A DNA stretch of 64,000 nucleotides from an uncultured Candidatus Saccharibacteria bacterium (GTDB lineage: Bacteria > Patescibacteriota > Saccharimonadia > Saccharimonadales > JACDBH01). Each line of letters starts with the position of its first letter. Positions within the stretch are counted from its first letter, which is position 1. The stretch spans positions 704,908-768,907 of the forward strand of contig OZ246417.1 in NCBI GenBank assembly GCA_965231105.1. Reading direction: 5' to 3'. The translations under genes and the position numbers were made by a program. The notes under the pieces are model-generated. The model was not told the origin of the DNA. It ran no database searches and was given only the letters and a program-made list of their open reading frames with translations. Shown piece by piece: positions 1-64,000 of this stretch.

Positions 1-293
1 CAGCGCTAAATGTTAAATACCGTGATGTTCGCTCTGCTTTACCGTTTCTTATTCAAATAGCCTTCTTCGTAACACCTGTTATTTATCCTATTTCTATGAT
101 TCCAGAACGTTACCAACTTTTTGCCTATATCAATCCCATAACCGGTGCTATTAGTAGTGTGAAGGGGGGGCTGTTTGGCACGCCAATTAACTGGGTGGGG
201 CTTTTGATATCCTGGCTAACTGCCCTTATCTGCGTAGCGATTGGTTTATGGTATTTTAAGCGAACCGAGAAAGGCTTTGTTGATATTCTATGA
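1..293 (+). CDS. ABC-2 type polysaccharide/teichoic-acid export permease, C-terminal fragment (gene begins upstream of window)
   Basis: Frame 3 is open from the window edge. The translation ALNVKYRDVRSALPFLIQIAFFVTPVIYP...WYFKRTEKGFVDIL looks like the C-terminus of Wzm/TagG permeases. Its stop overlaps the partner ATPase start (ATGA). Confidence 0.8.
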   Translation, partial: ALNVKYRDVRSALPFLIQIAFFVTPVIYPISMIPERYQLFAYINPITGAISSVKGGLFGTPINWVGLLISWLTALICVAIGLWYFKRTEKGFVDIL

Positions 294-1570
294 GCACACC
301 AGTCATTCAGGTTTCAGGTATCGGAAAATCCTACGACATCTCGCACCAAACGAAGATGCAGGCAAACTACAGCACACTTAAAGACGATCTAACGGGATTT
401 CTTAAGCGTCCTCTTGGCGGTAGAGCAAAGGGCGAAGAGCATGAAACGTTTTGGGCTCTTCGAGACATAAGCTTCGAAGTTAACCAGGGTGAGATTTTTG
501 GCATAGTCGGAAAGAATGGCTCAGGTAAATCAACGCTTTTAAAAATACTTTCGCGTATCGTAGACCCTACCGAAGGACAGATAAAGATGACTGGACGAGT
601 GGCCAGCTTGCTTGAAGTTGGCACGGGTTTTCATCCAGAGCTTACAGGACGAGAAAATATTTTTTTCAATGGTTCTATGCTAGGCATGAGTCGACAAGAA
701 ATTAAGCGCAGGTTTAATGAAATTGTTGAGTTTTCAGAAATTGAACGGTTTTTGGATACACCAGTTAAATTCTATTCTTCTGGCATGTATGTTCGTCTTG
801 CCTTTTCCGTAGCCGCTCATCTTGAATCAGAGATACTAATCCTGGATGAGGTTCTCTCGGTAGGCGATGCAAGCTTTCAGCAAAAGTCATTAAAGAAAAT
901 AACAAATACTATTAAGGAAGGACGGACTGTTATTTTTGTCAGCCACAGTATGGCTACCGTTAGTCAGCTTTGTGATAAAGGTATTCTCTTAAAAGATGGC
1001 CGCATCGAAATGAAGGGAGCTATCCAAGACATCACAAAAAGCTATCTTACAAAGGTGATTGAAGTTGCGTCAAATGAAGTTGATGAGTCGGCAACAGAAG
1101 TTGCGGTGAAACCCGAAATGTATGAGGCAGAGAGCCCTAAGTTAGAATTTACTAAAGTCAAGATCACTAATAGCACCAGTAAAGAAAAGGCTCAGGTTCA
1201 TTTTAAAGAAAGTGCGGAGTTCGAAATTGGTATTAAAGTTAACGAAGCAATGGAGCAACTTCGAGTTGGAGTTGCCATACGAACCTTTGAAGGTGTCATG
1301 ATCTGTATTAACCATAGCGATGAAGACCATGCCCTTAAAGCTATGGACTTAAAACCAGGTAAGTATACTTTCAAAGTAAAACTTCATAATCCCTTGCTGC
1401 CTGGTAAGTATATTATTGGCTTTGGGGCGCATGAAGCAACGGGAAATCGGACAAGTATTTACGCCCCGTCTCTTTTAACTGTTGAGGTTCTTGATAAAGA
1501 TGCCTCCAAAAAACTCGCGCCCGTCCAGGAAGGCGTAGTAATAACAAAAGCAGAATGGGAGATGGTATGA
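290..1570 (+). CDS. Polysaccharide ABC exporter ATP-binding protein with C-terminal carbohydrate-binding-type extension (Wzt/TagH-like)
   Basis: Walker A GKNGSGKST, ABC signature YSSGM, Walker B ILILDE. About 170 aa beyond the NBD (EFTKVKITN...LLTVEVLD) look like the beta-rich pattern of Wzt C-terminal domains. Confidence 0.85.
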   Translation: MSTPVIQVSGIGKSYDISHQTKMQANYSTLKDDLTGFLKRPLGGRAKGEEHETFWALRDISFEVNQGEIFGIVGKNGSGKSTLLKILSRIVDPTEGQIKMTGRVASLLEVGTGFHPELTGRENIFFNGSMLGMSRQEIKRRFNEIVEFSEIERFLDTPVKFYSSGMYVRLAFSVAAHLESEILILDEVLSVGDASFQQKSLKKITNTIKEGRTVIFVSHSMATVSQLCDKGILLKDGRIEMKGAIQDITKSYLTKVIEVASNEVDESATEVAVKPEMYEAESPKLEFTKVKITNSTSKEKAQVHFKESAEFEIGIKVNEAMEQLRVGVAIRTFEGVMICINHSDEDHALKAMDLKPGKYTFKVKLHNPLLPGKYIIGFGAHEATGNRTSIYAPSLLTVEVLDKDASKKLAPVQEGVVITKAEWEMV

Positions 1571-2304
1571 AAAATCTGACAAGCTCAAAATACTGGTCGG
1601 AAAAGCACCCTGCAATAGAAAAGGCTATATTAGACCAAAATTTTCATAATCTTGAATTTTTATACCCTATGCTTGACAAGTATTTTAAGATGTTGAAAGG
1701 CGGAAGCATCGTCGAGTTCGGCTGCGTGCCAGGACAGGGACTTTATAAGGTCAGTGATCGATACGGGCTTGTGCCGCACGGCGTGGATTTTGTTAAAGAA
1801 ATTGATATTGTCGCGGCAATCTTTAGAAAACATTTCCCAAAATCAAGCTTTCAACGCGCAGACTTGTCAAAAGATAAAGTAAAGGGACAGTTCGATATTA
1901 CTATGTCAGGTGGCCTTATTGAGCACTTTGATGACGTTGAAGACATAGTTAAAAAACATATAGCTGCAACGAAACCCGGCGGGATTGTTTTTCTAAATAC
2001 ACCCAACCTAAGCTTTTGGCGTGCCTTCTTTTGGAGAGTATTCGACCCTGCCTTATTGCGCGGCCATAACCCACGTGCAACTGATCTAAAGTATGTAAGC
2101 GGAATCTTAAAACGCAATGGCTGCGAGCTGCTCGATGTAGGATATTTTGGCGATCCGCATATATGGATTGAAAATACAAAAGTCCGCGGTAGCCAAAAAG
2201 CCACCAACTATATCAACCGAAAACTTGAAAAAACAAAACGAAAAAGTGCAACAACTATGCCTTTCGTATACTGGATTGCACGTAAAACTGAGGAGGTAAA
2301 ATGA
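1567..2304 (+). CDS. Class I SAM-dependent methyltransferase
   Basis: Motif I VEFGCVPGQG and post-I acidic residue. The ORF track starts at 1555, but ATG 1567 forms an ATGA overlap with the upstream stop. Confidence 0.7.
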   Translation: MKNLTSSKYWSEKHPAIEKAILDQNFHNLEFLYPMLDKYFKMLKGGSIVEFGCVPGQGLYKVSDRYGLVPHGVDFVKEIDIVAAIFRKHFPKSSFQRADLSKDKVKGQFDITMSGGLIEHFDDVEDIVKKHIAATKPGGIVFLNTPNLSFWRAFFWRVFDPALLRGHNPRATDLKYVSGILKRNGCELLDVGYFGDPHIWIENTKVRGSQKATNYINRKLEKTKRKSATTMPFVYWIARKTEEVK

Positions 2305-2972
2305 ACGTAGCAAAATACATTAGATGGAAAAAGGCACAAGCAGCAGAAAAGCGATCATGGATTGACTTATGGCAGCCGACGACGAGCAAGGAAAATAAGA
2401 AGCAGCAACAGGACGAAATCAAAAAAGGCGAATTCATCATTGAGCAGATGGCGAAACACTTTAAAATTAATCCTAAGAAAGATTGGAAAAAGCTGGCTGT
2501 TTTGGATGTTGCCTGTGGACCAGTAAGTTTTGTGGCGCGCTACAAAATTGGCGAACCGAGGGAAGGCGTCGATCCATTGCGTTACCCTGCGTGGGTCTAT
2601 GAAGCCTATAAAGAACAGGGTTTTAAAGCTCACCGAGTTCAGTTTGAGAAGCTTAAAACCAACCGAAAGTACGACATTGTCACTTTCTATAATGCGCTTC
2701 AGCATTTTGCAGACTTACCAACCGTTGGCCGCAAGTGTGCAGATGTAGTTTCTGCTAACGGGAAAATTTATGTTGTTGAGTATGTAGACATTCCTCCAGA
2801 TGATGCACATATCCAGGTCCTGACCGAAGATGGACTCAATACACTCTTTAAAAATGCGGGCTTTAAAGTTAAGTCAGTAGTTAAACCTGTTCGTCTACCC
2901 GGTCTCGTTGAAATGGGCGGAGGCCAGCCAATCAAAATTTATATGGGTCAGCTGACGCCAATTAAAAAATGA
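2301..2972 (+). CDS. Class I SAM-dependent methyltransferase (second, divergent copy)
   Basis: Motif I VLDVACGPVS. ATGA overlap with both neighbours. Confidence 0.65.
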   Translation: MNVAKYIRWKKAQAAEKRSWIDLWQPTTSKENKKQQQDEIKKGEFIIEQMAKHFKINPKKDWKKLAVLDVACGPVSFVARYKIGEPREGVDPLRYPAWVYEAYKEQGFKAHRVQFEKLKTNRKYDIVTFYNALQHFADLPTVGRKCADVVSANGKIYVVEYVDIPPDDAHIQVLTEDGLNTLFKNAGFKVKSVVKPVRLPGLVEMGGGQPIKIYMGQLTPIKK

Positions 2973-3949
2973 AAATACTACTTGTTGGACCAGGAATCAT
3001 GCCCATACCCAACGATGGTTGGGGAGCAGTAGAGATTGTTATCTGGCAACAAAAAATTCATCTTGAGCAGCTTGGACACAAAGTCGATATCTTAAACGAA
3101 CGAGGGCTCAAAGCAGCATTAAAAGCACAGCCGTGGCGATACGATATCGTGCACCTTCATTATGATGAGCTTGCTGCGTTTTGGAATAAACTCGCACGAC
3201 GGTTTCGTCTTAGACTCGTTGTGACGACCCACTACGGATACGCTGCCCAACCAGAACGCTGGGACGATTACTATAAGACTATATTTGCTGAACTCATGAA
3301 GAGTCCGGCACTTTTAGTATTAAGCCAGGAGATTGCAAGCACATTCAAAAAGAAAGGCTATACTGGGTGGCTTGAAGTTTTGCCAAATGGCGTTGAAGTT
3401 AAAGACATTGGTTTTAAGGCGAAAGGAAATAAAAAGGCCATTTGCTTAGGGAAGGTAGAGCCTCGTAAACAGCAGTCTTTACTCGCAAAAAAAATCAATG
3501 CGAGCACGGATATTAAATGTGACTTTGTAGGGCCATTAGTTGATGAGACATTCGAGCCAGACAATAAACAAACACGCTATTTAAACACCTGGAAACGCGA
3601 TGAAGTCCACAAAAATCTTACCAATTATTCGTGCCTTATTTTAGCAAGTGATGGCGAAGCACACCCGCTTGTGGTGTTAGAAGCAATTGCCGCGGGGCTC
3701 TCCGTTGTCGTAACCGAGGAGGCCGCAGCAAATTTAGATCGCTCTTTGCCTTGGGTGTATGTAGGTAAAACCATTAATGCCGATCTACTAAAAATGATTC
3801 GTGCTGCAATAAAGAACAATGATCCTCACCGCAAAGAGATACGAGAGTACGCTGAAACACATCATGATTGGAATGTAGTAGCAAAACGGTATATTGAAGT
3901 TATGGCTGATCGCAAGAAAAGGAGACGACGTGCCACAAAGAAAGCATAA
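2969..3949 (+). CDS. GT-B fold glycosyltransferase (GT4-like)
   Basis: E-x7-E motif GEAHPLVVLEA near the C-terminus. N-terminal MKILLVGPG...GWGAVE is typical of GT4. Basic tail KKRRRRATKKA. Confidence 0.7.
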   Translation: MKILLVGPGIMPIPNDGWGAVEIVIWQQKIHLEQLGHKVDILNERGLKAALKAQPWRYDIVHLHYDELAAFWNKLARRFRLRLVVTTHYGYAAQPERWDDYYKTIFAELMKSPALLVLSQEIASTFKKKGYTGWLEVLPNGVEVKDIGFKAKGNKKAICLGKVEPRKQQSLLAKKINASTDIKCDFVGPLVDETFEPDNKQTRYLNTWKRDEVHKNLTNYSCLILASDGEAHPLVVLEAIAAGLSVVVTEEAAANLDRSLPWVYVGKTINADLLKMIRAAIKNNDPHRKEIREYAETHHDWNVVAKRYIEVMADRKKRRRRATKKA

Positions 3950-4991
3950 ATTGCTTCTCGCTACCAATCCCGCCTACTGGCCTTCAGTTGGAGGATCAGA
4001 GCGTGTCCTAGAGTCCATTCTGCTTGGCGTTCGAAAATCCTTTAAAGACATCGTGGTATTCACTGACTCGACCGACAAAGAGCTTGTACATAATTCTATC
4101 CGAATCATGCCTTATAGCTCCGAAGCATTGCAGGATTTTGCACGCAAACACACACCCGATGTGTATTTCCCTAACATGATTCATAGCCGTATTACCTTTA
4201 AGAATATCGAAGCGGTGAGCGCATTCAGTAAGAAGACCGTCGTAAATATCATTGGTGGCTATGCGCCTGATTCACCACTTGAGCCACGTATTAAGCATCT
4301 GAAAAAACTTGAGGATTTTGCTGATGCAGCAATTCATGTTGATGCACTAAGCACCGAATATCTCATTGATCGCACTATTAACCCTCGTGTTAAATATCGT
4401 TTTATTTCTCAAGGGCTGGATTTTAAAGAGCTACTGCCTTTCCGTAAGTATGTAGGAAAGTCGGAAAAGCCTTACTTTCTGTATGCTCATAACTTATGGT
4501 CGTGGAAAAAGCCTGATGTATTTATAAAAGAAATTGCAGCAAAACTTCCTCACATGAACTTCAAAATTTTGGCTAATGATAAAACGGGTGATTTCATTGA
4601 ACAGACAGTTGAGCTCGCAAAGGAGCATCCAAACATCGAGGTCTTGCTTGGACTTAATCGCAAAGATTTCTTAAAGACACTTGCAGAAGCATCTGGGGTA
4701 GTCTCAACCAGTTCAATTGAAGGAGCGCAGCCTAACATATTATTAGAGCTCGGCTTTTTGGGTGTACCATACTTCTCGCTGTGTCCAGGACAAAACTACG
4801 GCCATTATCCCCATGTAGAAATGTTCTACTCTTTAGAAGAAATGCGAGCCCGTCTTACTTCACTTAACACATCCGTATTTACAGAAAAAGCAAACGAGCT
4901 AAAACTCGCAACTGAATTTTTTAGCTCTTCCCGTTTTGACTGGCAAGAAATCATTGAAGAATACCGAAAACTGTTTGAGGAGGGTCTATGA
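3930..4991 (+). CDS. Putative GT-B fold glycosyltransferase
   Basis: GGSERV near the N-terminus and an EGAQPNILLE acidic pair near the C-terminus. The ORF track begins at TTG 3894; GTG 3930 follows AAAGGAGA and is the more likely start. Confidence 0.5.
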   Translation: MPQRKHKLLLATNPAYWPSVGGSERVLESILLGVRKSFKDIVVFTDSTDKELVHNSIRIMPYSSEALQDFARKHTPDVYFPNMIHSRITFKNIEAVSAFSKKTVVNIIGGYAPDSPLEPRIKHLKKLEDFADAAIHVDALSTEYLIDRTINPRVKYRFISQGLDFKELLPFRKYVGKSEKPYFLYAHNLWSWKKPDVFIKEIAAKLPHMNFKILANDKTGDFIEQTVELAKEHPNIEVLLGLNRKDFLKTLAEASGVVSTSSIEGAQPNILLELGFLGVPYFSLCPGQNYGHYPHVEMFYSLEEMRARLTSLNTSVFTEKANELKLATEFFSSSRFDWQEIIEEYRKLFEEGL

Positions 4992-5869
4992 TAATCGTAC
5001 GATTAATGGGTGGCCTTGGTAACCAAATGTTTCAATACGCCACTGCACGCCGTCTTGCGGACGCCCGAAAAACAAAATTGTACATAGACGCATCGTGGTT
5101 TGAAACTGCAAAGAATATCGATACACCTCGCACATACGAACTTGGCTGCTTCAACATACAGGAGCGATTCATATCTCCCAATAAACTTTTACTTGTTGAC
5201 AACAACGAAAAGAGAAGTTTAAAACGAAAAGTATATCTTCACACAAAAGCAGCTCTTAAAACAAAAGTGCACCCGTATAAAGAAGAGGTGGAGAAATTTC
5301 ATAAAGAGGTTTTCTGGCTTCCGGACAATACATTTTTAGAAGGCTTTTGGCAATGTGAAAATTATTTTGTTGGGGCACGTGACATTATTCTTAAAGATTT
5401 TTCATTTAAGAAACCGCCGACGGGCAAGAATAAAGAGCTGCTAAAAGAAATCGAATCCTCTAATGCAGTCTCGCTGCATGTTCGTCGGGGAGACTATGCC
5501 AATATCAAAACCGTAACCCAATTTCATGGACTCATGGGTCTTGATTACTACAAAAAGGCGATCGAACTTATTGCGAAGCAAGTCAAAAATCCCCATTTCT
5601 TTGTTTTCTCAGACGAACCAGAATGGTGCAAAAAGAATCTAAAGATCGACTACCCAACTACATACGTTTCTCATAACAAAGACGGTTCGGAAGATATGCG
5701 TCTTATGTCTCATTGCAAGCACCATATTATTGCCAACAGCTCGTTCAGCTGGTGGGGAGCGTGGCTTAACCCGCGCAAAGATAAAATCGTCTATGCTCCC
5801 AAAGTCTGGTTCCAGGTCAAACACCCTAACGCAAAGGACGTTGTGCCGAAATCATGGCAAAGAATATAA
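4988..5869 (+). CDS. alpha-1,2-fucosyltransferase (glycosyltransferase family 11)
   Basis: N-terminal GGLGNQMFQYA and the HVRRGDY motif, plus SSFSWWGAWL. These are the hallmark GT11 motifs. Confidence 0.85.
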   Translation: MIIVRLMGGLGNQMFQYATARRLADARKTKLYIDASWFETAKNIDTPRTYELGCFNIQERFISPNKLLLVDNNEKRSLKRKVYLHTKAALKTKVHPYKEEVEKFHKEVFWLPDNTFLEGFWQCENYFVGARDIILKDFSFKKPPTGKNKELLKEIESSNAVSLHVRRGDYANIKTVTQFHGLMGLDYYKKAIELIAKQVKNPHFFVFSDEPEWCKKNLKIDYPTTYVSHNKDGSEDMRLMSHCKHHIIANSSFSWWGAWLNPRKDKIVYAPKVWFQVKHPNAKDVVPKSWQRI

Positions 5870-6813
5870 CCCTCTCGTTTCCACGCGTCACCGTACTTAT
5901 GAGCGTGTATAATGCCGAGGATTTTTTGCATGAGGCAATCGATAGCATTCTTAGTCAGACATTCACCGACTTTGAGTTTCTCATTATTGATGACGGTTCA
6001 AAAGATAAAAGCTTGAGCATTATTAAAAGCTATAAGGATGAACGCATTCGGCTTATAAGCCGTGAGAACCGTGGGCTTGTCGCATCATTAAACCAAGGTA
6101 TTAAGCTCGCAAAAGGTGAATTTATTGCTCGCCAAGATGCTGATGATATATCAATTCCTGAACGACTCGAAAAAGAAGTAGCCTATTTAGATGCACATCC
6201 GAAAGTTGGTCTTGTAGGCAGCAATTATGCCCATATCGATCGTAAAGGTAACCGAACCGGAACGGTGACAAACGTCTTTACTCGACCCCATGATTTAAAA
6301 TTAACGCTCATTACATGCAATCAATATGGCCATGGTTCGGTTATGATGCGAAAAGATGTGCTAAAAAAAGTTGGCGATTATGATAAATCGGTAGGGCATG
6401 TAGAGGACTACGATTTATGGGTTCGTATAAGCCGTGTTGCTGATGTCGCTAACATTGAAGAGCCTTTATACTTATGGAGAAAAACTGAAGAAAGCATCTC
6501 ACACAGTAATCTCGATTTACAGATTCAACAAACATTTGCTATTCGTGATAAAGCTTTCGAGCATTTCCTCAAGCACCGCCGCTCATATCGCATACTGTAT
6601 TACCGTTCTAGTGGGCTCCGGTATCGTGAACGAAAAGCGATTTTATATCGAGATCTTGGCTACTTATATAGGGCCCGTGATCGTTGGTTTGGTGCTTTCT
6701 GTATGGTATTATTGGCAATACTTTTGCAGCCACGAAACAAACTTAATTACCGGTATTTACTAATCGCGGTATACAAACCGCGTTTTGACCGTTGGGGGTA
6801 CGAATTCCTATGA
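5854..6813 (+). CDS. Glycosyltransferase family 2
   Basis: VLMSVYNAEDFL, IIDDGSKD and QDADD (DxD) motifs. Hydrophobic C-terminal segment. Confidence 0.85.
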   Translation: MAKNITLSFPRVTVLMSVYNAEDFLHEAIDSILSQTFTDFEFLIIDDGSKDKSLSIIKSYKDERIRLISRENRGLVASLNQGIKLAKGEFIARQDADDISIPERLEKEVAYLDAHPKVGLVGSNYAHIDRKGNRTGTVTNVFTRPHDLKLTLITCNQYGHGSVMMRKDVLKKVGDYDKSVGHVEDYDLWVRISRVADVANIEEPLYLWRKTEESISHSNLDLQIQQTFAIRDKAFEHFLKHRRSYRILYYRSSGLRYRERKAILYRDLGYLYRARDRWFGAFCMVLLAILLQPRNKLNYRYLLIAVYKPRFDRWGYEFL

Positions 6814-7823
6814 AAGATCAGCCAGCCGTTGATGTTATTATCCCAACCTACAATGGTATGCCGTGGCTGCGCGCCACCATAGATAGTGTTCTCTCACAAA
6901 CTCACCGTAATCTTAAGCTGTATGTAGTTGATGACGGTTCTAAAGACGACACGGCGAAGTATGTGAAGTCTCTAAAAGACAAACGCGTGACGTATATCAA
7001 GAAGGCCAATGGCGGACAATCAACCGCACGAAATTTAGGTATTAAAAAGTCTGACTCACCCTTCATCGCCCTACTCGACTCAGACGATATTTGGTACCCC
7101 GAAAAGCTTGAAAAGCAAATGGCCATTATGGCTAAAAAGCCTGATGTCGGTATGGTGTATGGACATCATTACCTCATCGACGAGAATGACATTATACAAG
7201 GTAATCTTCGTCATTCTTTCCGAGGAAATATTTTTGATAAGCTCTGTACCGGAAATTATATTGCAGGTAGTGCCAGCATGGTACTGATTCGACGTGACGT
7301 TATTAATGACGTTGGTTTGTTTCGCGAAAACTTTCTGATCGGCGAGGACTGGGAAATGTGGCTTCGCATTGCCGAAAAATATGAAATTGATTTTGTACCT
7401 GAAATTATTGCCGCACTGAGACAAAGAAGTGATGGCATGCAAACAAACCACAAAAAGATGGCAGATGGTCTTATGAGCAATTATGAGTTTATGAAAAAAG
7501 AACTCAATCTAACCATCGCTCAAAAGCATGCACTTGCATCATATTCACTTTTTCATGCAGCAACGGCTTATCGCGCAGTTGGTATGCGCAAGGAAGCCAG
7601 ACGAGCTTTTCTTAAATTATTCCGAGAATATCCACGTGCAGCATTTAACTGGCAGGATTGGAAACCGCATTTTGGAATTGGGATTTTCTCGCGTGTGATT
7701 TTTGGCAATCCAGTCTTTGACGTTATCGGTAGAGTGATTGGAAGAATTATTCGCATCTTCAAAAATATTATTAGATTACCACTCCGGGCCTTGCTATATA
7801 TTTACCGTAAACGTCCGGTATAA
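6810..7823 (+). CDS. Glycosyltransferase family 2
   Basis: VIIPTYNG, VVDDGSKD and LDSDD motifs. ATG 6810 overlaps the upstream stop (ATGA); the ORF track TTG 6792 is less likely. Confidence 0.85.
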   Translation: MKDQPAVDVIIPTYNGMPWLRATIDSVLSQTHRNLKLYVVDDGSKDDTAKYVKSLKDKRVTYIKKANGGQSTARNLGIKKSDSPFIALLDSDDIWYPEKLEKQMAIMAKKPDVGMVYGHHYLIDENDIIQGNLRHSFRGNIFDKLCTGNYIAGSASMVLIRRDVINDVGLFRENFLIGEDWEMWLRIAEKYEIDFVPEIIAALRQRSDGMQTNHKKMADGLMSNYEFMKKELNLTIAQKHALASYSLFHAATAYRAVGMRKEARRAFLKLFREYPRAAFNWQDWKPHFGIGIFSRVIFGNPVFDVIGRVIGRIIRIFKNIIRLPLRALLYIYRKRPV

Positions 7824-7826
7824 CTC

Positions 7827-8753
7827 ATGAAAAGCGCGCCGCTCGTTTCTGTAGTCTTACCGGTATACAACGGTGAGATGTATATTGCGCAAGCAGTAGA
7901 CTCTATCCTTAACCAGACCTTCAAAGATTTTGAATTAATTGTTATCAATGATGGATCAACCGATAAAACGGCTGAGATTTTAAATAAATACACCGACCCT
8001 CGGTTGCAAATTATTACGCAGGAAAATAAGGGCCTGGTAGCTGCCCTTAACCGCGGCATTGAAGCTGCCCGTGGAACATATATTGCCCGCCAAGACGCTG
8101 ATGATGCATCGTTGCCTGAGCGTTTACAGTTACAATCTCACTACCTCCAACAACACGCAGAAACAGTTATTGTGGGCTCCTCGATGAGCGTCATGAATAA
8201 GCAGGGCACTATTACTCATAAGCACTCAGTCTTATTGCATGATCCAGAATTAAGACAAGAGCTTCTGATCCGATCGCCGTTTGCGCACGGTTCGGTAATG
8301 TTCAAAAAATCTGCGGCTTTGACGGCGGGGCTCTATCAACAAAATTTTTGGCCTGCCGAAGATTATGAATTATGGCTAAGACTGAGTGAGCACGGTAAGC
8401 TTGCCAACCTCGACGATTATTTATACATATACCGTGAGCACAGCGGGGGTATATCAGCCTCAAATCAAAAACGGCAACACGATGCGGTAGAGCTGGTTCA
8501 TAAGGCTGCCTGGAGTGTTCGGCATCGACTCGTGGGTGGGCAGAAAATATCGCTCGGAACATACAAAAAACTTGAGGATGGGCAACAGCGGATTGAGCGA
8601 GTTCTTAAAAATATCAGCAGCGTTTCAGCCGCAGCAAAGAAACAAAAAGATCTTAGGTTTGCCGCAAAAAATGCAGCCTTGTTGGCTGCTAGCCCTTTAG
8701 CGTATCGTAAAGTTGCCGGTATAATAAAGCGAAAACTAAAAAAGGATTCTTGA
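7827..8753 (+). CDS. Glycosyltransferase family 2
   Basis: VVLPVYNGE, VINDGSTD and QDADD motifs. Paralogous to 5854-6813. Confidence 0.85.
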   Translation: MKSAPLVSVVLPVYNGEMYIAQAVDSILNQTFKDFELIVINDGSTDKTAEILNKYTDPRLQIITQENKGLVAALNRGIEAARGTYIARQDADDASLPERLQLQSHYLQQHAETVIVGSSMSVMNKQGTITHKHSVLLHDPELRQELLIRSPFAHGSVMFKKSAALTAGLYQQNFWPAEDYELWLRLSEHGKLANLDDYLYIYREHSGGISASNQKRQHDAVELVHKAAWSVRHRLVGGQKISLGTYKKLEDGQQRIERVLKNISSVSAAAKKQKDLRFAAKNAALLAASPLAYRKVAGIIKRKLKKDS

Positions 8754-9652
8754 TGAGCACTCCCGATATATGCGTGGCTATCCCTACCTTCAATCGTGAA
8801 GAAGTTCTGGTAAATACCATCCGCGATGTGCTCAATCAGTCTCATAAGAATCTTGAGCTCCTTATTGTTGATCAGACCGTTAAACATAAGCCTGAGACAG
8901 AAAAAGCTCTTGCAGGCGTTAAAGATCCTCGTTTTCGCTATATCAAGGCAGATCCGCCATGCCTACCCGCTGCCCGTAACTTTGCACTTCGTGCCGCAAA
9001 GGCACCTATCGTTTTATTTCTTGATGATGATGTAGAACTAAAACGCGATATGGTCGCTCAGCATCTTGCCGCATTTAAGGCACACCCCGATGTAAGCGCT
9101 GTGGGCGGACGAGTATTGCAAAAAGATTTTCCTATTAAAAAAGACGTCTTAAAGTTTGATGAGTTTGCTATTTCACACGGAGTTTTTACAGCTACTCACG
9201 CCAACTATACCAACGCCTTTCCTGGTGGGAATCATGCTATTAAGGTCGAAGATGCATTAGCTGCGGGCGGTTATGATACACGCTTTTATGGCAATGCTTT
9301 TCGCGAAGAAAGTGATATGTCCTTAAGACTCAGTCGTATGGGCAAAAAGATTTATTACGAACCAAAAGCAGAGATGCTTCATTTAGCAGCACACTATGGT
9401 GGGGTAGAGTCGCGTGTAAAAGGACACATCTATGATAATCATCGTTTTTATCGCAACGAGCTTTTCTTCACTATAAGAGCAGTGCAGTTAAAAAATCTTC
9501 CCCGTGCACTGCGACGTAAATATCGTGAGTACTGCGAAGTACCCTCTAAAAAAGTTAGACTTAAGCGCAGTGTATTTTTTGGGCTTGGTTTACTGGCGGC
9601 TTTCTGGCGTTCACTATTTGGCCGACAGATCATTACAAAGGAGCGTTCGTAA
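8753..9652 (+). CDS. Glycosyltransferase family 2
   Basis: VAIPTFNRE, IVDQ and LDDDV motifs. ATG 8753 overlaps the upstream TGA (TGATG). Confidence 0.75.
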   Translation: MSTPDICVAIPTFNREEVLVNTIRDVLNQSHKNLELLIVDQTVKHKPETEKALAGVKDPRFRYIKADPPCLPAARNFALRAAKAPIVLFLDDDVELKRDMVAQHLAAFKAHPDVSAVGGRVLQKDFPIKKDVLKFDEFAISHGVFTATHANYTNAFPGGNHAIKVEDALAAGGYDTRFYGNAFREESDMSLRLSRMGKKIYYEPKAEMLHLAAHYGGVESRVKGHIYDNHRFYRNELFFTIRAVQLKNLPRALRRKYREYCEVPSKKVRLKRSVFFGLGLLAAFWRSLFGRQIITKERS

Positions 9653-9653
9653 T

Positions 9654-10856
9654 ATGCGCATTGGGGTAGACCTTCGATCTCTTGAAGGAGGTGCTCAGCA
9701 TCGCGGCATTGGACGTTATGCGAGTGAGCTATTGAGCGCCCTCAGCAAGATAGATCATACAAATGAATACGTCTTTTTTGTGTCTGGTCCTCGCGTTGAA
9801 ATTCCCACGTTTCAATTGCATGAAAAATTTTCGCATTCGCATGCCAAGGGCAAAGGTGAAGGGTGGCGGAATGTAAAATATGCACGTATCTTTGCCTTAA
9901 AAAGACGGCCTCTTAAAATCGATTCGTATAAGCTCGATGTATTTTTCCATATCGATATTTTCCAGCCAATTATTGCACGCACTACGCCAGTGGTAAGCGT
10001 ACTCTATGATCTCATACCCTTCCTATACAAAGATATGTACCAGCATGTTCATTTGGGGGGCCTCACCCCGGGGCATCTTATTGGATACACAAGAATTAAG
10101 TTGCGCTGGAAAGTGCATGCAAAACAATTAAAGAGCTTCCGTTCAGCAGCTCAAGTCATCAGTATTTCAGAACACAGCAAAAAAGATCTCCTGTCATTTC
10201 TAAGCGGCATAAAACCCGAGAATGTAAAAGCCATACCATTAGCAGCAGGTGAGTTACCGCCGATTCCAAAATCTGCACCAAAGCGTCTTGCCGAACTTAA
10301 AGATAAAGAATGCTTATTTTACGTAGGTGGCGCTGATCCCCGCAAAGGTTTGGTTCCGCTTGCACGTACTATGGAAGGGGTATGGAAACAATTTCCAAAC
10401 ACTAGGCTTGTGCTGGCCGGTAAAGAGGTAACTCAGGCTGATGTGCCGGAGGCAGTAAAGCTCCGTAAGACTGTTCAGGGGTTATCACGCCCAGACCAGG
10501 TTCATCTGCTTGGTTTTATTAGTGACGAGGAACTTGCGTGGCTGTATCAACACGCAACCGCGTTCGTATTTCCTAGTCGATATGAGGGGTTTGGTTTGCC
10601 TATCCTCGAAGCAATGCAGGCAGGCTGCCCGGTAATAACATACGACAACTCCTCCCTACCAGAAGTTGCCGGAAAAGCGGCGCTTGTAGTGCCAGATGGA
10701 GAGTCAATGGAGGCTGCAATCTGTGCAGTATTAAGCAGTCCTGCTGTGCACACGGAGCTTATCAAAAAAGGCCGGCGGCAGGCGGCAAAATTTACCTGGC
10801 AACGCACCGCTAAAGAAACGCTTAAAGTACTGGAGATAGCGGGGAGAAAGTCATGA
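9654..10856 (+). CDS. Glycosyltransferase family 4 (WbdA/B/C-like mannosyltransferase type)
   Basis: [18 protein letters not shown] (E-x7-E). N-terminus MRIGVDLRSL...RGIGRY. ATG 9654 is preceded by AAAGGAG; the longer ORF-track start at 9504 overlaps the previous gene. Confidence 0.85.
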   Translation: MRIGVDLRSLEGGAQHRGIGRYASELLSALSKIDHTNEYVFFVSGPRVEIPTFQLHEKFSHSHAKGKGEGWRNVKYARIFALKRRPLKIDSYKLDVFFHIDIFQPIIARTTPVVSVLYDLIPFLYKDMYQHVHLGGLTPGHLIGYTRIKLRWKVHAKQLKSFRSAAQVISISEHSKKDLLSFLSGIKPENVKAIPLAAGELPPIPKSAPKRLAELKDKECLFYVGGADPRKGLVPLARTMEGVWKQFPNTRLVLAGKEVTQADVPEAVKLRKTVQGLSRPDQVHLLGFISDEELAWLYQHATAFVFPSRYEGFGLPILEAMQAGCPVITYDNSSLPEVAGKAALVVPDGESMEAAICAVLSSPAVHTELIKKGRRQAAKFTWQRTAKETLKVLEIAGRKS

Positions 10857-12055
10857 ACATAGGCGTAGATATTCGACCCTTACAACGTGAAACTCGTTTT
10901 CGGGGTATCGGCAAACACCTGGAGCATTTACTCGCAGCAATGGCAAAACTTCCTAATGAGCACCATTTCATATTTTTTGCAGAAAAGGGCTTACCACTAC
11001 CGAAAGAGTTGCTTGAAACTTTTTCTTCGTCAGAAATTAGATATCTGCCGCCCTACTATCTTTCTCGGATTCGTTTTATACGAGCTTTTGCTCCGCCAAG
11101 TCGAATTATCAAGACAGATCCTTCGGAAATTGATGTTATGTTTGTATCGGATGCAACAGTCGGCATGCCAAAGGGCGCACCTGTCGTAGCGGTCTTTCAT
11201 GATATCATTCCGTTTTTGTTCCGTGACAAGGAAATAATCGAGAAAACCAAGGGCATACGAAAATTGAAGCGCCAGCTTGCATCGTCACTGTACTGGCAAA
11301 AGTACCAGCGTTTTCTAAACAGCTTTTCACAAGCAACACACATTATTGCTATTTCTGAGCAATCAAAAAAAGACCTACACAAATATGTACCGTCCACTTC
11401 ACATATTCCCACGACAGTCATTTATCATGGCGCTCCCGATCTTTTAGCATCTTCAAGCAAAGCAAAGTTGCCAAAGAGTATTAAACCAAACGATACCTTT
11501 TTGCTCTATGTGGGTGGTATTGACTTAAGAAAAAATATTGTCGGGATGGCCAAGGCTTTTGTTGCCATTAAGAAGACTCATCCTAAGCTTAAGTTGGTTG
11601 TGGTTGGTAAAGAATTTGGACTGACTGATCAGCTGCACGATCTTGGGTGGTACAATGCATTAAAAGGAATCGACTATGCGAAGGATGTGATTAACACTGG
11701 CTTTGTCGATGATGCAACACTCGCAGTTTTATACGCTAAGGCCAAGGCTTTTATATTTCCGAGTCAGTATGAAGGATTTGGACTACCCATACTTGAGGCA
11801 ATGCAAGAAGGCTGCCCGGTTGTTACGTACGATAATTCATCCATTCCAGAAGTTGCTGGTGATGCAACGCTTCTTGTGCGTGATCATCCTTCGTTTGTAA
11901 GTGCACTTCGGTCGGCGCTTGATGATCCGAAACTACGCGCCAATCTCATTAAGAAGGGCAAGCAGCAAGCGAAGAAATTTACCTGGGAAAAGAGCGCAAA
12001 ACAAACACTGGCGGTCCTAGAAAAATCAGGAAGTAAAGCCAAAAATGAAACGTAA
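10853..12055 (+). CDS. Glycosyltransferase family 4
   Basis: [19 protein letters not shown]-terminus [10 protein letters not shown]...RGIGKH. ATGA overlap. Confidence 0.85.
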
Positions 12056-13190
12056 GCTTATTATTGCTTTTGATGCTCGCGCGGTTGCACGAAGCAATAA
12101 GTCTGGTATTGGCTATTACACGTATGGGGCAATACAAGCTCTTAGTGATTTTTATCCTGAAGAGCTCGAATTAGTTGGGCATTACTATAATTTTCTGGGA
12201 AGAAAGTCCGTTCCTAAAGACATGCCACACGGCCAGAATATTCGCTACAAAACAAGCTACCTTCTTCCGGAAAAACTTGTTAATCTTTTGCGACGGTTTA
12301 GCATTGAGTTTCCCTTTGAACTTCTCACTAAGACTCGTGCCGACGTCCATTTCTTCCCTGATTATTTAACACATCATTCGCTATTCCGCACTCCATGCGT
12401 TTGTACTATCCATGATCTAACCTACCTTGATATGCCTGAAACGGTAAGTGCACGTAATCGCCAAGATCTTCGCCGCTTTGTACCTAAAAGTATTCGCAGG
12501 TCACATACACTTGCAACTATATCGGCCGTTGCTGCAGATAGAATTCGAGAGGTCTATAAAACAAAAAAGGACATACGCATAACATATACCCCTCCTTCAC
12601 TGCCATCTGTATCGGCGCAGGCGGCACAAGATATCGTTCGTGAGCTTAATATATCGAATAATTACTTACTGTTTGTGGGTACTATCGAGCCAAGAAAAAA
12701 TATTGTAAATCTCATTAAAGCTTTTGAGCTTCTGCCTGAAACTTTTCGTAAAAAATATCAGCTTGTCTTAGCAGGGGGAAGTGGGTGGAATAATGAAGCA
12801 ATTCTAGAAGCTATTAATAAGGCTCGTTCTGAAGGACTAGAAATTATTACACCCGGCTATGTGAGCGACGAACAAAAGGCAGCTCTTTATCAGTCCGCTA
12901 CCGCATTTGTTTTCCCGTCATACTATGAAGGGTATGGTATCCCACCACTTGAGGCTATGGCGTGCAATACGCCAGTTGTAGTAAGTGATATCCCCGTATT
13001 ACGAGAGGTCTGCGGTGATGCGGCCGAATACTGCAAACCAGAAGCAAAGAGTATAGCTCAGTCTCTACAGATTATTCTGGAAGATAAAAAACGTGCACAT
13101 GAACTTACCGAAAAAGGAAAGACGCAAGTAAAAAAATACTCCTGGGAATCGGTAGCCAGAACTCTTTATACTGCCTTTACCAAAACTTAG
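12045..13190 (+). CDS. Glycosyltransferase family 4
   Basis: [18 protein letters not shown]. Third tandem paralog. Confidence 0.85.
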
Positions 13191-14206
13191 ACTTCGTGCT
13201 GCTGACGGACCTTACCATCCAGCTTCGCTTGAAGTTCGGCAATATCTGCATCAACCATGAGTTTTGTGAGATCTTCAAACTTCGTCTTTGGTTCCCAGCC
13301 AAGTTTTGCCTTAGCTTTTGCGGGATCACCGATAAGTAAATCGACTTCAGCGGGGCGTAAGTAACGCTCATCAAATTCTACATAATCTTGCCACTTCAGA
13401 CCGACATGGCTAAATGCAACTTCGAGGAATTCTTTGATAGTGTGGGTTTCGTTCGTGGCAATGACATAATCATCCGGTTCGTCCTGCTGCAGCATAAGCC
13501 ACATTGCTTCCACATATTCTTTTGCATAACCCCAGTCACGCTTTGCATCGAGATTGCCTAAATAAAGCTTGTCTTGAAGGCCTGCCTTAATATGAGCAAC
13601 TGCACGAGTAATTTTACGTGTAACGAAAGTTTCGCCACGACGTGGGCTTTCGTGGTTGAAAAGAATACCGCTACAGGCAAACATGCCATAGCTTTCACGA
13701 TAGTTCTTCGTGATCCAATGGCTATACAACTTAGCGCACGCATAAGGTGAACGCGGATAAAAAGGAGTTTCTTCAGTCTGTGGTACTGCCTGAACCTTTC
13801 CAAACATTTCACTCGAAGATGCTTGATAAAAACGCGTCTTAAGGCCCGACTTACGAATAGCTTCCAGTATACGAATAGTGCCGCTACCCGTGACATCTGC
13901 AGTGTATTCTGGAATATCAAACGATACACGCACATGACTCTGTGCAGCCAGGTTATATACTTCGTCAGGCTTTACATCATCAATAATGCCTTGGATGCAA
14001 CTTGCATCACTAAGGTCACCATAAATAAGATGTAGACGGTTACCTTTTTCGTGTGGATCGTGATAGATATGGTCTAAGCGATGTGTATTGAATGTGCTTG
14101 CTCGACGGATAATACCGTATACTTCGTAGCCTTTTTCAAGTAAAAGCTCTGCGAGGTAGCTTCCGTCTTGTCCTGTAATTCCTGTAATCAACGCACGCTT
14201 TGCCAC
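13187..14206 (-). CDS. gmd: GDP-mannose 4,6-dehydratase
   Basis: [31 protein letters not shown] (Rossmann GxxGxxG) and catalytic YACAK. Full-length colinear Gmd pattern. GTG start preceded by AAAGGAG. Confidence 0.95.
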
Positions 14207-14245
14207 TATTCTTCTCCTTTATCAGTCTTCTTATTCTAGCAGATT

Positions 14246-14422
14246 CTAACGTGCTGTTTCTTGCTGAAGCTCAGGCTCTATAACTTTTTCTACTTTTACT
14301 AATTGATTTAAACCGTCTCCAAGATATGGGGAGTGGATTATGGCTACGGCGAGCTGTCTTTCTGCTTCACTTAACTGAGGTTTTGTGTTTGAAGGGCTAG
14401 TCACTTCCGGCCGCAATTCCAT
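14246..14422 (-). CDS. Small hypothetical protein (58 aa)
   Basis: The internal ATG of the 78-aa ORF is preceded by AAAGGAG at 7 nt spacing. Lies directly upstream of gmd on the same strand. No recognisable domain. Confidence 0.4.
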   Translation of the reverse strand: MELRPEVTSPSNTKPQLSEAERQLAVAIIHSPYLGDGLNQLVKVEKVIEPELQQETAR

Positions 14423-14476
14423 GTTAAAACTCCTTTTCTTAACAAACATGGTAACAGATGCAGTATAGTTATTGCT

Positions 14477-15574
14477 ATGCAAAAGATTGTGATTGATGCA
14501 CGCGAATCAGGTACCTCTACCGGACGATACATCGATAAACTCATCGAATACCTGCACCCGCTTAACCCTCCATACGAGATCATTATTCTTACCAAGCCTC
14601 ACCGTGTAGAATTTGTGCGCCAGACCGCTCCTACGTTTCAAGTTCTTGAATCTACATATGAAGAATTTACATTTGAAGAACAGCTTGGTTTCAAAAAACA
14701 ACTAGAGTCACTCAGCCCTGACCTTGTCCACTTTGGTATGGTGCAGCAACCAGTTCTGTATCGGGGAAGTGTAGTAACTACCATGCACGACCTTACTACT
14801 ATTCGTTTCCGTAACCCCAGCAAAAACGCCATTGTCTTTACTGTTAAGCAGCGAGTATACAAATGGGTTAATAAAGCTGCCGCTCGAAAGAGTCGTCGCG
14901 TTATTGCTATATCTGAGTTTGTTAAAAACGATGTGGTTGAACTGACAAAAATTGATCCAAGTAAGGTGGTTGTTACTTACGAGGCTGCTGATCAGATAAA
15001 GGACGTCCCCAGTCCTGTCGGAGACCTTACGGGGAAGCAGTTTATCATGTATGTTGGACGACCCTTACCCCACAAAAACCTCGACAGACTCATTGAGGCA
15101 TTTCAGCTCTTGCAGCAGACCCATCCAGATCTTCATCTCGTACTAGCCGGCAAGAAAGATAGCTTGTATGAAAATTATGAGCGAGACGCCCAAACAAAAG
15201 GCATAAAAAACATTATCTTTACGGATTTTGTTTCAGAGGGGCAGTTGCGGTGGTTGTATGAAAATACCGCTGCGTATGTTGTTCCATCTCTGAGTGAAGG
15301 ATTTGGCTTGCCTGGTCTCGAGGCGATGGCGAATGGCGCCCCTGTTGCTAGCAGCAACTTAACCTGTCTACCAGAGATATATGGAGATGGTGCTGTATAC
15401 TTCGATCCTACCAGTAGTGAAGCTATTGCTACCTCTGTTAAGAGATTGCTTGAAGATGCACCGTACGCAGGGAAGCTGAGACAAGCAGGCAAAGATCAGG
15501 CAGCCCGCTACTCTTGGGATCGCATGGCCCGCCAAACCCTCGACGTCTACACTGCTGTTTTGAATGAAAAATAA
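14477..15574 (+). CDS. Glycosyltransferase family 4
   Basis: PSLSEGFGLPGLEAMANG (E-x7-E). Colinear with the three tandem GT4 paralogs. Confidence 0.85.
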   Translation: MQKIVIDARESGTSTGRYIDKLIEYLHPLNPPYEIIILTKPHRVEFVRQTAPTFQVLESTYEEFTFEEQLGFKKQLESLSPDLVHFGMVQQPVLYRGSVVTTMHDLTTIRFRNPSKNAIVFTVKQRVYKWVNKAAARKSRRVIAISEFVKNDVVELTKIDPSKVVVTYEAADQIKDVPSPVGDLTGKQFIMYVGRPLPHKNLDRLIEAFQLLQQTHPDLHLVLAGKKDSLYENYERDAQTKGIKNIIFTDFVSEGQLRWLYENTAAYVVPSLSEGFGLPGLEAMANGAPVASSNLTCLPEIYGDGAVYFDPTSSEAIATSVKRLLEDAPYAGKLRQAGKDQAARYSWDRMARQTLDVYTAVLNEK

Positions 15575-15851
15575 GACGACCGGGTAGGTGAGTGGTTTTT
15601 ATAAAACTCGTTACAACGCCGTTGCGAGGCTAGAAGAAATTCTAAAAGTTTTTTACTTAAAATGTAGCCAATCAATTAAGTTATAAATTGCCGGGGGACT
15701 TTCGATATAAATATGGGGCGTTTGACTTTTTGTATTTAGGTTATAAATTATAGTTTTTTGTTATCATAAAGTTATCCACAGTTTGAACAAAAAGCGAACA
15801 TTGAGTAGGGGGTTATTTGCATTTTCCTAAAAAAGTTTTAAATATATATTT
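15575..15851. promoter_or_regulatory. 277-bp AT-rich non-coding spacer between convergent genes, with a perfect DnaA box and GTTAT-type repeats
   Basis: TTATCCACA at 15772-15780. GTTATAAATT at 15680-15689 and again at 15740-15749. GTTATCATAAA at 15760-15770. Confidence 0.35.
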
Positions 15852-16331
15852 TTATTCTTCTGTTTCATCGTCCATAGCGTCAGTTTGCGGCTTAAGAACA
15901 ATGTGCCGCTCCCTACCCTCCCCTACCGACTCGGTACTAAGGCCAGCATCTCCTGCTACCTTATGAACCGTGCGTCGATCTGCGGCATTCATAGGAGGTA
16001 ATGGCATTCCTTTTTTACTCTGTTTTACTGCTTTAATCCACTCCCCTGCTCTCTGCTCTAACTGATGTGCGCGCTGTTTCTTATAGTCTGCAATATCCAC
16101 ATTAACGCGTGTATATTCATATCCGTTGTTCTTTAGGGCATTGCTCACGATAAATTGTAACGAACGCATCGTATCCCCTCTTTGACCTATAAGGAAACCG
16201 TTTAAATGGGTAGAGGGTACACTTAACTCGATCATGTCCTCGTCATTTGTTGCATATACGTCCGTATTAAGTCCAAAAAACGATAGAAGATCCTCTAGAT
16301 ACTTCTTTGCATAAAGAATCGCCTCTTCCAT
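15852..16331 (-). CDS. jag: Jag/KhpB-type RNA-binding protein (KH + R3H domains)
   Basis: C-terminal R3H pattern RRTVHKVAGDAGLSTESVGEGRERHIVL. Conserved position downstream of yidC. Confidence 0.85.
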   Translation of the reverse strand: MEEAILYAKKYLEDLLSFFGLNTDVYATNDEDMIELSVPSTHLNGFLIGQRGDTMRSLQFIVSNALKNNGYEYTRVNVDIADYKKQRAHQLEQRAGEWIKAVKQSKKGMPLPPMNAADRRTVHKVAGDAGLSTESVGEGRERHIVLKPQTDAMDDETEE

Positions 16332-17284
16332 TACCGCCTCCTCTTGTTTTTCTTACCTTTCTTATTAGAGGATGGTTTTTTTGGTGTTTGCTTTTTTGCA
16401 TTAGAGACGACTTCACCTTCAATAATAACTTTGGTCTTACTTGAGGAAACGGTACCTTTTTCAAGCTCTTCTTCATCGCTATCAAGCACTCGTTTCTGTT
16501 GGATAATAGCCACTACGCCACTCACCAACCAGTACAGACCAAGGGCTGAGGCAAGGTTAACAGTGAGGAAAAAGATCATGAGCGGAATAAAGAAGCGGGT
16601 GCTACGTCCAACAGCCGCATTCACTTCGGCCTGGTCAGCTCGCTGTCCTTGATTTGCACCCTTAAAAATGTCCCGAAGACTACGCGCGTCTTTATCGTTT
16701 GGCAGTAACTGCTTGCTTTGATAATACTGAGCAACCGCGCTTCCAATAACAATGAGCATTGCTGGCCAATAGATACCCCCCGATGAACTGAGTGCACTGC
16801 GGGTAAGATCTACGACGCCAAAGAGGGTTTGGTCAAATTTACCAATGTCTGCTGCAAGTTCTTTGAGCCAGCTAAAATCCTGCAAAAAAGGGTATGCAAA
16901 CGAAATGATATTGTTTGGGTCTTTTATGATTCTACTGAGACCTGAGTATAAGCCAATAAGAATTGGTAGCTGAAGCAAAATTATACCGATCGAACCGAAA
17001 GGACTTATCCCCCGTTCCTTATAGAGCTCCATAACGAGCATGGATTCTTTTTGGCGATTACCGTTTGCAGCCTTCTTGATCCGTCGTAGTTCTGGCTGTA
17101 ATGCCCGCATAACCTTAGTGTTGTGCAGTTGCTTCTTAACAAGCGGCCACATCAGAAGCCGAACCAGGATAGTAAAAAGAATAATCGCTAGACCAAAGTT
17201 ATGTCCCGGTAGAAGCGCATAGATAAATACAAGTATGTTAAAAATTGGCTGAACTATTAAGGTTGTAAACATGGAAAAGGACAA
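16331..17284 (-). CDS. yidC: Membrane protein insertase YidC (short, monoderm type) with basic C-terminal tail
   Basis: PLVKKQLHNTKVMRALQPELRRIKKA and KERGISPFGS motifs, multiple TM spans, KKGKKNKRRR tail. rnpA-yidC synteny. Confidence 0.9.
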   Translation of the reverse strand: MSFSMFTTLIVQPIFNILVFIYALLPGHNFGLAIILFTILVRLLMWPLVKKQLHNTKVMRALQPELRRIKKAANGNRQKESMLVMELYKERGISPFGSIGIILLQLPILIGLYSGLSRIIKDPNNIISFAYPFLQDFSWLKELAADIGKFDQTLFGVVDLTRSALSSSGGIYWPAMLIVIGSAVAQYYQSKQLLPNDKDARSLRDIFKGANQGQRADQAEVNAAVGRSTRFFIPLMIFFLTVNLASALGLYWLVSGVVAIIQQKRVLDSDEEELEKGTVSSSKTKVIIEGEVVSNAKKQTPKKPSSNKKGKKNKRRR

Positions 17285-17332
17285 AACTCCGTTAGTTGGT
17301 GGTATTACTATACCATATTCGTATCTGTTTAC

Positions 17333-17677
17333 TTAAGTTATTTTGGCTTTTTTCAGCAATTCATCAACTTGCTGTTTGAGTGCGGTGATTGGAATATCCG
17401 CCGTATCCAGTCGGTAAATCGTAAATACCATTTCATACGTAAATGTTTTATGAGCAGGGTGCATACGCACTACTTCATACACGCGGCGTCTGATTCTGTT
17501 TCGCACAACAGCAGACTTATTAACCTTACGGCTTACCACCACGGCAACACGCGTACGCTGTTTTCGCGGATCGGCATAAACATGCAAGCTCCCCAGCTCA
17601 TTGCGAACTGACCTACCCTGTCGGTAAACACGACGGACCGATTGATGTCCGTGAAAGCGAAATGGACGAGCAAGCAT
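17333..17677 (-). CDS. rnpA: Ribonuclease P protein component
   Basis: Basic 114-aa protein with VVVSRKVNKSAVVRNRIRRRV (RNR motif). Lies between rpmH and yidC. Confidence 0.9.
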   Translation of the reverse strand: MLARPFRFHGHQSVRRVYRQGRSVRNELGSLHVYADPRKQRTRVAVVVSRKVNKSAVVRNRIRRRVYEVVRMHPAHKTFTYEMVFTIYRLDTADIPITALKQQVDELLKKAKIT

Positions 17678-17725
17678 AACTTTAGTCTAAAGCCGAATAA
17701 CAAAAGTGAAAAGCAGAAGTGAGCT

Positions 17726-17863
17726 TTAAGCCGTAAGCTTTTTGCGGCCTTTGGCACGACGGCGAGCAACAACAGCTCGTCCCGTACGTGAAGCCATGCG
17801 CTTTAAGAAGCCGTGCTCCTTAGAGCGTTGACGTTTCTTGGGCTGATATGTTCGTTTTGGCAC
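17726..17863 (-). CDS. rpmH: 50S ribosomal protein L34
   Basis: Not in the ORF track (45 aa). The reverse strand reads [47 protein letters not shown]-stop, preceded by AGAAGGA. Confidence 0.9.
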
Positions 17864-17937
17864 AGTAAATAATCCTTCTATTAGGCTCTAAACTATATAA
17901 ACAGTATTGTCTAGTACCCGTGTTAATTTGACAATGG

Positions 17938-18116
17938 TAACCCACAAATTCTAGCAGCTTTTCCACTGTTTAACCAGCCTTATCCCCAGGTTTTTAAGAG
18001 AAGCTTGTAAATATGTGCAAAACTACAACCTGTTTGTGAGTTTTTCTGGTCATAGTTAAAATTACACCTCAAAACTTGTGGAAAAGTCAGTTAGTTTTGC
18101 TATAGTTAGTGGAAAA
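17938..18116. promoter_or_regulatory. Candidate oriC part 1: DnaA-box cluster in the rpmH-dnaA spacer
   Basis: TTATCCCCA 17980-17988 and TGTGGAAAA 18077-18085 each have one mismatch to TTATCCACA. TAACCCACA 17938-17946, TTTTCCACT 17959-17967 and AGTGGAAAA 18108-18116 have two mismatches. Confidence 0.55.
18098..18106 (+). promoter_or_regulatory. Extended -10 promoter element (TGCTATAGT) upstream of dnaA
   Basis: TG-n-TATAGT lies 21 nt upstream of ATG 18128. The same TGCTATA core recurs at three other operon starts in the window. Confidence 0.35.
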
Positions 18117-18127
18117 GAACGTTTAGG

Positions 18128-19525
18128 ATGAGGGGACAGGTAGACATGCAGGACGATCGGCTTTGGCAGGCAGTCTTAGGCGAAATCGAGTTGAGCGTTT
18201 CGCGCGGCAACTATGTTACCTGGTTTAAAAACACTCGTATCCTTAAATACAAAGATGGTATTTTAACGATTGGTGTGCCGAATGTTTTTGTAAAACAGCA
18301 ACTTGAACGTAAATATAACGACCTCATCACAGAAACCCTTGCCAAAAACCACACCACCCCCGAGCGCATTGATTACAAGATTCATACCGATTTATATGCG
18401 AATCACGCTCGACAGGAAGACGAACCGATTACCCTCGAAACATCCCAGACAGCCTCAACGAGTCCATCCTCTCCTTCCCTTGCCTCAAACAGCCTGAGTC
18501 ATTCCTATCGGCAAGGCCTTAATGAACGGTATACTTTTGAAAATTTTATTGTTGGTTCTGGCAACGAACTAGCTCATGCCGCCTGTCAGGCTATCGCCGC
18601 CAATCCCGGCACAAAATATAATCCGTTATTTATTTATGGGGGTGTCGGCATTGGCAAGACCCATCTTATTCAGGCGGTTGGTAACGCTGTCATTGCCAAG
18701 AATCCAAGCGCGCGCGTCGTTTATATCTCCACCGAACAGTTCGTTCAAGAATTTCTTGATGCAATTCGATATAAGAAGAACACCGACTTCGCCGGCTTCT
18801 ACCGTAGCGCTGACGTGTTGATTATCGATGACATGCAGTTTATTGCTGGCAAGGAGAAAACCCAGGAAGAATTCTTTCACACCTTTAATGCGCTCCATCA
18901 GGCCAACAAACAGATCATCATAAGTAGCGACAAGCCGCCAAAAGATATCCCAACACTAGAAGAACGGCTTCGCAGTCGATTTGCTTGGGGTATGTCAATT
19001 GACATGCAGAACCCCGACTTTGAAACACGTTGTGCTATCGTGCAGTCCAAAGCTGAAGCGACTGGCATTGTCCTCCCCCAGGACGTTGTAGAGTATCTTG
19101 CCAATCATATTCAAACCAACATTCGCGAATTAGAGGGTGCCCTTAACCAACTTATTGCCTTTTGTGAAATGCGCGGTCTTGAGCCCGACGCTGCAATCGT
19201 TTCAAGTCTTCTAAGCGCAAACAAATCGAGACCCAAGCATTTAAGCGCTCGTCAGGTCATTGAGCGTATATCTAAGCACTTCCAAGTGCCCCTTGAAGAT
19301 TTGTTGGGTCCGAAGCGAGACAAAGACATTGTAGTTCCTCGTCAGGTAGCAATGTATATGCTGCGAAGTGAATTACATTTAAGTTTCCCAAAAATCGCTC
19401 GCGAATTAGGACGCAAAGATCATACTACCGCCATTCATTCTGTTGAAAAAATCGAACAGGAACTTACCTTTGACTCCATTATGCGCCAGCACATCACGGA
19501 AATTAAGGAGCGTCTGTATGCGTAA
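18128..19525 (+). CDS. dnaA: Chromosomal replication initiator protein DnaA
   Basis: AAA+ Walker A GGVGIGKTHL, Walker B LIIDDMQF, C-terminal HTH ...DHTTAIHSVEKI. The alternative start ATG 18146 (MQDDRLWQ) follows GAGGGG. Confidence 0.97.
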   Translation: MRGQVDMQDDRLWQAVLGEIELSVSRGNYVTWFKNTRILKYKDGILTIGVPNVFVKQQLERKYNDLITETLAKNHTTPERIDYKIHTDLYANHARQEDEPITLETSQTASTSPSSPSLASNSLSHSYRQGLNERYTFENFIVGSGNELAHAACQAIAANPGTKYNPLFIYGGVGIGKTHLIQAVGNAVIAKNPSARVVYISTEQFVQEFLDAIRYKKNTDFAGFYRSADVLIIDDMQFIAGKEKTQEEFFHTFNALHQANKQIIISSDKPPKDIPTLEERLRSRFAWGMSIDMQNPDFETRCAIVQSKAEATGIVLPQDVVEYLANHIQTNIRELEGALNQLIAFCEMRGLEPDAAIVSSLLSANKSRPKHLSARQVIERISKHFQVPLEDLLGPKRDKDIVVPRQVAMYMLRSELHLSFPKIARELGRKDHTTAIHSVEKIEQELTFDSIMRQHITEIKERLYA

Positions 19526-19799
19526 AAACTGTGTAGAACTAGTCCGCATGGTTGTGTATGGCATGGGTGTAACTAAGTCAGTTGTGCACAGAGCAACGAG
19601 CCATAGGCGAAGCCCTGCGGATAAATTGCACGCTTTCCCACAAACTCGTGCACAAAAATCTGATACTCAAAATTCGTTTTACACACAGGTTTTTGAGCAA
19701 ATTAACAGATTAAACGGTGTGGTTGTACACATTTTTCACAGGCCTTATAAAAACTATAACTATCTATATAAATAAGAATATATTTAGAAAGGCATATAC
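19526..19799. promoter_or_regulatory. Candidate oriC part 2: dnaA-dnaN spacer with DnaA-box-like sites and an AT-rich unwinding-type tract
   Basis: TGCGGATAA 19616-19624 (one mismatch). TTTCCCACA 19634-19642 and TTTTTCACA 19732-19740 (two mismatches). AT-rich run 19745-19795 (ttataaaaactataactatctatataaataagaatatattt). Confidence 0.5.
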
Positions 19800-20891
19800 A
19801 TGAAGCTTCAGGTTACCCAGGAAAATCTCAGCAAAGCACTTAGCACGGTTGCTCGTGTAGCCAATACACGGAATGCACTACCTATACTGGGTAATGTACT
19901 TCTAAAGACTGTCGACAATAGACTGAGTGTGGCTGCAACCAACCTTGATATAGCTATCACGCACTATATTGGATCAAAAGTAAGCGAGGAGGGTGCTATT
20001 ACTGTGCCTGCTCGACTCATGCAAGACTTTGTGAGCAGTTTACCAAGCGGTGTTATTGATCTCGAGCTTGAGGAAAGCAAACTTCATATATCGACCAACC
20101 AGTACCAATCCACTATCAATGGGGTGAGTGCAGAGGATTTCCCGGTTATGCCCGCTATTAGTGACGGCACTTCGTGGCAGGTACCCGCATCAGTTCTAAA
20201 AAAAGGCTTACAGCAGACTGTTCTTGCGGCATCCGCGGATGAAGCGAGGCCAGTCCTCACGGGAGTATTCCTTCATACTCATAACGGTAAGCTGTATGTC
20301 GTAGCAACCGATAGCTATCGATTAGCCGAGAAAGAGCTAATGAAGAATAAAGAATCTATCTCACTCTTGATACCGGGGAGTGCCCTGCAAGATATGTTGA
20401 GAATTCTTGACGATGGTGATGAGCCGGTTACTATCACCCATGACGATCAACAGGTATTGTTCCAGGTTGGTGAAGTTGAGCTGGTGAGTCGACTTATTGA
20501 AGGATCCTACCCCGACTATCGTAAGCTTATTCCGCCTTCATTTGCGGTTACGGCTACCCTTAAGCGAGACGACCTTACCAATATCACTAAGGTATCTTCA
20601 TTGTTTGCGCGAGAGAGCGCGGGCAGCGTCACGATTAAGGTTGATGAAGTAAAGAAGCAAGTAAGTATCCGGTCTGTTGCCTCACAGCTCGGCGAGAACA
20701 CCGCAAGTGCTGAGGCTGAGGTTGAGGGTGGCGGTGAGGTTACGCTTAATTCGCGCTATATACTCGATGCTCTCCATGTCTTTGGTGGTGAGACGGTAAG
20801 CTTTAGTTTTAATGGTAAGCTTGATCCTTGTTTGCTTACCGATCCCAAGAACCTAGACTATAAGCACATTATTATGCCGCTCAGAAGCTAA
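19800..20891 (+). CDS. dnaN: DNA polymerase III beta sliding clamp
   Basis: Full-length colinear DnaN pattern (MKLQVTQENLSKAL...ATDSYRLAE...MPLRS). dnaA-dnaN-recF synteny. Confidence 0.95.
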   Translation: MKLQVTQENLSKALSTVARVANTRNALPILGNVLLKTVDNRLSVAATNLDIAITHYIGSKVSEEGAITVPARLMQDFVSSLPSGVIDLELEESKLHISTNQYQSTINGVSAEDFPVMPAISDGTSWQVPASVLKKGLQQTVLAASADEARPVLTGVFLHTHNGKLYVVATDSYRLAEKELMKNKESISLLIPGSALQDMLRILDDGDEPVTITHDDQQVLFQVGEVELVSRLIEGSYPDYRKLIPPSFAVTATLKRDDLTNITKVSSLFARESAGSVTIKVDEVKKQVSIRSVASQLGENTASAEAEVEGGGEVTLNSRYILDALHVFGGETVSFSFNGKLDPCLLTDPKNLDYKHIIMPLRS

Positions 20892-20929
20892 GACTTGTGT
20901 ATGGTGCTCGCCTTCTCTACCCTTAAACT

Positions 20930-21985
20930 ATGCTTCCCCATATTCGGCTAAAACAATTTCGTTCATATATGGATGCTTCTTTTGAGTTTGGTGAAGGTGT
21001 GAATATTATTGTCGGACCAAATGCGAGCGGCAAGACAAACTTACTTGAGGCAATTTTGGTCATAGCTCGCGGCTCATCCTATCGAGTAGGAGATGTGGAC
21101 CTTATTATGTTTGATGAGCCCTGGGCAAGGCTTGATAGTGCGGTAGATGGAAGCGATAGAACGATTAAGATTATGCGTGAAGGCATAAAAAGTACTAAGT
21201 CATATGTCTTAAACGGAAAATCTTATACGCGTCTCTCGCGAACCCACATGTTACCAGTGGTGCTATTTGAGCCAAACCACCTCCTGCTCTTAAATGGTCA
21301 GCCGGATATGCGCCGACAATATCTCGATGATTTACTTGAGCAACTCAAACCGGAGTTTGCGGGTATCAGGCGACACTATAAGCGAGTGCTATCACAGCGG
21401 AATGCTCTGCTTAAGAAACAACCCAAGGACCTTAAGCAGCAATTATTTGTCTGGAATGTACGTTTGAGCGAGCTGGGTGGACATATAGCGCGAGAACGCA
21501 CTGACTTAGTTTCTGCGCTCAATAAGCGATTGGGCGGCCTCTACGAAAGCATAGCGCATAGCAAAACGAAGGTTACGGCTGAGTATTCTAGTAGCTTGCC
21601 GCTTAAGAACTATGAAACAGCCCTTCTCCATAAGCTGGAACACTCCTTAGAAAAAGATCTATTACGGGGTTTTACCACCGTTGGCCCACATCGGGATGAT
21701 CTTGTCGTACTGTTTGATGGTGTGCCTGCACACGAAACCGCATCACGCGGGGAGACGCGTACTGCCCTCCTCGCCTTCAAGGTTTTTGAGCTTGGCTTAC
21801 TCGAGGAATTGCTTGGGCAGAAACCACTTCTCCTGCTTGACGATGTGTTTAGCGAGCTTGATGGTAAAAGGCGTCACGCCCTGACCGATTACCTAAAGAC
21901 ATATCAGACCTTTATAACCACCACTGATGCCGATCTCATCATGCACGATTTTGCTCAAGAGACGAACGTAATAGCACTGGGTTAA
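20930..21985 (+). CDS. recF: DNA replication/repair protein RecF
   Basis: Walker A GPNASGKTNLLEAI, SMC-type signature and Walker B LLLLDDVFSELD. Confidence 0.93.
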   Translation: MLPHIRLKQFRSYMDASFEFGEGVNIIVGPNASGKTNLLEAILVIARGSSYRVGDVDLIMFDEPWARLDSAVDGSDRTIKIMREGIKSTKSYVLNGKSYTRLSRTHMLPVVLFEPNHLLLLNGQPDMRRQYLDDLLEQLKPEFAGIRRHYKRVLSQRNALLKKQPKDLKQQLFVWNVRLSELGGHIARERTDLVSALNKRLGGLYESIAHSKTKVTAEYSSSLPLKNYETALLHKLEHSLEKDLLRGFTTVGPHRDDLVVLFDGVPAHETASRGETRTALLAFKVFELGLLEELLGQKPLLLLDDVFSELDGKRRHALTDYLKTYQTFITTTDADLIMHDFAQETNVIALG

Positions 21986-21994
21986 CGAAATAAA

Positions 21995-22696
21995 CTATTG
22001 AAGTAAGGTTCCTTCGCCTTCACCGCCACTTGTGGGTTTGACGATTCGCACCGTTTCCTTTGATAGGTCTGGTTGCTTAAGTCCAGCCGCTAAGGCAGCT
22101 TCTGCGGCCGTACGGCTTGCCGTCGAGCCATCATAAAGGTCAATGATGAAACTGTCTTGCGCTAGATGATAACTAATAGCATAAGTAGCCGACTGAACGG
22201 GTAGCGTAGCTATGTACTGATTCCGAGGTGAATTGGATGGGAGTTCTGCATCAATATTTACCCCACTCTTTGTATCGGTGATCTGCGTTTTAAGCCGGCT
22301 GTTGGGAAGCTTCTGCAGACGTATCGAAATGGTATTGCCGCTCGAGCCGTACTTTCCAGTAAATACGAGCTCCTCACCTTCTCGTTTTGGCTTATCATCG
22401 AGCTTAAAGCCAATAACCTTATCGGAATTCTTATATTCCTCATAATTTTTTTCACCAAATACGAAAAGATCTTCTATGAAAGAGTCGTAGCGTGCATCAC
22501 CTTCTAATTCGACAAAAAGCTCCTCTCCGCCAATTACTCGGGCTTGGGTTGTGTAGTCTGCGGCGGTACCTTCTTCTGGTGGGGTGTCTATCTTTTCCCT
22601 CCTCCCAAGTATGGCTAGAAAAGTAATAACAATAAGGGCAACAAGCGCAAAGATAATAAGGCGTTTACGATTGCTCTTTGGTTCTGTGGGTTGCAT
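21995..22696 (-). CDS. Bitopic membrane protein, last gene of the T4SS-like operon (VirB8/PrgL-like size and topology; no motif recognised)
   Basis: ATG 22696 is preceded by a perfect AGGAGG. One N-terminal TM (LIIFALVALIVITFLAIL) followed by about 190 aa outside. The ORF-track start at 22771 overlaps the upstream gene. Confidence 0.6.
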   Translation of the reverse strand: MQPTEPKSNRKRLIIFALVALIVITFLAILGRREKIDTPPEEGTAADYTTQARVIGGEELFVELEGDARYDSFIEDLFVFGEKNYEEYKNSDKVIGFKLDDKPKREGEELVFTGKYGSSGNTISIRLQKLPNSRLKTQITDTKSGVNIDAELPSNSPRNQYIATLPVQSATYAISYHLAQDSFIIDLYDGSTASRTAAEAALAAGLKQPDLSKETVRIVKPTSGGEGEGTLLQ

Positions 22697-22707
22697 ATAG
22701 ACCTCCT

Positions 22708-24603
22708 TTAACGAGCTGGTAATGTTGCATAAATCTGAGCAAGGAATGAAATAAAGGCTGGGTCGCGACATTCATCTCGTCCACCGCGTTGCGGTACGCC
22801 GCCTATTGTACAGCCACGGTCGATGTGTAAGTGAGGGCCACCACCCCAACAGACGCTGGTGAAGTTTTGTCTATCGGCAATTTCAGCAATCTTTGTACCG
22901 GCCGCTACGCGGGCTCCTTGGGTCACGGTGACATTCTTAAGGTGTCCGTACCAATAGTAATATCCGTCTTCGGCTCTGAACTGAATAGTGGAGCAGCCAG
23001 CGACGCCCTTGTAGTTCGTATTAATAGTGACGGGAGTACCATCGTAAATTGCGTAGACATCTGCACTATCGGTGCTGAAGAGGTCGTACGCTGGCGTGCC
23101 ATCATGGTGTCCGGTAGTAGTTTGCCCAACGCGTATACCACCGACAGCTTGTGTTTGTGGTGCAAGCGGAAAAGCATAGCCATCTATATTAACCTGGCCA
23201 GGGTTAGCTCCAGGATTGCCTCCGGGACCGGTGGCTATACAGCCGCCAGGAGTGGTTGAGAGACCAGAACCTGTAATAACGAGACCCTGAGTAACCGCAT
23301 CGATTGTGGCATACAGACCATTGATATAGGCCTGTTCATCATTGCCGTCTGAGCCTGGTGCATAGTGACTGATATACGTAGTGAAGTCGTGGGATTCATA
23401 AGGGCTGCCAGCGTTAAGATAATTACGCCGTATAGCCATAAACCAGTCATCACTGCCAGTTGGCTCTCCATCCAGACTTGCCTCCCATGAGGGCCACTGA
23501 TAAACCAATCGTACACGTCCTGATGATGTTGTATAGGTCGTGTGCGGCTGTGACTGGCTGGCTGATCGACCAAAAGCATTGTAGCTTGGTGGAGTAGTTG
23601 CGTGCCACCCGCTCGCGGCAGTGGCAAAGCCATTTTCACGCTGTAAATGACCCACTGCCAGGAATGGATTAACATTGCTTCGTTTTGCGCCACGGATAAA
23701 CGCTTCACCCAACCCAACAAATGGGCTTGAAGACCATCGACTAGAAATATACGTATTTATCGCTTGTGCGGCAGCGGCTTCATCAACGATACCGGGATAT
23801 GTAAGTACATGGGAAGGAATACCGTCTTCGGGCACATCTCCTGCTGCGCCAGGTGTTTCAGAGGCGCTTGGGCGCAAGGCATTGGCAATAACGGTAGCGA
23901 AAGTGTTATTGCCGGTGTTGGTGGGATGAATAGCATCTGAACCGAGTTCGATATTAGCACCTGTTGTGTCGATAACGCTGTAGCCAGAAGATGTTGCGAG
24001 GCTGGTAATGATTTCATTGCGAGCATCCCTTCCTGCCGTGTCGCTGGTGTAGAACAGGTTTACCCAATAGATGCGGGCATTAGGATTAATGCCGCGAATA
24101 TTAGCAAGGAGGGCTGGAATCTGTACGTTTAGATCCTCGGTGCCACTATTCGTGCCCAGAGCAATAACGATGACGCTAGAGTTAGATATGTGATTTTCAT
24201 CATCAAGCACTGCCTGTAATCCTGGTGGATTGCTTCCTGCGGTATCGACGGAAATTGCTCTTCCTGGGTCGGCGTTAATAGCGGTCACCGCATACCCTGC
24301 ACCAATTAACTCGGTAGAGACGTTTGTTCGAGCGCTGTTAGTAATTGAGTCGCCGAGCACGTACACGCTATTAGAATTAAGGCCGGGCACCGTAGCAACA
24401 GCACAGCCACCACTCTCTGGATCATATAAAGGGCTGCCGTAGTATAGCGATTCAAGATCTTCGGCAGATTGCGCAAGCGCAACCGGAGCGTATGCACTGA
24501 TTGTTACGAGTGTAATCGACAGTGCTGCGAGCCACATAGCTTTAGCAGGAAGATAAATGAGCTTTTTCAAGGACTCTTGCAACCGCATGCTACTGGCCTC
24601 CAT
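22708..24603 (-). CDS. Secreted three-module cell-wall hydrolase: SGNH/GDSL esterase + GH73-like glucosaminidase + M23 (LytM) endopeptidase
   Basis: Signal peptide ...APVALAQSA. GDSL block VYVLGDSITNS, GTNSG, DAIHPT. Central LAVGHLQRENGF...YNAFGRSA resembles the GH73 catalytic region. C-terminal YYYWYGHL...GGGPHLHIDRG matches the M23 HxH motif. Alternative start ATG 24588. Confidence 0.75.
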   Translation of the reverse strand: MEASSMRLQESLKKLIYLPAKAMWLAALSITLVTISAYAPVALAQSAEDLESLYYGSPLYDPESGGCAVATVPGLNSNSVYVLGDSITNSARTNVSTELIGAGYAVTAINADPGRAISVDTAGSNPPGLQAVLDDENHISNSSVIVIALGTNSGTEDLNVQIPALLANIRGINPNARIYWVNLFYTSDTAGRDARNEIITSLATSSGYSVIDTTGANIELGSDAIHPTNTGNNTFATVIANALRPSASETPGAAGDVPEDGIPSHVLTYPGIVDEAAAAQAINTYISSRWSSSPFVGLGEAFIRGAKRSNVNPFLAVGHLQRENGFATAASGWHATTPPSYNAFGRSASQSQPHTTYTTSSGRVRLVYQWPSWEASLDGEPTGSDDWFMAIRRNYLNAGSPYESHDFTTYISHYAPGSDGNDEQAYINGLYATIDAVTQGLVITGSGLSTTPGGCIATGPGGNPGANPGQVNIDGYAFPLAPQTQAVGGIRVGQTTTGHHDGTPAYDLFSTDSADVYAIYDGTPVTINTNYKGVAGCSTIQFRAEDGYYYWYGHLKNVTVTQGARVAAGTKIAEIADRQNFTSVCWGGGPHLHIDRGCTIGGVPQRGGRDECRDPAFISFLAQIYATLPAR

Positions 24604-27439
24604 TTACTGTTTGTGGGTTTACAATACCACTTTCAAGCCCGCCATCTGATGTGTAGCCGCTAGTAAAACCTAAACCACCACGGACTCGCCTATCCAGGGT
24701 TTCGCAGTTATATATATCAAGCACTGTCTGAGGGTCCTCGGAGTTATCGTCCACTCGTTCATATACTTTGTTCCAGAAAGCGTCTACATCACCCAGTAGC
24801 TCCATGGTGAGGTCACTTGCATCAATGAATGGTTCCCCATCGTCATTGGTTAGATCGTCGGCATTTGTCATGTCGGCAGCGGGTACACCAACAAACGGAT
24901 CTCGATCAAGACAGTATGCAGGAAAATCGTAGGTATCAATACCGGCAAACGATGCAGCACCGGCAAAACTAGGCTGTGCGCCAATGCGGGGGCTTACTAT
25001 AGAAATACCCGAGCTAAAGAGATTGCCGACCCAAGTCTTAAGTGAGCCGAAGTCGGTGGCCTTAAGTGTAGATAGGCTGAAGAGTGTCTGAGAAGCAAAT
25101 GATTCTGGGTTGGCGGTTGAGAAATATCTTTCAGTGAAAGACATAGTTTGGTTTTGTTCCTGAGCGTAATTGTATGCAATCTCGCTGGCCTTTAACTGAG
25201 ATCCTGGGTTGCTGCGTCCAGCGCCACTGGCACGCATGACACTCTCTGCTACATACGCAGCTCCCTGACCGATCATTGTTAGGATAAGCCCTGCGAGATC
25301 ATTAAAGCCTGTTAAGATTGGTCCTGCGCCCAAGAATGCAACAACCTTCTCGGTCAGCCAAGCCAGTGCCCTTTCAATACCACCGGTAATACCCAACGCA
25401 TCAAAGATAGGATCAATAATAGCCGAGACAAGATCACCGATTCTTCCTGATATCCAGCTTGCGACATCAAAGAAGAAGCCAGTTACCGGATTGTCTCGTG
25501 CGCTGTTGTAATCTTCAACAATTGGATGCAATATGCGACCTACCGAATTCATATACAAGCTCTCTATGCGACTTGCATTTGTCCGGCCCCCAATCTTTGT
25601 GCTATCGCAGTTCCAATAGTATTCACCCTGAGCCGGCACGTGTGAGTCGTTGCAAAAATCTGCTCGTTCCTGAGATGTATTGCCATGGTTGAGCTCGTCA
25701 TTAAAGAAGTAATCATAGGCTTCGCTCTTTTCAAGCCCATTGAGGCCTTCCATAATTACATTATATTCGTCGGCGGTGAGCTGCCCGGTTTTTGTTTGAT
25801 CCCGCATGATCGAATAGGTGGTGTATGCAGCAGCAGCTTGAGTACCTTTAGCAACGGTAGCTAGCTGGCTAAGGCGTCCATTCATTATGTTGGAGTCAAT
25901 GCGCGAAAGCATATCCATTGTATCCACGATATTAATAACAGTAGCGGCGATATTGAGCTTGGTCATGATGCCACGCAAAAGTTCGGCACGTAGTGCTGCA
26001 CTTGCCGCTTCATCAGTGGCGTTTGCTACGTTGTCTACGGCCTCAGAAACAAGGTCATCGACAGCATCGGTGGAACTTCCATCACCCCGTACAATGTTTC
26101 CATCTTCATCGGTCACAGGGCTACCATCAGGATTAAGTTCGGCTCTATCGCCGTCTGTATCGGTTGTTCGGCCAGAAAAGCTACGCTGAGTCTTATTTTC
26201 TGGATTATTAACATCTCCGTTCTTGGGGCAAGATCCTGCTCCAAAAATACACAGCAAGAATTTGCCACTCCTTGTATCTGCTGGAATGAGTTTTCTAAGT
26301 AGCTTTCTTTGAATCTCTATCTTACGCTGCGTTCTATTGTTTCGCCTTGTCTCAAAGAACTTCCATTCAGTTACGCCGGTCATATTTTGAATATCTTTGC
26401 GAATGTGACGTCTCCGCAAGACGCGAAGGAAGTGCGTATTATCATTCACGACTTTCTTAATCGCTCTCCGGGCTTCTTGACTATTTTCAAATATATCGAG
26501 ATTTATAAATTCATCGAGCCTAGTTCCAACTGTATTGAGTGCATCAATACTGCTTTGTCCCCCGGCATTAATTTGGTTGAAGAGGTTACGCGCATTTGCC
26601 TCCCCTCCATATTCCTGGACGGGATCGAACGTAAAGTTAATATCTTGCGACCTCGTTCTTACCGATATGAGTCCGGTGCGTGGATTTCCTACGGCATCCA
26701 CCATGCTTGTAAAGTAAATGCCGTGCTTATTAAAGACATCCTGCTCAAATCGACTTGTGCGAAGGGTGCGGTACCAATCGGTTAATGGGCGATCAGTATC
26801 TACTTTTTGGGCACGGAAGAAGTGGTTATCTTGTCCTGGGTTGGCGGTGCCGTTAAATTCAAACATACGAATTTGAACGTAAGCCTTAACCCATTTATCG
26901 GAACGGTTATCAAAGACGGCATTGAAGCGCGCAAAAGACTTGGCATCGATATTATCCAGTATGTGCTGAAGCTTGAAAATGCCTAAGAAGTTAAAGAGCG
27001 CAAAGCCCGCCAGCACGAGACCAGTAATACCAGCACCTGCTCCAGCAAGAAGTTTTTTATTCTTTTTGAACTTCCCAAGAAATCCACCTTTTTTGGCATT
27101 TCCACTGCCCGTGCCCTGCTTGTTATTGTAGAGGCCCGTATCTTCGCGCTTATCCTCCTTTAAGGCATCACGGAACATAGTGCCAGCATCTTCGGCGTCT
27201 TCTTTTTCTCTCTTGTTTCCTTTTGTTGAGGATCCGCCTTCCCCAGAAACTACAGAGGCTTCACCCCAGCTTTCTCGCGCCTTCTCAAGACCTGTTTTAG
27301 TGCTCGCTGCACTTTCGTTTTCCGCTGTCTCAAGATTCTCGTCCTTTGGTGCCATGCCCCAGCGGCGATTTGCTCGTTCTTGGGCGCTTAGGTTTTTGAC
27401 GTCTCCCTCGTCGTCATATACTCGATTGGGCAATGCCAT
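24590..27439 (-). CDS. 949-aa orphan membrane-anchored protein of the T4SS-like operon
   Basis: Charged, low-complexity N-terminal 130 aa, TM LLAGAGAGITGLVLAGFALFNFLGIF, then about 790 aa with a further hydrophobic patch (VVAFLGAGPILTGF...LILTMIGQGAAYVA). I recognise no domain. Confidence 0.6.
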   Translation of the reverse strand: MALPNRVYDDEGDVKNLSAQERANRRWGMAPKDENLETAENESAASTKTGLEKARESWGEASVVSGEGGSSTKGNKREKEDAEDAGTMFRDALKEDKREDTGLYNNKQGTGSGNAKKGGFLGKFKKNKKLLAGAGAGITGLVLAGFALFNFLGIFKLQHILDNIDAKSFARFNAVFDNRSDKWVKAYVQIRMFEFNGTANPGQDNHFFRAQKVDTDRPLTDWYRTLRTSRFEQDVFNKHGIYFTSMVDAVGNPRTGLISVRTRSQDINFTFDPVQEYGGEANARNLFNQINAGGQSSIDALNTVGTRLDEFINLDIFENSQEARRAIKKVVNDNTHFLRVLRRRHIRKDIQNMTGVTEWKFFETRRNNRTQRKIEIQRKLLRKLIPADTRSGKFLLCIFGAGSCPKNGDVNNPENKTQRSFSGRTTDTDGDRAELNPDGSPVTDEDGNIVRGDGSSTDAVDDLVSEAVDNVANATDEAASAALRAELLRGIMTKLNIAATVINIVDTMDMLSRIDSNIMNGRLSQLATVAKGTQAAAAYTTYSIMRDQTKTGQLTADEYNVIMEGLNGLEKSEAYDYFFNDELNHGNTSQERADFCNDSHVPAQGEYYWNCDSTKIGGRTNASRIESLYMNSVGRILHPIVEDYNSARDNPVTGFFFDVASWISGRIGDLVSAIIDPIFDALGITGGIERALAWLTEKVVAFLGAGPILTGFNDLAGLILTMIGQGAAYVAESVMRASGAGRSNPGSQLKASEIAYNYAQEQNQTMSFTERYFSTANPESFASQTLFSLSTLKATDFGSLKTWVGNLFSSGISIVSPRIGAQPSFAGAASFAGIDTYDFPAYCLDRDPFVGVPAADMTNADDLTNDDGEPFIDASDLTMELLGDVDAFWNKVYERVDDNSEDPQTVLDIYNCETLDRRVRGGLGFTSGYTSDGGLESGIVNPQTVNGGQ

Positions 27440-27447
27440 GTCTTATC

Positions 27448-29364
27448 CTACATTCCCGGGCTTAAACGGTTGTTTAAATCTATTGTACCTTGTGGCTGAT
27501 TAATGTCACCCTGCTCAATAGCCTGAACTTGGCTTGGATTGGTGGTTATAAGGCTTGTTTCAGTTGGGCTAGCAATAATCTGAATATGAACATGGTTTTG
27601 TCCTGCAAAGAAAAGCCCCTGCCCAACCGGGAACTGGCTTAATCGTTTCTTTTCTTCACTTGTTAACTTAAATACGTCACTAAGTACGTCAACTGCAGAG
27701 GTCGATTGTTTAAGGAGTAGCTGCATGGACGCGTTCGCAACAATGGCGCGCCCCATACGAGAACCCATGAAGTCTTCCACGTCCTGCGTGATGGTTGTAA
27801 TGCCTAGGTTGTACTTACGAGCTCGCTTTGCGAGTGAGAACAGGAAGTTTGCTGAGTCTTCATATTTCATAAGCTGCCAGGCTTCATCAACGATAAGGAT
27901 GCGTTTTTTGCGATCAGTCTTCGTCTTATTCCAGATGAAGTTAAGGACAATATACATGGCAACCGGACGGAGCTCATCTTCAAGGTCACGGATATTAAAG
28001 ACAACCATAGGGTTGTTAATATCAATGTTACTCTGCTGGGAGAAGATGCCTGCGAAGGTACCGGTCGTATATTTGCGAAGCCTTTGAGCAAGCTGTGGAC
28101 CTGTGCCGCCCATGTGAAGCAACGTATCATACAGGTCGTTAATAGTTGGAGGTTGTGAAACATGGGTAAGCGGATCGTTTGTAATACCAGCGCGAGCATA
28201 GGTTTCGATAAGGGCTGCGTCAAGATCTGATTCTTCTACTGGAGTTAAGGCAGGCATGCTCATTGCCTGGCCACCCACTAACTGTGTTTGGGCGCCACCC
28301 ATCATGAGTCGCAAGAGACCATGGAGTGTAATGAGATTTGAACGCAGTGCACTATCGGCTTCATCAGTATCAACAACTTTTGGTAAGTCGAACGGATTAA
28401 TACGAGTAGTTGAGTTAAGGCTCAGACGTACATATGCCCCGCCCACGGCATCGGACATACGCTCATATTCATTTTCTGGGTCAATAATGAATATTTCAGT
28501 ACCAAACATAAGGCTACGAAGTGCCTCAAGCTTAACGGAGAAGCTTTTACCTGCACCAGACTTAGCGAATACAACTGAATTGCCGTTTTCCAGTGAGAAC
28601 CGATCAAAGATAACAAGACCAGAGTTGTGCATGTTAATGCCATACAAAATACCGTTATCTTGGCTGAGGTCTGCTGAAGTAAATGGGAATGAAGTAGATA
28701 GTGCGCCCGTGTTCATATTGCGACGTATTTGCAGCTGGTCTACGAATTGCGGAATAGTACTATTAAGCCCCTGCTCTTGTTGGGCGCTTGCTGGTTTTGA
28801 ATAGATAAGCTGTTGGCCGAGCATCGATTCAACTTTGTGACTGACAAATTCCAGCTCATCCATGCTGTTGGCGTAGACGGTAAAGTAAAGGCCAAAACGG
28901 AAGAAGCGCTCTTCACCCACCTGCAATTTGTCGCGCATTTCTTCGGCGTCAAGAATGCTGGCTTGCTTGGCGGGATCACGTACGCGGCCTTTCTCGGCAT
29001 CGATCTGGATACCCGCTTCGAGTTGGGAGACTTTCTTGCGTAAGTTTTCAAGTACCACCTGGCTCTCGACAGGATAGATGAACATAGATAGGTCAATAAC
29101 TTCATCAAGATTCACCATCGTGCTGAGCCAACCAGTAAAGATCTGACGAGGGTAGCCGTATACATAAAAGGTGCGGGCATATCGAGTGCCAATACGGAAG
29201 AAGCCGCTCTGGAATTCAATGGAGCTTGGTGCGATAAAGTCGCGGAGGGCTGTGACGCCTTTCTGGAACGCAAGATTAACTTCTTGCTCTTCCCGAGCAC
29301 GCTGGGCCTGTGCTAACGCGACAGGATCTTGAGTTGGTTGCTGTTTCTTACCAAAGAGCGCCAT
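27448..29364 (-). CDS. VirB4/TrsE-type T4SS ATPase (ATPase-containing part)
   Basis: Walker A VFAKSGAGKSF, Walker B RILIVDEAWQL. The N-terminal FIAPSSIEFQSGFFRIGTRYARTFYVYGYP pattern is typical of Gram-positive VirB4 homologs. Ends with TAG. Confidence 0.85.
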   Translation of the reverse strand: MALFGKKQQPTQDPVALAQAQRAREEQEVNLAFQKGVTALRDFIAPSSIEFQSGFFRIGTRYARTFYVYGYPRQIFTGWLSTMVNLDEVIDLSMFIYPVESQVVLENLRKKVSQLEAGIQIDAEKGRVRDPAKQASILDAEEMRDKLQVGEERFFRFGLYFTVYANSMDELEFVSHKVESMLGQQLIYSKPASAQQEQGLNSTIPQFVDQLQIRRNMNTGALSTSFPFTSADLSQDNGILYGINMHNSGLVIFDRFSLENGNSVVFAKSGAGKSFSVKLEALRSLMFGTEIFIIDPENEYERMSDAVGGAYVRLSLNSTTRINPFDLPKVVDTDEADSALRSNLITLHGLLRLMMGGAQTQLVGGQAMSMPALTPVEESDLDAALIETYARAGITNDPLTHVSQPPTINDLYDTLLHMGGTGPQLAQRLRKYTTGTFAGIFSQQSNIDINNPMVVFNIRDLEDELRPVAMYIVLNFIWNKTKTDRKKRILIVDEAWQLMKYEDSANFLFSLAKRARKYNLGITTITQDVEDFMGSRMGRAIVANASMQLLLKQSTSAVDVLSDVFKLTSEEKKRLSQFPVGQGLFFAGQNHVHIQIIASPTETSLITTNPSQVQAIEQGDINQPQGTIDLNNRLSPGM

Positions 29365-30309
29365 CTAGATAAGCTCCCTATCAAGATTTGGTTGTGGGGC
29401 CGCACCCTGCCCTTTAGTAATAACAGGAGCGGTAAGGTCATTAAAATTTTTCATTTGCTGTCGGGTTGCGGTATCGGGGTTATAGGCATCGTAATACAAC
29501 TCAATAAGCTCCTGGGTATCTAATGGGAGTCCTTGGATGCCACACTGTAATAAACCACTCAACACCGATTGTACACGGTTTCTTAGTTCGGTCTTGGCTG
29601 CTTCAAGGTCTGCTTCATTGATAACAACATGCTGTTCTTTCTTTGAAAAGGTTCCCATGAAGTTACCCAAGAAGTTCTTACTTGCCTGTACGGCCTTTTG
29701 GGCATCGATAACAGGAATATACGGGATAATAATGTAAAACTTCTTATCCATAATGTTTGTCTGCTGAGCAAGTTCACCCATGAAGAAGATGTAGTCTTCC
29801 ATAAGGAGCGCAAGAAGCATGTTATCGTGTTCGGAGCGGATCTTATCAAGCTTTTGGATATAGGGCCGCAAGTCCACCTTTTGTGAGCGCACAAAAAGCT
29901 GAACTGGGAAATATAACGAGTTCAAGAAGCCCTGATAACTGAATTCAACTGCCTCACGTTCCTGAGGGCTCATGAGGTCAAAGTTGATGCTCTTTACCAT
30001 GATTACTGAGCGGAACGTACCATCGTTCATGATTACGATACCATCACGAATTTCGGCAATCTCTAGAGTGTTCTGTGTGCTGTTTGGATTCGATTGAGCA
30101 GCTACGGTTGTTGTCTGTGGTCCATTTGGTGCGGGCGCTGCTTGCTGCGGTGAGTAATGCGTAGCAGCATATTCTTGGGGATTATTTGGTGCGAGAAATG
30201 GGCTCGCTCCTGGCTGTGAGCCTGATTGCCCCGAAGGTGTGCCAGCAGACGCAGGCGCGGTACCTGGCGCATTTGATGGCTGGCTTGGTTGTGTGCTGCT
30301 TGGTCCCAT
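29365..30309 (-). CDS. VirB4 N-terminal-domain-like protein with a P/Q/S-rich leader
   Basis: LEIAEIRDGIVIMNDGTFRSVIMVKSINFDLMSPQEREAVEFSYQGFLNSLYFPVQLFVRS resembles the extreme N-terminal region of long Firmicutes-type VirB4 proteins. Same reading frame as 27448-29364, separated only by TAG. Confidence 0.65.
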   Translation of the reverse strand: MGPSSTQPSQPSNAPGTAPASAGTPSGQSGSQPGASPFLAPNNPQEYAATHYSPQQAAPAPNGPQTTTVAAQSNPNSTQNTLEIAEIRDGIVIMNDGTFRSVIMVKSINFDLMSPQEREAVEFSYQGFLNSLYFPVQLFVRSQKVDLRPYIQKLDKIRSEHDNMLLALLMEDYIFFMGELAQQTNIMDKKFYIIIPYIPVIDAQKAVQASKNFLGNFMGTFSKKEQHVVINEADLEAAKTELRNRVQSVLSGLLQCGIQGLPLDTQELIELYYDAYNPDTATRQQMKNFNDLTAPVITKGQGAAPQPNLDRELI

Positions 30310-30350
30310 GTTTGGCTAATCCCACCCCTGAAATAGACGATTATACGCTA

Positions 30351-31502
30351 CTAGTGAAGTGAAATCACTACCTCGCCATCAGACTCGCTCAATTGCTGGG
30401 CCTGACGGGCAATGGTTGCCACGTTCAAATCGTCGTTATTGGCAAGACTAAGTATAGCAGGATTAGGGGGTGGTGTCTGCTGTTTTGTGGCAGGTTTTGG
30501 TAAAGGTGATGCTGCTGGAGCTACAGGGCTTGGTGTTGGCGTAGACGATCCAATCGGCATTGCAGGGCCGCTTGGATGACTGCCGCTCAAAGGCTGGATA
30601 GTCTTTATGTGTGATCCAAAGGCGGACTGCATCCTTGCCTGCTCGGCTTCGATCTTATCGATAAGTGCCTGCTCCTCGGCTGTTGGAGCGGGTGTAGCTG
30701 CGCTACTGGAGCCTGGCACCACAACACGGCTCGCGGCAAAAGTTGTGTAACCGGGTGCTGATGATTGCTGCCCGCCTTGAGCTGGCTGATTAAGGAACCA
30801 ATAGTCTGCAGGCGGTTGAGTGGATTGTGTACCTCCCTGCTTTACGCTCTGCATGACTTTTTCACGATGTGCTTGCGTTGATGCCTCTACCATTTGTTCG
30901 AGATGTTGAGCGGTTGGGTTGCTTTTAGCATCAAGCATATCGTCCGCGGGAAGAACGTCAGTGTCGGTAACGGATGTAGGAAGCGCACTCGGAGCTACCA
31001 GACGATCAGAACCGTCGTCAGTGCTTAAATAACCTGGTTGTCCGAACATATTAACATTTACATTTTTAATGGCCCATCCACGGCTATCCAGAGTAGTGGC
31101 GAGAGCGGAAAGTCGACTTCGTACCTCGTTCTGGCTTAGATTATTAGTAAAGATATGGTCAAGTCGTTTTGGTGCAGTAATGGTCACGAGTTGGCTCAGT
31201 CCATCTTGGTTCCAAATGCGGTTGTGGGGCTTTATGAAGAACCTCAAACGAGCCAGCAACCATACATCATTGGGCTGATCACGACTAATTGGAGCTGCTA
31301 AAAAGCCAAAGATTATCATAGGAACTAACAGAGCAAATACAAAAGGATAGCGGACAATACCGAGCCCGGTGGTAGTAATAAGCTTAAACTCGACAAAGCC
31401 AATACCAATGGTAACAATGGCAAATATAAATTGTTTAAGTGTTAAAGGACCAAGAAGTTTATCTTCTGCCTCAATATCCTGCAATACCTTATATGTAGCC
31501 AT
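30351..31502 (-). CDS. PrgI-family (VirB3-like) membrane protein with a long C-terminal extension
   Basis: MATYKVLQDIEAEDKLLGPLTLKQFIFAIVTIGIGF followed by a second TM, which is the PrgI-family signature. About 250 further aa are A/P/Q/S-rich. Confidence 0.7.
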   Translation of the reverse strand: MATYKVLQDIEAEDKLLGPLTLKQFIFAIVTIGIGFVEFKLITTTGLGIVRYPFVFALLVPMIIFGFLAAPISRDQPNDVWLLARLRFFIKPHNRIWNQDGLSQLVTITAPKRLDHIFTNNLSQNEVRSRLSALATTLDSRGWAIKNVNVNMFGQPGYLSTDDGSDRLVAPSALPTSVTDTDVLPADDMLDAKSNPTAQHLEQMVEASTQAHREKVMQSVKQGGTQSTQPPADYWFLNQPAQGGQQSSAPGYTTFAASRVVVPGSSSAATPAPTAEEQALIDKIEAEQARMQSAFGSHIKTIQPLSGSHPSGPAMPIGSSTPTPSPVAPAASPLPKPATKQQTPPPNPAILSLANNDDLNVATIARQAQQLSESDGEVVISLH

Positions 31503-31559
31503 AATCTTTCCTATTATAGATCAAAGCCTCTAGTCGGGTAAAATCTCAGCAAACAGCAC

Positions 31560-34500
31560 TTATAGTGAGCGGGGACCAGTAGGAATTTCTGTAGGATCTG
31601 TTCCGGGTGGGGGCGTTCCGGCCGCAGCTGCTGCCTGTGCTTGCAGACTGCTGGCATATTCTTTACGAGCTTCTTTGTATATTGGATCGCTTGCAAGCGC
31701 TTCGCTTGCCTGTTGAACGGTTATCTTTTCATGTAGACCCACAGGAACCATCTGACGAATAACGCGAGTGCCCCCAGGTGCGGCTGCGTCTGGAACTGTA
31801 ACTTCCTGCTCCTCATATTTAGTAATAACACTCCTAAGTCTGTTGCGCATATCGTCATTAAGCTTAGATACGTCAATTTCCTGACTCATGACTTTGTCTG
31901 CCATAACTTGTGCGCTTTCAGGACTTATTTGATTCGCGAGATCATAGCGGCCTGCAATTGCGCCAATGTTACGAAGAATAACTCGGTTTGCATTCGCAAC
32001 AGCCTTTGCCCTTTGTTCATCATTAGTGTAGCTGGGATCTGTATTTATGCGGTCTATCTCACTCTGAACGGCGGTTATATCCGAATGTAGATCCTCTGTC
32101 ATTACCTTCGCAAGTCGTTCTCTAAGCTGTTTTGGCTTCATCGATACAATCGTACCGCCACTCTGTGTGCGTAGGGTTTCGCGGTCAATTACTGAGGTTA
32201 CATCATCCTGAACTGCCTTAATTTCCTCGTATGTGCCTCCCCGGTCTACGGCTTCACGCACCCTGCTCAACTGGCCTAGACGATGTCCAAAGCCCCCACC
32301 CGCAAGATCTGCTCGTCGGGCATTACCTGCGAGACCACGCATCTCAGCTAGCATGCGAGTTGCTAGCATGCTATCGCCATGAGCAGCGTCAGCAATAGCA
32401 CGGTCCATTTCACCCGCACCACTACCATACCCAGTGCCTGTACTTGTTATATTAACTGCTGCCGCAACATTAAACGATTCATTAGACATGCTACGTCGTG
32501 CGTTCGTGATCGCGCCGACAGCTTGTTCGAGATCTCGGCCCTGATAAATTTTTTCTCCTTTATCATTTACACGTGAAGCAAGATATGCGCGGATTGCTTT
32601 TACCGAGCCATCTCGTTGGATTGTCCTGCCCAGTGCATCCGTAACGGCATTGCCGGCAGTATCACGCACTACATCGGATGCTTCACGGCCTGCCTCGAGG
32701 TAATCCTCGTTTCCCATAATGTGCTGGAACCAATGGTTTTTTTCGCGTGCTTCTCGGGCCTCATCATAAGCATTGCGTGAGCGAAGGGCCTGCATGCGTG
32801 AACGCATCTGCTTGCCCGGGATAAAGCCAATATTTTCCGGAGTGGCGTTTGTTGCGATTTCAAGCCCGCTATTAAGTTTGCGAGCAGCCCAAGAATTGCC
32901 GCGATAGCGATTGCCTGTTTGCATGCCTTCGAAGTTCTTTTGCACCTGACCCTGACGGAATTTCTTATTGCGGTCAAAGAAGCCGCGTGAACGGTCGTTA
33001 ACCATGCCGCCAAGAGTTGCAATTGCACCCCCGGCAAGCCTAAAGGTTGCGGGGATTAAGAAATACGGAATAGCGTATGCGGCCACGACGATCACAAATT
33101 GTAAAATCTGCCATGTATCAGGTGGGTCGGAAGCAGCTGTGACATATGCAAAGATACGTCCGCTGGCAAACAAGACCATGATAAGCGGGAACATAAGAAG
33201 GCCCTTACTAAAGGCATCCCACCAGAATTTACCGAACTTCTCAGTACCTGGAATGATGTAACAGATAATTGCAAAAGGTGCGATCATAAGCGCCGATATG
33301 ATGACGATGTTTCGTATGATAAGCACCGCAAAGCCGATAATAACACTTGCAAGTGTAGTTAACGCAAGTGATGCGATACCAAGCGCTCCTAGCGCTAATG
33401 CACTTGCGCCCGCCAAGCCAATCATGACGGCATTAAAGCTTATCAACCCACTTCCTGCTACGCTTTGCGAAATCACGTCAGGATATTCAATTGCCGCATC
33501 ACCACCAAACGGTGCAAGCATAAGATTAGTTATACCTTTCCCTACGTCATTCGTGACCTCAATAAGGAAGGTCATAAGGCCCCAAGAAATCTGCATAAGA
33601 ATTACAGCGGCAACCATTCGAGGTAAAATTTTTCTAATAGTATAGGCATCGAAAGGCCCAACGTTAATTGCCGTTGATATCACCATAATCATGGCAAAGA
33701 GGACTAAAAGGATACTAGCTATATTGCGGATATTTCCCCATGCAACGCGAAGGTCAGTGAGGTTATCGGTGCGTATCTCCATAATATTTTGCACCTGACT
33801 GTTGATTTCATTAAGTGTTCCGTCAATTCCTCGGATGATCGCACATAGTATCCAGCCTAAATTAGAGGTGTCATTGCTTTCACAACTTTGTTCCGGTGGA
33901 TCGCCTGCTGTTGTATTTGTGCCGGTTGGGCTTTGTGGGGTGCCACCCCCTACCCCAATAGCGGCCGTATTGCCAAGGGGGAAGCTGTTCGCTGTCCAAA
34001 TACCATTATTATCCTTAAAAACCCAACCATTGGAGTCTCCATAAGGCAGGCTGTTTTCAACCTCACAGGAACTGGGAAAGAAGGGCGTAAGAATATCGCG
34101 CTGTGGCTGGGGCACGGTATCGAGTCCATCTGTACCATTTGACCTATTATCTTCCAGTTTCCATGTCTCTGCACTTAGTCCGTCAGTTGAGACAATCATG
34201 AGGTTCGCACATGAATCATCGCCTTGTTTTACCCAAAGCTGAGGGCTAACTCCTGCACCGGTAGCTCGTCGATAAATACCATTATTGGCATCTTGAAGGG
34301 GTCTAATCGTATCTGGATCCACATATTCATAAAAGACTCTCTCATGAGTCTTATCTACCTGAATAGATATTGAGTTAGGATTTGTACCGTCACAATCACC
34401 ATTGGGTGGGTGAAAATCCATATCGAGCTGTCCAGTTAAGGCCCCACCTCCAACAGGCGAAAGGACGCCGTTACCGCTACCAAGATCAATCTGACCATAA

Positions 34501-34772
34501 CATTCGCTGTCAGCCTCAAGTAAGCGAAACCTGCGGACTGTATCCCATGTATTCTGATCAAAGAAAGTGTATGTTTCTGAGCCTATCGTGAGCTGTATAT
34601 AAGAACTGTTAATAAACCGTGCGGGAGGACTACCGGCACTCGCAAGACCGGTAATAGCACTTTCAGTAGTCGGAGCAGCCGCAGATGCTTTCTCGGGGAA
34701 TAATTGCAGAATAAGAGAAAGGCTTAAAACGCAGACTAAAAGCCCCAACCCAATTTTCTTTAGATACTTCAT
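31560..34772 (-). CDS. VirB6/TrbL-like polytopic T4SS channel protein (1070 aa)
   Basis: Signal peptide (…LQLFPEKASAAAP), about 330-aa extracytoplasmic domain, a block of at least six hydrophobic spans (about residues 350-590), then a hydrophilic C-terminal domain of about 480 aa. This architecture resembles TcpH/PrgH-type VirB6 analogs. Confidence 0.6.
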   Translation of the reverse strand: MKYLKKIGLGLLVCVLSLSLILQLFPEKASAAAPTTESAITGLASAGSPPARFINSSYIQLTIGSETYTFFDQNTWDTVRRFRLLEADSECYGQIDLGSGNGVLSPVGGGALTGQLDMDFHPPNGDCDGTNPNSISIQVDKTHERVFYEYVDPDTIRPLQDANNGIYRRATGAGVSPQLWVKQGDDSCANLMIVSTDGLSAETWKLEDNRSNGTDGLDTVPQPQRDILTPFFPSSCEVENSLPYGDSNGWVFKDNNGIWTANSFPLGNTAAIGVGGGTPQSPTGTNTTAGDPPEQSCESNDTSNLGWILCAIIRGIDGTLNEINSQVQNIMEIRTDNLTDLRVAWGNIRNIASILLVLFAMIMVISTAINVGPFDAYTIRKILPRMVAAVILMQISWGLMTFLIEVTNDVGKGITNLMLAPFGGDAAIEYPDVISQSVAGSGLISFNAVMIGLAGASALALGALGIASLALTTLASVIIGFAVLIIRNIVIISALMIAPFAIICYIIPGTEKFGKFWWDAFSKGLLMFPLIMVLFASGRIFAYVTAASDPPDTWQILQFVIVVAAYAIPYFLIPATFRLAGGAIATLGGMVNDRSRGFFDRNKKFRQGQVQKNFEGMQTGNRYRGNSWAARKLNSGLEIATNATPENIGFIPGKQMRSRMQALRSRNAYDEAREAREKNHWFQHIMGNEDYLEAGREASDVVRDTAGNAVTDALGRTIQRDGSVKAIRAYLASRVNDKGEKIYQGRDLEQAVGAITNARRSMSNESFNVAAAVNITSTGTGYGSGAGEMDRAIADAAHGDSMLATRMLAEMRGLAGNARRADLAGGGFGHRLGQLSRVREAVDRGGTYEEIKAVQDDVTSVIDRETLRTQSGGTIVSMKPKQLRERLAKVMTEDLHSDITAVQSEIDRINTDPSYTNDEQRAKAVANANRVILRNIGAIAGRYDLANQISPESAQVMADKVMSQEIDVSKLNDDMRNRLRSVITKYEEQEVTVPDAAAPGGTRVIRQMVPVGLHEKITVQQASEALASDPIYKEARKEYASSLQAQAAAAAGTPPPGTDPTEIPTGPRSL

Positions 34773-34781
34773 TTCTTATAG

Positions 34782-34790
34782 AATATAGCA
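34782..34790 (-). promoter_or_regulatory. Extended -10 element (TGCTATATT on the minus strand) for the T4SS-like operon
   Basis: The reverse complement of aatatagca. Only 9 nt separate the -10 from ATG 34772 and there is no SD, implying a near-leaderless transcript. Confidence 0.35.
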
Positions 34791-34827
34791 TATTTGACTC
34801 CAAAAAAGATCATTAGAAGCCGATATT

Positions 34828-34857
34828 TTGACGCCTATGGTTTTTATGAGTTAAGAT
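34828..34857 (+). promoter_or_regulatory. Candidate sigma-70-type promoter for the pilin array (TTGACG-18-TAAGAT)
   Basis: Hexamers at 34828-34833 and 34852-34857. 12 nt to ATG 34870, no SD. Confidence 0.3.
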
Positions 34858-34869
34858 TAAGACAAAATT

Positions 34870-35415
34870 ATGGCATCAATTTTAAAGCTCAAAAGATGGT
34901 TATTAGTAGCGCCGGTGATAGCGGCATCACTTTTTGTTCCATTACTCGTAAATACTAGGATAGCCTCTGCACTTACTCCGGGCTGTTATGCCCTATCCCA
35001 GGGGGAATATCTCCCTGCAAACTGTACAGATAACTCTCAAGCAGTGGGCGTTGAGCAGGGATTCTGTTATGTCGCGGCTGCGGGCAATGGTATAGGAGAA
35101 TTTGTTCAGTATGACTGCAATACACTCACAAGCACCGGCGGAGGTGGCAATAATTCTCCAGAAACGAATATTAATGAAGATGGACAGAAGATTTATGACC
35201 GATTGCGTGATGCCATCAACTTTCTCTCAGCCATTGCCGGCATAATTGTAGTCGGTTCTATAGTGTGGGGTGCTATCCAGTACACCACTGCAGGCAGCGA
35301 TCCTCAAAAAGTCAGTGCTGCGAAGAACCGTATATTTAATGCGGTAATAGCACTTATGGCTTATATATTTATCTTTTCATTCTTGCAGTGGCTTGTGCCG
35401 GGTGGAATCTTCTAA
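34870..35415 (+). CDS. VirB2/TrbC-like pilin paralog 1 (181 aa, four Cys in the ectodomain)
   Basis: Signal/TM LLVAPVIAASLFVPLLV...ASA. C-terminal hairpin IVVGSIVWGAIQYTTAGSDPQKVSAAKNRIFNAVIALMAYIF. Confidence 0.7.
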   Translation: MASILKLKRWLLVAPVIAASLFVPLLVNTRIASALTPGCYALSQGEYLPANCTDNSQAVGVEQGFCYVAAAGNGIGEFVQYDCNTLTSTGGGGNNSPETNINEDGQKIYDRLRDAINFLSAIAGIIVVGSIVWGAIQYTTAGSDPQKVSAAKNRIFNAVIALMAYIFIFSFLQWLVPGGIF

Positions 35416-35417
35416 AT

Positions 35418-35840
35418 ATGAGACGTATTAAATCTTTAGTGACTTCATTTTTGGCCAGTCTGGCACTTCTCGTATTTGCCTTCCCTGCCATTGCATTAGC
35501 GGCACCCTGTAACCCGGGAGCGGGCGGGAACTTTCTTAGCTTTCCAACCTGGTATAAGTATCTTGAGGGAGAAGATGTTTCTGGCAAATGTACACCAGTA
35601 GTAAATAGCCCGTCAGATGCTATCCCCGTACTTGTCGCAATTGTTGAGATCTTACTGAGAATCATTGGTCTCGCTGCGGTTGCTTTTGTGGTATATGGTG
35701 GTTTTCGTTATATCACGAGTCAAGGACAGCCTGATGCGACCAAATCTGCCCGGCAAACGATTCAGAATGCATTCATTGGTGTCGTAATAAGTATTATTGC
35801 GAGTGTAGGCGTAAGCTTTTTGGGAAGGTCTCTTACATGA
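35418..35840 (+). CDS. VirB2/TrbC-like pilin paralog 2
   Basis: MRRIKSLVTSFLASLALLVFAFPAIALA signal. Hairpin VVYGGFRYITSQGQPDATKSARQTIQNAFIGVVISII. ATG 35418 lies just after the upstream TAA. Confidence 0.7.
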   Translation: MRRIKSLVTSFLASLALLVFAFPAIALAAPCNPGAGGNFLSFPTWYKYLEGEDVSGKCTPVVNSPSDAIPVLVAIVEILLRIIGLAAVAFVVYGGFRYITSQGQPDATKSARQTIQNAFIGVVISIIASVGVSFLGRSLT

Positions 35841-36124
35841 GTTCATTAGAAATCATCGCAATAGGTATTAGCCAAACTGACATAACCATTCCGCAGGGTG
35901 AGCCTGGTGGCACTACCCTTCAGACTCTGCTTCGCATCGTTACTGGAACATTAGGCGCAGTAGCTTTTCTTATTATCGTAATCGCAGGTTTTAAATATAC
36001 CCTTTCTAGGGGAAATCCTGATGAAATTACGAAGGCGAAAGAAACAATTATCTATGCCGTAGCTGGGCTACTTATTTCAATGGCTGCTTTCAGTATTGTG
36101 ACCTTTGTCGTGGGGAGAACATGA
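35837..36124 (+). CDS. VirB2/TrbC-like pilin paralog 3 (short; no obvious signal peptide, no Cys)
   Basis: Hairpin FLIIVIAGFKYTLSRGNPDEITKAKETIIYAVAGLLISMAAF. ATGA overlap with paralog 2. Confidence 0.65.
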   Translation: MSSLEIIAIGISQTDITIPQGEPGGTTLQTLLRIVTGTLGAVAFLIIVIAGFKYTLSRGNPDEITKAKETIIYAVAGLLISMAAFSIVTFVVGRT

Positions 36125-36522
36125 AACGTAAGCTAGCGCTGTTGATCGCGGCAGGAACAATCCTTGCTACTTTGTTTAGCGGTGGGTCGGCTTTTGCTGT
36201 TGATCCTCTTGACGGTGCCTGCACTACTACTCCAGATTCACCTGCCTGTCAGCGTAGCGGAACAGATGCTAACGGTAATCCCCTTAATCCCCTTACCGGA
36301 GAAGGAGGTGCAATTATGCGAATCGCAAGCATCATAGCTATTCTTACGGGGATAGCGAGCGTTATCTTTATTATTGTAGGATCAATTAAGTACACCACGG
36401 CTGGGGGCGACGCACGCAATATCGAAAGCGCCAAGAATACAGTAATGTATGCACTTATTGGATTAGTGGTGGCAATATCGGCTCAGGCTATTATTGCCTT
36501 TGTAATAAATAGGACAAACTAG
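36121..36522 (+). CDS. VirB2/TrbC-like pilin paralog 4
   Basis: Signal LALLIAAGTILATLFSGGSAFA. Cys pair ACTTTPDSPAC. Hairpin IIVGSIKYTTAGGDARNIESAKNTVMYALIGLVVAI. Confidence 0.75.
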   Translation: MKRKLALLIAAGTILATLFSGGSAFAVDPLDGACTTTPDSPACQRSGTDANGNPLNPLTGEGGAIMRIASIIAILTGIASVIFIIVGSIKYTTAGGDARNIESAKNTVMYALIGLVVAISAQAIIAFVINRTN

Positions 36523-36537
36523 AAAACGGAGATATAT

Positions 36538-36921
36538 ATGAAAAAGTTAAGAATTGCTCTTATCGGACTTCTGACATTAACAAGTATATGGGGGCTTGCC
36601 CTCCCGGCTTCAGCGGAAACTGCCCAACAATCTGTTTGCGAAAGTATAGGACTTACACAGGGGGGCGGTGACTGCCAGACGACAGGAAATGGTCCATCTG
36701 TTGGCAGCCTTATTGCGACAATCGTACGCCTACTTGCTTGGGTGGCCGGTATCTTAGGGGTAGTCATGATGATTATAGGTTCTATGCGTTATATTACCTC
36801 TGGTGGAGATAGCAATAAGGTGTCAAACGCCAAGAATACCATCATGTATGCTCTTATCGGTCTTGCCATAGCTGCCTTATCGTTTGTTCTTGTAAGGTTT
36901 GTGCTCGGGTCTGTCTCCTAG
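36538..36921 (+). CDS. VirB2/TrbC-like pilin paralog 5
   Basis: Signal IALIGLLTLTSIWGLALPASA. Cys pair VCESIGLTQGGGDC. Hairpin MIIGSMRYITSGGDSNKVSNAKNTIMYALIGLAIAAL. Confidence 0.75.
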   Translation: MKKLRIALIGLLTLTSIWGLALPASAETAQQSVCESIGLTQGGGDCQTTGNGPSVGSLIATIVRLLAWVAGILGVVMMIIGSMRYITSGGDSNKVSNAKNTIMYALIGLAIAALSFVLVRFVLGSVS

Positions 36922-36953
36922 TAAATAGTACTTTTCTCCTCATTAAATAACTC

Positions 36954-36983
36954 TTGTATTTTCGTCTACAAAAGTGCTATAAA
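36954..36983 (+). promoter_or_regulatory. Candidate internal promoter ahead of pilin paralogs 6-7 (TTGTAT-18-TATAAA with TG extension)
   Basis: TTGTAT at 36954-36959. TGCTATAAA at 36975-36983. Lies in the only sizeable gap (93 nt) within the array. Confidence 0.3.
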
Positions 36984-37014
36984 TAAACGTAACTTATAAA
37001 CAAGGAATAAAACC

Positions 37015-37467
37015 ATGTTCAAAAAGATTAAAAACGTAATTTCCGCCCTTGTGGTTTCGTTATCACTCGCGGCACCTATTGCACTTGTAGCTGCTCCAAC
37101 ATCTGTAGGGGCAAGTGCGGTAACATCTGGTTTGTGTGAAGGTATCACCAGCGCTGAAAGTACAACAGGTGAAGGTGTGCGAGATGAAAGCTGTTTGAAC
37201 GATGCAGATAGCACCGGACGCGTAAACCGTATTATTCGTATCGTTATTAACCTTATTTCGTTGATTGTTGGTGTCGTATCAGTCATCATGATCATCATCG
37301 GTGGCTTCAAGTACATCACTTCTGGTGGTGACTCTGGTAATGTAACATCTGCCAAGAACACTATTATGTACGCCTTAATCGGTCTCGTAATTGTAGCTCT
37401 TGCTCAGCTCATTGTCCGCTTCGTACTTAACAGGACGGCCGGCGCTGCCGATCCTGCAGGTATCTAA
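37015..37467 (+). CDS. VirB2/TrbC-like pilin paralog 6
   Basis: Signal VISALVVSLSLAAPIALVAAP. Cys pair LCEGITSAESTTGEGVRDESC. Hairpin IIIGGFKYITSGGDSGNVTSAKNTIMYALIGLVIVALAQ. Confidence 0.8.
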   Translation: MFKKIKNVISALVVSLSLAAPIALVAAPTSVGASAVTSGLCEGITSAESTTGEGVRDESCLNDADSTGRVNRIIRIVINLISLIVGVVSVIMIIIGGFKYITSGGDSGNVTSAKNTIMYALIGLVIVALAQLIVRFVLNRTAGAADPAGI

Positions 37468-37889
37468 TGACGGCTAGCTTCATAGCAACAATTAAACGGA
37501 TAGGCATTAGCCTATCCGTTTTGTTCGCCCTTTTGATTCCAGCAGCTGTTCCAGCTGCCGTGCATGCTGCAGATGGTATTAGAGAAAATCTCTGTGCAGG
37601 TGCAAACCTTGATGTTAGTACAGACTGCTCGAGTGGTATTAGCGATCAGGAAGCTCAAGAACGTATTAACAGAATCATACGAAGCATCATCAACCTCTTC
37701 TCTCTCGTTGTGGGTGTAGTATCGGTTGTAATGATTATCATCGGTGGTTTGAAATACATTACTTCTGGGGGCGATTCTGGTAATGTGACAGGTGCTAAAA
37801 ACACGATCCTTTACGCAATAATTGGTATTGTTATCGTTGCCCTTGCACAGTTTATCGTTCGTTTTGTTCTTACGCGATTTGCTTCTTAA
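37467..37889 (+). CDS. VirB2/TrbC-like pilin paralog 7
   Basis: Signal ISLSVLFALLIPAAVPAAVHA. Cys pair LCAGANLDVSTDC. Hairpin IIIGGLKYITSGGDSGNVTGAKNTILYAIIGIVIVALAQ. TAATG overlap with paralog 6. Confidence 0.8.
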   Translation: MTASFIATIKRIGISLSVLFALLIPAAVPAAVHAADGIRENLCAGANLDVSTDCSSGISDQEAQERINRIIRSIINLFSLVVGVVSVVMIIIGGLKYITSGGDSGNVTGAKNTILYAIIGIVIVALAQFIVRFVLTRFAS

Positions 37890-37904
37890 GCAATATTAAG
37901 CCTA

Positions 37905-37939
37905 ATAAAAAACCGCTCTTTTGTTGGAGCGGTTTTTTA
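37905..37939. terminator. Bidirectional rho-independent terminator between the pilin array and hsp20
   Basis: AAAAAACCGCTC-ttttgttg-GAGCGGTTTTTT: perfect stem flanked by an A-run and a T-run. Confidence 0.8.
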
Positions 37940-37955
37940 CTTGCGAGAGAGTAAA

Positions 37956-38444
37956 CTACTGGATCTCGATCTTCTTAACAGTATCTTGCTTAACCTTTGC
38001 GAAGGAGATGGTTAATACCCCATCCTTTAACATAGCTTCAATCTCTTCTTCCTTTACCGGTACAGGCAGTGCAAGGCTGCGGCTGAATTCGCCCCAGTAG
38101 CATTCTTGTACAAAGTAGTTCTCGACATCATCTTCATTCCCTGCACTGAGCGTGCCACGAATGCTCAGTGTATTATCTGAGATACTTACATCTAGATCAT
38201 TCTTGTTAACACCCGCAGTGCGAGCCTTAACGACAAGCTTATCTTTTGTTTCATATACATCAACAGCGAGCTGGCCTGGAACTGGTTCTTCATCGTCCCA
38301 GTCGGCTGCGGTTGGTGTAGCGGTACCCTGCTGAGGATCAGCGGCAGGCGCAGCAGCTGGCGCGTTCATATCATCGTCGCCCAAAAAGGCGGCAGTCAGT
38401 TCATCTTCCATCAAGAGGTCATCATCCTGATTCCGTCTTGCCAT
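37956..38444 (-). CDS. Hsp20/alpha-crystallin family small heat-shock protein
   Basis: Alpha-crystallin core LAVDVYETKDKLVVKARTAGVNKNDLDVSI...GVLTISFAK. Acidic N-terminal region. Confidence 0.9.
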   Translation of the reverse strand: MARRNQDDDLLMEDELTAAFLGDDDMNAPAAAPAADPQQGTATPTAADWDDEEPVPGQLAVDVYETKDKLVVKARTAGVNKNDLDVSISDNTLSIRGTLSAGNEDDVENYFVQECYWGEFSRSLALPVPVKEEEIEAMLKDGVLTISFAKVKQDTVKKIEIQ

Positions 38445-38500
38445 TATAGGTTTCCCCTCCAGTAATTATCGATAAAGATTTGATTTTTTATCTTGCTCCT

Positions 38501-38529
38501 AGTATAGCTAGAGTTATATAGGTGTGCAA
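38501..38529 (-). promoter_or_regulatory. Candidate hsp20 promoter (TTGCAC-17-TATACT on the minus strand)
   Basis: Plus-strand gtgcaa 38524-38529 and agtata 38501-38506 with an exact 17-nt spacer. The downstream leader carries GGAGGGG before the ATG. Confidence 0.4.
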
Positions 38530-38567
38530 CGGTTTTGTACACTTATTCACAACATAATAAACACAAC

Positions 38568-39242
38568 ATGAGCATTATTGAACATTTATTGCGTTCACTC
38601 GCCCCCTATGACTGCATGGTTTGCGGTGACGAGGGTAATTTATTGTGCAAGGCATGTGTAAGTGAGCAACTCCCTCCTCTTGCCCCTCAATGTTATCGGT
38701 GCCAAAAACTATCTACGCATGCAAAAACATGCCAAGAATGTAGGAACTCTTCTGTACTCAGCCATGTCTTTGTGCGCTCCGACTATACGATGGTGGCGCG
38801 AAAACTTATACACGAGCTTAAATTCAGCTACGCACGTGATTCCGCCAAAGTAATAGCAGAAGAAATTGCGTTTATGTTGCCGCGGCTGAAGTCTGACACA
38901 ATCATTACTCATATTCCAACTGTGACCTCGCACGTGCGTGAACGTGGGTTTGACCATGCCACCTTGATTGCACAGGAGCTAGCACGAAAAACGGGGCTAC
39001 CTCATATCAATACGCTTGCCCGCATAGGACAGCTGCGTCAGGTAGGGGCATCACGAGACACTCGTGTCTCTCAGGTAGATACGACATTTCGTCCCCTATC
39101 ACCTTTTGCTATCGTGGGTTCGCATATTTTACTCATTGACGATGTATTAACTACGGGTTCGACTCTAGAAGCGGCTGCTCGTGTACTTAAGGCTACGGGT
39201 GCAAAACAAGTCTATGGAGCGGTTTTTACGCAAGTAGTGTGA
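38568..39242 (+). CDS. comF: ComF-family protein (competence-associated phosphoribosyltransferase-like)
   Basis: N-terminal double Cys pairs CMVCG...CKAC and CYRC...C..C. PRT motif ILLIDDVLTTGSTL. ATG 38568 preferred over the TTG at 38535. Confidence 0.8.
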   Translation: MSIIEHLLRSLAPYDCMVCGDEGNLLCKACVSEQLPPLAPQCYRCQKLSTHAKTCQECRNSSVLSHVFVRSDYTMVARKLIHELKFSYARDSAKVIAEEIAFMLPRLKSDTIITHIPTVTSHVRERGFDHATLIAQELARKTGLPHINTLARIGQLRQVGASRDTRVSQVDTTFRPLSPFAIVGSHILLIDDVLTTGSTLEAAARVLKATGAKQVYGAVFTQVV

Positions 39243-39268
39243 GCTTTAGTGTGATATGATGACCAGGT

Positions 39269-40753
39269 ATGTTGCTTTGGGAAAAAATACGGGGTTATAA
39301 CCTCGAGATAGTTAACTTTGTCGTTGGTGCGGCCGTACTTGCTTTTGAGCTAACGGCAGCTCGTATTGCAACGCCATATATTGGAAATACTGTTTATACC
39401 TGGACGAGCATCATCGGCGTTATATTAGCGGCACTAGCTCTGGGATACTGGATAGGTGGTAAGCTGGCGGATGCTCGTAAACTCGCTTCTGATGTCGTTG
39501 CCTTGCTGCTGCTTGCCGCAGCCTGGCTACTGATTATAAGTATCGTAAAAGATGGTGTGCTCAGATCCCTTACGGATAATAATTTCCCCTTACAAATACA
39601 AGCACTTTTCATAGCAACTATACTCTTTGCTCTTCCTACCCTTCTCCTTGGTGCGGTCTCCCCATACCTTACCCGCTTAAGCCTTAAGGATCTCAAAACC
39701 AGTGGTCAGCGAGTGGCGCGCATGAGCGCTTGGGGTACTGTCGGATCGTTGTTTGGTACATTTGCAACCGGGTACGTATTATTTGGGTACTTAGGAACGA
39801 AACGCATCCTTTTTTTACTCGTGCTAGTACTTGTGGTGATTAGTTTTGTGCTAACCCAAAGAGACTATTTGCTTTATCGCTTGTTGCTCACTGTCGCGGC
39901 AATCCTATCCATTATTGTTGCGACACCTCTTCCGGTAAAAGGTTTAGTGCAGGATGTTGATACCCACTATGCACGTGTGGTGGTGAGAGATGTGCAGTTA
40001 GGAAATCGCCCGTTGCGGGTACTGCAAACCGATGGAGACTTTTTTCAGTCTGGTGTTTTTAAAGATGACACAAAAGAGCTCGCTTTTGGCTACACGAGAG
40101 CGCTTTCTTTTATATCCAAGCTGCGTCCGAACGCAACACGGCAGCTCGTTGTTGGGGGCGGGGCTTTTACGCTACCCGAACAATTAGCGCGAGCCTACCC
40201 TGCCAGTACGATTGATACGGTTGAAATTGATGAAGATCTTATTGAATTGAGCAAGAAGTATTTTAATTTTGAACAGCCCGACAACCTCAAAATTTTTAGC
40301 GAAGATGGACGAGCCTTCCTCAATCGGAGCGATACACAGTATGACCTCGTCTATATGGACGCATACGGTTCCTTGCTCCCGCCCTTCCAGTTATTTACCC
40401 AGGAGGCGGTTGCTCAAATAGGAAGGCATTTATCTGAGGACGGAATTGCTGCAGCTAATATTATTAGCCCCACCAATAATGAACCCATACAATCTATTGC
40501 CAAAACATATGGAACTGTATTTAAGCATGTGGTCATTTTTCCCGTAGGACCTGACGTATCTCCTGAAAGAAATCAGAACCTTATCCTTGTCGCCTCTAAT
40601 AGCAAATTAACTCCCGAAGATTTGCTCAGTGCCGCACAAACTGAAGAAGAGAAACGGTTTGTGAGTGGTTTATTTACTCTTTCCGACGATAAGGGTTTGG
40701 TTATGACAGACGATTTTGCTCCCTTAGAACGTTTTTCAAGCGCTAATCTATAA
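39269..40753 (+). CDS. Fused polytopic membrane domain + spermidine synthase-like (class I MTase fold) protein
   Basis: N-terminal half has about 7 TM spans. C-terminal LVVGGGAFTLPE...TVEIDEDL...YDLVYMDAY matches the spermidine-synthase-type fold. Confidence 0.7.
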   Translation: MLLWEKIRGYNLEIVNFVVGAAVLAFELTAARIATPYIGNTVYTWTSIIGVILAALALGYWIGGKLADARKLASDVVALLLLAAAWLLIISIVKDGVLRSLTDNNFPLQIQALFIATILFALPTLLLGAVSPYLTRLSLKDLKTSGQRVARMSAWGTVGSLFGTFATGYVLFGYLGTKRILFLLVLVLVVISFVLTQRDYLLYRLLLTVAAILSIIVATPLPVKGLVQDVDTHYARVVVRDVQLGNRPLRVLQTDGDFFQSGVFKDDTKELAFGYTRALSFISKLRPNATRQLVVGGGAFTLPEQLARAYPASTIDTVEIDEDLIELSKKYFNFEQPDNLKIFSEDGRAFLNRSDTQYDLVYMDAYGSLLPPFQLFTQEAVAQIGRHLSEDGIAAANIISPTNNEPIQSIAKTYGTVFKHVVIFPVGPDVSPERNQNLILVASNSKLTPEDLLSAAQTEEEKRFVSGLFTLSDDKGLVMTDDFAPLERFSSANL

Positions 40754-40834
40754 CGACTTTGTTCCTAAGGTGATAACTGCTATAATCTTCCCTGTTGTGT
40801 AGCCCTATGTGCAAGGGGTTGCCAGTCACGATAC

Positions 40835-40927
40835 GGAGAGGTACCCAAGAGGCTGAAGGGGTCGGTTTGCTAAATCGATAGGGGGGAGCAATCCCCCGCG
40901 AGGGTTCAAATCCCTCCCTCTCCGCCA
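40835..40927 (+). tRNA. tRNA-Ser (anticodon GCU)
   Basis: Hand-folded. Acceptor GGAGAGG/CCTCTCC, anticodon stem TCGGT/ATCGA, loop TTGCTAA, long variable arm, T-arm GAGGG-TTCAAAT-CCCTC, encoded CCA. Confidence 0.85.
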
Positions 40928-41280
40928 CGGCTTAGCTCGATCTTATATTCATCTTTCGGTTTTATAGATCTTCGACCGCTTAAGCATTCTTTTATTAAGT
41001 ATTCAGTACCATTGGGCATATAGATATATAGCCAGTCATAGGCATTTGTTTTTGTTTTCTTTATCATATATCCAGTTGAATTGGAGTGGATTCTTCTGAG
41101 TTCAACTTCGGAGGTGCCACTATATCTGACCTGAACTCGGTATAGCTTATTGCCATCATCAACAATAACATCGTAAGCGGCAGATTCCGTTATGGGAAGT
41201 GAGACATCATATCCCATTTTAGTGAATCGTGCTATAGACTGGGAAACGGCTATATCGCCCTTACGCTGTGTGTCACGCAT
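40906..41280 (-). CDS. PD-(D/E)XK-type endonuclease (group I intron-associated endonuclease family-like)
   Basis: MRDTQRKGDIAVSQSIARFTKMGYDVSLPI...YDVIVDDGNKLYRVQVR matches the KGD...YD...(E/Q)VK layout of that family. The 3' end overlaps tRNA-Ser(GCU) by 22 nt on the opposite strand. Confidence 0.55.
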   Translation of the reverse strand: MRDTQRKGDIAVSQSIARFTKMGYDVSLPITESAAYDVIVDDGNKLYRVQVRYSGTSEVELRRIHSNSTGYMIKKTKTNAYDWLYIYMPNGTEYLIKECLSGRRSIKPKDEYKIELSRGGEGGI

Positions 41281-41341
41281 TAAGAATAAATATAGCACGG
41301 TATGCAATACCGCAAGAATATATGCTACAATTCTCCCTAAC

Positions 41342-41431
41342 GGAGAGATGGCCGAGTGGTTGAAGGCACTAGTCTTGAAAACTGGCGTGCCGGCAACGGT
41401 ACCGTGGGTTCGAATCCCACTCTCTCCGCCA
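41342..41431 (+). tRNA. tRNA-Ser (anticodon UGA)
   Basis: Acceptor GGAGAGA/TCTCTCC, D-arm GCCGAGTGGTTGAAGGC, anticodon stem CTAGT/ACTGG, loop CTTGAAA, long variable arm, GGTTCGAATCC T-loop, encoded CCA. Confidence 0.9.
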
Positions 41432-41503
41432 TAATTTAGGTTCTATACTCACTAAATATTGCTGCACCTGTACCTAAAGGTGGGAAGTTGGTACAATACG
41501 CTT

Positions 41504-42079
41504 ATGCAAGATGAGAAAGAGCCAGAGGCGGGTTGGGTATTTAAGCCTGGCGAAGAGAATGAGGGTGCCCCCATCCCTGCTAATAGTGAAGGTTCAAAGA
41601 GGTCAAAAGGCTCTTCGGAAAAAGCTCTTGTCTCCTGGTCTGCTTCTGAATACATAGCAAATCCTAAAAATATGGAGTGGTTTGTACTCCTTGGCCTCGC
41701 TACTATTGCTGTAGCGGCCATTGTTTATTTCATTACCTATGAGATTATCTCGGTGGTTATTATCATCATGCTTGGTATCACAGTAGGTATTTTTGCAGCC
41801 CGCCAGCCAAATACGCTCGAGTATCATATAGACAGGGGTGGCATCCACATCGGTCCAAAGTTTTATCCGTTTGGAGCATTTAAATCATTTTCGGTGGCCC
41901 AGGAAGGTGCTTTTAGCTCCATTTCCCTGCTCCCTCTTAAGCGCTTTATGCCGCCGATTACTATTCACTACGCTCCCACGGACGAGGGGAAGATAGTAGA
42001 TGCGCTTGCCGCTTCGCTTCCGTTCGAACAGCATAGGCGGGACATTGTCGATAGCCTTAGCCGCCGGTTGCGTTTCTAA
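41504..42079 (+). CDS. Membrane protein: two TM helices followed by a possible bacterial PH-like domain
   Basis: WFVLLGLATIAVAAIVYFI and VVIIIMLGITVGIFAA helices, then LEYHIDRGGIHIGPKFYPFGAFKSFSV. The assignment is weak. Confidence 0.5.
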   Translation: MQDEKEPEAGWVFKPGEENEGAPIPANSEGSKRSKGSSEKALVSWSASEYIANPKNMEWFVLLGLATIAVAAIVYFITYEIISVVIIIMLGITVGIFAARQPNTLEYHIDRGGIHIGPKFYPFGAFKSFSVAQEGAFSSISLLPLKRFMPPITIHYAPTDEGKIVDALAASLPFEQHRRDIVDSLSRRLRF

Positions 42080-42126
42080 GACTAGCCATAACACCTTATA
42101 TCTGGTACAATCTCCCCTGTTCTTTT

Positions 42127-42205
<79 letters not shown>

Positions 42206-42331
42206 TTTCAATGTGTCGGACTATATTAGTTCTAGCCTTTGTGAAAAAGACGAAGCCGTGCAGCGTTATTTGCGTTTTTGATGTAAATAACGTATAGTAA
42301 TTCACACTAAGGGTGGCTGTATAAGGGAAAT

Positions 42332-42637
42332 ATGAGTAAAGATAAAAGTCCTGAAACCCGTGCCTCCTACTCTCCAATTATGAGCGCATCAAGTACCTAT
42401 CATGAAGAATATGGGGCTGAATGTTCGCCGGTACAATGGGAGCAAGAAACTTCTGTAGTGGATCGAATGAATTTTGCAGCGGTCTATGGGTTCTTGTCAC
42501 CAAGGCAGGCAGCAGCAGTAGAAACAGCAATCCAAATGGCTCGTTTTTCCGAAGACCCAATTCCGCCGCTAGCAGTAGGTTTTCAGGCAGATATACTTTT
42601 CGATGACCCTGCATTTAGGCCTGAACTAGCAGAATAA
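42332..42637 (+). CDS. Hypothetical protein (101 aa)
   Basis: ATG preceded by AAGGGA. No recognisable domain. Confidence 0.45.
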   Translation: MSKDKSPETRASYSPIMSASSTYHEEYGAECSPVQWEQETSVVDRMNFAAVYGFLSPRQAAAVETAIQMARFSEDPIPPLAVGFQADILFDDPAFRPELAE

Positions 42638-42675
42638 TTTTTGATTTTGTCACACACTGTCTATTTTGAATATAC

Positions 42676-42700
42676 AAAGCCCGTTCGGAGGCTTTTTATT
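42676..42700. terminator. Candidate bidirectional terminator between convergent genes
   Basis: AAAGCC-cgttcgga-GGCTTT followed by TTATTT. Confidence 0.45.
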
Positions 42701-42706
42701 TGTACG

Positions 42707-44275
42707 CTACTCAGTGGGTAGATTATATAAGTACGCGAACCAGTTTTCATCGGCATATGAGCGAATAGGCGCACCAAAAATATTGTTCGCACGATCCTGT
42801 ACTTCTGGCTGGTGCGCGCTATCAACTATAAGCAACGCCTCTTTAAAACCACCCTTACTTAAGTGTGGTAGAGAGTTAACAGTATTCTCAACCGGCACTT
42901 CGGCAGCATAGTAATACTGGGAGTTCTGCCCTTTTGCACTAAATAGTTCAGACATATAATATGAGCCCCAACTAAAGTGAATAAGCGCGGTATCTATACT
43001 TTGGTTTTCGCTCAGCACCTTCTGCACGAGTCTATCTTTTGCGGGGTTGCTACCGGGTCTAATACTGGCGCTCGGGAGTCGTATTAATACAGACGCCCAA
43101 TAGAGTGAGGTTACGATAAGGAGGCTTATTACTATCTTTAGTGATAAACGGCTTAATACTAAGGCAAGCGCTGCAATGAGAAAGGTAGCGGCAAGAACAA
43201 GATGATGAGTAGCCCACCCTTTTGAATAGATGGCAAAGACTAAAACAGAAAGAAAGCTAAGTGCGAGAAAGAGAGGCCTTCTATCTCTTAAGCGGTGTTT
43301 AGACCTAATCCACCACGTTCCAAGGCCTACGGTAAGAATCAGGGGCAAGAAATCTATTACTCCTCTTTTTACAACTACCGCTACAGATGTCGTATAGCTA
43401 CCATTCCAGAGGAGGTAAGCGAGATCCGTAAAAGTCTTCCAGGCTTCGCTAAGATTGTGTACCCGAAGATTCATCTCGGCGAGGTATTGCATATATGTTT
43501 GGCCATCTCGATCGACAGAGAGTAGTAAAAGAATTGCCAAAGGGGCAAACCCTACAAGATACATCACTGCAGGCTTAATACCCTTTAGAATGCTCTCCTT
43601 AAATTCCTCGCCTCGGGCATAGAAACGCAGGGCTATATAAAGCATTATTGCAGGGAGCCACCAGTAAAAGACCGGCTTAGTCCAAAATCCTAAGAAGCTT
43701 ATAAAACCAGCAAGCGCAAAATAGCCGTACGACTGCGCGGTTTGTTTTGCCTCAAAGCCCCGTCTGATAAGTAAGAGCGCACTCAATAAAGAAATGATAC
43801 TCAAAGCCACCGGTCCGGTATCTATGATGAAAGAAAAGGTAAAAAATGGAAAGATAAGGGATGCGACCAGTACGTAGAGGATCCGAGCTCTGAGTAGTCT
43901 CGCCATGAGAAAGATGGCTACTAATAAGAAAGCGAGTCCCTGAATGCGTATACTCACGGGAGAATAAATAAAGAACCAAAAAGGCGCATACAGAAGGCCG
44001 GGCAGGCTGCCCACATAACCATAAGAACGAAGTGGGAGGGCCTGACTAGTCCCGGGAAGAAAAAGATCATATTTATCGCAACTTTCCCACTGATATTGAG
44101 AAAGTTCTGCTGGCACTGCTTCCGGGTGAAAGACGCACCCAAGCTGATGGTGGGCTAAAAACTCGTCGTCACTATAAGGTAAACGGGAGGGAGTGAGGAC
44201 TGCTATGCCAATCAAACCAAAAATTATAAGGCAAACTAATACTCGCTGTGTGGTTAGAAATCTCCACCTATTCAT
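42707..44275 (-). CDS. Polytopic membrane protein, probable GT-C fold glycosyltransferase (ArnT/PMT-like)
   Basis: More than 10 hydrophobic spans. Acidic motif YSDDEF in the first predicted external loop. Soluble C-terminal domain of about 100 aa. Confidence 0.45.
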   Translation of the reverse strand: MNRWRFLTTQRVLVCLIIFGLIGIAVLTPSRLPYSDDEFLAHHQLGCVFHPEAVPAELSQYQWESCDKYDLFLPGTSQALPLRSYGYVGSLPGLLYAPFWFFIYSPVSIRIQGLAFLLVAIFLMARLLRARILYVLVASLIFPFFTFSFIIDTGPVALSIISLLSALLLIRRGFEAKQTAQSYGYFALAGFISFLGFWTKPVFYWWLPAIMLYIALRFYARGEEFKESILKGIKPAVMYLVGFAPLAILLLLSVDRDGQTYMQYLAEMNLRVHNLSEAWKTFTDLAYLLWNGSYTTSVAVVVKRGVIDFLPLILTVGLGTWWIRSKHRLRDRRPLFLALSFLSVLVFAIYSKGWATHHLVLAATFLIAALALVLSRLSLKIVISLLIVTSLYWASVLIRLPSASIRPGSNPAKDRLVQKVLSENQSIDTALIHFSWGSYYMSELFSAKGQNSQYYYAAEVPVENTVNSLPHLSKGGFKEALLIVDSAHQPEVQDRANNIFGAPIRSYADENWFAYLYNLPTE

Positions 44276-44353
44276 TTAGAGTCTATAATACCACTGAATG
44301 ACACTCGAGAACTTGTCTTACAGATAAGGTAATTTGTAAAATAGTTCGTATAC

Positions 44354-44444
44354 GGAAGGGTCGCATAGTTGGTCTAGTGCGCTGCACTCGAAATGCAGTA
44401 TATCGGCAACGGTATCGAGAGTTCGAATCTCTCCCCTTCCGCCA
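44354..44444 (+). tRNA. tRNA-Ser (anticodon CGA)
   Basis: Acceptor GGAAGGG/CCCTTCC, anticodon stem CTGCA/TGCAG, loop CTCGAAA, long variable arm, T-arm GAGAG-TTCGAAT-CTCTC, encoded CCA. Confidence 0.85.
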
Positions 44445-44448
44445 CGAG

Positions 44449-45627
44449 CTATAATTTTGTTTTAGATTTTGGCGTTGGTTCAGATGATTTTTTAGGTTCG
44501 CTCTTCTCGTTTACTGCAGGCGACTTAGGTTCGGGTAAGATGTCGTGCGGCTTCTCTTCTTTTTTAGGAGTCTCAGTCTTATCGCGACGTTTTTGTAAGG
44601 CAGAACCACCTACTAAGGCACCTACCCCCACGCCTATATAGCCGACGGTATACATAAGTAGTACGCGGCGAATATCCTTAAAGCTCACCTCTACAATGCC
44701 AGCTAAGAGCTCTCTTGTGGAGTCTGGTTTGCCTGCTTCGGTTGCGGCTTCAGTCGTAACGACCGTTTCTTGGGCCTTTGATTCAACGAAGTTAGCAACC
44801 GCTCCCAGAGCGGCGAAGGCTATCAACAAAATAACTCCGGTAGTGAGCAGTACGATTCCTACCCGTTTAACTCCAGCCAGGCGATCATGGCTTAAGAAAA
44901 TAACACCTAACGCTAAGACAAAGGCTGTTACTGCAAAAATAGCAGGTGCTTTAGTACTCAAGTTATATGCATCTCGTGATACTTGAGCTTGGGAAGATCC
45001 ACTCAAAGGGATAGTGGCGCCATTTTCATCTGTAACTTTGATATTGTCGGCAGTAATTACGGGGTTTTCTAGGAAGCCTTTTCCGGTAAGGATTTCGCTA
45101 CGAATCTTTTCGGCAACCTGGTCTGGCGATACGTTAGACGGTCGGCAACTTTCTGAAAACCCACTGAAGTCTTCAGGAATTTGATTGGGCGTACAGACCG
45201 GCAAGGAAGTTGCACGGGTTTTTACGTACTCAGCTAGCCCATCCGCAAGTTGTTGTTTTGCGGCCGTGAAGTCCATTCTAAACTCAAGATTTTCCGCGTC
45301 GCGCTCAAGCCAGCTGTACGTACCGTCTAAAAAGGTTTCAACATTCTGTTTAAGGAGGTCGGAGGTAAAGGCTTTGCGGACAGTTTCTCTAATTTGAGGG
45401 TCGTCAACCGGAATATCGCTCTGCCCTCCCTCTTTAGTAGATTCTTCAAGCTTTGTAATCGCAATATCAACGACCTTACTATAGGCGTCGCTCTTATCGA
45501 GCCAGCCCTTAATGGTTTGACGATTGCCAACAGTGGCTACTGCGACATGCGACCAGGCTAAACTAAAAAGGGATGCACTTAAAAGAGCAGCACATAAGCT
45601 AACAAATATTTTTCTTAAGAAATTCAT
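44449..45627 (-). CDS. Hypothetical membrane protein with a K/E/P-rich C-terminal tail
   Basis: Start at MNFLRKIFVSLCAALLSASLF (signal/TM). Three further TM spans near the C-terminus, then KRRDKTETPKKEEKP...KSKTKL. Confidence 0.55.
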   Translation of the reverse strand: MNFLRKIFVSLCAALLSASLFSLAWSHVAVATVGNRQTIKGWLDKSDAYSKVVDIAITKLEESTKEGGQSDIPVDDPQIRETVRKAFTSDLLKQNVETFLDGTYSWLERDAENLEFRMDFTAAKQQLADGLAEYVKTRATSLPVCTPNQIPEDFSGFSESCRPSNVSPDQVAEKIRSEILTGKGFLENPVITADNIKVTDENGATIPLSGSSQAQVSRDAYNLSTKAPAIFAVTAFVLALGVIFLSHDRLAGVKRVGIVLLTTGVILLIAFAALGAVANFVESKAQETVVTTEAATEAGKPDSTRELLAGIVEVSFKDIRRVLLMYTVGYIGVGVGALVGGSALQKRRDKTETPKKEEKPHDILPEPKSPAVNEKSEPKKSSEPTPKSKTKL

Positions 45628-45676
45628 AAGCCTTATTGTAGCACTCAAGCGAAGGGGCGGCTGGTACAATAGAAGG

Positions 45677-46084
45677 ATGGAAGAGAGTGTATTTACTAAA
45701 ATTATCAAGGGCGACATCCCTTCTCATAAGGTATATGAGGACGAAAAGACGCTTGCCTTTCTTGATATTCATCCTGTTATGCCCGGGCATGTTTTAGTGG
45801 TGCCTAAAAATCAGGTAGACCATGTCGATGATTTGCCGGAGGAAGATTATGCTGCCCTATTCTCAACGGTTAAAAAAGTAGCGGCTCAGGTAAAAAGTAA
45901 ACTCGGTGCCCAGCGCGCAGTTCTGCTGGTTATGGGGTATGATATTCCGCACGCTCACGTACATGTATTGCCCTCAAATTCAGGCAATGAGTTTTATACG
46001 GCAATAGGAAATATTAGAGAAGCTGCAGAGACAAATCCAGATCACAATAAGTTAGCCGAGATGGCAGAAAGGTTGAAATTTTAA
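45677..46084 (+). CDS. HIT-family nucleotide hydrolase
   Basis: Histidine triad HAHVHVLP and FLDIHPVMPGHVLVVPK. The start is at MEESVFTKII. Confidence 0.9.
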   Translation: MEESVFTKIIKGDIPSHKVYEDEKTLAFLDIHPVMPGHVLVVPKNQVDHVDDLPEEDYAALFSTVKKVAAQVKSKLGAQRAVLLVMGYDIPHAHVHVLPSNSGNEFYTAIGNIREAAETNPDHNKLAEMAERLKF

Positions 46085-46258
46085 ATGGGAAATGGAATTA
46101 TCGCGTTTTTAGTCGCAGTAAGCGCAGCGGCATGGGTATATGCAAAAACTATGCGTTCAAGTGGCAATAACACACAAAATGCGCTGATACTTGCAGGGGC
46201 GGCCGGTGCGTTTATATTTATCATCGTATTAATTCTTATTGGCCTCATTCCGGGCTAA
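46085..46258 (+). CDS. Small two-TM membrane protein (57 aa)
   Basis: Not in the ORF track. MGNGIIAFLVAVSAAAWVYAKTMRSSGNNTQNALILAGAAGAFIFIIVLILIGLIPG. The ATG abuts the HIT stop (TAAATG). Confidence 0.45.
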   Translation: MGNGIIAFLVAVSAAAWVYAKTMRSSGNNTQNALILAGAAGAFIFIIVLILIGLIPG

Positions 46259-46306
46259 CTAGCCATTTAATACCAATTTTGTCCTCCTTTCTGTTACTAT
46301 AAGGAT

Positions 46307-47146
46307 ATGGATGAGCAGAGTTTGGGTAGGCATCTGCAGGCTGCGCGCAAGCGTGCCGGTTTGACTCAGCAAGAGCTATGTCAGAAGGCGGACATTTCTT
46401 ATTCAACATTGGCTAAAATTGAACGAGGGGCAATCCGTGCGCCCTCTGTTTTTACAATTCAGCGCATCAGCGATGTTATAGGCGTCACCCTTGATGAGCT
46501 TATGGGAGTGGAGAGAGGGGCTAAAAAGCCAAAAGGTCGAAGTAAAACGGGTATTACCTTCGTTTATTTTGACATTAATGGCTGTTTGGTTCGCTTCTTT
46601 CACCGGGCTTTCGGCAAGCTAGCGCATGATAGCGGTGCTTCGGCAGATATCATTGAGACTACATTTTGGCACTATAACGATGAAGTATGTCGGGGTGAAA
46701 TGTCTCTGAGTGAGTTTAATAAGGTGTTTGCAGAACGGCTTGGTATGTCCACACTCGATTGGAAACAATATTACCTGCAGGCAGTAGATTCTATTCCTGA
46801 AATGCATGAACTAGCTGGTTGGGCATCTCAGCATTACAACATAGGTTTATTAAGTAATATCATGCCTGGGTTTATCGATGAAATGCAGCAGATCGGTCTT
46901 ATCCCTGCCCTACCCTACGCTACCGTCATTGACTCCTCGAGAGTAGGAGCTATTAAGCCCGAAAAGCAGATCTATGAGATAGCTCAAGAAAAGGCAGGAG
47001 TACCTGCAGAAGAGATTCTTCTCGTTGATGATTCCCGCACCAATCTTATGGCGGCCGAGCACCTTGGTTGGAAGGTGCTATGGTTTGACGATTTTCATCC
47101 CGATGAATCGGTTAAGCGTATTCGTGAATCACTCGAGCTCTCTTAG
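46307..47146 (+). CDS. Fusion protein: XRE-type helix-turn-helix domain + HAD-superfamily hydrolase
   Basis: N-terminus LQAARKRAGLTQQELCQKADISYSTLAKIERG. The C-terminal region has HAD motifs FDINGCL (motif I-like), LLSN, K-x, and LVDDSRTN. Confidence 0.7.
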   Translation: MDEQSLGRHLQAARKRAGLTQQELCQKADISYSTLAKIERGAIRAPSVFTIQRISDVIGVTLDELMGVERGAKKPKGRSKTGITFVYFDINGCLVRFFHRAFGKLAHDSGASADIIETTFWHYNDEVCRGEMSLSEFNKVFAERLGMSTLDWKQYYLQAVDSIPEMHELAGWASQHYNIGLLSNIMPGFIDEMQQIGLIPALPYATVIDSSRVGAIKPEKQIYEIAQEKAGVPAEEILLVDDSRTNLMAAEHLGWKVLWFDDFHPDESVKRIRESLELS

Positions 47147-47150
47147 GGGA

Positions 47151-49721
47151 CTACTGAGTAAGAGTAAAACTGTCAATTTCAGTGATGATCTGTTTTAGAC
47201 GAGCTTCGGCTTCTGTGAGCTGAGCCTTCGTTTCATTTACGAGTTTTTCTGGAGCATTCTGAACATAAGCCTTATTGCCTAATCTTGCTCGTAAGCGTTC
47301 GAGGTTTTCCGCCTCCAAAGTCTGCTTTTCTTCAAGCTTGGCTAAATAGTCTCGTGCAGTTTCTGAGTCGACTTCAAGCCATGCATCAATATCGACTGAA
47401 GTAAGGCGTAATCCTTCCCTCTCAGAGCCTCTCTCAACGCCTGTGAGCCGGGCTAAGCGCGTTATAAGGCCGCCATGCTCTAGGAACTTTGACTCGCCAA
47501 AACCGAGCACAGGCTTTTTGAGGCCTAAATTTGTCATCATGGTACGGATTTCGGTAACAATCTTCTGTACTTTCTCAAACTCACGTGCTTCCTTTATATC
47601 GCCATGAATAGAGGCTTCTGGCCAATGACTTTTAATGAGTAGGCTGTCACCCTCCCACTTAAGAGTTTGCCAGATTGTTTCGGTTACAAATGGTGCGAAG
47701 GGATGGGCAAGCTTTAACAAAGTTTCAAGTCCATATGCAAGCAGACTATGATTCGGTGTAATTTTATTGGCCTCAAGGTACCAATCAGCAAAGTCATCCC
47801 AAAGCGCGTGATAGAGCGTATCGTAGGCTTCGCCCAGACGATAACTATCTAAATCTTTCCCAATCTTCTCTGTAGCATGTTGTAACTTAGTCAACATCCA
47901 GTGATCGGCTATTGTCACTGCTTCAGGCTTGTGACGTTGTTCGAAATTATCCCCAATGGTGTCTTCGATATAGCGTGCAACGTTCCAAAGCTTATTGGCA
48001 AAGTTACGGGCCCCTACTAACTTGCTACGATCAAAAGGTCGGTTCTTGCCAGCGGATTCATCGGCAATAATACCCATACGGAATGCATCAGAGCCAAATT
48101 TCTCTACTTGCTCCATGGGGTTAATGACATTGCCTTTACTTTTACTCATTTTTTGACCATGCTCATCTTGAATGAGTCCATGAAGGTATACAGATTTAAA
48201 AGGCACTTCACCCGTAACATATAGGCCCATCATGATCATGCGAGATACCCAAGGGTAGAGAATGTCGGCTCCCGTTTCCATGAGGCTTAAAGGATAGAAC
48301 TGATCAAAGTCGGCCCCCTCAGGGTAATCGAGGGTGGCATAAGGCCAGCTTGAGCTACTAAACCACGTATCAAAAACATCCGGATCACGATAGTAGGTAC
48401 GCCCATTTACCTCTATTGTTTCTTGGTCAACGCGTTCGTCAAAGATCCAGTCACCTGTATCTTCAGGATTGCGAAAAGCGGGAATAGGTATGCCCCAAGC
48501 AATCTGACGAGAGATATTCCAATCCCGGAGACCTTCTAGATACGTAATAAGCTGTTGTTTCTTGCTTTGTGGCCTGAAATCAATAGCATCAGCCCGGAGG
48601 GCTTTAATAGCAGGTGCGGCTAAAGTCTTCATGTCTACGAACCATTGCTCCATAAGTAACGGTTCTATAACCGTGCCGCACTTATAGCAGTGCCCTACAC
48701 TATGCGTGTAGTCTTCAGTTTTGTGTAGGTACCCCTGTTCTTTTAGGTCTTTCACGACTACTTTTCTGGCCTCGCTAATATCAAGTCCCTGATAAGCATC
48801 GGGTACCTCATGGTTGAGTGTGCCATCATGATTAAGGATGTTAATCATTGGTAGAGAATGGCGTTGAGCTGCTTCAAAGTCATTGGGATCATGCGCAGGG
48901 GTAATCTTAACCGCGCCGGTACCAAACTCTTGTTCTACAAATTCGTCAGCAATGACCGGTATCTCTCTATTTGTAAGGGGTAAACGGACAGTTTTGCCAA
49001 CATATTTGGCATACTTTTTGCTATCTGGGTGTACGGCAACGGCCGTATCTCCCAGAAGTGTTTCCGGTCTGGTAGTGGCGACAATCACTTCCCCGCTGCC
49101 GTCGGTAAGCGGATAACGAATATGCCAGAGATGCCCTTTAACTTCTTTGTAGGATACCTCGATGTCTGCAAAGGCAGTACGGTGTTGGGTGCAGTAGTTA
49201 ACAAGACGTTCGCCTCTGTAGATAAGCCCGTCATCCCACATTTTCTTGAAAGTAGCATAAGCGCGTTTTACTATTTTCTGATCGAGCGTATAGGTGTAGC
49301 GGTTCCAGTCGACGCTGGCTCCGAGTCGACGGAACTGAGATTCATAATTATCCTTGTTCTGGGCAACAAACTCCCAAATCTGCCGGTAGAGCTCTTCCCT
49401 GTTAAAATCAAAACGACTCTTCCCTTGTTTTGCGAGCTCTTTCTCATACACTACTTGTGTCTCAAATCCAGCATGGTCTGCCCCTGGTAAAAGCAGACTC
49501 GCCTCCCCTTTCATTCGATGATACCGTACGGCAATGTCTTCAATAGCAAGAGTTAGACCATGCCCTAGGTGGAGATTCCCGTTCGCATTTGGGGGTGGCA
49601 CTACGATACTGAACGAACCTTTGTTACCCCTGTTGACGGGCTCAAAAGCCCCGCTCTTTTCCCACAGGTCATAAATATCAGATTCATATTGAGCTGGCTC
49701 ATAAGCCTTTGATAATTTCAT
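47151..49721 (-). CDS. valS: Valine--tRNA ligase
   Basis: HIGH-type PPPNANGNLHLGH, KMSKSKGN, editing-domain-length insert, C-terminal coiled coil. Confidence 0.95.
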   Translation of the reverse strand: MKLSKAYEPAQYESDIYDLWEKSGAFEPVNRGNKGSFSIVVPPPNANGNLHLGHGLTLAIEDIAVRYHRMKGEASLLLPGADHAGFETQVVYEKELAKQGKSRFDFNREELYRQIWEFVAQNKDNYESQFRRLGASVDWNRYTYTLDQKIVKRAYATFKKMWDDGLIYRGERLVNYCTQHRTAFADIEVSYKEVKGHLWHIRYPLTDGSGEVIVATTRPETLLGDTAVAVHPDSKKYAKYVGKTVRLPLTNREIPVIADEFVEQEFGTGAVKITPAHDPNDFEAAQRHSLPMINILNHDGTLNHEVPDAYQGLDISEARKVVVKDLKEQGYLHKTEDYTHSVGHCYKCGTVIEPLLMEQWFVDMKTLAAPAIKALRADAIDFRPQSKKQQLITYLEGLRDWNISRQIAWGIPIPAFRNPEDTGDWIFDERVDQETIEVNGRTYYRDPDVFDTWFSSSSWPYATLDYPEGADFDQFYPLSLMETGADILYPWVSRMIMMGLYVTGEVPFKSVYLHGLIQDEHGQKMSKSKGNVINPMEQVEKFGSDAFRMGIIADESAGKNRPFDRSKLVGARNFANKLWNVARYIEDTIGDNFEQRHKPEAVTIADHWMLTKLQHATEKIGKDLDSYRLGEAYDTLYHALWDDFADWYLEANKITPNHSLLAYGLETLLKLAHPFAPFVTETIWQTLKWEGDSLLIKSHWPEASIHGDIKEAREFEKVQKIVTEIRTMMTNLGLKKPVLGFGESKFLEHGGLITRLARLTGVERGSEREGLRLTSVDIDAWLEVDSETARDYLAKLEEKQTLEAENLERLRARLGNKAYVQNAPEKLVNETKAQLTEAEARLKQIITEIDSFTLTQ

Positions 49722-49766
49722 ACGGGGAATAATATCACTTTTACAGGGGAGATTCTATCTCTGATC

Positions 49767-49818
49767 TTTCACATGAAAAAAGCAACTTAATACAATACTC
49801 GACACATTTCACGTGAAG
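49767..49818. promoter_or_regulatory. Two TTCA-NN-TGAA palindromes upstream of valS (candidate operator pair)
   Basis: TTTCACATGAAA 49767-49778 and TTTCACGTGAAG 49807-49818, 40 bp centre to centre, 46-97 nt upstream of the valS start. Confidence 0.25.
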
Positions 49819-49949
49819 TACTGGTATTAAACTGCTTGTCCCACTCGTTTTGTCTTAAAAGTACTCCCCGAAGGGAAGGGCAAAACGTTTTTGTTTTCCT
49901 CTTAAGCATAAGCGTCTGAAACAAAGAAGTAAAGAGAACAAAAGCAGAA

Positions 49950-51017
49950 CTACATCGATAAATTGGGAGCGATTTCTAGAGAATGTGGATTTGCCATAGG
50001 CTGGTTATGCATAGCCTTGAAACACCCTAGAGTAGCGATCATAGCCCCATTATCGGTGCAGAGCTTAGGATCGGTGTATTGAATCTCGATAGGGAGACGA
50101 TCTTTCAACTGGCGTCTGAGTTCTGGGCTTGCTGCTACACCTCCTGCGATTACAACCGAAGCAGGGGAGAACTCTTCGTATGCCTGAATAGTCTTATCAA
50201 CTACCGTTTCCACGGCTATGCGTTGAAAGACGGCTGCAATATCTGCTTTCTGAGCTTCTGTGAGGGCCGCTGGCAGCTTTTGGGAAGGAAAAGTGAAGTC
50301 TTCCCCAATCATTTCCTGAGCGTGCCTTAGAACGGCTGTTTTAAGGCCCGAGAAAGAAAAATCATATTTTCCCTGCATCTTCGCCTTTGGAAGCGTGAAA
50401 GCTTGTGGGTTGCCCTCCTGGGCTTTCTTCCCAATGCTCGGACCACCGGGGTAGGCAAGGCCGAGAATTTTAGCGACCTTATCAAATGCTTCGCCGATAG
50501 CATCGTCCTGGGTTTGTCCGAGTAAGGTGTAGTCAAAGTGATCACGGAATAATACGAGCTGGCTATGCCCACCCGATACGATCAGGGCGAGGCAGGGGAA
50601 TTGAGGCGGGACGGTGGGCAAAATATAAGAGGGTAGGGAGGTTTGGGTTATGAAGTTGGCGTAGACGTGTCCCTCGACATGGTTAATAGCGTGCAATGGT
50701 TTTTCTTTGGTTATTGCGAGCGTACGGGCTGTCATGACCCCAACGAGCAGTGAACCGCCTAAACCGGCACCATACGTTACCGCAATACCGTCTATTTCCT
50801 TCCAGCTTAGATTAGCCTCGTCTAGAGACTGCTCTATAACAGGGATAATCGACTCAATATGACTGCGGGCGGCAATCTCCGGTACTACGCCTCCATATTG
50901 AGTGTGTAGATCCATAGAGCTAAAAACGGTATTCGAAAGCAGTCTTTCGCCATTCTCAACAATGCCGCATGCTGTTTCATCACAACTCGACTCAATGCCC
51001 AAAATTATCATGACCAT
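49950..51017 (-). CDS. tsaD: tRNA N6-adenosine threonylcarbamoyltransferase
   Basis: ILGIESSCDETACGIV, metal-binding HVEGH, SGGHS. Confidence 0.93.
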   Translation of the reverse strand: MVMIILGIESSCDETACGIVENGERLLSNTVFSSMDLHTQYGGVVPEIAARSHIESIIPVIEQSLDEANLSWKEIDGIAVTYGAGLGGSLLVGVMTARTLAITKEKPLHAINHVEGHVYANFITQTSLPSYILPTVPPQFPCLALIVSGGHSQLVLFRDHFDYTLLGQTQDDAIGEAFDKVAKILGLAYPGGPSIGKKAQEGNPQAFTLPKAKMQGKYDFSFSGLKTAVLRHAQEMIGEDFTFPSQKLPAALTEAQKADIAAVFQRIAVETVVDKTIQAYEEFSPASVVIAGGVAASPELRRQLKDRLPIEIQYTDPKLCTDNGAMIATLGCFKAMHNQPMANPHSLEIAPNLSM

Positions 51018-51041
51018 AGCATACCAGATGGTAAGCGAACA

Positions 51042-51070
51042 TTGACATTTTATGATTTATTTGATATAAA
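51042..51070 (+). promoter_or_regulatory. Strong sigma-70-type promoter TTGACA-17-TATAAA, 9 nt from ATG 51080
   Basis: Hexamers at 51042-51047 and 51065-51070. No SD between the -10 and the ATG, implying a leaderless or 2-3 nt leader. Confidence 0.5.
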
Positions 51071-51079
51071 TATATTCCT

Positions 51080-52138
51080 ATGAATGAGTTTTTGGGCGAA
51101 AAGCCACCAGTTGTAATGGGCGAAATTTACGGTGATCGTCAAGTATTTCGTGATGAACGAGGACGATTCATGAGTCGTGCTAACGTTCTTCGCATTATGG
51201 CTGATCAACTGAGTATTGAACCAGTTACTCCCACGCAGTCTGCAGCCGAAGCTGTTACTCCGGATGTTATGTCGGGTATTGAAACATTTGATGTTCCTGC
51301 TTCTCCAGAGGTAGCTGAGCAAGTTGATTACTATGCCTCAATGTCTGTTGAAGAATTGGCGGCCGATCTCGAAGCAGCGACAACAGAACCTGTATCTCTT
51401 TTTTCTGAGGAGCCAAGAGAACCAGTACTTGTTCGTGACAGTGCTGTACTCACGATTGGTAGCAATGAAGCAGCCAAGCCGAAGCGACTTACTCGTGTCA
51501 AAAACACTTTCTCTCGCTGGAATGATCGTGTTCGATCATTTTTACCAGAACCAAAGGTCCGTACTCAAGAAGAACAAAGAGCTATAGATAAGAAGCGCAA
51601 GCGAAGGGTAGATATAATTGCTGGGGCTGGCCTGCTCGTATCAAGCGGGATTCTTGTGTATGCGTGTGAGGATGTGGATCTCCATCCGACTGCCCCCACC
51701 CCCTCTACTATCTCGCCTTTAGAACAGCGCAGAAGGGAAGTATCTGAAGTCAGTCTGCCGCCTCCTCTTGAGCAGACTGCTCCTACAACAGGGTCAACAG
51801 TGGCTATGCCTCTCATGACTCTTAATGAGGTATTTACACTTACAAGCGATCCACAACCGGTTCGAGAGGAAGTTTCCGTTTCTACGCCTCCAACTCCTGA
51901 GATCATACTTAATAAAGACGCTTTACCATCTGCTAACTTAGAGAACATTGGTATTGCAGGTGCAGATAATCAGACGCCACTATTACAGCAAGCTCTTGAT
52001 ATATACAACGCCGCCCATCCAGAAAGTTTCTTTATCATGGTAGACGGTAAGTTTTATAGTGATAGTCGCATGATGTATGCGGGGGCTGAGCTACAAGCCT
52101 TCAACCAAATCCTTGAAGAACTTGTAAACGCTGACTAA
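51080..52138 (+). CDS. Hypothetical protein with a central TM helix
   Basis: IIAGAGLLVSSGILVYA TM preceded by KKRKRR. P/T/S-rich linker. No domain recognised. Confidence 0.55.
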   Translation: MNEFLGEKPPVVMGEIYGDRQVFRDERGRFMSRANVLRIMADQLSIEPVTPTQSAAEAVTPDVMSGIETFDVPASPEVAEQVDYYASMSVEELAADLEAATTEPVSLFSEEPREPVLVRDSAVLTIGSNEAAKPKRLTRVKNTFSRWNDRVRSFLPEPKVRTQEEQRAIDKKRKRRVDIIAGAGLLVSSGILVYACEDVDLHPTAPTPSTISPLEQRRREVSEVSLPPPLEQTAPTTGSTVAMPLMTLNEVFTLTSDPQPVREEVSVSTPPTPEIILNKDALPSANLENIGIAGADNQTPLLQQALDIYNAAHPESFFIMVDGKFYSDSRMMYAGAELQAFNQILEELVNAD

Positions 52139-52147
52139 GCGCACATA

Positions 52148-52176
52148 TTGATTTTTTAAAGCGTTTATGGTATTAT
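52148..52176 (+). promoter_or_regulatory. Sigma-70-type promoter TTGATT-17-TATTAT, 6 nt from ATG 52183 (leaderless configuration)
   Basis: Hexamers at 52148-52153 and 52171-52176 with an exact 17-nt spacer. Confidence 0.5.
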
Positions 52177-52182
52177 ACAGAT

Positions 52183-52782
52183 ATGTCGGAAGCTTATAAA
52201 CCATCGCGCCCGGAACATCCCTCCGAACGTCTTTCGCAGGAAGCCCTTAATCAATATGCGCAAAGTTTACGAGCTTTTTGTGGTGACGCTTATCGAGCAC
52301 TCGCGAGCGATCCGGAACTATCCCAGGCAATCAACGAGGCTAACGCAGTAAGAATTAGACTTGTCCACGGTATGCCTAAGGAACGGTTCTCGCTCATTAA
52401 GATTGATGATACCGTACTGCCAGAGGTAACATTGTTCGCACCCAAGAATGAATTAGTGGGACGGTTCTTGGAGCTGCGTAAAGAAACCCCTGATGCACCG
52501 GAAATCCAGAGTGTTTTGGCGGGCACTACCTCACAAGCAGGTACTTTAGGAGGCAATCTTATAAAGTTCATGCCAGACGATACATTGCGTGTCGAAGCAT
52601 ACTCCGCTTTTGATGCTATGGATGATGAAGAGCATCCATGGTCGGGCATGGATGCATATGAAACGTGGTCCGAACCAATAGGCCGCCTCAAGCCTCATGA
52701 ACTTAATGCGCTTATCGCACATACTAGTGGCGTGCTTGAGCAATTGTGGGATCAGAGCGCGCCCACACCTCCGTCTGTATAG
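52183..52782 (+). CDS. Hypothetical cytoplasmic protein (199 aa)
   Basis: Clean ORF downstream of a good promoter. No domain recognised. Confidence 0.55.
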   Translation: MSEAYKPSRPEHPSERLSQEALNQYAQSLRAFCGDAYRALASDPELSQAINEANAVRIRLVHGMPKERFSLIKIDDTVLPEVTLFAPKNELVGRFLELRKETPDAPEIQSVLAGTTSQAGTLGGNLIKFMPDDTLRVEAYSAFDAMDDEEHPWSGMDAYETWSEPIGRLKPHELNALIAHTSGVLEQLWDQSAPTPPSV

Positions 52783-52824
52783 GCTTATGTTTTAGTCTCT
52801 CCAGCGGGTGTACAATAAGGGACG

Positions 52825-54255
52825 ATGAGAGCTCTTGTTAAACGTTTAGTACCGAGCGGTCTATTTCGCAAAGTTGAGCCCGTAGGTCATTTGCTTGAAG
52901 CTGCTATTGAAGAAACGGCCTTTGGCTTTCCGGCACGTGGCTTAAAAGTCATTGGTGTTACGGGTACCGATGGCAAGACCAGTACATGTACCCTTATCAC
53001 TCAGATGCTCCGTACTGCCGGTTTTAAAGTGGCCATGATGACCACTATTTCGGTTGATTATGGTGACGGTAAGGGGCCTCAGCCTAATGCGACTCGCATG
53101 ACCAGTCTTGGATCACTGCAGCTTATTAAGGAGCTCAGAAAAATTAAGAGTGTGGGTGCCGAATGGTTGGTGCTTGAGACTACTTCGCATGCTTTAGCTC
53201 AGCATAGAGTCTGGGGTATACCGTATACCGTTGCAGTGATGACCAATGTAAGTCACGAACATCTTGATTATCATGGCACATTTGAACGATATCGCGACGC
53301 CAAGCGCATGCTTTTTAAGCAGACTAATGCGAATAAAAAAGGGTTACGGGTAGGGGTTATCAATGCCGAAGATCCAAGCGCAGAACTGTTTGCGAGTGAT
53401 ATTAATAGTCCCATCTTCTATGGCATAAACAGCGGGAGTTTAAAAGCTCAAAATGTTGAGCTCAGCCCCAGTGGATCTCATTACATCGCTCGAATTGGCG
53501 AAGAGACGTATGACATTACTTGCCATTTGCCGGGCAGTTTTAACGTGTACAACTCACTAGCGGCAGTAGCGGTAGGGCGAGCTGTTGGTCTGAGTAAAGA
53601 ACAGATTGAAGAGGGTATTGCGAGCTTAGAAAATGTGGAAGGACGTATGACCCGGGTGGATGAAGGGCAGGATTTTGATGTCATTGTGGACTACGCACAT
53701 ACGCCAGAAAGCTTCGAAAAAGTATTCAAAGAAGTAAAGCCCTTAGTAAAAGGAAAGCTCATTACTGTTTTCGGTTCGGCAGGCCGGCGCGATGAGGCAA
53801 AGCGGGCAGCCCAAGGCGAAGTAGCAGGTCGTTACTGTGATGTTGTTATAGCAACCGAAGAAGATGATCGAGATATGGATGGCATGGCTATTTTAGAGCA
53901 AATTGCTTCAGGGGCTGAGAGTGCCGGCAAAAAGCGCGATGAAAGTCTATTCCTTATTCATGAACGTGAAGCGGCCGTGCAAGCAGCAATCGATATCGCC
54001 AAGACAGGAGACATAGTTCTGCTGCTGGGTAAGGGACATGAGAAATCAATTCTCGGTAATGGGCCAGAGGCTGCTCAACTCCGTCATTTGGTTCAGAATG
54101 ACGATGATCCAAAGCGAGTAATAAAACGAGACTACGATGAGGTTGGTGTGGCTCGAGCTGCTCTAAGAAGACGTTTAGGCAAACCGTTTGTCGTTGCCAC
54201 GGTAAGTTCGGTGCCCGAACCTAAGGGCAAGCTCTCAGGCATTATCAAGCGTTAG
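52825..54255 (+). CDS. murE: Mur ligase, MurE-type (UDP-MurNAc-L-Ala-D-Glu : diamino acid ligase)
   Basis: P-loop GVTGTDGKTST, Mur-ligase middle-domain TNVSHEHLDYHG, C-terminal DYAHTPES...GSAGRRD. Confidence 0.85.
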   Translation: MRALVKRLVPSGLFRKVEPVGHLLEAAIEETAFGFPARGLKVIGVTGTDGKTSTCTLITQMLRTAGFKVAMMTTISVDYGDGKGPQPNATRMTSLGSLQLIKELRKIKSVGAEWLVLETTSHALAQHRVWGIPYTVAVMTNVSHEHLDYHGTFERYRDAKRMLFKQTNANKKGLRVGVINAEDPSAELFASDINSPIFYGINSGSLKAQNVELSPSGSHYIARIGEETYDITCHLPGSFNVYNSLAAVAVGRAVGLSKEQIEEGIASLENVEGRMTRVDEGQDFDVIVDYAHTPESFEKVFKEVKPLVKGKLITVFGSAGRRDEAKRAAQGEVAGRYCDVVIATEEDDRDMDGMAILEQIASGAESAGKKRDESLFLIHEREAAVQAAIDIAKTGDIVLLLGKGHEKSILGNGPEAAQLRHLVQNDDDPKRVIKRDYDEVGVARAALRRRLGKPFVVATVSSVPEPKGKLSGIIKR

Positions 54256-55104
54256 AGTAGTGCAGCGAATATAGCCGCCACCCTTGCCCAGCTCACGTAC
54301 CTCTGGAGTTAAGGTTTTTAGGCCTCGTTTTTCAAGCGCCTTTTTTAACTTTGGCGCGAACGCACTCATTATTACTGTTTCGCCTGTGCTCACGAGGTTA
54401 CACGCAAAAGCTTTCTTGGCTTCCTTTAGAGATACCTCTATCTTTTCTAAAGGAAGCGCACGAATCTTGGCGGCGCTCTCTTTCATAAAAGCTTCAGGAC
54501 ACCATGCGATCAGATCGTCACGGATAACAGCAAGAGCCAGGTCGATGTCGTAGTAGTAGCTGTCGGGCCAACCGGTAGTAGCATTGATTACCTCCTTACC
54601 TCGTCCAAATAGGCGACGCAAAGGCTTGGTTTGCAGACTAATAACTTCGTAACCAAGTGTCTGGGCAAGAAAGTCGTGCGCGGCAAGGTCGGTTCGATAT
54701 ACTGAACCACAGAAAAGATATTTCCCACAGGGCAGAGCATCTCCCTGACCGCTAAAACGAAGTTCATTGGGTACAAAGATAATTTCTTTACCCTCATTCT
54801 TGAGTACTTGAACAGCATATGTTTCTTCTGCTTTGCGTTTATTGGGCAGGCGTGACATGACAGCCTTATTCCCTCGACATAATGCCCAGTTAGCTGTATA
54901 CACACCATCCTGACAATCAGGAGGAGCCGCTACTTGAGTTACAATGATGCCTGCTGACTCTAAAGCTTGCTTAATAGCTGCATGTTCGGCCTGGGCTTTT
55001 TCTATACTAACGGGAACATGCGAGTTCATGTACGCATTAATAGCGAATTGGTCGCTGAAGAACTCGGCACTGGACATAAGAACACGTTGATTTATAAGGG
55101 TCAT
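54235..55104 (-). CDS. Amidinotransferase-superfamily protein (DDAH / arginine deiminase-related)
   Basis: C-terminal GGGYIRCTTLTL (catalytic Cys context of the guanidino-group-modifying enzyme fold). Size about 290 aa. Overlaps the murE 3' end by 21 nt (convergent). Confidence 0.6.
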   Translation of the reverse strand: MTLINQRVLMSSAEFFSDQFAINAYMNSHVPVSIEKAQAEHAAIKQALESAGIIVTQVAAPPDCQDGVYTANWALCRGNKAVMSRLPNKRKAEETYAVQVLKNEGKEIIFVPNELRFSGQGDALPCGKYLFCGSVYRTDLAAHDFLAQTLGYEVISLQTKPLRRLFGRGKEVINATTGWPDSYYYDIDLALAVIRDDLIAWCPEAFMKESAAKIRALPLEKIEVSLKEAKKAFACNLVSTGETVIMSAFAPKLKKALEKRGLKTLTPEVRELGKGGGYIRCTTLTLDNA

Positions 55105-55160
55105 TTTTATTCTTTAAAATATACCAATAAGTATGCCACATAAATGTGTGAAACAATAAC

Positions 55161-55190
55161 TAAGTAAAACAAAGTATATTGTTTTACTTA
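55161..55190. promoter_or_regulatory. Perfect 10-bp inverted repeat with 10-nt spacer in a divergent promoter region
   Basis: TAAGTAAAAC-aaagtatatt-GTTTTACTTA. The right arm overlaps the -35 position of the plus-strand promoter. Confidence 0.4.
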
Positions 55191-55211
55191 TTATATAATT
55201 TATGCTATAAT
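55183..55211 (+). promoter_or_regulatory. Promoter with consensus extended -10 (TTTACT-17-TGCTATAAT)
   Basis: TGCTATAAT at 55203-55211, 15 nt upstream of ATG 55227. Confidence 0.45.
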
Positions 55212-55226
55212 ATGCATCTATAAGTT

Positions 55227-55976
55227 ATGGCTAAGTTCACTTTCGAAAATTTAGGTAAAGAAAGCTTCACCCAGGATGATGGTGCTGTCTGGACGGCTTT
55301 TTATGACCAGAGGAATCCGGATCAACGGTACCTTATCGTTACAAGTTCAGGGCGTGAACTTTTCTTGCATGGTGATCTTCCGTTCCGGGCCTTAAAGCGT
55401 GCATTTCATCAGTATCGTGCTGCTGAACAAGGACCAGGATCAAAAGATACCCGAGAGTTTTTGGGAAGTGGACAGCAGGCAGAGGTTTTTGGTCTGAATG
55501 CTAAACTCGCCGTTAGGGAAACGGGGGGCAACGAAACCTTCTATCACGCCCTTTCAGACCTTACTCGTCAGGATAGGCTCATTTCTATTGTGGAAGGTGG
55601 TTTACCACGATGGATCAATGTTCCCCATACCTATGCCCTTTATAGCGATACGGAAGCCGGCAGGCAGTATGCGCTAATGGATCGTATTGACTCTGGTGTC
55701 ACGGTACAAGATATCGTTGATTTTGATGAAGTTAATAATCATTCGCAGCAGCGTGTACTAAAGGAACTAGGAAGAAAGCCTACAGAGCAAGATGCCTCAG
55801 AAATTGGCCGGCTCTTTGATAAGGCAGGAAATATCCTTAACACTGTGATTAGCGCACGTGGCTATGACCCTACTGAAATTTTGACTGACTGGCAAACAAG
55901 AAACGTGATTGTGGAGCCCTTGGCAACACCTGTTGGTGGCGAGTGGTACTCTCTGAATATCATTGACCAGAATTAG
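55227..55976 (+). CDS. Hypothetical protein, possibly an atypical protein-kinase-like fold
   Basis: LGSGQQAEVF...LAVRE (Gly-rich loop + VxxE-like), DWQTRNVIV (D-x4-N) and IIDQ. Motif-level resemblance only. Confidence 0.4.
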   Translation: MAKFTFENLGKESFTQDDGAVWTAFYDQRNPDQRYLIVTSSGRELFLHGDLPFRALKRAFHQYRAAEQGPGSKDTREFLGSGQQAEVFGLNAKLAVRETGGNETFYHALSDLTRQDRLISIVEGGLPRWINVPHTYALYSDTEAGRQYALMDRIDSGVTVQDIVDFDEVNNHSQQRVLKELGRKPTEQDASEIGRLFDKAGNILNTVISARGYDPTEILTDWQTRNVIVEPLATPVGGEWYSLNIIDQN

Positions 55977-56021
55977 CCATTAGACCTGCTACAATACCTC
56001 TCAGTAAGAGGAAGGTAATCG

Positions 56022-57365
56022 ATGCCAGATTTAACAAGCATTTTTAAAGCATACGATGTTCGAGGCAAGGTGGGGAGTGAATTAACACCAGAATCCGTAG
56101 AAACTATTGGTCGAGCATTTGGGGATTGGTTGCCAGGTGAGGGTGCGGTGGCAGTCGGTCATGACATGCGACCAGATAGTGCGAGCCTTGCCGAGGCGCT
56201 TATTAAAGGACTCGTTGCTCAAGGACGAGAAGTTATAAATATAGGTCAGGTAACCAGCGACATGATCTATTTTGCGGCTGGGCATCTTAAGCTTGCTGGT
56301 GGTGCCATGATTACGGCGAGTCACAATCCTGGGGAATATAACGGTATTAAATTCTGCGGGGAGGCTGCCAAGCCGATTGGTGAAGAATCAGGTCTTTTTG
56401 AAATACGTGATCGAGCTGTTAAGGGTGAATTTAGCGAAGCTCAACCAGGTTCGGTAAAGAAGCAAGAAGTAGCCGAAGATTGGATACAGCACGTACTTGG
56501 CTTTATTGATGCCGATAAGCTCACGGAGATGAAAATTGCTGTCGATGCCGGCAACGGTATGGCAGGTAAGATCTTTCCTGAACTTGAACCCTATGTGCCA
56601 TGGGAAGTTAATGAAATGTACTTCGAACTTGATGGTACCTTCCCAAACCATATTGCTAATCCATTGGAGCCGAAAAACCTTGTAGATGTGCAGAAGGCGG
56701 TGAAAGAAGGTGGGTGTGATGCAGGTATTGCTTTTGATGGTGATGGCGACAGGGCGGTACTTATTGATGAAAAAGGCGAACCCCTTACTGGGACGGTCAT
56801 GACAGCAATCCTCGCTGAGTATTTTCTTGCAAATAACCCCGGAGCAACTATTTTACACAACGCCATCTGCGGCCGGGCGGCGATAGAGGCAATTAAAGCT
56901 AATGGGGGCACGCCAGTACGTACCCGCGTAGGGCATTCATTTATTAAGGCGGATATGCGAACGCATAACGCAGTCTTTGCTGGCGAGCATAGTGGACATT
57001 ATTACTTCAAAGATAACTTTAATGCCGATTCGGGCCTCATTGCTGCAGTTATCGGTCTGTATGTAACGAGCCTGAGCGGTAAAAAACTTTCTGAACTTGC
57101 TGAACCTTTCCGCAAGGCATACGTACAAATCCCAGAAACGAACTTTGAGGTGAGCGATAAAGACGCGGTGCTTAAGAAAATCTCTGAAACTTTTACCGAA
57201 GGTGAGCAAGACTGGCTTGATGGTCTTACTATTAACTTTACAGACGGCTGGGTAAATGTTCGCCCAAGTAACACTGAGCCGCTTTTACGCCTTAATGCTG
57301 AATGGAAGACGCAGGCAGCGCTTGATGAGATAGTTGCGAAAGTGAAAGCTATCATCCAGGCATAG
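56022..57365 (+). CDS. Phosphomannomutase/phosphoglucomutase (alpha-D-phosphohexomutase family)
   Basis: Active-site TASHNPGEYNGIK, metal loop FDGDGDR, sugar-binding GEHSGH. Confidence 0.9.
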   Translation: MPDLTSIFKAYDVRGKVGSELTPESVETIGRAFGDWLPGEGAVAVGHDMRPDSASLAEALIKGLVAQGREVINIGQVTSDMIYFAAGHLKLAGGAMITASHNPGEYNGIKFCGEAAKPIGEESGLFEIRDRAVKGEFSEAQPGSVKKQEVAEDWIQHVLGFIDADKLTEMKIAVDAGNGMAGKIFPELEPYVPWEVNEMYFELDGTFPNHIANPLEPKNLVDVQKAVKEGGCDAGIAFDGDGDRAVLIDEKGEPLTGTVMTAILAEYFLANNPGATILHNAICGRAAIEAIKANGGTPVRTRVGHSFIKADMRTHNAVFAGEHSGHYYFKDNFNADSGLIAAVIGLYVTSLSGKKLSELAEPFRKAYVQIPETNFEVSDKDAVLKKISETFTEGEQDWLDGLTINFTDGWVNVRPSNTEPLLRLNAEWKTQAALDEIVAKVKAIIQA

Positions 57366-57368
57366 AAC

Positions 57369-57406
57369 TTGACCTGTTTTTGGCACTCATATATATTGAG
57401 TGCCAG
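57369..57406 (+). promoter_or_regulatory. groES promoter (TTGACC-17-TATATT) overlapping a CIRCE-type HrcA operator
   Basis: TTGGCACTC-atatatatt-GAGTGCCAG at 57380-57406 versus the CIRCE consensus TTAGCACTC-N9-GAGTGCTAA. The -35 is at 57369-57374 and the -10 at 57392-57397, inside the operator spacer. Confidence 0.75.
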
Positions 57407-57463
57407 CAGTTGGTGGCAGTTGCGAGAGTCACTAACTCATTCTGTATCTAAAGGGAGGTTTTT

Positions 57464-57733
57464 ATGAATGTACCCATTACTCCGTTAGCGGATTATGTTG
57501 TAGCGGTTGCTGAAGAAGCGGAAAGTAAAACAGCAAGCGGTATTCTCTTGCCGGAAGCTGCTAAGGAAAAGCCAAAGTCAGTCAAGGTTGTCGCGGTGGG
57601 TGCGGGTGTTGATGGCGTAAAAGTAGGTGACAGAATCTTGTATAAGAATACCTACGAAGCAACTGATGTTAAGGTGGGCAAAGATGACTACGTCATTATT
57701 TATAAACAAAATATTATTGCGACGGTGAAATAA
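57464..57733 (+). CDS. groES: Co-chaperonin GroES
   Basis: PLADYVVAV...ASGILLPEAAKEKP mobile loop. 89 aa. AAAGGGAGG SD. Confidence 0.95.
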   Translation: MNVPITPLADYVVAVAEEAESKTASGILLPEAAKEKPKSVKVVAVGAGVDGVKVGDRILYKNTYEATDVKVGKDDYVIIYKQNIIATVK

Positions 57734-57743
57734 GGAGAGGTAC

Positions 57744-59390
57744 ATGGCTAAGAAAGTATTTTATGACGATGAAGCTCGCCAGCGCGTACTCGCTGGTGCA
57801 GAAATGTTATACAACGCCGTTCGCACAACAATGGGGCCAAAAGGCCGAAACGTTGTTATTGGTAAAAGCTATGGCAATCCAACTGTTACACATGACGGTG
57901 TTACGGTTGCGAAGGGTATAGAACTGCCTGAAGATGAAGAAACGCTAGGTTATAAAGTCGGCGCCGAACTTATAAAGCAAGCTGCAAACAAGATGAATGA
58001 TGTGGCTGGAGACGGCACCACAACCGTTACTGTATTGACCTATCATATCTTGAATGAGGCCAATAAGTTAATTGCTGCCGGGCACAATCCTATGTTGCTT
58101 CGAAAGGGGCTTGAGGCGGCTGCCCAGGAAGCCTTAAAGGCTCTTGAGGGCATGCGTGAAGATATTGCGGGTAAAAAGAACCGCGTCGCTGAAGTGGCTA
58201 CCATCTCCGCAGGAGATGCTGAAATTGGCAGGCTCATTGCCGGGGTAATTGAAAAAGTGGGTAAAGACGGAGTTGTTACTGTTGAAGAAGGTCAGGGCTT
58301 ACAGCTCGAAAGTGAAGTGGTTGAAGGCTTTACCTTTGATCGTGGTTTCCTGAGCGCCTACATGGTAACCGATACAACTCGTATGGAAGCTGTTTATGAC
58401 AAGCCGGCGATTCTTATAACTGACAGGAAAATCAGCAGTGTACAGGAAATCCTGCCAGTACTTGAGAAACTTGCTCAGTCAGGTAAAAAAGATCTCGTAC
58501 TCATTGCTGATGATGTAGAAGGTGAAGCGTTAGCAACACTGATACTCAACCGTCTTAAAGGTGTTTTCAATACTATTGCCATCAAAGCGCCTGCTTTTGG
58601 TGATAAGCGGAAAGATATCCTCGAAGACATTGCTATCCTTACAGGCGGTGAGGTTATCTCTGAGGATCGGGGCATCACCTTTGAAACTGCAGAATTAAAT
58701 ATGCTTGGAACAGCTCGTAAGGTGATCGTTACAAAAGACGAAACTACCATTATTGAAGGTGCAGGGTCGGCTACGACGGTTAAGGCTCGTACAGCACAGA
58801 TCAGCAAACAGGCAGAGGCTGCGAATAGTGAGTACGATAAAGAAAGTCTTGAGAAGCGTCGAGCTGCCTTAAGCGGCAAGGTTGCCGTGATCAAGGTAGG
58901 CGGTGCAACAGAGACCGAGATTGAGGAAAAGAAATTCCGCGTAGATGATGCAGTTCATGCAGTAAAAGCGGCGCTTGATGAGGGTATTGTACCGGGTGGT
59001 GGTGTAACGTTAATTAATCTTGCAACTATACTAGCAACCGACGACGATGATACTTCGGTTGCTGCCGGCAAGACGATTCTTAAAAATGCTCTTGAACAAC
59101 CATTTAGAATCCTTCTTGCAAACGCTGGCCTTAATCCAGATGAGTGGCTACCCCTAGTTAAGAAAGGCAAGAAGGGTCAGGGTGTAGACGTCAATAATCC
59201 AAGTAGGCTGGTGGATCTTAAGACTGCTGGTGTCGTTGACCCTGCGCGTGTTACCAAGGAAGCCTTACAGAATGCGGCAAGTATTGCCGGCACAGCCATG
59301 ACCATGGGTGCCCTCATTGTAGACGTACCAGAACCAAAGTCCGCCGCTCCTGATATGAGCGGTATGGGCGGTGGCATGGGAATGATGTAA
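57744..59390 (+). CDS. groEL: Chaperonin GroEL
   Basis: AGDGTTTVTVL and the full colinear GroEL pattern. C-terminal GGM repeat tail MSGMGGGMGMM. Confidence 0.98.
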   Translation: MAKKVFYDDEARQRVLAGAEMLYNAVRTTMGPKGRNVVIGKSYGNPTVTHDGVTVAKGIELPEDEETLGYKVGAELIKQAANKMNDVAGDGTTTVTVLTYHILNEANKLIAAGHNPMLLRKGLEAAAQEALKALEGMREDIAGKKNRVAEVATISAGDAEIGRLIAGVIEKVGKDGVVTVEEGQGLQLESEVVEGFTFDRGFLSAYMVTDTTRMEAVYDKPAILITDRKISSVQEILPVLEKLAQSGKKDLVLIADDVEGEALATLILNRLKGVFNTIAIKAPAFGDKRKDILEDIAILTGGEVISEDRGITFETAELNMLGTARKVIVTKDETTIIEGAGSATTVKARTAQISKQAEAANSEYDKESLEKRRAALSGKVAVIKVGGATETEIEEKKFRVDDAVHAVKAALDEGIVPGGGVTLINLATILATDDDDTSVAAGKTILKNALEQPFRILLANAGLNPDEWLPLVKKGKKGQGVDVNNPSRLVDLKTAGVVDPARVTKEALQNAASIAGTAMTMGALIVDVPEPKSAAPDMSGMGGGMGMM

Positions 59391-59413
59391 GAAGAACATG
59401 GGCTTTCATCTGT

Positions 59414-59444
59414 AAACGAGCCTCTTTTGAGGCTCGTTTTATTG
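59414..59444 (+). terminator. Rho-independent terminator after groEL
   Basis: AAACGAGCCTC-tttt-GAGGCTCGTTT followed by TATTG. Confidence 0.75.
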
Positions 59445-59494
59445 CGGAAAGCGCCAGTTTGTAGTATTATATACACTCTAACGGAGTTCATGTG

Positions 59495-60025
59495 ATGGCA
59501 CTATTTCGCCGCAATAAAACAGAGGCAGGGACAATTCCTGAATTACAGGAATACTACAATGCCGAGCGTCGTGAGCGGGCAAGCCTAGCCTGGCTTTTGG
59601 CATTAGTCTCTGTTGCATGCGTCGCATTAGTGCTTATCGGGCTCTTCTTTGGCGGTAGATGGCTTTATAACCGCCTTGCGGATAATATGGGCACCGAAAC
59701 GGTCAGCGTAGAGACGACCGAGCAAAATGATACCGAGCCAGCAGAAGAGGCGCCCGTTGCTGAAACTGAAGATTCTGCACCACAAGGTGAGGCTAACACT
59801 GATGCAACTCCCCCTGCACAAACTACACCTACTCCTCAAACTCCTACGCCAACCCCAGCACCCACGCCAGCTCCGGCTCAGAATAACCCAGCTCCTGTAG
59901 CAGTTGCTCCGCGTGCAAATAGTAATCTACCACGTAGTGGTCCAGCTAGCATGCTTGCAATTTTTGCTGTCACAGCAGGCATTGCAACCCTGATTTATCA
60001 GGCTACAGTTCGTCGCAAGGCCTAA
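59495..60025 (+). CDS. Membrane-anchored P/T/A-rich protein with a C-terminal LPxxG-like sorting-signal architecture
   Basis: N-terminal TM LAWLLALVSVACVALVLIGLFF. PTPQTPTPTPAPTPAP linker. C-terminal LPRSG + hydrophobic ASMLAIFAVTAGIATLIY + RRKA. Confidence 0.55.
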   Translation: MALFRRNKTEAGTIPELQEYYNAERRERASLAWLLALVSVACVALVLIGLFFGGRWLYNRLADNMGTETVSVETTEQNDTEPAEEAPVAETEDSAPQGEANTDATPPAQTTPTPQTPTPTPAPTPAPAQNNPAPVAVAPRANSNLPRSGPASMLAIFAVTAGIATLIYQATVRRKA

Positions 60026-60028
60026 GTA

Positions 60029-60637
60029 TTACTTGCCTGCTTCGTCGATCTTTTGAATGAGATCAAGCAATGCTTTTGCGCGAGCAGTGTCGTCTGTGAG
60101 AGCAATAGCAGCATCATGAGCCGCTTTAAGAAGACTCTGATCTTTTGTTGACTCATAAAGCATTGTGATAGTCTTGAGCTTTTCTTCTGGCGGTTGATCA
60201 AGATGTCCTACCAATGGGGATAGTTCTTTAAGGGTCTCTTCCTTTAGTTCAGCTAAATCAGCAGGGAGATCACTACTTGCTTCTGGTGCGGGTGCATCTA
60301 CTGCAGGAGCCTCTGGTTCTGCGGGTGTCTCAGGAGCAGGCGTTTCTTCGACTTCAGGAGTCTCGGCCGCTTCTGGTGCGGGGGTTGGTTCGGTAGCTGC
60401 TTCAGAGGTTTCGGCAGAAAGGCTTGCAGCTGCATCCTGTAAAGCCTGAGCATCGTCGCTCGCTACTGCATCGGGAGCTGGGGTGTCTTGTGCTGGTGGA
60501 TCGGCAGGGGTAGGAAGCGTTAACTCCTCATTGTCTGCTACAGATGCATCTGCCTGTGCCTGGTCATCTTGCTGTACCGGCTCAGTTGGTGTCATTACTT
60601 GTGGATCTGTGCGATCTGATTTATCGTGTCCGAACAT
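60029..60637 (-). CDS. Acidic P/A/E-rich hypothetical protein (202 aa)
   Basis: ATG 60637 preceded by AGAGGGGG. Low-complexity PAPE/ETPE region followed by a helical C-terminal domain. Confidence 0.5.
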   Translation of the reverse strand: MFGHDKSDRTDPQVMTPTEPVQQDDQAQADASVADNEELTLPTPADPPAQDTPAPDAVASDDAQALQDAAASLSAETSEAATEPTPAPEAAETPEVEETPAPETPAEPEAPAVDAPAPEASSDLPADLAELKEETLKELSPLVGHLDQPPEEKLKTITMLYESTKDQSLLKAAHDAAIALTDDTARAKALLDLIQKIDEAGK

Positions 60638-60706
60638 GCCCGCCCCCTCTAATAAGTAGTATTTTGATGCTAGTATATAACATAAGTACCAAAAGGAGGA
60701 ACTATC

Positions 60707-61732
60707 TTGCTTGATGACCTGAAATATATCCACGAGAAAGATGCACAGGATGTCCTAGGAGTGGCAGAGAAGCAATGGGAACAGCTTCAGCAAGTCTATG
60801 ATATTCCTGAGTTATCTTCCGATATTGAAAATATTGTCTATGCAGGCATGGGTGGATCTGCATTGGCGGCAGAGCTGAGCAAAACATGGCCGGGCTATAC
60901 AGTGCCTTTTGAAATTGTGCGAGGTTATGAAATTCCTGCGTATGTTTCTGCAAAAACCCTGTTTATTGCTGCGAGCTATTCTGGCAACACCGAAGAGACA
61001 TTGGCAACGCTTTCTGCTGCTGAGTCTCGCGGAGCTCAGATAGCTATTATTACGTCGGGGGGCAAACTGGGTGATATTGCGAAGGAAAAGAAGTATCCAT
61101 TTGCGCAATTACCAACCGGTTACGAACCGCGACATATAGCGCTTTATAATCTCAAGGCACTTGTGACCATATTGGAGCGAGCAGGGCAGAAAGTCGAAGA
61201 AGAGGAGGAACTCAAGAGTGCGCTTGATCTTCTTAAGAAATCGGTGACTCTTTGGCGGCCCGAGGTTCCTACTAGCCGCAATCCTGCGAAAGCCCTAGCG
61301 TTGGAGCTGGCAGGGAAGTCACCAGTAATCTATGGCGGTCCAAAATTATGGCCGGCCGCATACAAGTGGAAGATTAGCTTTAACGAGAATGCTAAGAATG
61401 TAGCCTGGTGTAATGCAATTCCTGAATTTAATCACAACGAGTTTATGGGATGGAGCAGTCACCCGGTTGATAAACCGTATGCAATTATTGAGTTACGTAG
61501 CTTTCTTGAACATTCGCGAATTGAAAAGAGATTTGAAGTCAGCAATCGTTTATTAAGTGGCCGATGGCCAGAGCCTCATGTTGTGTATGCAGAGGGTGAA
61601 AATATTTTGAGCCAGCTGTTGTGGACCGTGGCATTTGGTGATTTTGTTTCAACATACGTTGCATTGTTAAACGGGCTCAATCCGTTTCCTGTTGATCTTG
61701 TAGAGAAGTTAAAGAAGGAACTTAATTCATGA
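60707..61732 (+). CDS. Bifunctional phosphoglucose/phosphomannose isomerase (SIS-domain, archaeal/bacterial PGI-PMI type)
   Basis: GMGGSALAAEL, SYSGNTEETL, C-terminal ...NHNEFMGW...PFPV. TTG start. Confidence 0.75.
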   Translation: MLDDLKYIHEKDAQDVLGVAEKQWEQLQQVYDIPELSSDIENIVYAGMGGSALAAELSKTWPGYTVPFEIVRGYEIPAYVSAKTLFIAASYSGNTEETLATLSAAESRGAQIAIITSGGKLGDIAKEKKYPFAQLPTGYEPRHIALYNLKALVTILERAGQKVEEEEELKSALDLLKKSVTLWRPEVPTSRNPAKALALELAGKSPVIYGGPKLWPAAYKWKISFNENAKNVAWCNAIPEFNHNEFMGWSSHPVDKPYAIIELRSFLEHSRIEKRFEVSNRLLSGRWPEPHVVYAEGENILSQLLWTVAFGDFVSTYVALLNGLNPFPVDLVEKLKKELNS

Positions 61733-62166
61733 GTGACGCCCCTCAGTTTGACCCAAGTACTTTTACAAATAACCCCTATGTAAAACGAGTGGAGAAGCCC
61801 TGGGGATATGAGCTGCATTGGACGCCTGAAAACTTGCCTTACATGGGTAAAATCCTCCATATTAATGCTGGTGCACGGCTTAGCTTGCAAGTACATGATA
61901 TCAAGCAAGAAAGCTGGACTTTATTTAAGGGCGAGGCCAAGGTTATCTGGGAAAATGATAAAGGCGAACTTATAGAAACAGTACTTCAGCCAGGCCAGGG
62001 ATATACGTGCGCGGTGGGGCAGAAACATCGCTTAGCGGGAATAACTGATACGGATATTATCGAGGTATCTACTCCAGAAGTAGGAACTACATGGAGGCTG
62101 GATGATGACTACGCTCGGCCCCATGAGACCCCGGACCAACGCAAGAAAGAGCGTGGCGAACTATAA
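61729..62166 (+). CDS. Cupin-domain protein (type II phosphomannose isomerase C-terminal-like)
   Basis: KPWGYELHW...GKILHINAGARLSLQVHDIKQESWTLFKGEAKV. The H-x-H-type cupin motif is replaced by QVH...E. ATGA overlap with PGI/PMI. Confidence 0.65.
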   Translation: MSDAPQFDPSTFTNNPYVKRVEKPWGYELHWTPENLPYMGKILHINAGARLSLQVHDIKQESWTLFKGEAKVIWENDKGELIETVLQPGQGYTCAVGQKHRLAGITDTDIIEVSTPEVGTTWRLDDDYARPHETPDQRKKERGEL

Positions 62167-62167
62167 G

Positions 62168-63403
62168 TTATTCGTATCGCAATGATTCTATCGGATCTTT
62201 ACGTGCTGCTTTAATGGCAGGTGCGGTACCAAATACAATGCCAATTGCAGCCGCAACGAGTACGGCTATACCAATAATAGGCAAGGTTGCTTCGGGGTGT
62301 AGATTAGTGGTGACCCGCAAAATAAAGTTAGCTGCGAGAGCGGTGATAACTCCCAAGATGCCCCCTACCAGACTCACTACAGAAGATTCAATCAAAAACT
62401 GGCTATATATCTGACGGTTTGTAGCGCCCAAAGATTTGCGTACTCCAATCTCGCGGGTTCGTTCGGTTACAGAAACAAACATAATGTTCATAATACCTAT
62501 ACCTCCCACGATGAGAGAGATAGCTGCAATGCCAGCAATAAAAGAGGTGGCCAGGGAAACTGTCCGACCGGCAAGGGCCAATGTTTCGTCCTGTGTAAGG
62601 ACAGTAAAATCAATTTGTCCCCCATGATTTTCGGTAAGTTTCTGGGTAATTTCTTTAGCAATTTGATCGGTCACACCAGCATCAGCTGGCTTTACGAGAA
62701 TCTGATAAATATTATGATTGTTCTCGGCAATGGTGCGTGCAATGGCATAAGGAATAAAGACGGCATTGTTAAGGTCATTGCCGTTTGTGATGATATTGCT
62801 GTCAAAAGTATCGAACACTCCGGTAACAACAAATTCTTGGCCACGTAGTACCATTATCTGACCAATCGGTACATTCTGTTGAAAGAGTTGTTCTGCAACG
62901 GTCTTCCCAATAATAGCAACATGCCGGCTGCTTTGGCTGGGACTGAAAAAGCTACCATATGAAACCTTCTGCTTAATTGTTTCGGGGAAATCAGGAGTGG
63001 TGCCTACCACAATACTTTCGTGCGTACGACCCTCTTTCGTAGTGGGTAGGGCAGAAATAATGCTCAATGGTACGGCTGCAGTTACATCGGGTGTTTTACT
63101 TGCTACGTGCACGTCTTGCTCAGTTAGAGAATTGGCAGAGATAGCCGCCAGGTAATTTACACGTTCAATAGATCCATCGGGCTTTCGATCTACCAATTTA
63201 CCAGGGCGAATGGTAATAAGATTCTCACCCGTCGTTTTAATATTATTTGCTACTTGCCGACGAAGTCCTTCGCCAAGAGAAACTGCCGTAATGACAGAAG
63301 CGACGCCAATAATAATGCCGAGCATCGTAAGGAAACTTCGCGTTTTATTAACACGAATCGACTGCAGGGCCATACGTGCGTTGCGAGTAAGAAGTAGGGT
63401 CAT
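62168..63403 (-). CDS. MacB-like ABC transporter permease (FtsX domain with large extracytoplasmic loop)
   Basis: N-terminal TM, about 230-aa loop, three C-terminal TMs with ERTREIGVRKSLGAT. Confidence 0.85.
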   Translation of the reverse strand: MTLLLTRNARMALQSIRVNKTRSFLTMLGIIIGVASVITAVSLGEGLRRQVANNIKTTGENLITIRPGKLVDRKPDGSIERVNYLAAISANSLTEQDVHVASKTPDVTAAVPLSIISALPTTKEGRTHESIVVGTTPDFPETIKQKVSYGSFFSPSQSSRHVAIIGKTVAEQLFQQNVPIGQIMVLRGQEFVVTGVFDTFDSNIITNGNDLNNAVFIPYAIARTIAENNHNIYQILVKPADAGVTDQIAKEITQKLTENHGGQIDFTVLTQDETLALAGRTVSLATSFIAGIAAISLIVGGIGIMNIMFVSVTERTREIGVRKSLGATNRQIYSQFLIESSVVSLVGGILGVITALAANFILRVTTNLHPEATLPIIGIAVLVAAAIGIVFGTAPAIKAARKDPIESLRYE

Positions 63404-64000
63404 GAGCGTTTCCTCGAAGTTTTCTTAGTACGAGAGGTCCGCGTTTTTTTCGGAGCTTTTCTCGCCTTTGGCGGTTTTTTATATACGGATTTACGCGAAG
63501 GGGCAGGTTTATCAGGAATCTCCTTCATATATAGTGAAATGCCTTCGAGCTGTTCTTCCTCATCTGTCTTTGGCTTTTCCTGACCACCTCGGCGAGCTCG
63601 TCTTGGTATTTCGCCAATTTTGGTCTGCTCGTCATAAACAATCCCTCCATCATGCATGTAGAGGACGCGGGTGGCGTAGCGAGTTAGTTCTGGATTGTGT
63701 GTAACCATAAGAATCGTGCTTCCAGTTGCATGAAGTTCGGCAAGTATTTCCATAACTACCTTACTCGCAGCACTATCCAAATTGCCTGTTGGTTCGTCCG
63801 CAATAATAAGGCTAGGGCTGTTAACAAGTGCTCGAGCAATTGCTACTCGTTGTGCCTGGCCGCCGCTTAGTGCTTTGGGTAGGAAGTATTCACGATCGCT
63901 CAGACCCACTTGCTCCAGTGCCTGAGAGGCTTGCTTAAGTCTGCGTACATGCGACATACCCCTATAGGCAAGCGGTAGGGCAACATTCTCAATAGCCGTA
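63400..64000 (-). CDS. ABC transporter ATP-binding protein (MacB/LolD type), N-terminus beyond the window; basic C-terminal tail
   Basis: Frame open to the window edge. Signature LSGGQAQR, Walker [14 protein letters not shown]-loop MVTHN. About 65-aa K/R-rich tail ...[30 protein letters not shown] overlap with the permease. Confidence 0.85.

Follow-up and report, generated by a model that had tools for sequence, protein, structure and literature searches.

A post-VirB4 protein of Saccharimonadia as a candidate scaffold for wall-lytic enzymes of a T4SS

Described systems and the P0001 locus

The T4SS of Saccharibacteria is essential for growth on the host, and the published text on which we draw describes its role as completely unknown. 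In Candidatus Southlakia epibionticum ML1, the 3342-nt gene SEML1_0007 was essential by Tn-seq at both T1 and T2 (Wang et al. 2023, PMC10633639); the supplement of that paper gives 123 insertions in input DNA and 1 at T2, and its Tables S1 and S2 annotate only the C-terminal peptidase of the product. SEML1_0007 resembles the gene studied here in following VirB4 (SEML1_0008) directly and in the same orientation within an origin-proximal T4SS cluster, in having about 950 residues without annotation, and in its next gene, SEML1_0006 (lysozyme plus peptidase).

In pSK41 the gene order is the same: trsD, trsE (VirB4), trsF (a 426-aa membrane protein) and trsG (a hydrolase). TrsG offers a further likeness as a T4SS-encoded envelope protein near virB4 that brings a glucosaminidase and a CHAP domain to the wall. 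Together with PrgK, TraG of pIP501 and CwlT, TrsG belongs to the VirB1-type wall hydrolases of Gram-positive MPF-FATA T4SSs, which consist mostly of catalytic domains, whereas here a core of about 800 aa has an unmatched fold and the protein itself, P0001, has no catalytic domain. The VirB8-like proteins TraM (pIP501) and PrgL (pCF10), of NTF2-like fold, share with it an N-in orientation, one TM and an extracytoplasmic domain. Polymorphic effector families and bacteria-killing T4SS effectors of the X-Tfe type combine a conserved N-terminal part with interchangeable C-terminal wall hydrolase, lipase or phosphodiesterase domains. The P0001 family likewise joins a conserved core to interchangeable C-terminal enzyme domains; it differs in its membrane anchor, the implied Sec-type export and the lack of a regular immunity gene. 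Phage tape-measure and ejection proteins (e.g. T5 Pb2) are long and helical, with hydrophobic Gly-rich segments and a C-terminal M23 or transglycosylase domain; P0001 gave no significant match to them in structure or sequence (best E 0.035 in BFVD; for residues 610-949, Z ≤ 4.0 in VIA).

The locus lies in a 64,000-nt stretch of Candidatus Saccharibacteria DNA (the window), and all features below are on its minus strand. An uninterrupted frame of 949 codons with an ATG start and the stop TAG (24592-24590) occupies 24590..27439, where the initial annotation had placed it with no strand given; the gene occurs only once in the genome, a single contig of 903,164 bp. Upstream, a VirB4 ATPase core (27448..29364; NCBIfam conju_CD1110, E 1.4e-107) ends with a TAG (27450-27448), followed after 8 nt by the ATG of P0001 at 27439, with AGGA 6 nt before that ATG. 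Downstream, 22708..24603 encodes a 631-aa secreted hydrolase with its own signal peptide, an SGNH-type domain, a middle region and an M23 domain (Pfam Peptidase_M23, E 3e-12). If its first ATG (24603) is used, the hydrolase gene overlaps that of P0001 by 14 nt; an alternative second ATG at 24588, 8 nt past GGAGG, would place the start 1 nt beyond the P0001 stop. The neighbours first proposed, VirB4 and a wall hydrolase, were thus found on either side, as were the 8-nt and overlapping junctions, the latter with the hydrolase start at 24603.

Architecture and fold of P0001

We infer that P0001 is oriented N-in, with one TM and an ectodomain of about 790 residues. Residues 1-129 (27053..27439) make up a charged, disordered and presumably cytoplasmic tail with a VYD motif at 7-9. 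Model confidence is low here (pLDDT < 50 at residues 1-17, 24-79 and 92-119 of the AlphaFold model), and the composition of residues 1-128 (G16, K16, E15, A13, N10, D9) agrees with the charged, low-complexity N-terminus described before. YD occurs inside the first 25 residues in 84 of the 141 family members with an M start. The sole strong TM helix, quoted as such in the initial annotation, comprises residues 130-155 (26975..27052), with a Kyte-Doolittle peak of 1.97 at 137-155 and no other segment exceeding 1.6; in the model it is part of a helix spanning 121-168, extended by a helix at 170-193. The N-in topology fits because a Lys-rich stretch directly precedes the TM.

The membrane-proximal region (residues 156-404; 26228..26974) is conserved and contains a DWYRT motif (221-225), many conserved Arg residues and Cys397/Cys404. 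Columns that are invariant or at least 90% conserved include R171, R179, Y187, R191, W222, Y223, R227, F231, E232, G240, R324, R343, R347, G355, W359, C397 and C404. It is followed by an acidic Asp/Gly-rich linker (residues 405-454; 26078..26227) of mostly low model confidence (pLDDT < 50 at 421-435 and 451-456), which varies in length and sequence in the family alignment, and by a helical region (residues 455-687; 25379..26077) with DSSP helices at 455-565 and 620-681 and the pair Cys596/Cys611. The C-terminal small-helix subdomain, delimited from pLDDT and the domain model (residues 741-935; 24635..25219), carries Cys843/Cys912 and ends in a ...YNC..LD..VRG.LG..GY motif, just beyond which the enzyme tails of relatives begin; its pLDDT is 88-97 over 821-930 (80 at 891-900) and 61-90 over 741-820. 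The six Cys residues thus fall into three near pairs (C397/C404 invariant; C596, C611, C843 and C912 at least 90% conserved), and the ectodomain is probably braced by three disulfides.

Between these regions, residues 688-740 (25220..25378) form the family signature, a Gly-rich amphipathic helix-loop-helix with FLGAGP, G704, G726, E732, R736 and G739; the Gly/Ala-rich hydrophobic patch noticed initially lies inside it, at residues 700-730. G726 and G739 are invariant in 150 family sequences, and among 46 class-wide rows only G726, G739 and S780 reach at least 80% conservation. P0001 has all six signature residues (G704, G726, E732, R736, G739 and S780). Divergent class members were detected mainly via profile positions of about 594-761, that is, the signature and what follows. 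At the sequence level, class-wide conservation appears confined to one short segment, this Gly-rich signature. Its Kyte-Doolittle peaks (1.2-1.55) stay under the TM threshold, and its pLDDT is 72-80 at 701-720 and 96-97 at 721-750.

No family motif had been recognised in the protein, and database searches bore this out: Pfam, NCBIfam (E ≤ 0.1) and PHROGs returned no match, and sequence searches of the PDB gave nothing meaningful (best E 0.47 with the single sequence, 1.6 with the core profile). Two AlphaFold models, of the whole protein and, separately, of residues 610-949, are nearly all helical; in the whole-protein model (pTM 0.75) DSSP assigned only three strands of 5-8 residues each. Foldseek against the PDB found no match to the whole model at E ≤ 1e-3 (best 0.44) and a best E of 2.6 for the 610-949 model. 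VIA-wide searches reached Z 5.5 for the whole model, on generic helices mainly over residues 366-709 and with 156-365 barely sampled, and Z 4.0 for 610-949, with none at Z ≥ 5. BFVD gave no match to the whole model at E ≤ 1e-3, and the best ESM Atlas score was 0.81, under the 0.9 lead level. As modelled, the ectodomain fold appears to be without counterpart among the solved folds of the libraries searched. Neither Pfam nor the fold searches revealed an adhesin, lectin or Ig-like domain, and neither a hydrolase fold nor a known T4SS scaffold fold was among the Foldseek and VIA matches listed. A literature search that did not extend to bioRxiv supplements found no paper text on the core of this protein.

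Several assignments to known T4SS components were tried and rejected. A VirB1-like wall hydrolase is contradicted by the empty Pfam and NCBIfam searches (E ≤ 0.1) and by the lack of a hydrolase fold among the matches listed. Homology to TrsF/TraF found no backing (hhalign probability 0.6% against pSK41 TrsF, which is less than half as long), nor did homology of the core to a 663-aa post-VirB4 protein of Enterococcus with NlpC/P60 (hhalign probability 0.2%). VirB6/TrbL would need five or more TM, whereas P0001 has one segment above 1.6 on the Kyte-Doolittle scale and no TrbL/VirB6 Pfam match. For a VirD4 coupling protein, P0001 has no P-loop NTPase domain (PF02534) and no Pfam match; a search of the window's own genome for PF02534 gave no match either, the control search being positive in 5 of 14 genomes.

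A post-VirB4 family with exchangeable tails

The protein had been called an orphan, a label that did not hold: a homology search gave 24 homologues including P0001, which is 30-48% identical to the other 23, and the positional counterpart in Southlakia has been published as an essential gene. P0001 matches the family profile with 1123.5 bits over positions 3-902 and belongs to the Saccharimonadia post-VirB4 core family (SEML1_0007-like). In total, the profile search detected 1944 proteins at E ≤ 1e-3, some weak matches among them stemming from hydrolase-tail columns in the profile, 1138 at E ≤ 1e-10 and, at E ≤ 1e-30, 328 cluster representatives. Judged by its position, its length and the architecture seen most often in the family, core plus VanY (30 of 111 tails), rather than by a sequence alignment, SEML1_0007 is probably the Southlakia member; it differs in its C-terminal DD-peptidase domain (DPAM 951-1105), whereas P0001 stops after the core.

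An alignment-based locus search found 21 loci through the core (a single-protein query gave none). VirB4 was immediately upstream of the core in 20 of them, in keeping with the earlier proposal of a component specific to this system, and the 21st had no upstream DNA. A second sample was anchored on VirB4, which was detected in 58 of 61 class genomes, and 53 downstream regions were taken. In 49 of these regions an open frame encoding 400 aa or more began no further than 520 nt downstream; the core profile matched 30 of the 53 directly, in 29 cases in the adjacent frame. Three rounds of profile searching raised the matches to 45 of the 49 adjacent frames (45 of the 53 regions, directly downstream and in the same order); 14 newly matched frames had E values of 1e-11 to 1e-33 prior to inclusion, and one more was added in round three. 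With one additional region, where the match lies 3.6 kb downstream, a family member occurs within 4.5 kb downstream of virB4 in 46 of the 53 Saccharimonadia regions. Absence of the gene from otherwise syntenic loci was not what we observed. A search of 401 phylum genomes with the core profile gave at least 11 with a match, including the window's own, all from the same order or class; since it returned short-fragment matches and plainly missed family members, it was replaced by the VirB4-anchored test.

Core identity is 25-35% in comparisons in which VirB4 reaches 67-87% and TrsD 47-76%; the core is by far the fastest-evolving part of the locus examined here.

With the tail boundary set at core residue 930, the core is followed by a C-terminal tail of 40 aa or more in 111 of 150 representatives, and 39 are tail-less. 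One or two of 12 Pfam enzyme families, mostly wall peptidases, were found in 69 of the 111 tails: VanY (30), M23 (16), GDSL (8), Exo_endo_phos (4), M14 (4), M74 (3), NlpC/P60 (3), CHAP (2), GDPD (2), and SLT_2, Amidase_3 and C39_2 (one each). On a core tree of 149 tips, tail class changed at least 59 times (shuffled labels: mean 79, minimum 70) and tail presence or absence at least 27 times (shuffled: mean 34.7, minimum 28).

P0001 itself is a tail-less 'naked core' that ends 19 residues past core position 930. Residues 79-333 of the neighbouring hydrolase share 30% identity (E 4e-21) with the stretch of another family member, P0118, that holds a fused GDSL domain; the 631-aa hydrolase thus appears, from this similarity, to be a separately encoded equivalent of the fused tails of relatives. 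In 13 of the 17 loci scanned the gene after the core is a further multi-domain wall hydrolase. Small ORFs followed the core only in L016 and L018, and a regular small immunity-like gene behind the core was not seen among these 17 loci, variable as the tails of the family are. Of the overall interpretation given initially, the link to the T4SS stands and the orphan status falls, and the tie to the hydrolase proves closer than adjacency, C-terminal tails being fused to the core in 111 of 150 representatives. The core's unmatched fold, the signature segment and the tail-less form are new points.

Possible roles of the core

Our preferred reading, which we hold to be about evenly balanced between right and wrong, is a T4SS-anchored scaffold that carries or positions a wall-lytic module. 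P0001 would be a lineage-specific bitopic subunit of a chromosomal, non-conjugative Saccharimonadia T4SS, with the charged N-terminal tail in the cytoplasm and the TM helix anchoring it beside the VirB3/VirB4/VirB6 base. The largely helical ectodomain would act as carrier or positioning scaffold for the envelope-cutting enzymes of the machine, supplied as C-terminal fusions in most relatives and here by the translationally coupled gene that follows; cutting a wall locally, whichever of the two cells it belongs to, would let the machine and its pilus pass through the envelope. This scaffold is supported by operon position, synteny, Rosetta-stone fusions, the shared SGNH domain and a second hydrolase, as well as by collinearity with pSK41, six paired Cys residues as an extracytoplasmic sign and the essential Southlakia counterpart. 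A complex prediction of N-terminal tail residues 1-45 with VirB4 and with the TrsD-like protein (76-313) scored 0.00 and was uninformative either way. Against the scaffold we count that the hydrolase needs no carrier for export, because it has its own signal peptide; that 39 of 150 cores are tail-less, so that the core must have work of its own; that fast core divergence is unusual for an internal scaffold; and that, as far as the model can be compared, no known T4SS scaffold fold was matched. Since Exo_endo_phos, GDPD and GDSL are not peptidoglycan enzymes, remodelling of the cell's own wall alone does not account for tails of these types.

The main alternative, which we consider unlikely, is a host-directed breaching device with the ectodomain as the host-facing part of the machine. 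Interchangeable enzymes, fused or encoded next door, would cut the host wall, teichoic acids or lipids at contact, and the Gly-rich amphipathic hairpin would engage the host envelope, like bacteria-killing T4SS effectors or phage tape-measure/ejection proteins. Besides the range of 12 tail enzyme families with their non-peptidoglycan members, frequent tail swapping points this way, as do the very fast divergence of the core beside a conserved VirB4 and the essentiality for epibiotic growth of a T4SS whose role is called 'completely unknown' in the text drawn on above; an excess of tape-measure and internal virion proteins among weak, non-significant BFVD rows (best E 0.035) is no more than a lead. 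However, with its N-terminal TM anchor and cytoplasmic tail the protein stays attached to the cell that makes it, and the fused tails and the neighbour's signal peptide would imply Sec export, not the T4SS channel. The next gene is mostly a hydrolase (13/17 loci) and not regularly a small immunity-like one, the hairpin carries the conserved charges E732 and R736 and stays below 1.6 on the Kyte-Doolittle scale, and Foldseek, VIA and BFVD gave no fold match to a pore former or tape-measure protein. It seems improbable to us that the core serves as the part of the T4SS that contacts and penetrates the host, a rapidly evolving ectodomain of new fold whose one conserved element is the 688-740 hairpin. 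If true, the hairpin would engage or insert into the host envelope once lytic 'warheads' had breached the host wall, and the protein would be a cellular analogue of phage tape-measure/ejection proteins, opening a conduit to host material for Saccharibacteria.

We give a similarly low probability to a core structural subunit, a stand-in for VirB8 or VirB10 that would form a stalk across the epibiont wall, with the tails as opportunistic passengers. Its bitopic, VirB8-like topology (cytoplasmic tail, one TM, large ectodomain) would suit this role; the conserved YD motif near the N-terminus points to docking in the cytoplasm, the protein almost always adjoins VirB4, and the tail-less members (39/150) do without any passenger. 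Yet beta-sheet is nearly absent from the model, and the matches listed include no NTF2-like fold, residues 156-365 being barely covered. In addition, the published Southlakia cluster data already include an NTF2-like protein, SEML1_0012 (DPAM e4ec6D1), and class-wide conservation in one short segment would be unusual in a subunit that forms a channel ring. A large, fast-evolving, Cys-braced ectodomain could also belong to a surface adhesin for the host cell with no more than a genetic link to the T4SS, and Quinonero-Coronel et al. reported finding no adhesins of the PrgB type in the Patescibacteria dataset they examined. We regard this as highly improbable: Pfam and the fold searches revealed no adhesin, lectin or Ig-like domain, the helical fold is judged compact from its pTM of 0.75, and repeated enzyme fusion points to work related to catalysis.

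The P0001-type protein is the largest unexplained piece of the locus, almost always beside VirB4, and a site of enzyme attachment and swapping. Its adjacency to VirB4, its fastest evolution and this swapping therefore offer a concrete handle on how the machine of an ultrasmall epibiont passes through two cell walls, and on whether the set of enzymes follows the wall chemistry of the host. In the tail-less copy described here, what the core does by itself is set apart from what the enzymes do, and this copy is a natural construct for structural work on the unmatched fold.

Gene context and features of the protein

The gene under study is an uninterrupted open reading frame of 949 codons with an ATG start (24590–27439, minus strand), present in a single copy in a genome that forms one contig of 903,164 bp. 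Its neighbours are those of a type IV secretion system (T4SS) of the Gram-positive type and, all on the minus strand, begin with a 1070-aa polytopic protein, which is followed by PrgI/VirB3 (E 7.5e-9), a TrsD-like protein (E 7.2e-6) and the VirB4 core (CD1110 family, E 1.4e-107); after the 949-aa protein itself come a 631-aa hydrolase that carries an M23 domain (E 3e-12) and a 258-aa anchored protein (21995–22771) with no Pfam match. The last sits one gene past the hydrolase, in the same place as the PEGA/Ig-like exported protein SEML1_0005 of Southlakia. VirB2-like pilin genes lie on the opposite strand, and no PF02534 coupling protein was found in the 903,164-bp genome.

The TAG stop of the VirB4 gene is followed after 8 nt by the start of the target gene, and an AGGA precedes that ATG by 6 nt; the target's own TAG stop falls inside the longest reading of the hydrolase gene (first ATG at 24603), a 14-nt overlap. 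The setting described in the initial annotation, between VirB4 and a wall hydrolase with 8-nt and overlapping junctions, was thus observed, the overlap applying only if the hydrolase starts at 24603. A second ATG at 24588 (MRLQESL...), 8 nt after GGAGG and 1 nt past the target stop (24586–24603), looks the better candidate.

No matches to the protein were obtained in Pfam, NCBIfam or PHROGs, in agreement with the earlier failure to recognise a family motif, and all of the features listed at that time are present. In the charged, low-complexity N-terminus (residues 1–128) the residues G, K, E, A, N and D abound. A single Kyte-Doolittle window, residues 137–155 (1.97), exceeds 1.6, and the protein shows the topology signals expected of a bitopic membrane protein; the Gly/Ala-rich patch covers residues 700–730, with hydropathy peaks of 1.2–1.55 and charged residues within. 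Six positions (G355, C397, C404, G726, G739 and S780) are invariant in an alignment of 150 sequences, and a further 33 columns, including C596, C611, C843 and C912, are at least 90% conserved. The conserved cysteines are all six that the protein has. Since they form three near pairs past the transmembrane helix, and a Lys-rich stretch precedes that helix, the topology is probably N-in, C-out with a disulfide-braced ectodomain. Of the 141 members beginning with M, 84 have a YD motif within the first 25 residues, which hints at a docking site in the cytoplasm.

An AlphaFold2 model (75-row alignment; mean pLDDT 71.8, pTM 0.75) has a disordered cytoplasmic tail, a helix at 121–168 that contains the transmembrane segment and continues into a second helix (170–193), three strands of 5–8 residues each between residues 242 and 316, and a low-confidence acidic linker at about 405–454. 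The remainder is helical, with pLDDT of 96–97 at 721–750 and 88–97 across most of 821–930. Asp, Gly and Thr are frequent in the linker (26078–26227; TDTDGD, DEDGN, RGDGSS), which differs widely in length among homologues and whose motifs recall calcium-binding loops. Foldseek, proposed together with AlphaFold in the initial annotation, found no relative of the whole model (best E 0.44 in PDB and 0.035 in BFVD), and neither did a VIA-wide search, where the best Z of 5.5 came from generic helical matches. For a separate model of residues 610–949 (pLDDT 78.1) the best Foldseek E was 2.6 and the best VIA Z 4.0, with no chain at Z ≥ 5. As modelled, the ectodomain has no counterpart among the solved folds of the libraries searched, residues 156–365 having been covered only within the whole model.

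A large family adjoining VirB4

The protein had been described as an orphan, which turned out to be wrong. A word-indexed search returned 24 proteins including the query; the 23 homologues are 30–48% identical over 82–99% of it, those few with a source name are labelled Saccharibacteria or Saccharimonadales, and several end in a Pfam peptidase domain. Searching 1.84 billion representatives with a profile gave 328 proteins at E ≤ 1e-30, 1138 at E ≤ 1e-10 and 1944 at E ≤ 1e-3, the weak end being inflated by some hydrolase-tail columns in the profile. The protein is a tail-less form of a large, undescribed family.

The order VirB6-like, PrgI, TrsD, VirB4, core was found in 20 of 21 loci identified through the core; the 21st begins inside the core gene and has no upstream DNA. 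Because this sample was picked by the core itself, we repeated the synteny test anchored on VirB4, a gene found in 58 of the 61 Saccharimonadia genomes sampled. Of the 4.5-kb regions downstream of 53 primary VirB4 matches, 49 have an open frame that is at least 400 aa long and begins no more than 520 nt from the VirB4 end. A core-only profile matched directly in 30, mostly weakly (22–100 bits) and in 29 of them in the adjacent frame. The profile rebuilt from these matches yielded 14 new ones (E 1e-11 to 1e-33, scored before inclusion) and the next round one more, bringing the adjacent frames to 45 in total; one further region has a core match 3.6 kb downstream of VirB4. Seven regions had no core match, one of them with only 217 nt of DNA and another with no open frame of at least 150 aa. 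The core gene is missing from few, if any, otherwise syntenic loci: absence from such loci, which would have counted against the initial annotation, was looked for and not seen, and the co-occurrence with VirB4 that it suggested checking is nearly constant across these regions. At one locus (L075, G131:C1:135033–139583) a 1092-aa open frame right after VirB4 gave no core-profile match even on iteration, and could encode either a replacement or a family member that has diverged still further.

The new VirB4-anchored matches rest mainly on profile positions ~594–761, the Gly-rich segment and what follows, and an alignment of 46 rows from across the class retains only G726, G739 and S780 in at least 80% of them. 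Since both matches and conservation centre there, the Gly-rich patch flagged earlier is the family signature. Among the same relatives, identity to the window copies is 67–87% for VirB4, 47–76% for TrsD and 25–35% for the core. A phylum-wide core-profile search, of clearly low sensitivity, matched 11 of 401 genomes including the target's own, all of the same order or class.

Some Saccharimonadia genomes have extra, more divergent VirB4-like copies (~460–470 bits vs >1000 for the main copy; G439:C1:736822–738549, G439 389382–391130 and G063:C1:630646–632325), some with in-frame TGA or TAA. Three genomes of one family (G010, G038 and G203) have a single in-frame TAA within VirB4, which could reflect decay, assembly error or something else; in one of these the 4.5 kb downstream of VirB4 has no open frame of at least 150 aa.

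Lytic domains fused to the core or encoded next to it

C-terminal tails were measured from core position 930 in 150 representatives, those ending within 40 residues being counted as tail-less. The target belongs to the 39 tail-less proteins; 111 are tailed, and 110 of these tails are at least 80 aa long. A Pfam scan of all 111 recognised enzyme domains in 69, six of which have two: VanY (30 proteins), Peptidase_M23 (16), GDSL/SGNH (8), Exo_endo_phos and M14 (4 each), M74 and NlpC/P60 (3 each), CHAP and GDPD (2 each), and SLT_2, Amidase_3 and C39_2 (1 each). The 42 tails with no Pfam match include most of a 25-member homologous cluster, one example of which (in representative P0014) has an H..G.A.D and HWH pattern that we take to be typical of zinc DD-peptidases. 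The C-terminus of the core is a fusion hot spot.

A FastTree phylogeny built on 748 columns of the core, with 149 labelled tips, requires at least 59 changes of tail class (shuffled labels: mean 79, minimum 70) and at least 27 changes between presence and absence of a tail (mean 34.7, minimum 28), the counts being rough given a quick tree and single-linkage tail clusters. On these counts, tails track phylogeny only weakly. The four nearest relatives of the target (P0002, P0031, P0003 and P0004) all have tails of the NlpC/P60 cluster, three with a Pfam NlpC/P60 match; the target is thus a tail-less variant inside a tailed clade.

Sequence comparison indicates that the gene after the target supplies what relatives carry fused. 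Within the 631-aa neighbour, residues 79–333 share 30% identity (E 4e-21) with the part of representative P0118 that contains its fused GDSL domain, and 27% (E 6e-12) with the corresponding part of P0041, a protein that has M23 as well. In 13 of 17 related loci with a complete core frame, the gene or genes after it encode a further multi-domain wall hydrolase, with Phage_lysozyme2 or SLT alongside M23, C39_2, CHAP, Amidase_2, Amidase_5, NlpC/P60, Beta-lactamase2 or GDSL; the other four gave no Pfam match there.

The locus is collinear with the tra region of plasmid pSK41, where a separate trsD is followed by trsE (VirB4), trsF (a 426-aa membrane protein) and trsG (glucosaminidase and CHAP). 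Remote homology comparison, another proposed check, revealed no kinship of the core with TrsF (hhalign 0.6%) or with an Enterococcus post-VirB4 protein ending in NlpC/P60 (0.2%). The closest VirB4 in a plasmid collection is actinobacterial (Embleya sp. plasmid NZ_CP108778.1, 8104–18420; 37.8% identity over 89% of the query, E 5e-116), the next among the matches listed being at 28.0% (Enterococcus); alongside VirB4, its cluster encodes PrgI, NlpC/P60, a TrbL_4-like protein and one protein each for coupling and relaxation. The known hosts of Saccharibacteria are Actinobacteria.

In the portion of Wang et al. 2023 (PMC10633639) considered here, the Southlakia T4SS cluster SEML1_0006–0019 is essential. 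Directly after VirB4 (SEML1_0008) lies SEML1_0007, a gene of 3342 nt scored as essential at both T1 and T2, whose only annotation is a DD-peptidase domain (residues 951–1105); SEML1_0006 is lysozyme-like twice plus a cysteine proteinase, and SEML1_0012 is NTF2-like. From position, length and the commonest family architecture, we infer that SEML1_0007 is the counterpart of the target. Full-text literature searches found no treatment of the core; the consulted part of the T4SS gene repertoire HMM survey of Quinonero-Coronel et al. 2025 lists no family for it, and neither a 2025 review nor a 2024 perspective deals with the protein in the passages on T4SS, the perspective calling the T4SS role "completely unknown".

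Possible roles at the cell envelope

The target gene is tightly coupled to its operon, the family almost always adjoins VirB4, envelope-cutting enzymes are repeatedly fused to the core C-terminus, and hydrolases with genes of their own take the place of fused tails. The protein is a true T4SS component, and to this extent the role first proposed for it, a system-specific part of the machine, stood. The simplest reading, to which we give about an even chance, is a T4SS-anchored scaffold that holds a lytic module at the machine. The stalk and adhesin also suggested at the outset both rank below it: a purely structural stalk seems improbable, and an adhesin very improbable indeed.

The main rival has the ectodomain, together with its enzymes, acting at the contact site on the envelope of the host; in our view it is rather unlikely. 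It is favoured by the tails whose enzymes do not target peptidoglycan, by how often tails are swapped, by a core that diverges very fast beside a conserved motor and by the existence of tail-less members (39/150). The membrane anchor, the Sec export that is implied and the lack of a regularly occurring immunity-type gene argue against it. The scaffold, host-envelope, stalk and adhesin readings overlap.

What is new here is the extent of the family, its near-constant pairing with VirB4, the census of tails, a class-wide signature segment and the absence of a solved structural relative. A scaffold would keep the lytic module at the T4SS, so that the wall would be opened only where channel and pilus must pass; in this genome, the enzyme would be a separate secreted partner of the core.

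Follow-up and report, generated by a model that had tools for sequence, protein, structure and literature searches.

A bipartite VirB4, very probably made as translationally coupled subunits, in the T4SS cluster of a Saccharibacterium

Two adjacent minus-strand ORFs in the window, i.e. the whole 64-kb stretch of Saccharibacteria DNA that was analysed, very probably constitute the normal bipartite VirB4 of the Saccharibacteria T4SS, made as translationally coupled subunits. Both ORFs are homologous to parts of VirB4, the split between them is conserved, fused relatives occur in other Patescibacteria, and the two genes abut at a stop/start junction. A sequence-only reading of this DNA had described two same-frame ORFs in which a TAG is followed directly by ATG, and this is what is obtained from the minus strand read directly across the junction (...GGGAGCTTATC TAG ATG GCG CTC TTT...) and from the ORF listing, in which the upstream ORF A (314 aa) and the downstream ORF B (638 aa) share one frame. 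The peptides quoted in that reading (LEIAEIRDGIVIMNDG..., FIAPSSIEFQ..., Walker A and Walker B) are found in the translations. The features considered are the following, in the order in which they are read on the minus strand, with the divergent pilin genes first.

34870..37889, plus strand: divergent group of six T4SS pilin paralogues (PF18895)
30351..31502, minus strand: PrgI-family (VirB3-like) membrane protein, 383 aa (PF12666 PrgI, E 7.5e-9, above cut-off)
29365..30309, minus strand: ORF A, 314 aa, TrsD-like, putative equivalent of the VirB4 N-proximal domain according to profiles, predicted fold and natural fusions
30076-30309, minus strand: P/Q/S-rich low-complexity leader, ORF A residues 1-78
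29368-30075, minus strand: ORF A residues 79-314, a folded domain and a low-confidence tail of ~35 residues
29374..29378, minus strand: GGGAG, a Shine-Dalgarno-like motif within the last ORF A codons (...LDRELI and stop)
29362..29367, minus strand: TAG-ATG junction, where the ORF A stop (29367-29365) abuts the ORF B start (29364-29362)
27448..29364, minus strand: ORF B, 638 aa, VirB4 core with a middle 'CagE/TrbE/VirB'-type region and a P-loop ATPase C-terminal domain
24590-27439, minus strand: downstream operon gene, 949-aa protein of unknown family
22708-24603, minus strand: downstream operon gene, 631-aa M23 peptidase

The presence of the six PF18895 pilin genes makes this locus a complete Patescibacteria-type T4SS cluster, in which the 631-aa M23 peptidase is likely the cell-wall hydrolase of the system. 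The prgI gene lies immediately upstream of ORF A, an order which is the same in relatives and in the trsC-trsD-trsE genes of pSK41, and its product would be expected to anchor the VirB4 N-terminal region in the membrane and to act as its partner.

ORF B had been taken for the remainder of VirB4, and the profile comparisons agree with this. It scores 360.9 bits (E 1.4e-107) against the CD1110-family VirB4 model NF045971, whose cut-off is 325, and covers profile positions 185-733 of 752; it also covers positions 239-732 of TIGR00929, while in TraC its match begins at position 303. The translation contains the Walker A motif AKSGAGKSF (GAGKS) and the Walker B motif RILIVDEAW (ILIVDE), with further domain matches to P-loop_TraG, AAA_10 and DUF87. 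Residues 231-607 align with the VirB4 C-terminal domain 4AG5 (E 1e-46), and the fold of the ORF B C-terminal domain matches the same structure with a Foldseek TM of 0.83, normalised to the target. Absent from ORF B are the N-proximal ~180 profile positions of full-length VirB4, a part that would be supplied by ORF A.

Indeed, the likeness of ORF A to the VirB4 N-terminal region, which had been proposed from inspection, is borne out by the N-terminal positions of VirB4 profiles, by the TrsD/TraD family and by the fold of R388 TrwK. ORF A covers positions 2-119 of the CD1110 VirB4 profile and 19-177 of TIGR00929. Its score against NF041427 (TrsD/TraD) is 26 bits (E 7.2e-6), below the curated cut-off of 200 bits, with residues 83-195 aligned to profile positions 20-142 of 201, and it is only a remote relative of that family. 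Against the curated models for TrsD and VirB4 it reaches only weak scores, 26 and 22.7 bits, both far under the family cut-offs. The alignment to pSK41 TrsD gives an hhalign probability of 87.6% (E 3.5e-6, 176 aligned columns) and spans TrsD residues 30-216 of 227. The placement of TrsD/TraD is also that of ORF A, with a VirB4 gene directly downstream and a VirB3-like gene upstream. A precomputed 'TraC-like' annotation (PF26593) is carried by protein P0001, which is identical to ORF A, and by all of its best 120 homologues. A local Pfam scan returned no match for ORF A, nor for P0043 and P0227 despite their precomputed PF26593, and since PF26593 is evidently absent from the local copy this null result is not evidence against homology. 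All the best 120 of 7,065 homologue matches are stand-alone proteins of 256-367 aa, and short proteins make up 149 of the 150 best cluster representatives at 50% identity.

At the structural level, the ORF A sequence matched no PDB chain even at E 10. The AF2 model of ORF A has a mean pLDDT of 86.5, and its 14 best Foldseek matches in the PDB are all R388 TrwK/VirB4 chains (probability >=0.99), with TM values up to 0.52 over ~209 columns, whereas later matches have probabilities of at most 0.15. The Foldseek output gives these alignments without TrwK residue numbers for the region matched. Because secondary-structure elements follow one another similarly in ORF A and in the N-terminal region of ORF B, the fold alone cannot pick the TrwK subdomain that corresponds to ORF A, and the proposed assignment relies on profile positions and natural fusions.

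Such fusions are found in Berkelbacteria-like Patescibacteria, which have single-chain VirB4 proteins of about 860-910 aa. In the fused protein P0227, residues 13-228 correspond to ORF A (36% identity) and residues 312-889 to ORF B (50%). The fusions are colinear with ORF A followed by ORF B, with a low-complexity linker of ~80 aa in between, and prgI-virB4 synteny is common to them. Their existence confirms that ORF A and ORF B together amount to one VirB4, and the break between the two ORFs falls at the position of the disordered, proline-rich linker of the fused relatives. We have also folded a chain of ORF A residues 79-314 joined to ORF B by AF2, using an alignment of 47 natural fusions. 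The resulting model is colinear with full-length TrwK over ~900 columns (E 3.6e-27, rmsd ~28 Å); its domains are confident and its inter-domain geometry is not (pTM 0.48). A recent fission within Berkelbacteria was suspected from P0336, a protein of 582 aa which is 83% identical to the C-part of a fused protein, and was rejected: its locus has an uninterrupted 906-aa ORF, so that the shorter version results from faulty gene calling.

The bipartite VirB4 may be set beside known single-chain forms, namely R388 TrwK, the Bacillota CD1110 family, the Berkelbacteria-like P0227 and a 906-aa ORF in CP066695. Like these, ORF A and ORF B colinearly span the full VirB4 profile, and the ATPase motifs and C-terminal fold match; unlike these, the chain here is broken within the linker that follows the N-proximal domain. 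The boundaries of the VirB4 N-terminal domain are evolutionarily plastic also in the VirB3-VirB4 fusions of some conjugative systems, although the event here is the opposite one, a fission and not a fusion, and at a different boundary. VirB3-VirB4 fusions were not found in Patescibacteria (PMC12102498).

A two-gene precedent is provided by pSK41/pGO1 of Staphylococcus (MPF_FATA subclass), which encode TrsD and TrsE, named TraD and TraE in the pIP501-type nomenclature. The gene order is as in pSK41: a VirB3-like gene, the small TrsD gene, the VirB4 ATPase, a membrane protein and a cell-wall hydrolase. ORF B aligns end-to-end with pSK41 TrsE (25% identity, ORF B 17-605 versus TrsE 3-626), and hence the break point is homologous to that between TrsD and TrsE. 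In both systems the two genes are closely spaced, with 14 nt between trsD and trsE and 0 nt here. The staphylococcal systems differ from the present one in several respects. The divergence is very high, as judged from the 26 bits that ORF A reaches in NF041427; ORF A, unlike TrsD, carries the 78-residue P/Q/S-rich leader; and the locus is not on a plasmid but on the chromosome of an epibiotic Saccharibacterium, with six VirB2-like pilin genes. Such pilins are atypical for conjugation systems of Gram-positive bacteria (PMC12857230).

The TrsD-like protein could alternatively have diverged from the VirB4 N-terminus into an independent accessory factor, for example a regulator or a substrate adaptor, acting outside the VirB4 protomer. 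Its similarity to VirB4 N-termini is remote, its variable low-complexity leader is absent from the fused forms, and in Gracilibacteria virB4 is often not a neighbour of the TrsD homologue (PMC12102498). However, in Saccharibacteria the A and B genes are tightly adjacent in 81/81 loci, natural fusions join their products colinearly at the identities given above, ORF B alone does not contain the N-proximal VirB4 region, and the ORF A fold matches VirB4 only. We consequently regard an accessory role as unlikely.

The comparison of orthologous loci that the sequence-only reading had recommended was carried out on 81 non-redundant Saccharibacteria loci, the window included. Two separate genes are present in 81/81, and identity in the ORF A domain lies at 76-87% for 80 species representatives. 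The form of the junction varies: in 39 loci the genes overlap by one nucleotide (-1, TAATG and similar) and in 3 by four (-4, ATGA), whereas the gap is 0 in 2 loci, the window and L069, the only ones with the exact TAG-ATG arrangement. Gene pairs are in frame in 10/81 loci and out of frame or overlapping in 71/81, and the stop codon of gene A also varies (TAA 43, TGA 27, TAG 11). Tight junctions, with gaps from -8 to +7 nt, are seen in 58/81 loci, the other 23 having a spacer. An SD-like 4-mer lies between -17 and -7 relative to the start of ORF B in 54/58 tight-junction loci and in 19/23 spacer loci.

In related species with a spacer between gene A and gene B, the spacer is filled by bridging mini-ORFs and hairpins; in species with a mini-ORF, for example L009 or L011, the hairpin would sequester the SD. 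In 19/20 spacer loci where gene A ends in ATGA, the ORF starting at that ATGA runs through the entire spacer without a stop and terminates where gene B begins, a count for which shuffles predict 5.7. These open spacer ORFs indicate selection for continued ribosome flow from gene A to gene B.

A gap of 0 forces ORF A and ORF B into the same frame, and since only 10/81 loci are in frame and 2/81 have the exact TAG-ATG with gap 0, the in-frame relation does not go beyond chance. The in-frame TAG-ATG is an incidental local variant of the ordinary stop/start overlap. This bears on the suggestion that a fused isoform of ~953 aa, relevant to function, arises beside the two subunits by amber read-through, either programmed or at a low level. 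All bacteria show some basal read-through of stop codons, the two ORFs are here in frame with one TAG in between, and the fused product would look like the natural single-chain VirB4 of Berkelbacteria-like bacteria. Against this, the in-frame layout is not conserved (L006, the closest of the species representatives listed, with 87% identity in the ORF A domain, has an ATGA overlap), the stop codon varies as described, and the in-frame relation follows automatically from the gap of 0. Also, the RNA fold near the stop is not significant, be it as a read-through or a regulatory structure (z -0.75), and no amber-suppressor tRNA was detected in the 64-kb window, 0/4 of its tRNA genes having a CUA anticodon. 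In fact TAG is a genuine stop in this window, as had been stated beforehand: it ends 17/54 of the ORFs that reach 120 aa or more and do not overlap, including the three that had been named (27448-29364, 36121-36522 and 36538-36921). With neither frame nor stop codon conserved in relatives, a fused isoform as a designed feature is not supported, and we consider it very unlikely.

That a single virB4 was broken into a pseudogene, be it by an error of sequencing or assembly or by a nonsense mutation of recent date, has a negligible probability. A lone stop between in-frame halves of a known protein is the classic signature of this and fused versions exist in other Patescibacteria, but the artefact is refuted by three separate Logan assemblies with the identical TAG-ATG junction (ERR2586215, ERR2586216 and ERR2586217) and by conservation: the split is found in all 81 loci, for the most part with the genes in different frames, the conservation of both halves is high, and ORF B has an N-terminus M-A-(L/F)-F-G-K-K and an SD-like motif as in relatives.

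The remaining proposal, a genuinely split two-subunit VirB4 with stop-start coupling, is strongly supported by profiles, by predicted fold and by the split in all loci surveyed. As in a coupled pair, the gap is 0 nt, the GGGAG motif lies inside ORF A and precedes the ORF B ATG by 9 nt, and there is no intervening promoter or terminator, a scan of positions 27000-35000 having given counts like those of shuffled sequence and no hit at the junction. We infer that gene A and gene B would be co-transcribed with the upstream VirB3-like prgI and yield two polypeptides by termination-reinitiation coupling, in which ribosomes ending gene A at the TAG would already be positioned over the GGGAG motif and the adjacent gene B ATG. 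Such coupling would result in roughly equimolar A and B subunits, which may come together again at the membrane as a VirB4 protomer without a covalent link. There, the A subunit probably contacts the VirB3-like protein, in the manner of the N-terminal domain of R388 VirB4; VirB4 N-terminal domains are known to establish dimer contacts and to bind VirB3 and VirB8 (PMC12857230).

This arrangement is conserved and already published for Saccharibacteria and Patescibacteria (PMC12102498, Quinonero-Coronel et al. 2025). That study describes a remote homology of TrsD to the VirB4 N-terminus, 2,272 TrsD homologues in Patescibacteria, 1,664 of which adjoin virB4, and a TrsD homologue of Ca. Southlakia epibionticum which is listed as essential. 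The Patescibacteria T4SS described there, comprising VirB4, a TrsD homologue, PrgI/VirB3, a VirB6-like protein and VirB2-like pilins, is the same system, and nothing substantive distinguishes the present locus from it. As the arrangement has already been published, the two-gene VirB4 raises no new question. What is added here is the anatomy of the junction in 81 loci, a description of which was not seen in the passages of that study considered, together with the match of the TrsD-like protein to the TrwK fold and the fused Berkelbacteria-like forms.

In terms of annotation, the two genes are to be named TrsD-like VirB4 N-terminal subunit and VirB4 ATPase, with no pseudogene, frameshift or recoding flag. 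A two-chain VirB4 motor that has single-chain Berkelbacteria-like counterparts aids the design of structural constructs, by co-expression or by fusion. It is conceivable, although improbable, that the split is functionally exploited in Saccharibacteria, for example through a TrsD:VirB4 stoichiometry or an assembly order unlike the covalent 1:1 of fused VirB4. If so, TrsD might decorate only one ring of a VirB4 double hexamer, the strong selection for ribosome flow that is visible as relay mini-ORFs in related species would reflect co-translational assembly of both subunits, and a fused isoform could arise in this genome in minor amounts through occasional read-through of the TAG. The bipartite VirB4 belongs to a T4SS that has been reported as essential for the epibiotic lifestyle of Saccharibacteria.

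On the minus strand the junction between the two genes reads ...AGGGAGCTTATC-TAG-ATG-GCG..., and both the sequence and the mechanical ORF list agree with the sequence-only reading of two same-frame ORFs split by a TAG followed directly by ATG, as laid out here:

30309..29365, minus strand: ORF A (the TrsD-like protein gene), 314 aa, from the mechanical ORF list
29367-29365, minus strand: stop codon TAG of ORF A, from the sequence
29364-29362, minus strand: start codon ATG of ORF B, from the sequence
29364..27448, minus strand: ORF B (the VirB4 core gene), 638 aa, from the mechanical ORF list, in the same frame as ORF A

The peptides quoted in that reading were found in the translations, together with Walker A (GAGKS) and Walker B (ILIVDE) motifs. 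Window ORFs use all three stop codons and TAG is a real stop, as had been claimed, terminating 17 of the 54 large non-overlapping ORFs, among them those named earlier; no suppressor tRNA is present among the four tRNA genes in the 64-kb window. A Shine-Dalgarno-like motif (GGGAG) lies 9 nt 5' of the start of B, and at the junction neither a promoter nor a terminator was detected, nor any RNA structure of significance.

ORF B scores above the curated cut-off of the VirB4 family CD1110, the match starting at profile position 185 of 752, and its residues 231-607 match the crystallised VirB4 C-terminal domain 4AG5; B is a VirB4 ATPase without the N-proximal part. ORF A opens with a 78-residue P/Q/S-rich N-terminal leader (30076-30309, minus strand), after which comes a domain of about 200 residues. 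Some 280 residues rich in P/Q/S/A extend the C-terminus of the PrgI/VirB3-like protein (30351-31502, minus strand), and in fused relatives a similar P-rich stretch sits in the linker instead of in the leader or extension.

Among profiles, the A domain matches TrsD/TraD best, with 26 bits, far under the cut-off, and weak matches are found to N-terminal VirB4 profile positions (CD1110 2-119, TIGR00929 19-177). A precomputed Pfam match to PF26593 'TraC-like' is listed for a protein identical to A and for all close homologues. AF2, given 72 diverse sequences, modelled the domain with confidence (pLDDT 86.5). The only credible fold matches of this model in the PDB are to full-length TrwK/VirB4 of plasmid R388, in 14 chains (probability at least 0.99, TM ~0.5), all other PDB matches having a probability of at most 0.15. 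A concatenated A+B model is colinear with TrwK over ~900 columns (E 3.6e-27), its domain placement being unreliable (pTM 0.48, rmsd ~28 Å to TrwK). The order of secondary-structure elements in this AF2 model is alike in A and in the N-terminal region of B (residues 6-198 vs 285-427: three short strands, helix, strand, two helices, strand, helix), which hints at a possible ancient internal duplication in the N-terminal half of VirB4. Given this likeness, the assignment of A as the N-proximal subdomain is based on the profile coordinates and on natural fusions, rather than on the fold match by itself.

A search of the A domain against 1.8 billion cluster representatives returned 2,255 matches, the best 150 of which include 149 short stand-alone proteins and a single long one, the fused VirB4 P0227 (898 aa). 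Its residues 13-228 align with A (36% identity) and residues 312-889 with B (50% identity), the two parts being joined by a proline-rich low-complexity linker, and five contigs, drawn from several samples, carry it directly 3' of a prgI-like gene. Used as query, P0227 retrieved ~65 more fused clusters of 820-910 aa, those with names being mostly Candidatus Berkelbacteria or Patescibacteria group. These natural fusions show that A and B are two pieces of one VirB4, parted at a linker.

The database protein P0336 was rejected as a short VirB4 form, being a mis-called protein whose real ORF, in a complete 769-kb genome, has 906 aa. At this locus, L090 (3029-5749 of CP066695.1, Candidatus Berkelbacteria), the uninterrupted ORF includes a TraC-like N-terminal domain; the deposited gene call ('ATP-binding protein', 582 aa) begins at an internal ATG, an annotation error giving a fused VirB4 a truncated look.

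The gene order of pSK41 is trsC (VirB3-like), trsD (227 aa), 14 nt, trsE (672 aa, DUF87/VirB4), a membrane protein and a CHAP hydrolase, as compared with prgI-like (383 aa), A, B, a 949-aa protein and an M23 peptidase in the window. The A profile aligns with pSK41 TrsD (87.6% probability), and B aligns end to end with TrsE, so that the break point is homologous to the TrsD-TrsE break. Quinonero-Coronel et al. 2025 (PMC12102498) describe TrsD as a distant homologue of the VirB4 N-terminus. In Patescibacteria they found it more often than any other T4SS component, and of the 2,272 homologues counted, 1,664 are associated with virB4; the homologue of Ca. Southlakia epibionticum is reported as listed as essential. 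Adjoining the T4SS operon, and running divergently from it, are six tandem paralogous T4SS pilin genes (PF18895; 34870-37889, plus strand), two of which also weakly match TrbC/VirB2; pilins are unusual in monoderm-type T4SSs but reported for Patescibacteria.

Scanning species-representative genomes gave 554 confirmed matches; among the best 80 loci almost every one bears the label Saccharibacteria or Saccharimonadales, and their A domains are 76-87% identical. We have placed the stop codon of A and the start codon of B in 81 non-redundant loci, the window counted. The option of a genuinely split VirB4 is strongly supported, since the two are separate genes in 81/81 loci and fused in none.

Junctions between A and B in the 81 loci
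1-nt overlap (TAATG, TAGTG or TGATG): 39/81
-4 (ATGA or GTGA): 3/81
-8: 1/81
gap 0: 2/81 (the window and L069)
gap 1-7 nt: 13/81
gap 22-465 nt: 23/81

The N-terminus of B is nearly always M-A-(L/F)-(F)-G-K-K, which fixes its start codon, and an SD-like 4-mer lies 7-17 nt 5' of this start in 54/58 tight junctions and 19/23 spacer loci. At L024 (CAWDVI010000003.1, ~4715-6700) virB4 matches are scattered over three reading frames; either a pseudogene with frameshifts or indel errors from long reads in the MAG could account for this.

Low-level read-through of the TAG had been put forward as a source of a fused isoform. Only 10 of the 81 A/B pairs share a frame and the stop codon of A varies (TAA 43, TGA 27, TAG 11), which excludes a conserved purpose; read-through as a designed feature is thus not supported, and trace read-through may still occur in this one genome. 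An artefact, also proposed, is refuted as the explanation for the split and an assembly error at the junction is very unlikely, as the identical junction is present in three metagenome runs, each assembled on its own (ERR2586215, ERR2586216, ERR2586217), and all loci are split. Frame, stop identity and SD-like motif across the survey, and the lack of marking signals at the junction in the window, show the in-frame TAG-ATG to be one incidental form of a coupled junction that is conserved.

In 23 relatives a spacer of more than 7 nt parts the two genes; gene A closes with ATGA in 20 of them, and from the ATG of this motif an ORF is open through the entire spacer in 19 of the 20 (8-47 codons; shuffled spacers predict 5.7), stopping at the B start codon, mostly as TGATG or TAATG. 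These mini-ORFs (L004, L008-L011, L018, L019, L022, L023, L029, L031, L036, L037, L042, L055, L060, L066, L067 and L078) occupy spacers of 22-139 nt, at about locus positions 4709-4860 in most, and their peptides show no conservation. The spacers bear species-specific heptamer tandem repeats (CGAAGGA x5, TTGGAAG x4, CAAACTT x4.6, AATTTTC x4.4, CCTTTAC x4.6 and others; for example L009 4712-4810, L011 3293-3385, L023, L036, L066, L037 and L022), often with a roughly complementary repeat block downstream; the repeats may stem from a mobile element or from slippage. Six fold into long, significantly stable hairpins (z -2.2 to -5.1), and many finish with a small anti-SD/SD hairpin, e.g. CCUCCGAAGGAGG (CCUCC-GAA-GGAGG), just 5' of the virB4 ATG. 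This pattern fits a mini-ORF relay that would carry ribosomes from A to B and open a sequestered SD; it is absent from the window but supports the coupling interpretation, as evidence of selection for coupling. The Saccharibacteria locus L014 (~4712-5180) has a 128-aa ORF inserted between the TrsD-like gene and virB4; it begins at an ATGA overlap, and 82 nt lie between its end and virB4.

The two-gene VirB4, made of a TrsD-like N-terminal subunit and an ATPase core, is real and conserved in the T4SS operon of Saccharibacteria, and is of a kind already known. The stop/start junction through which A and B would be translated is an ordinary tight one, and we infer that they are expressed, coupled and assembled with each other. 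VirB4 N-terminal domains join protomers, touch the membrane and serve as binding sites for VirB3 and VirB8 (2025 review, PMC12857230); subunit A may likewise provide protomer linkage, membrane contact and VirB3/VirB8 binding.
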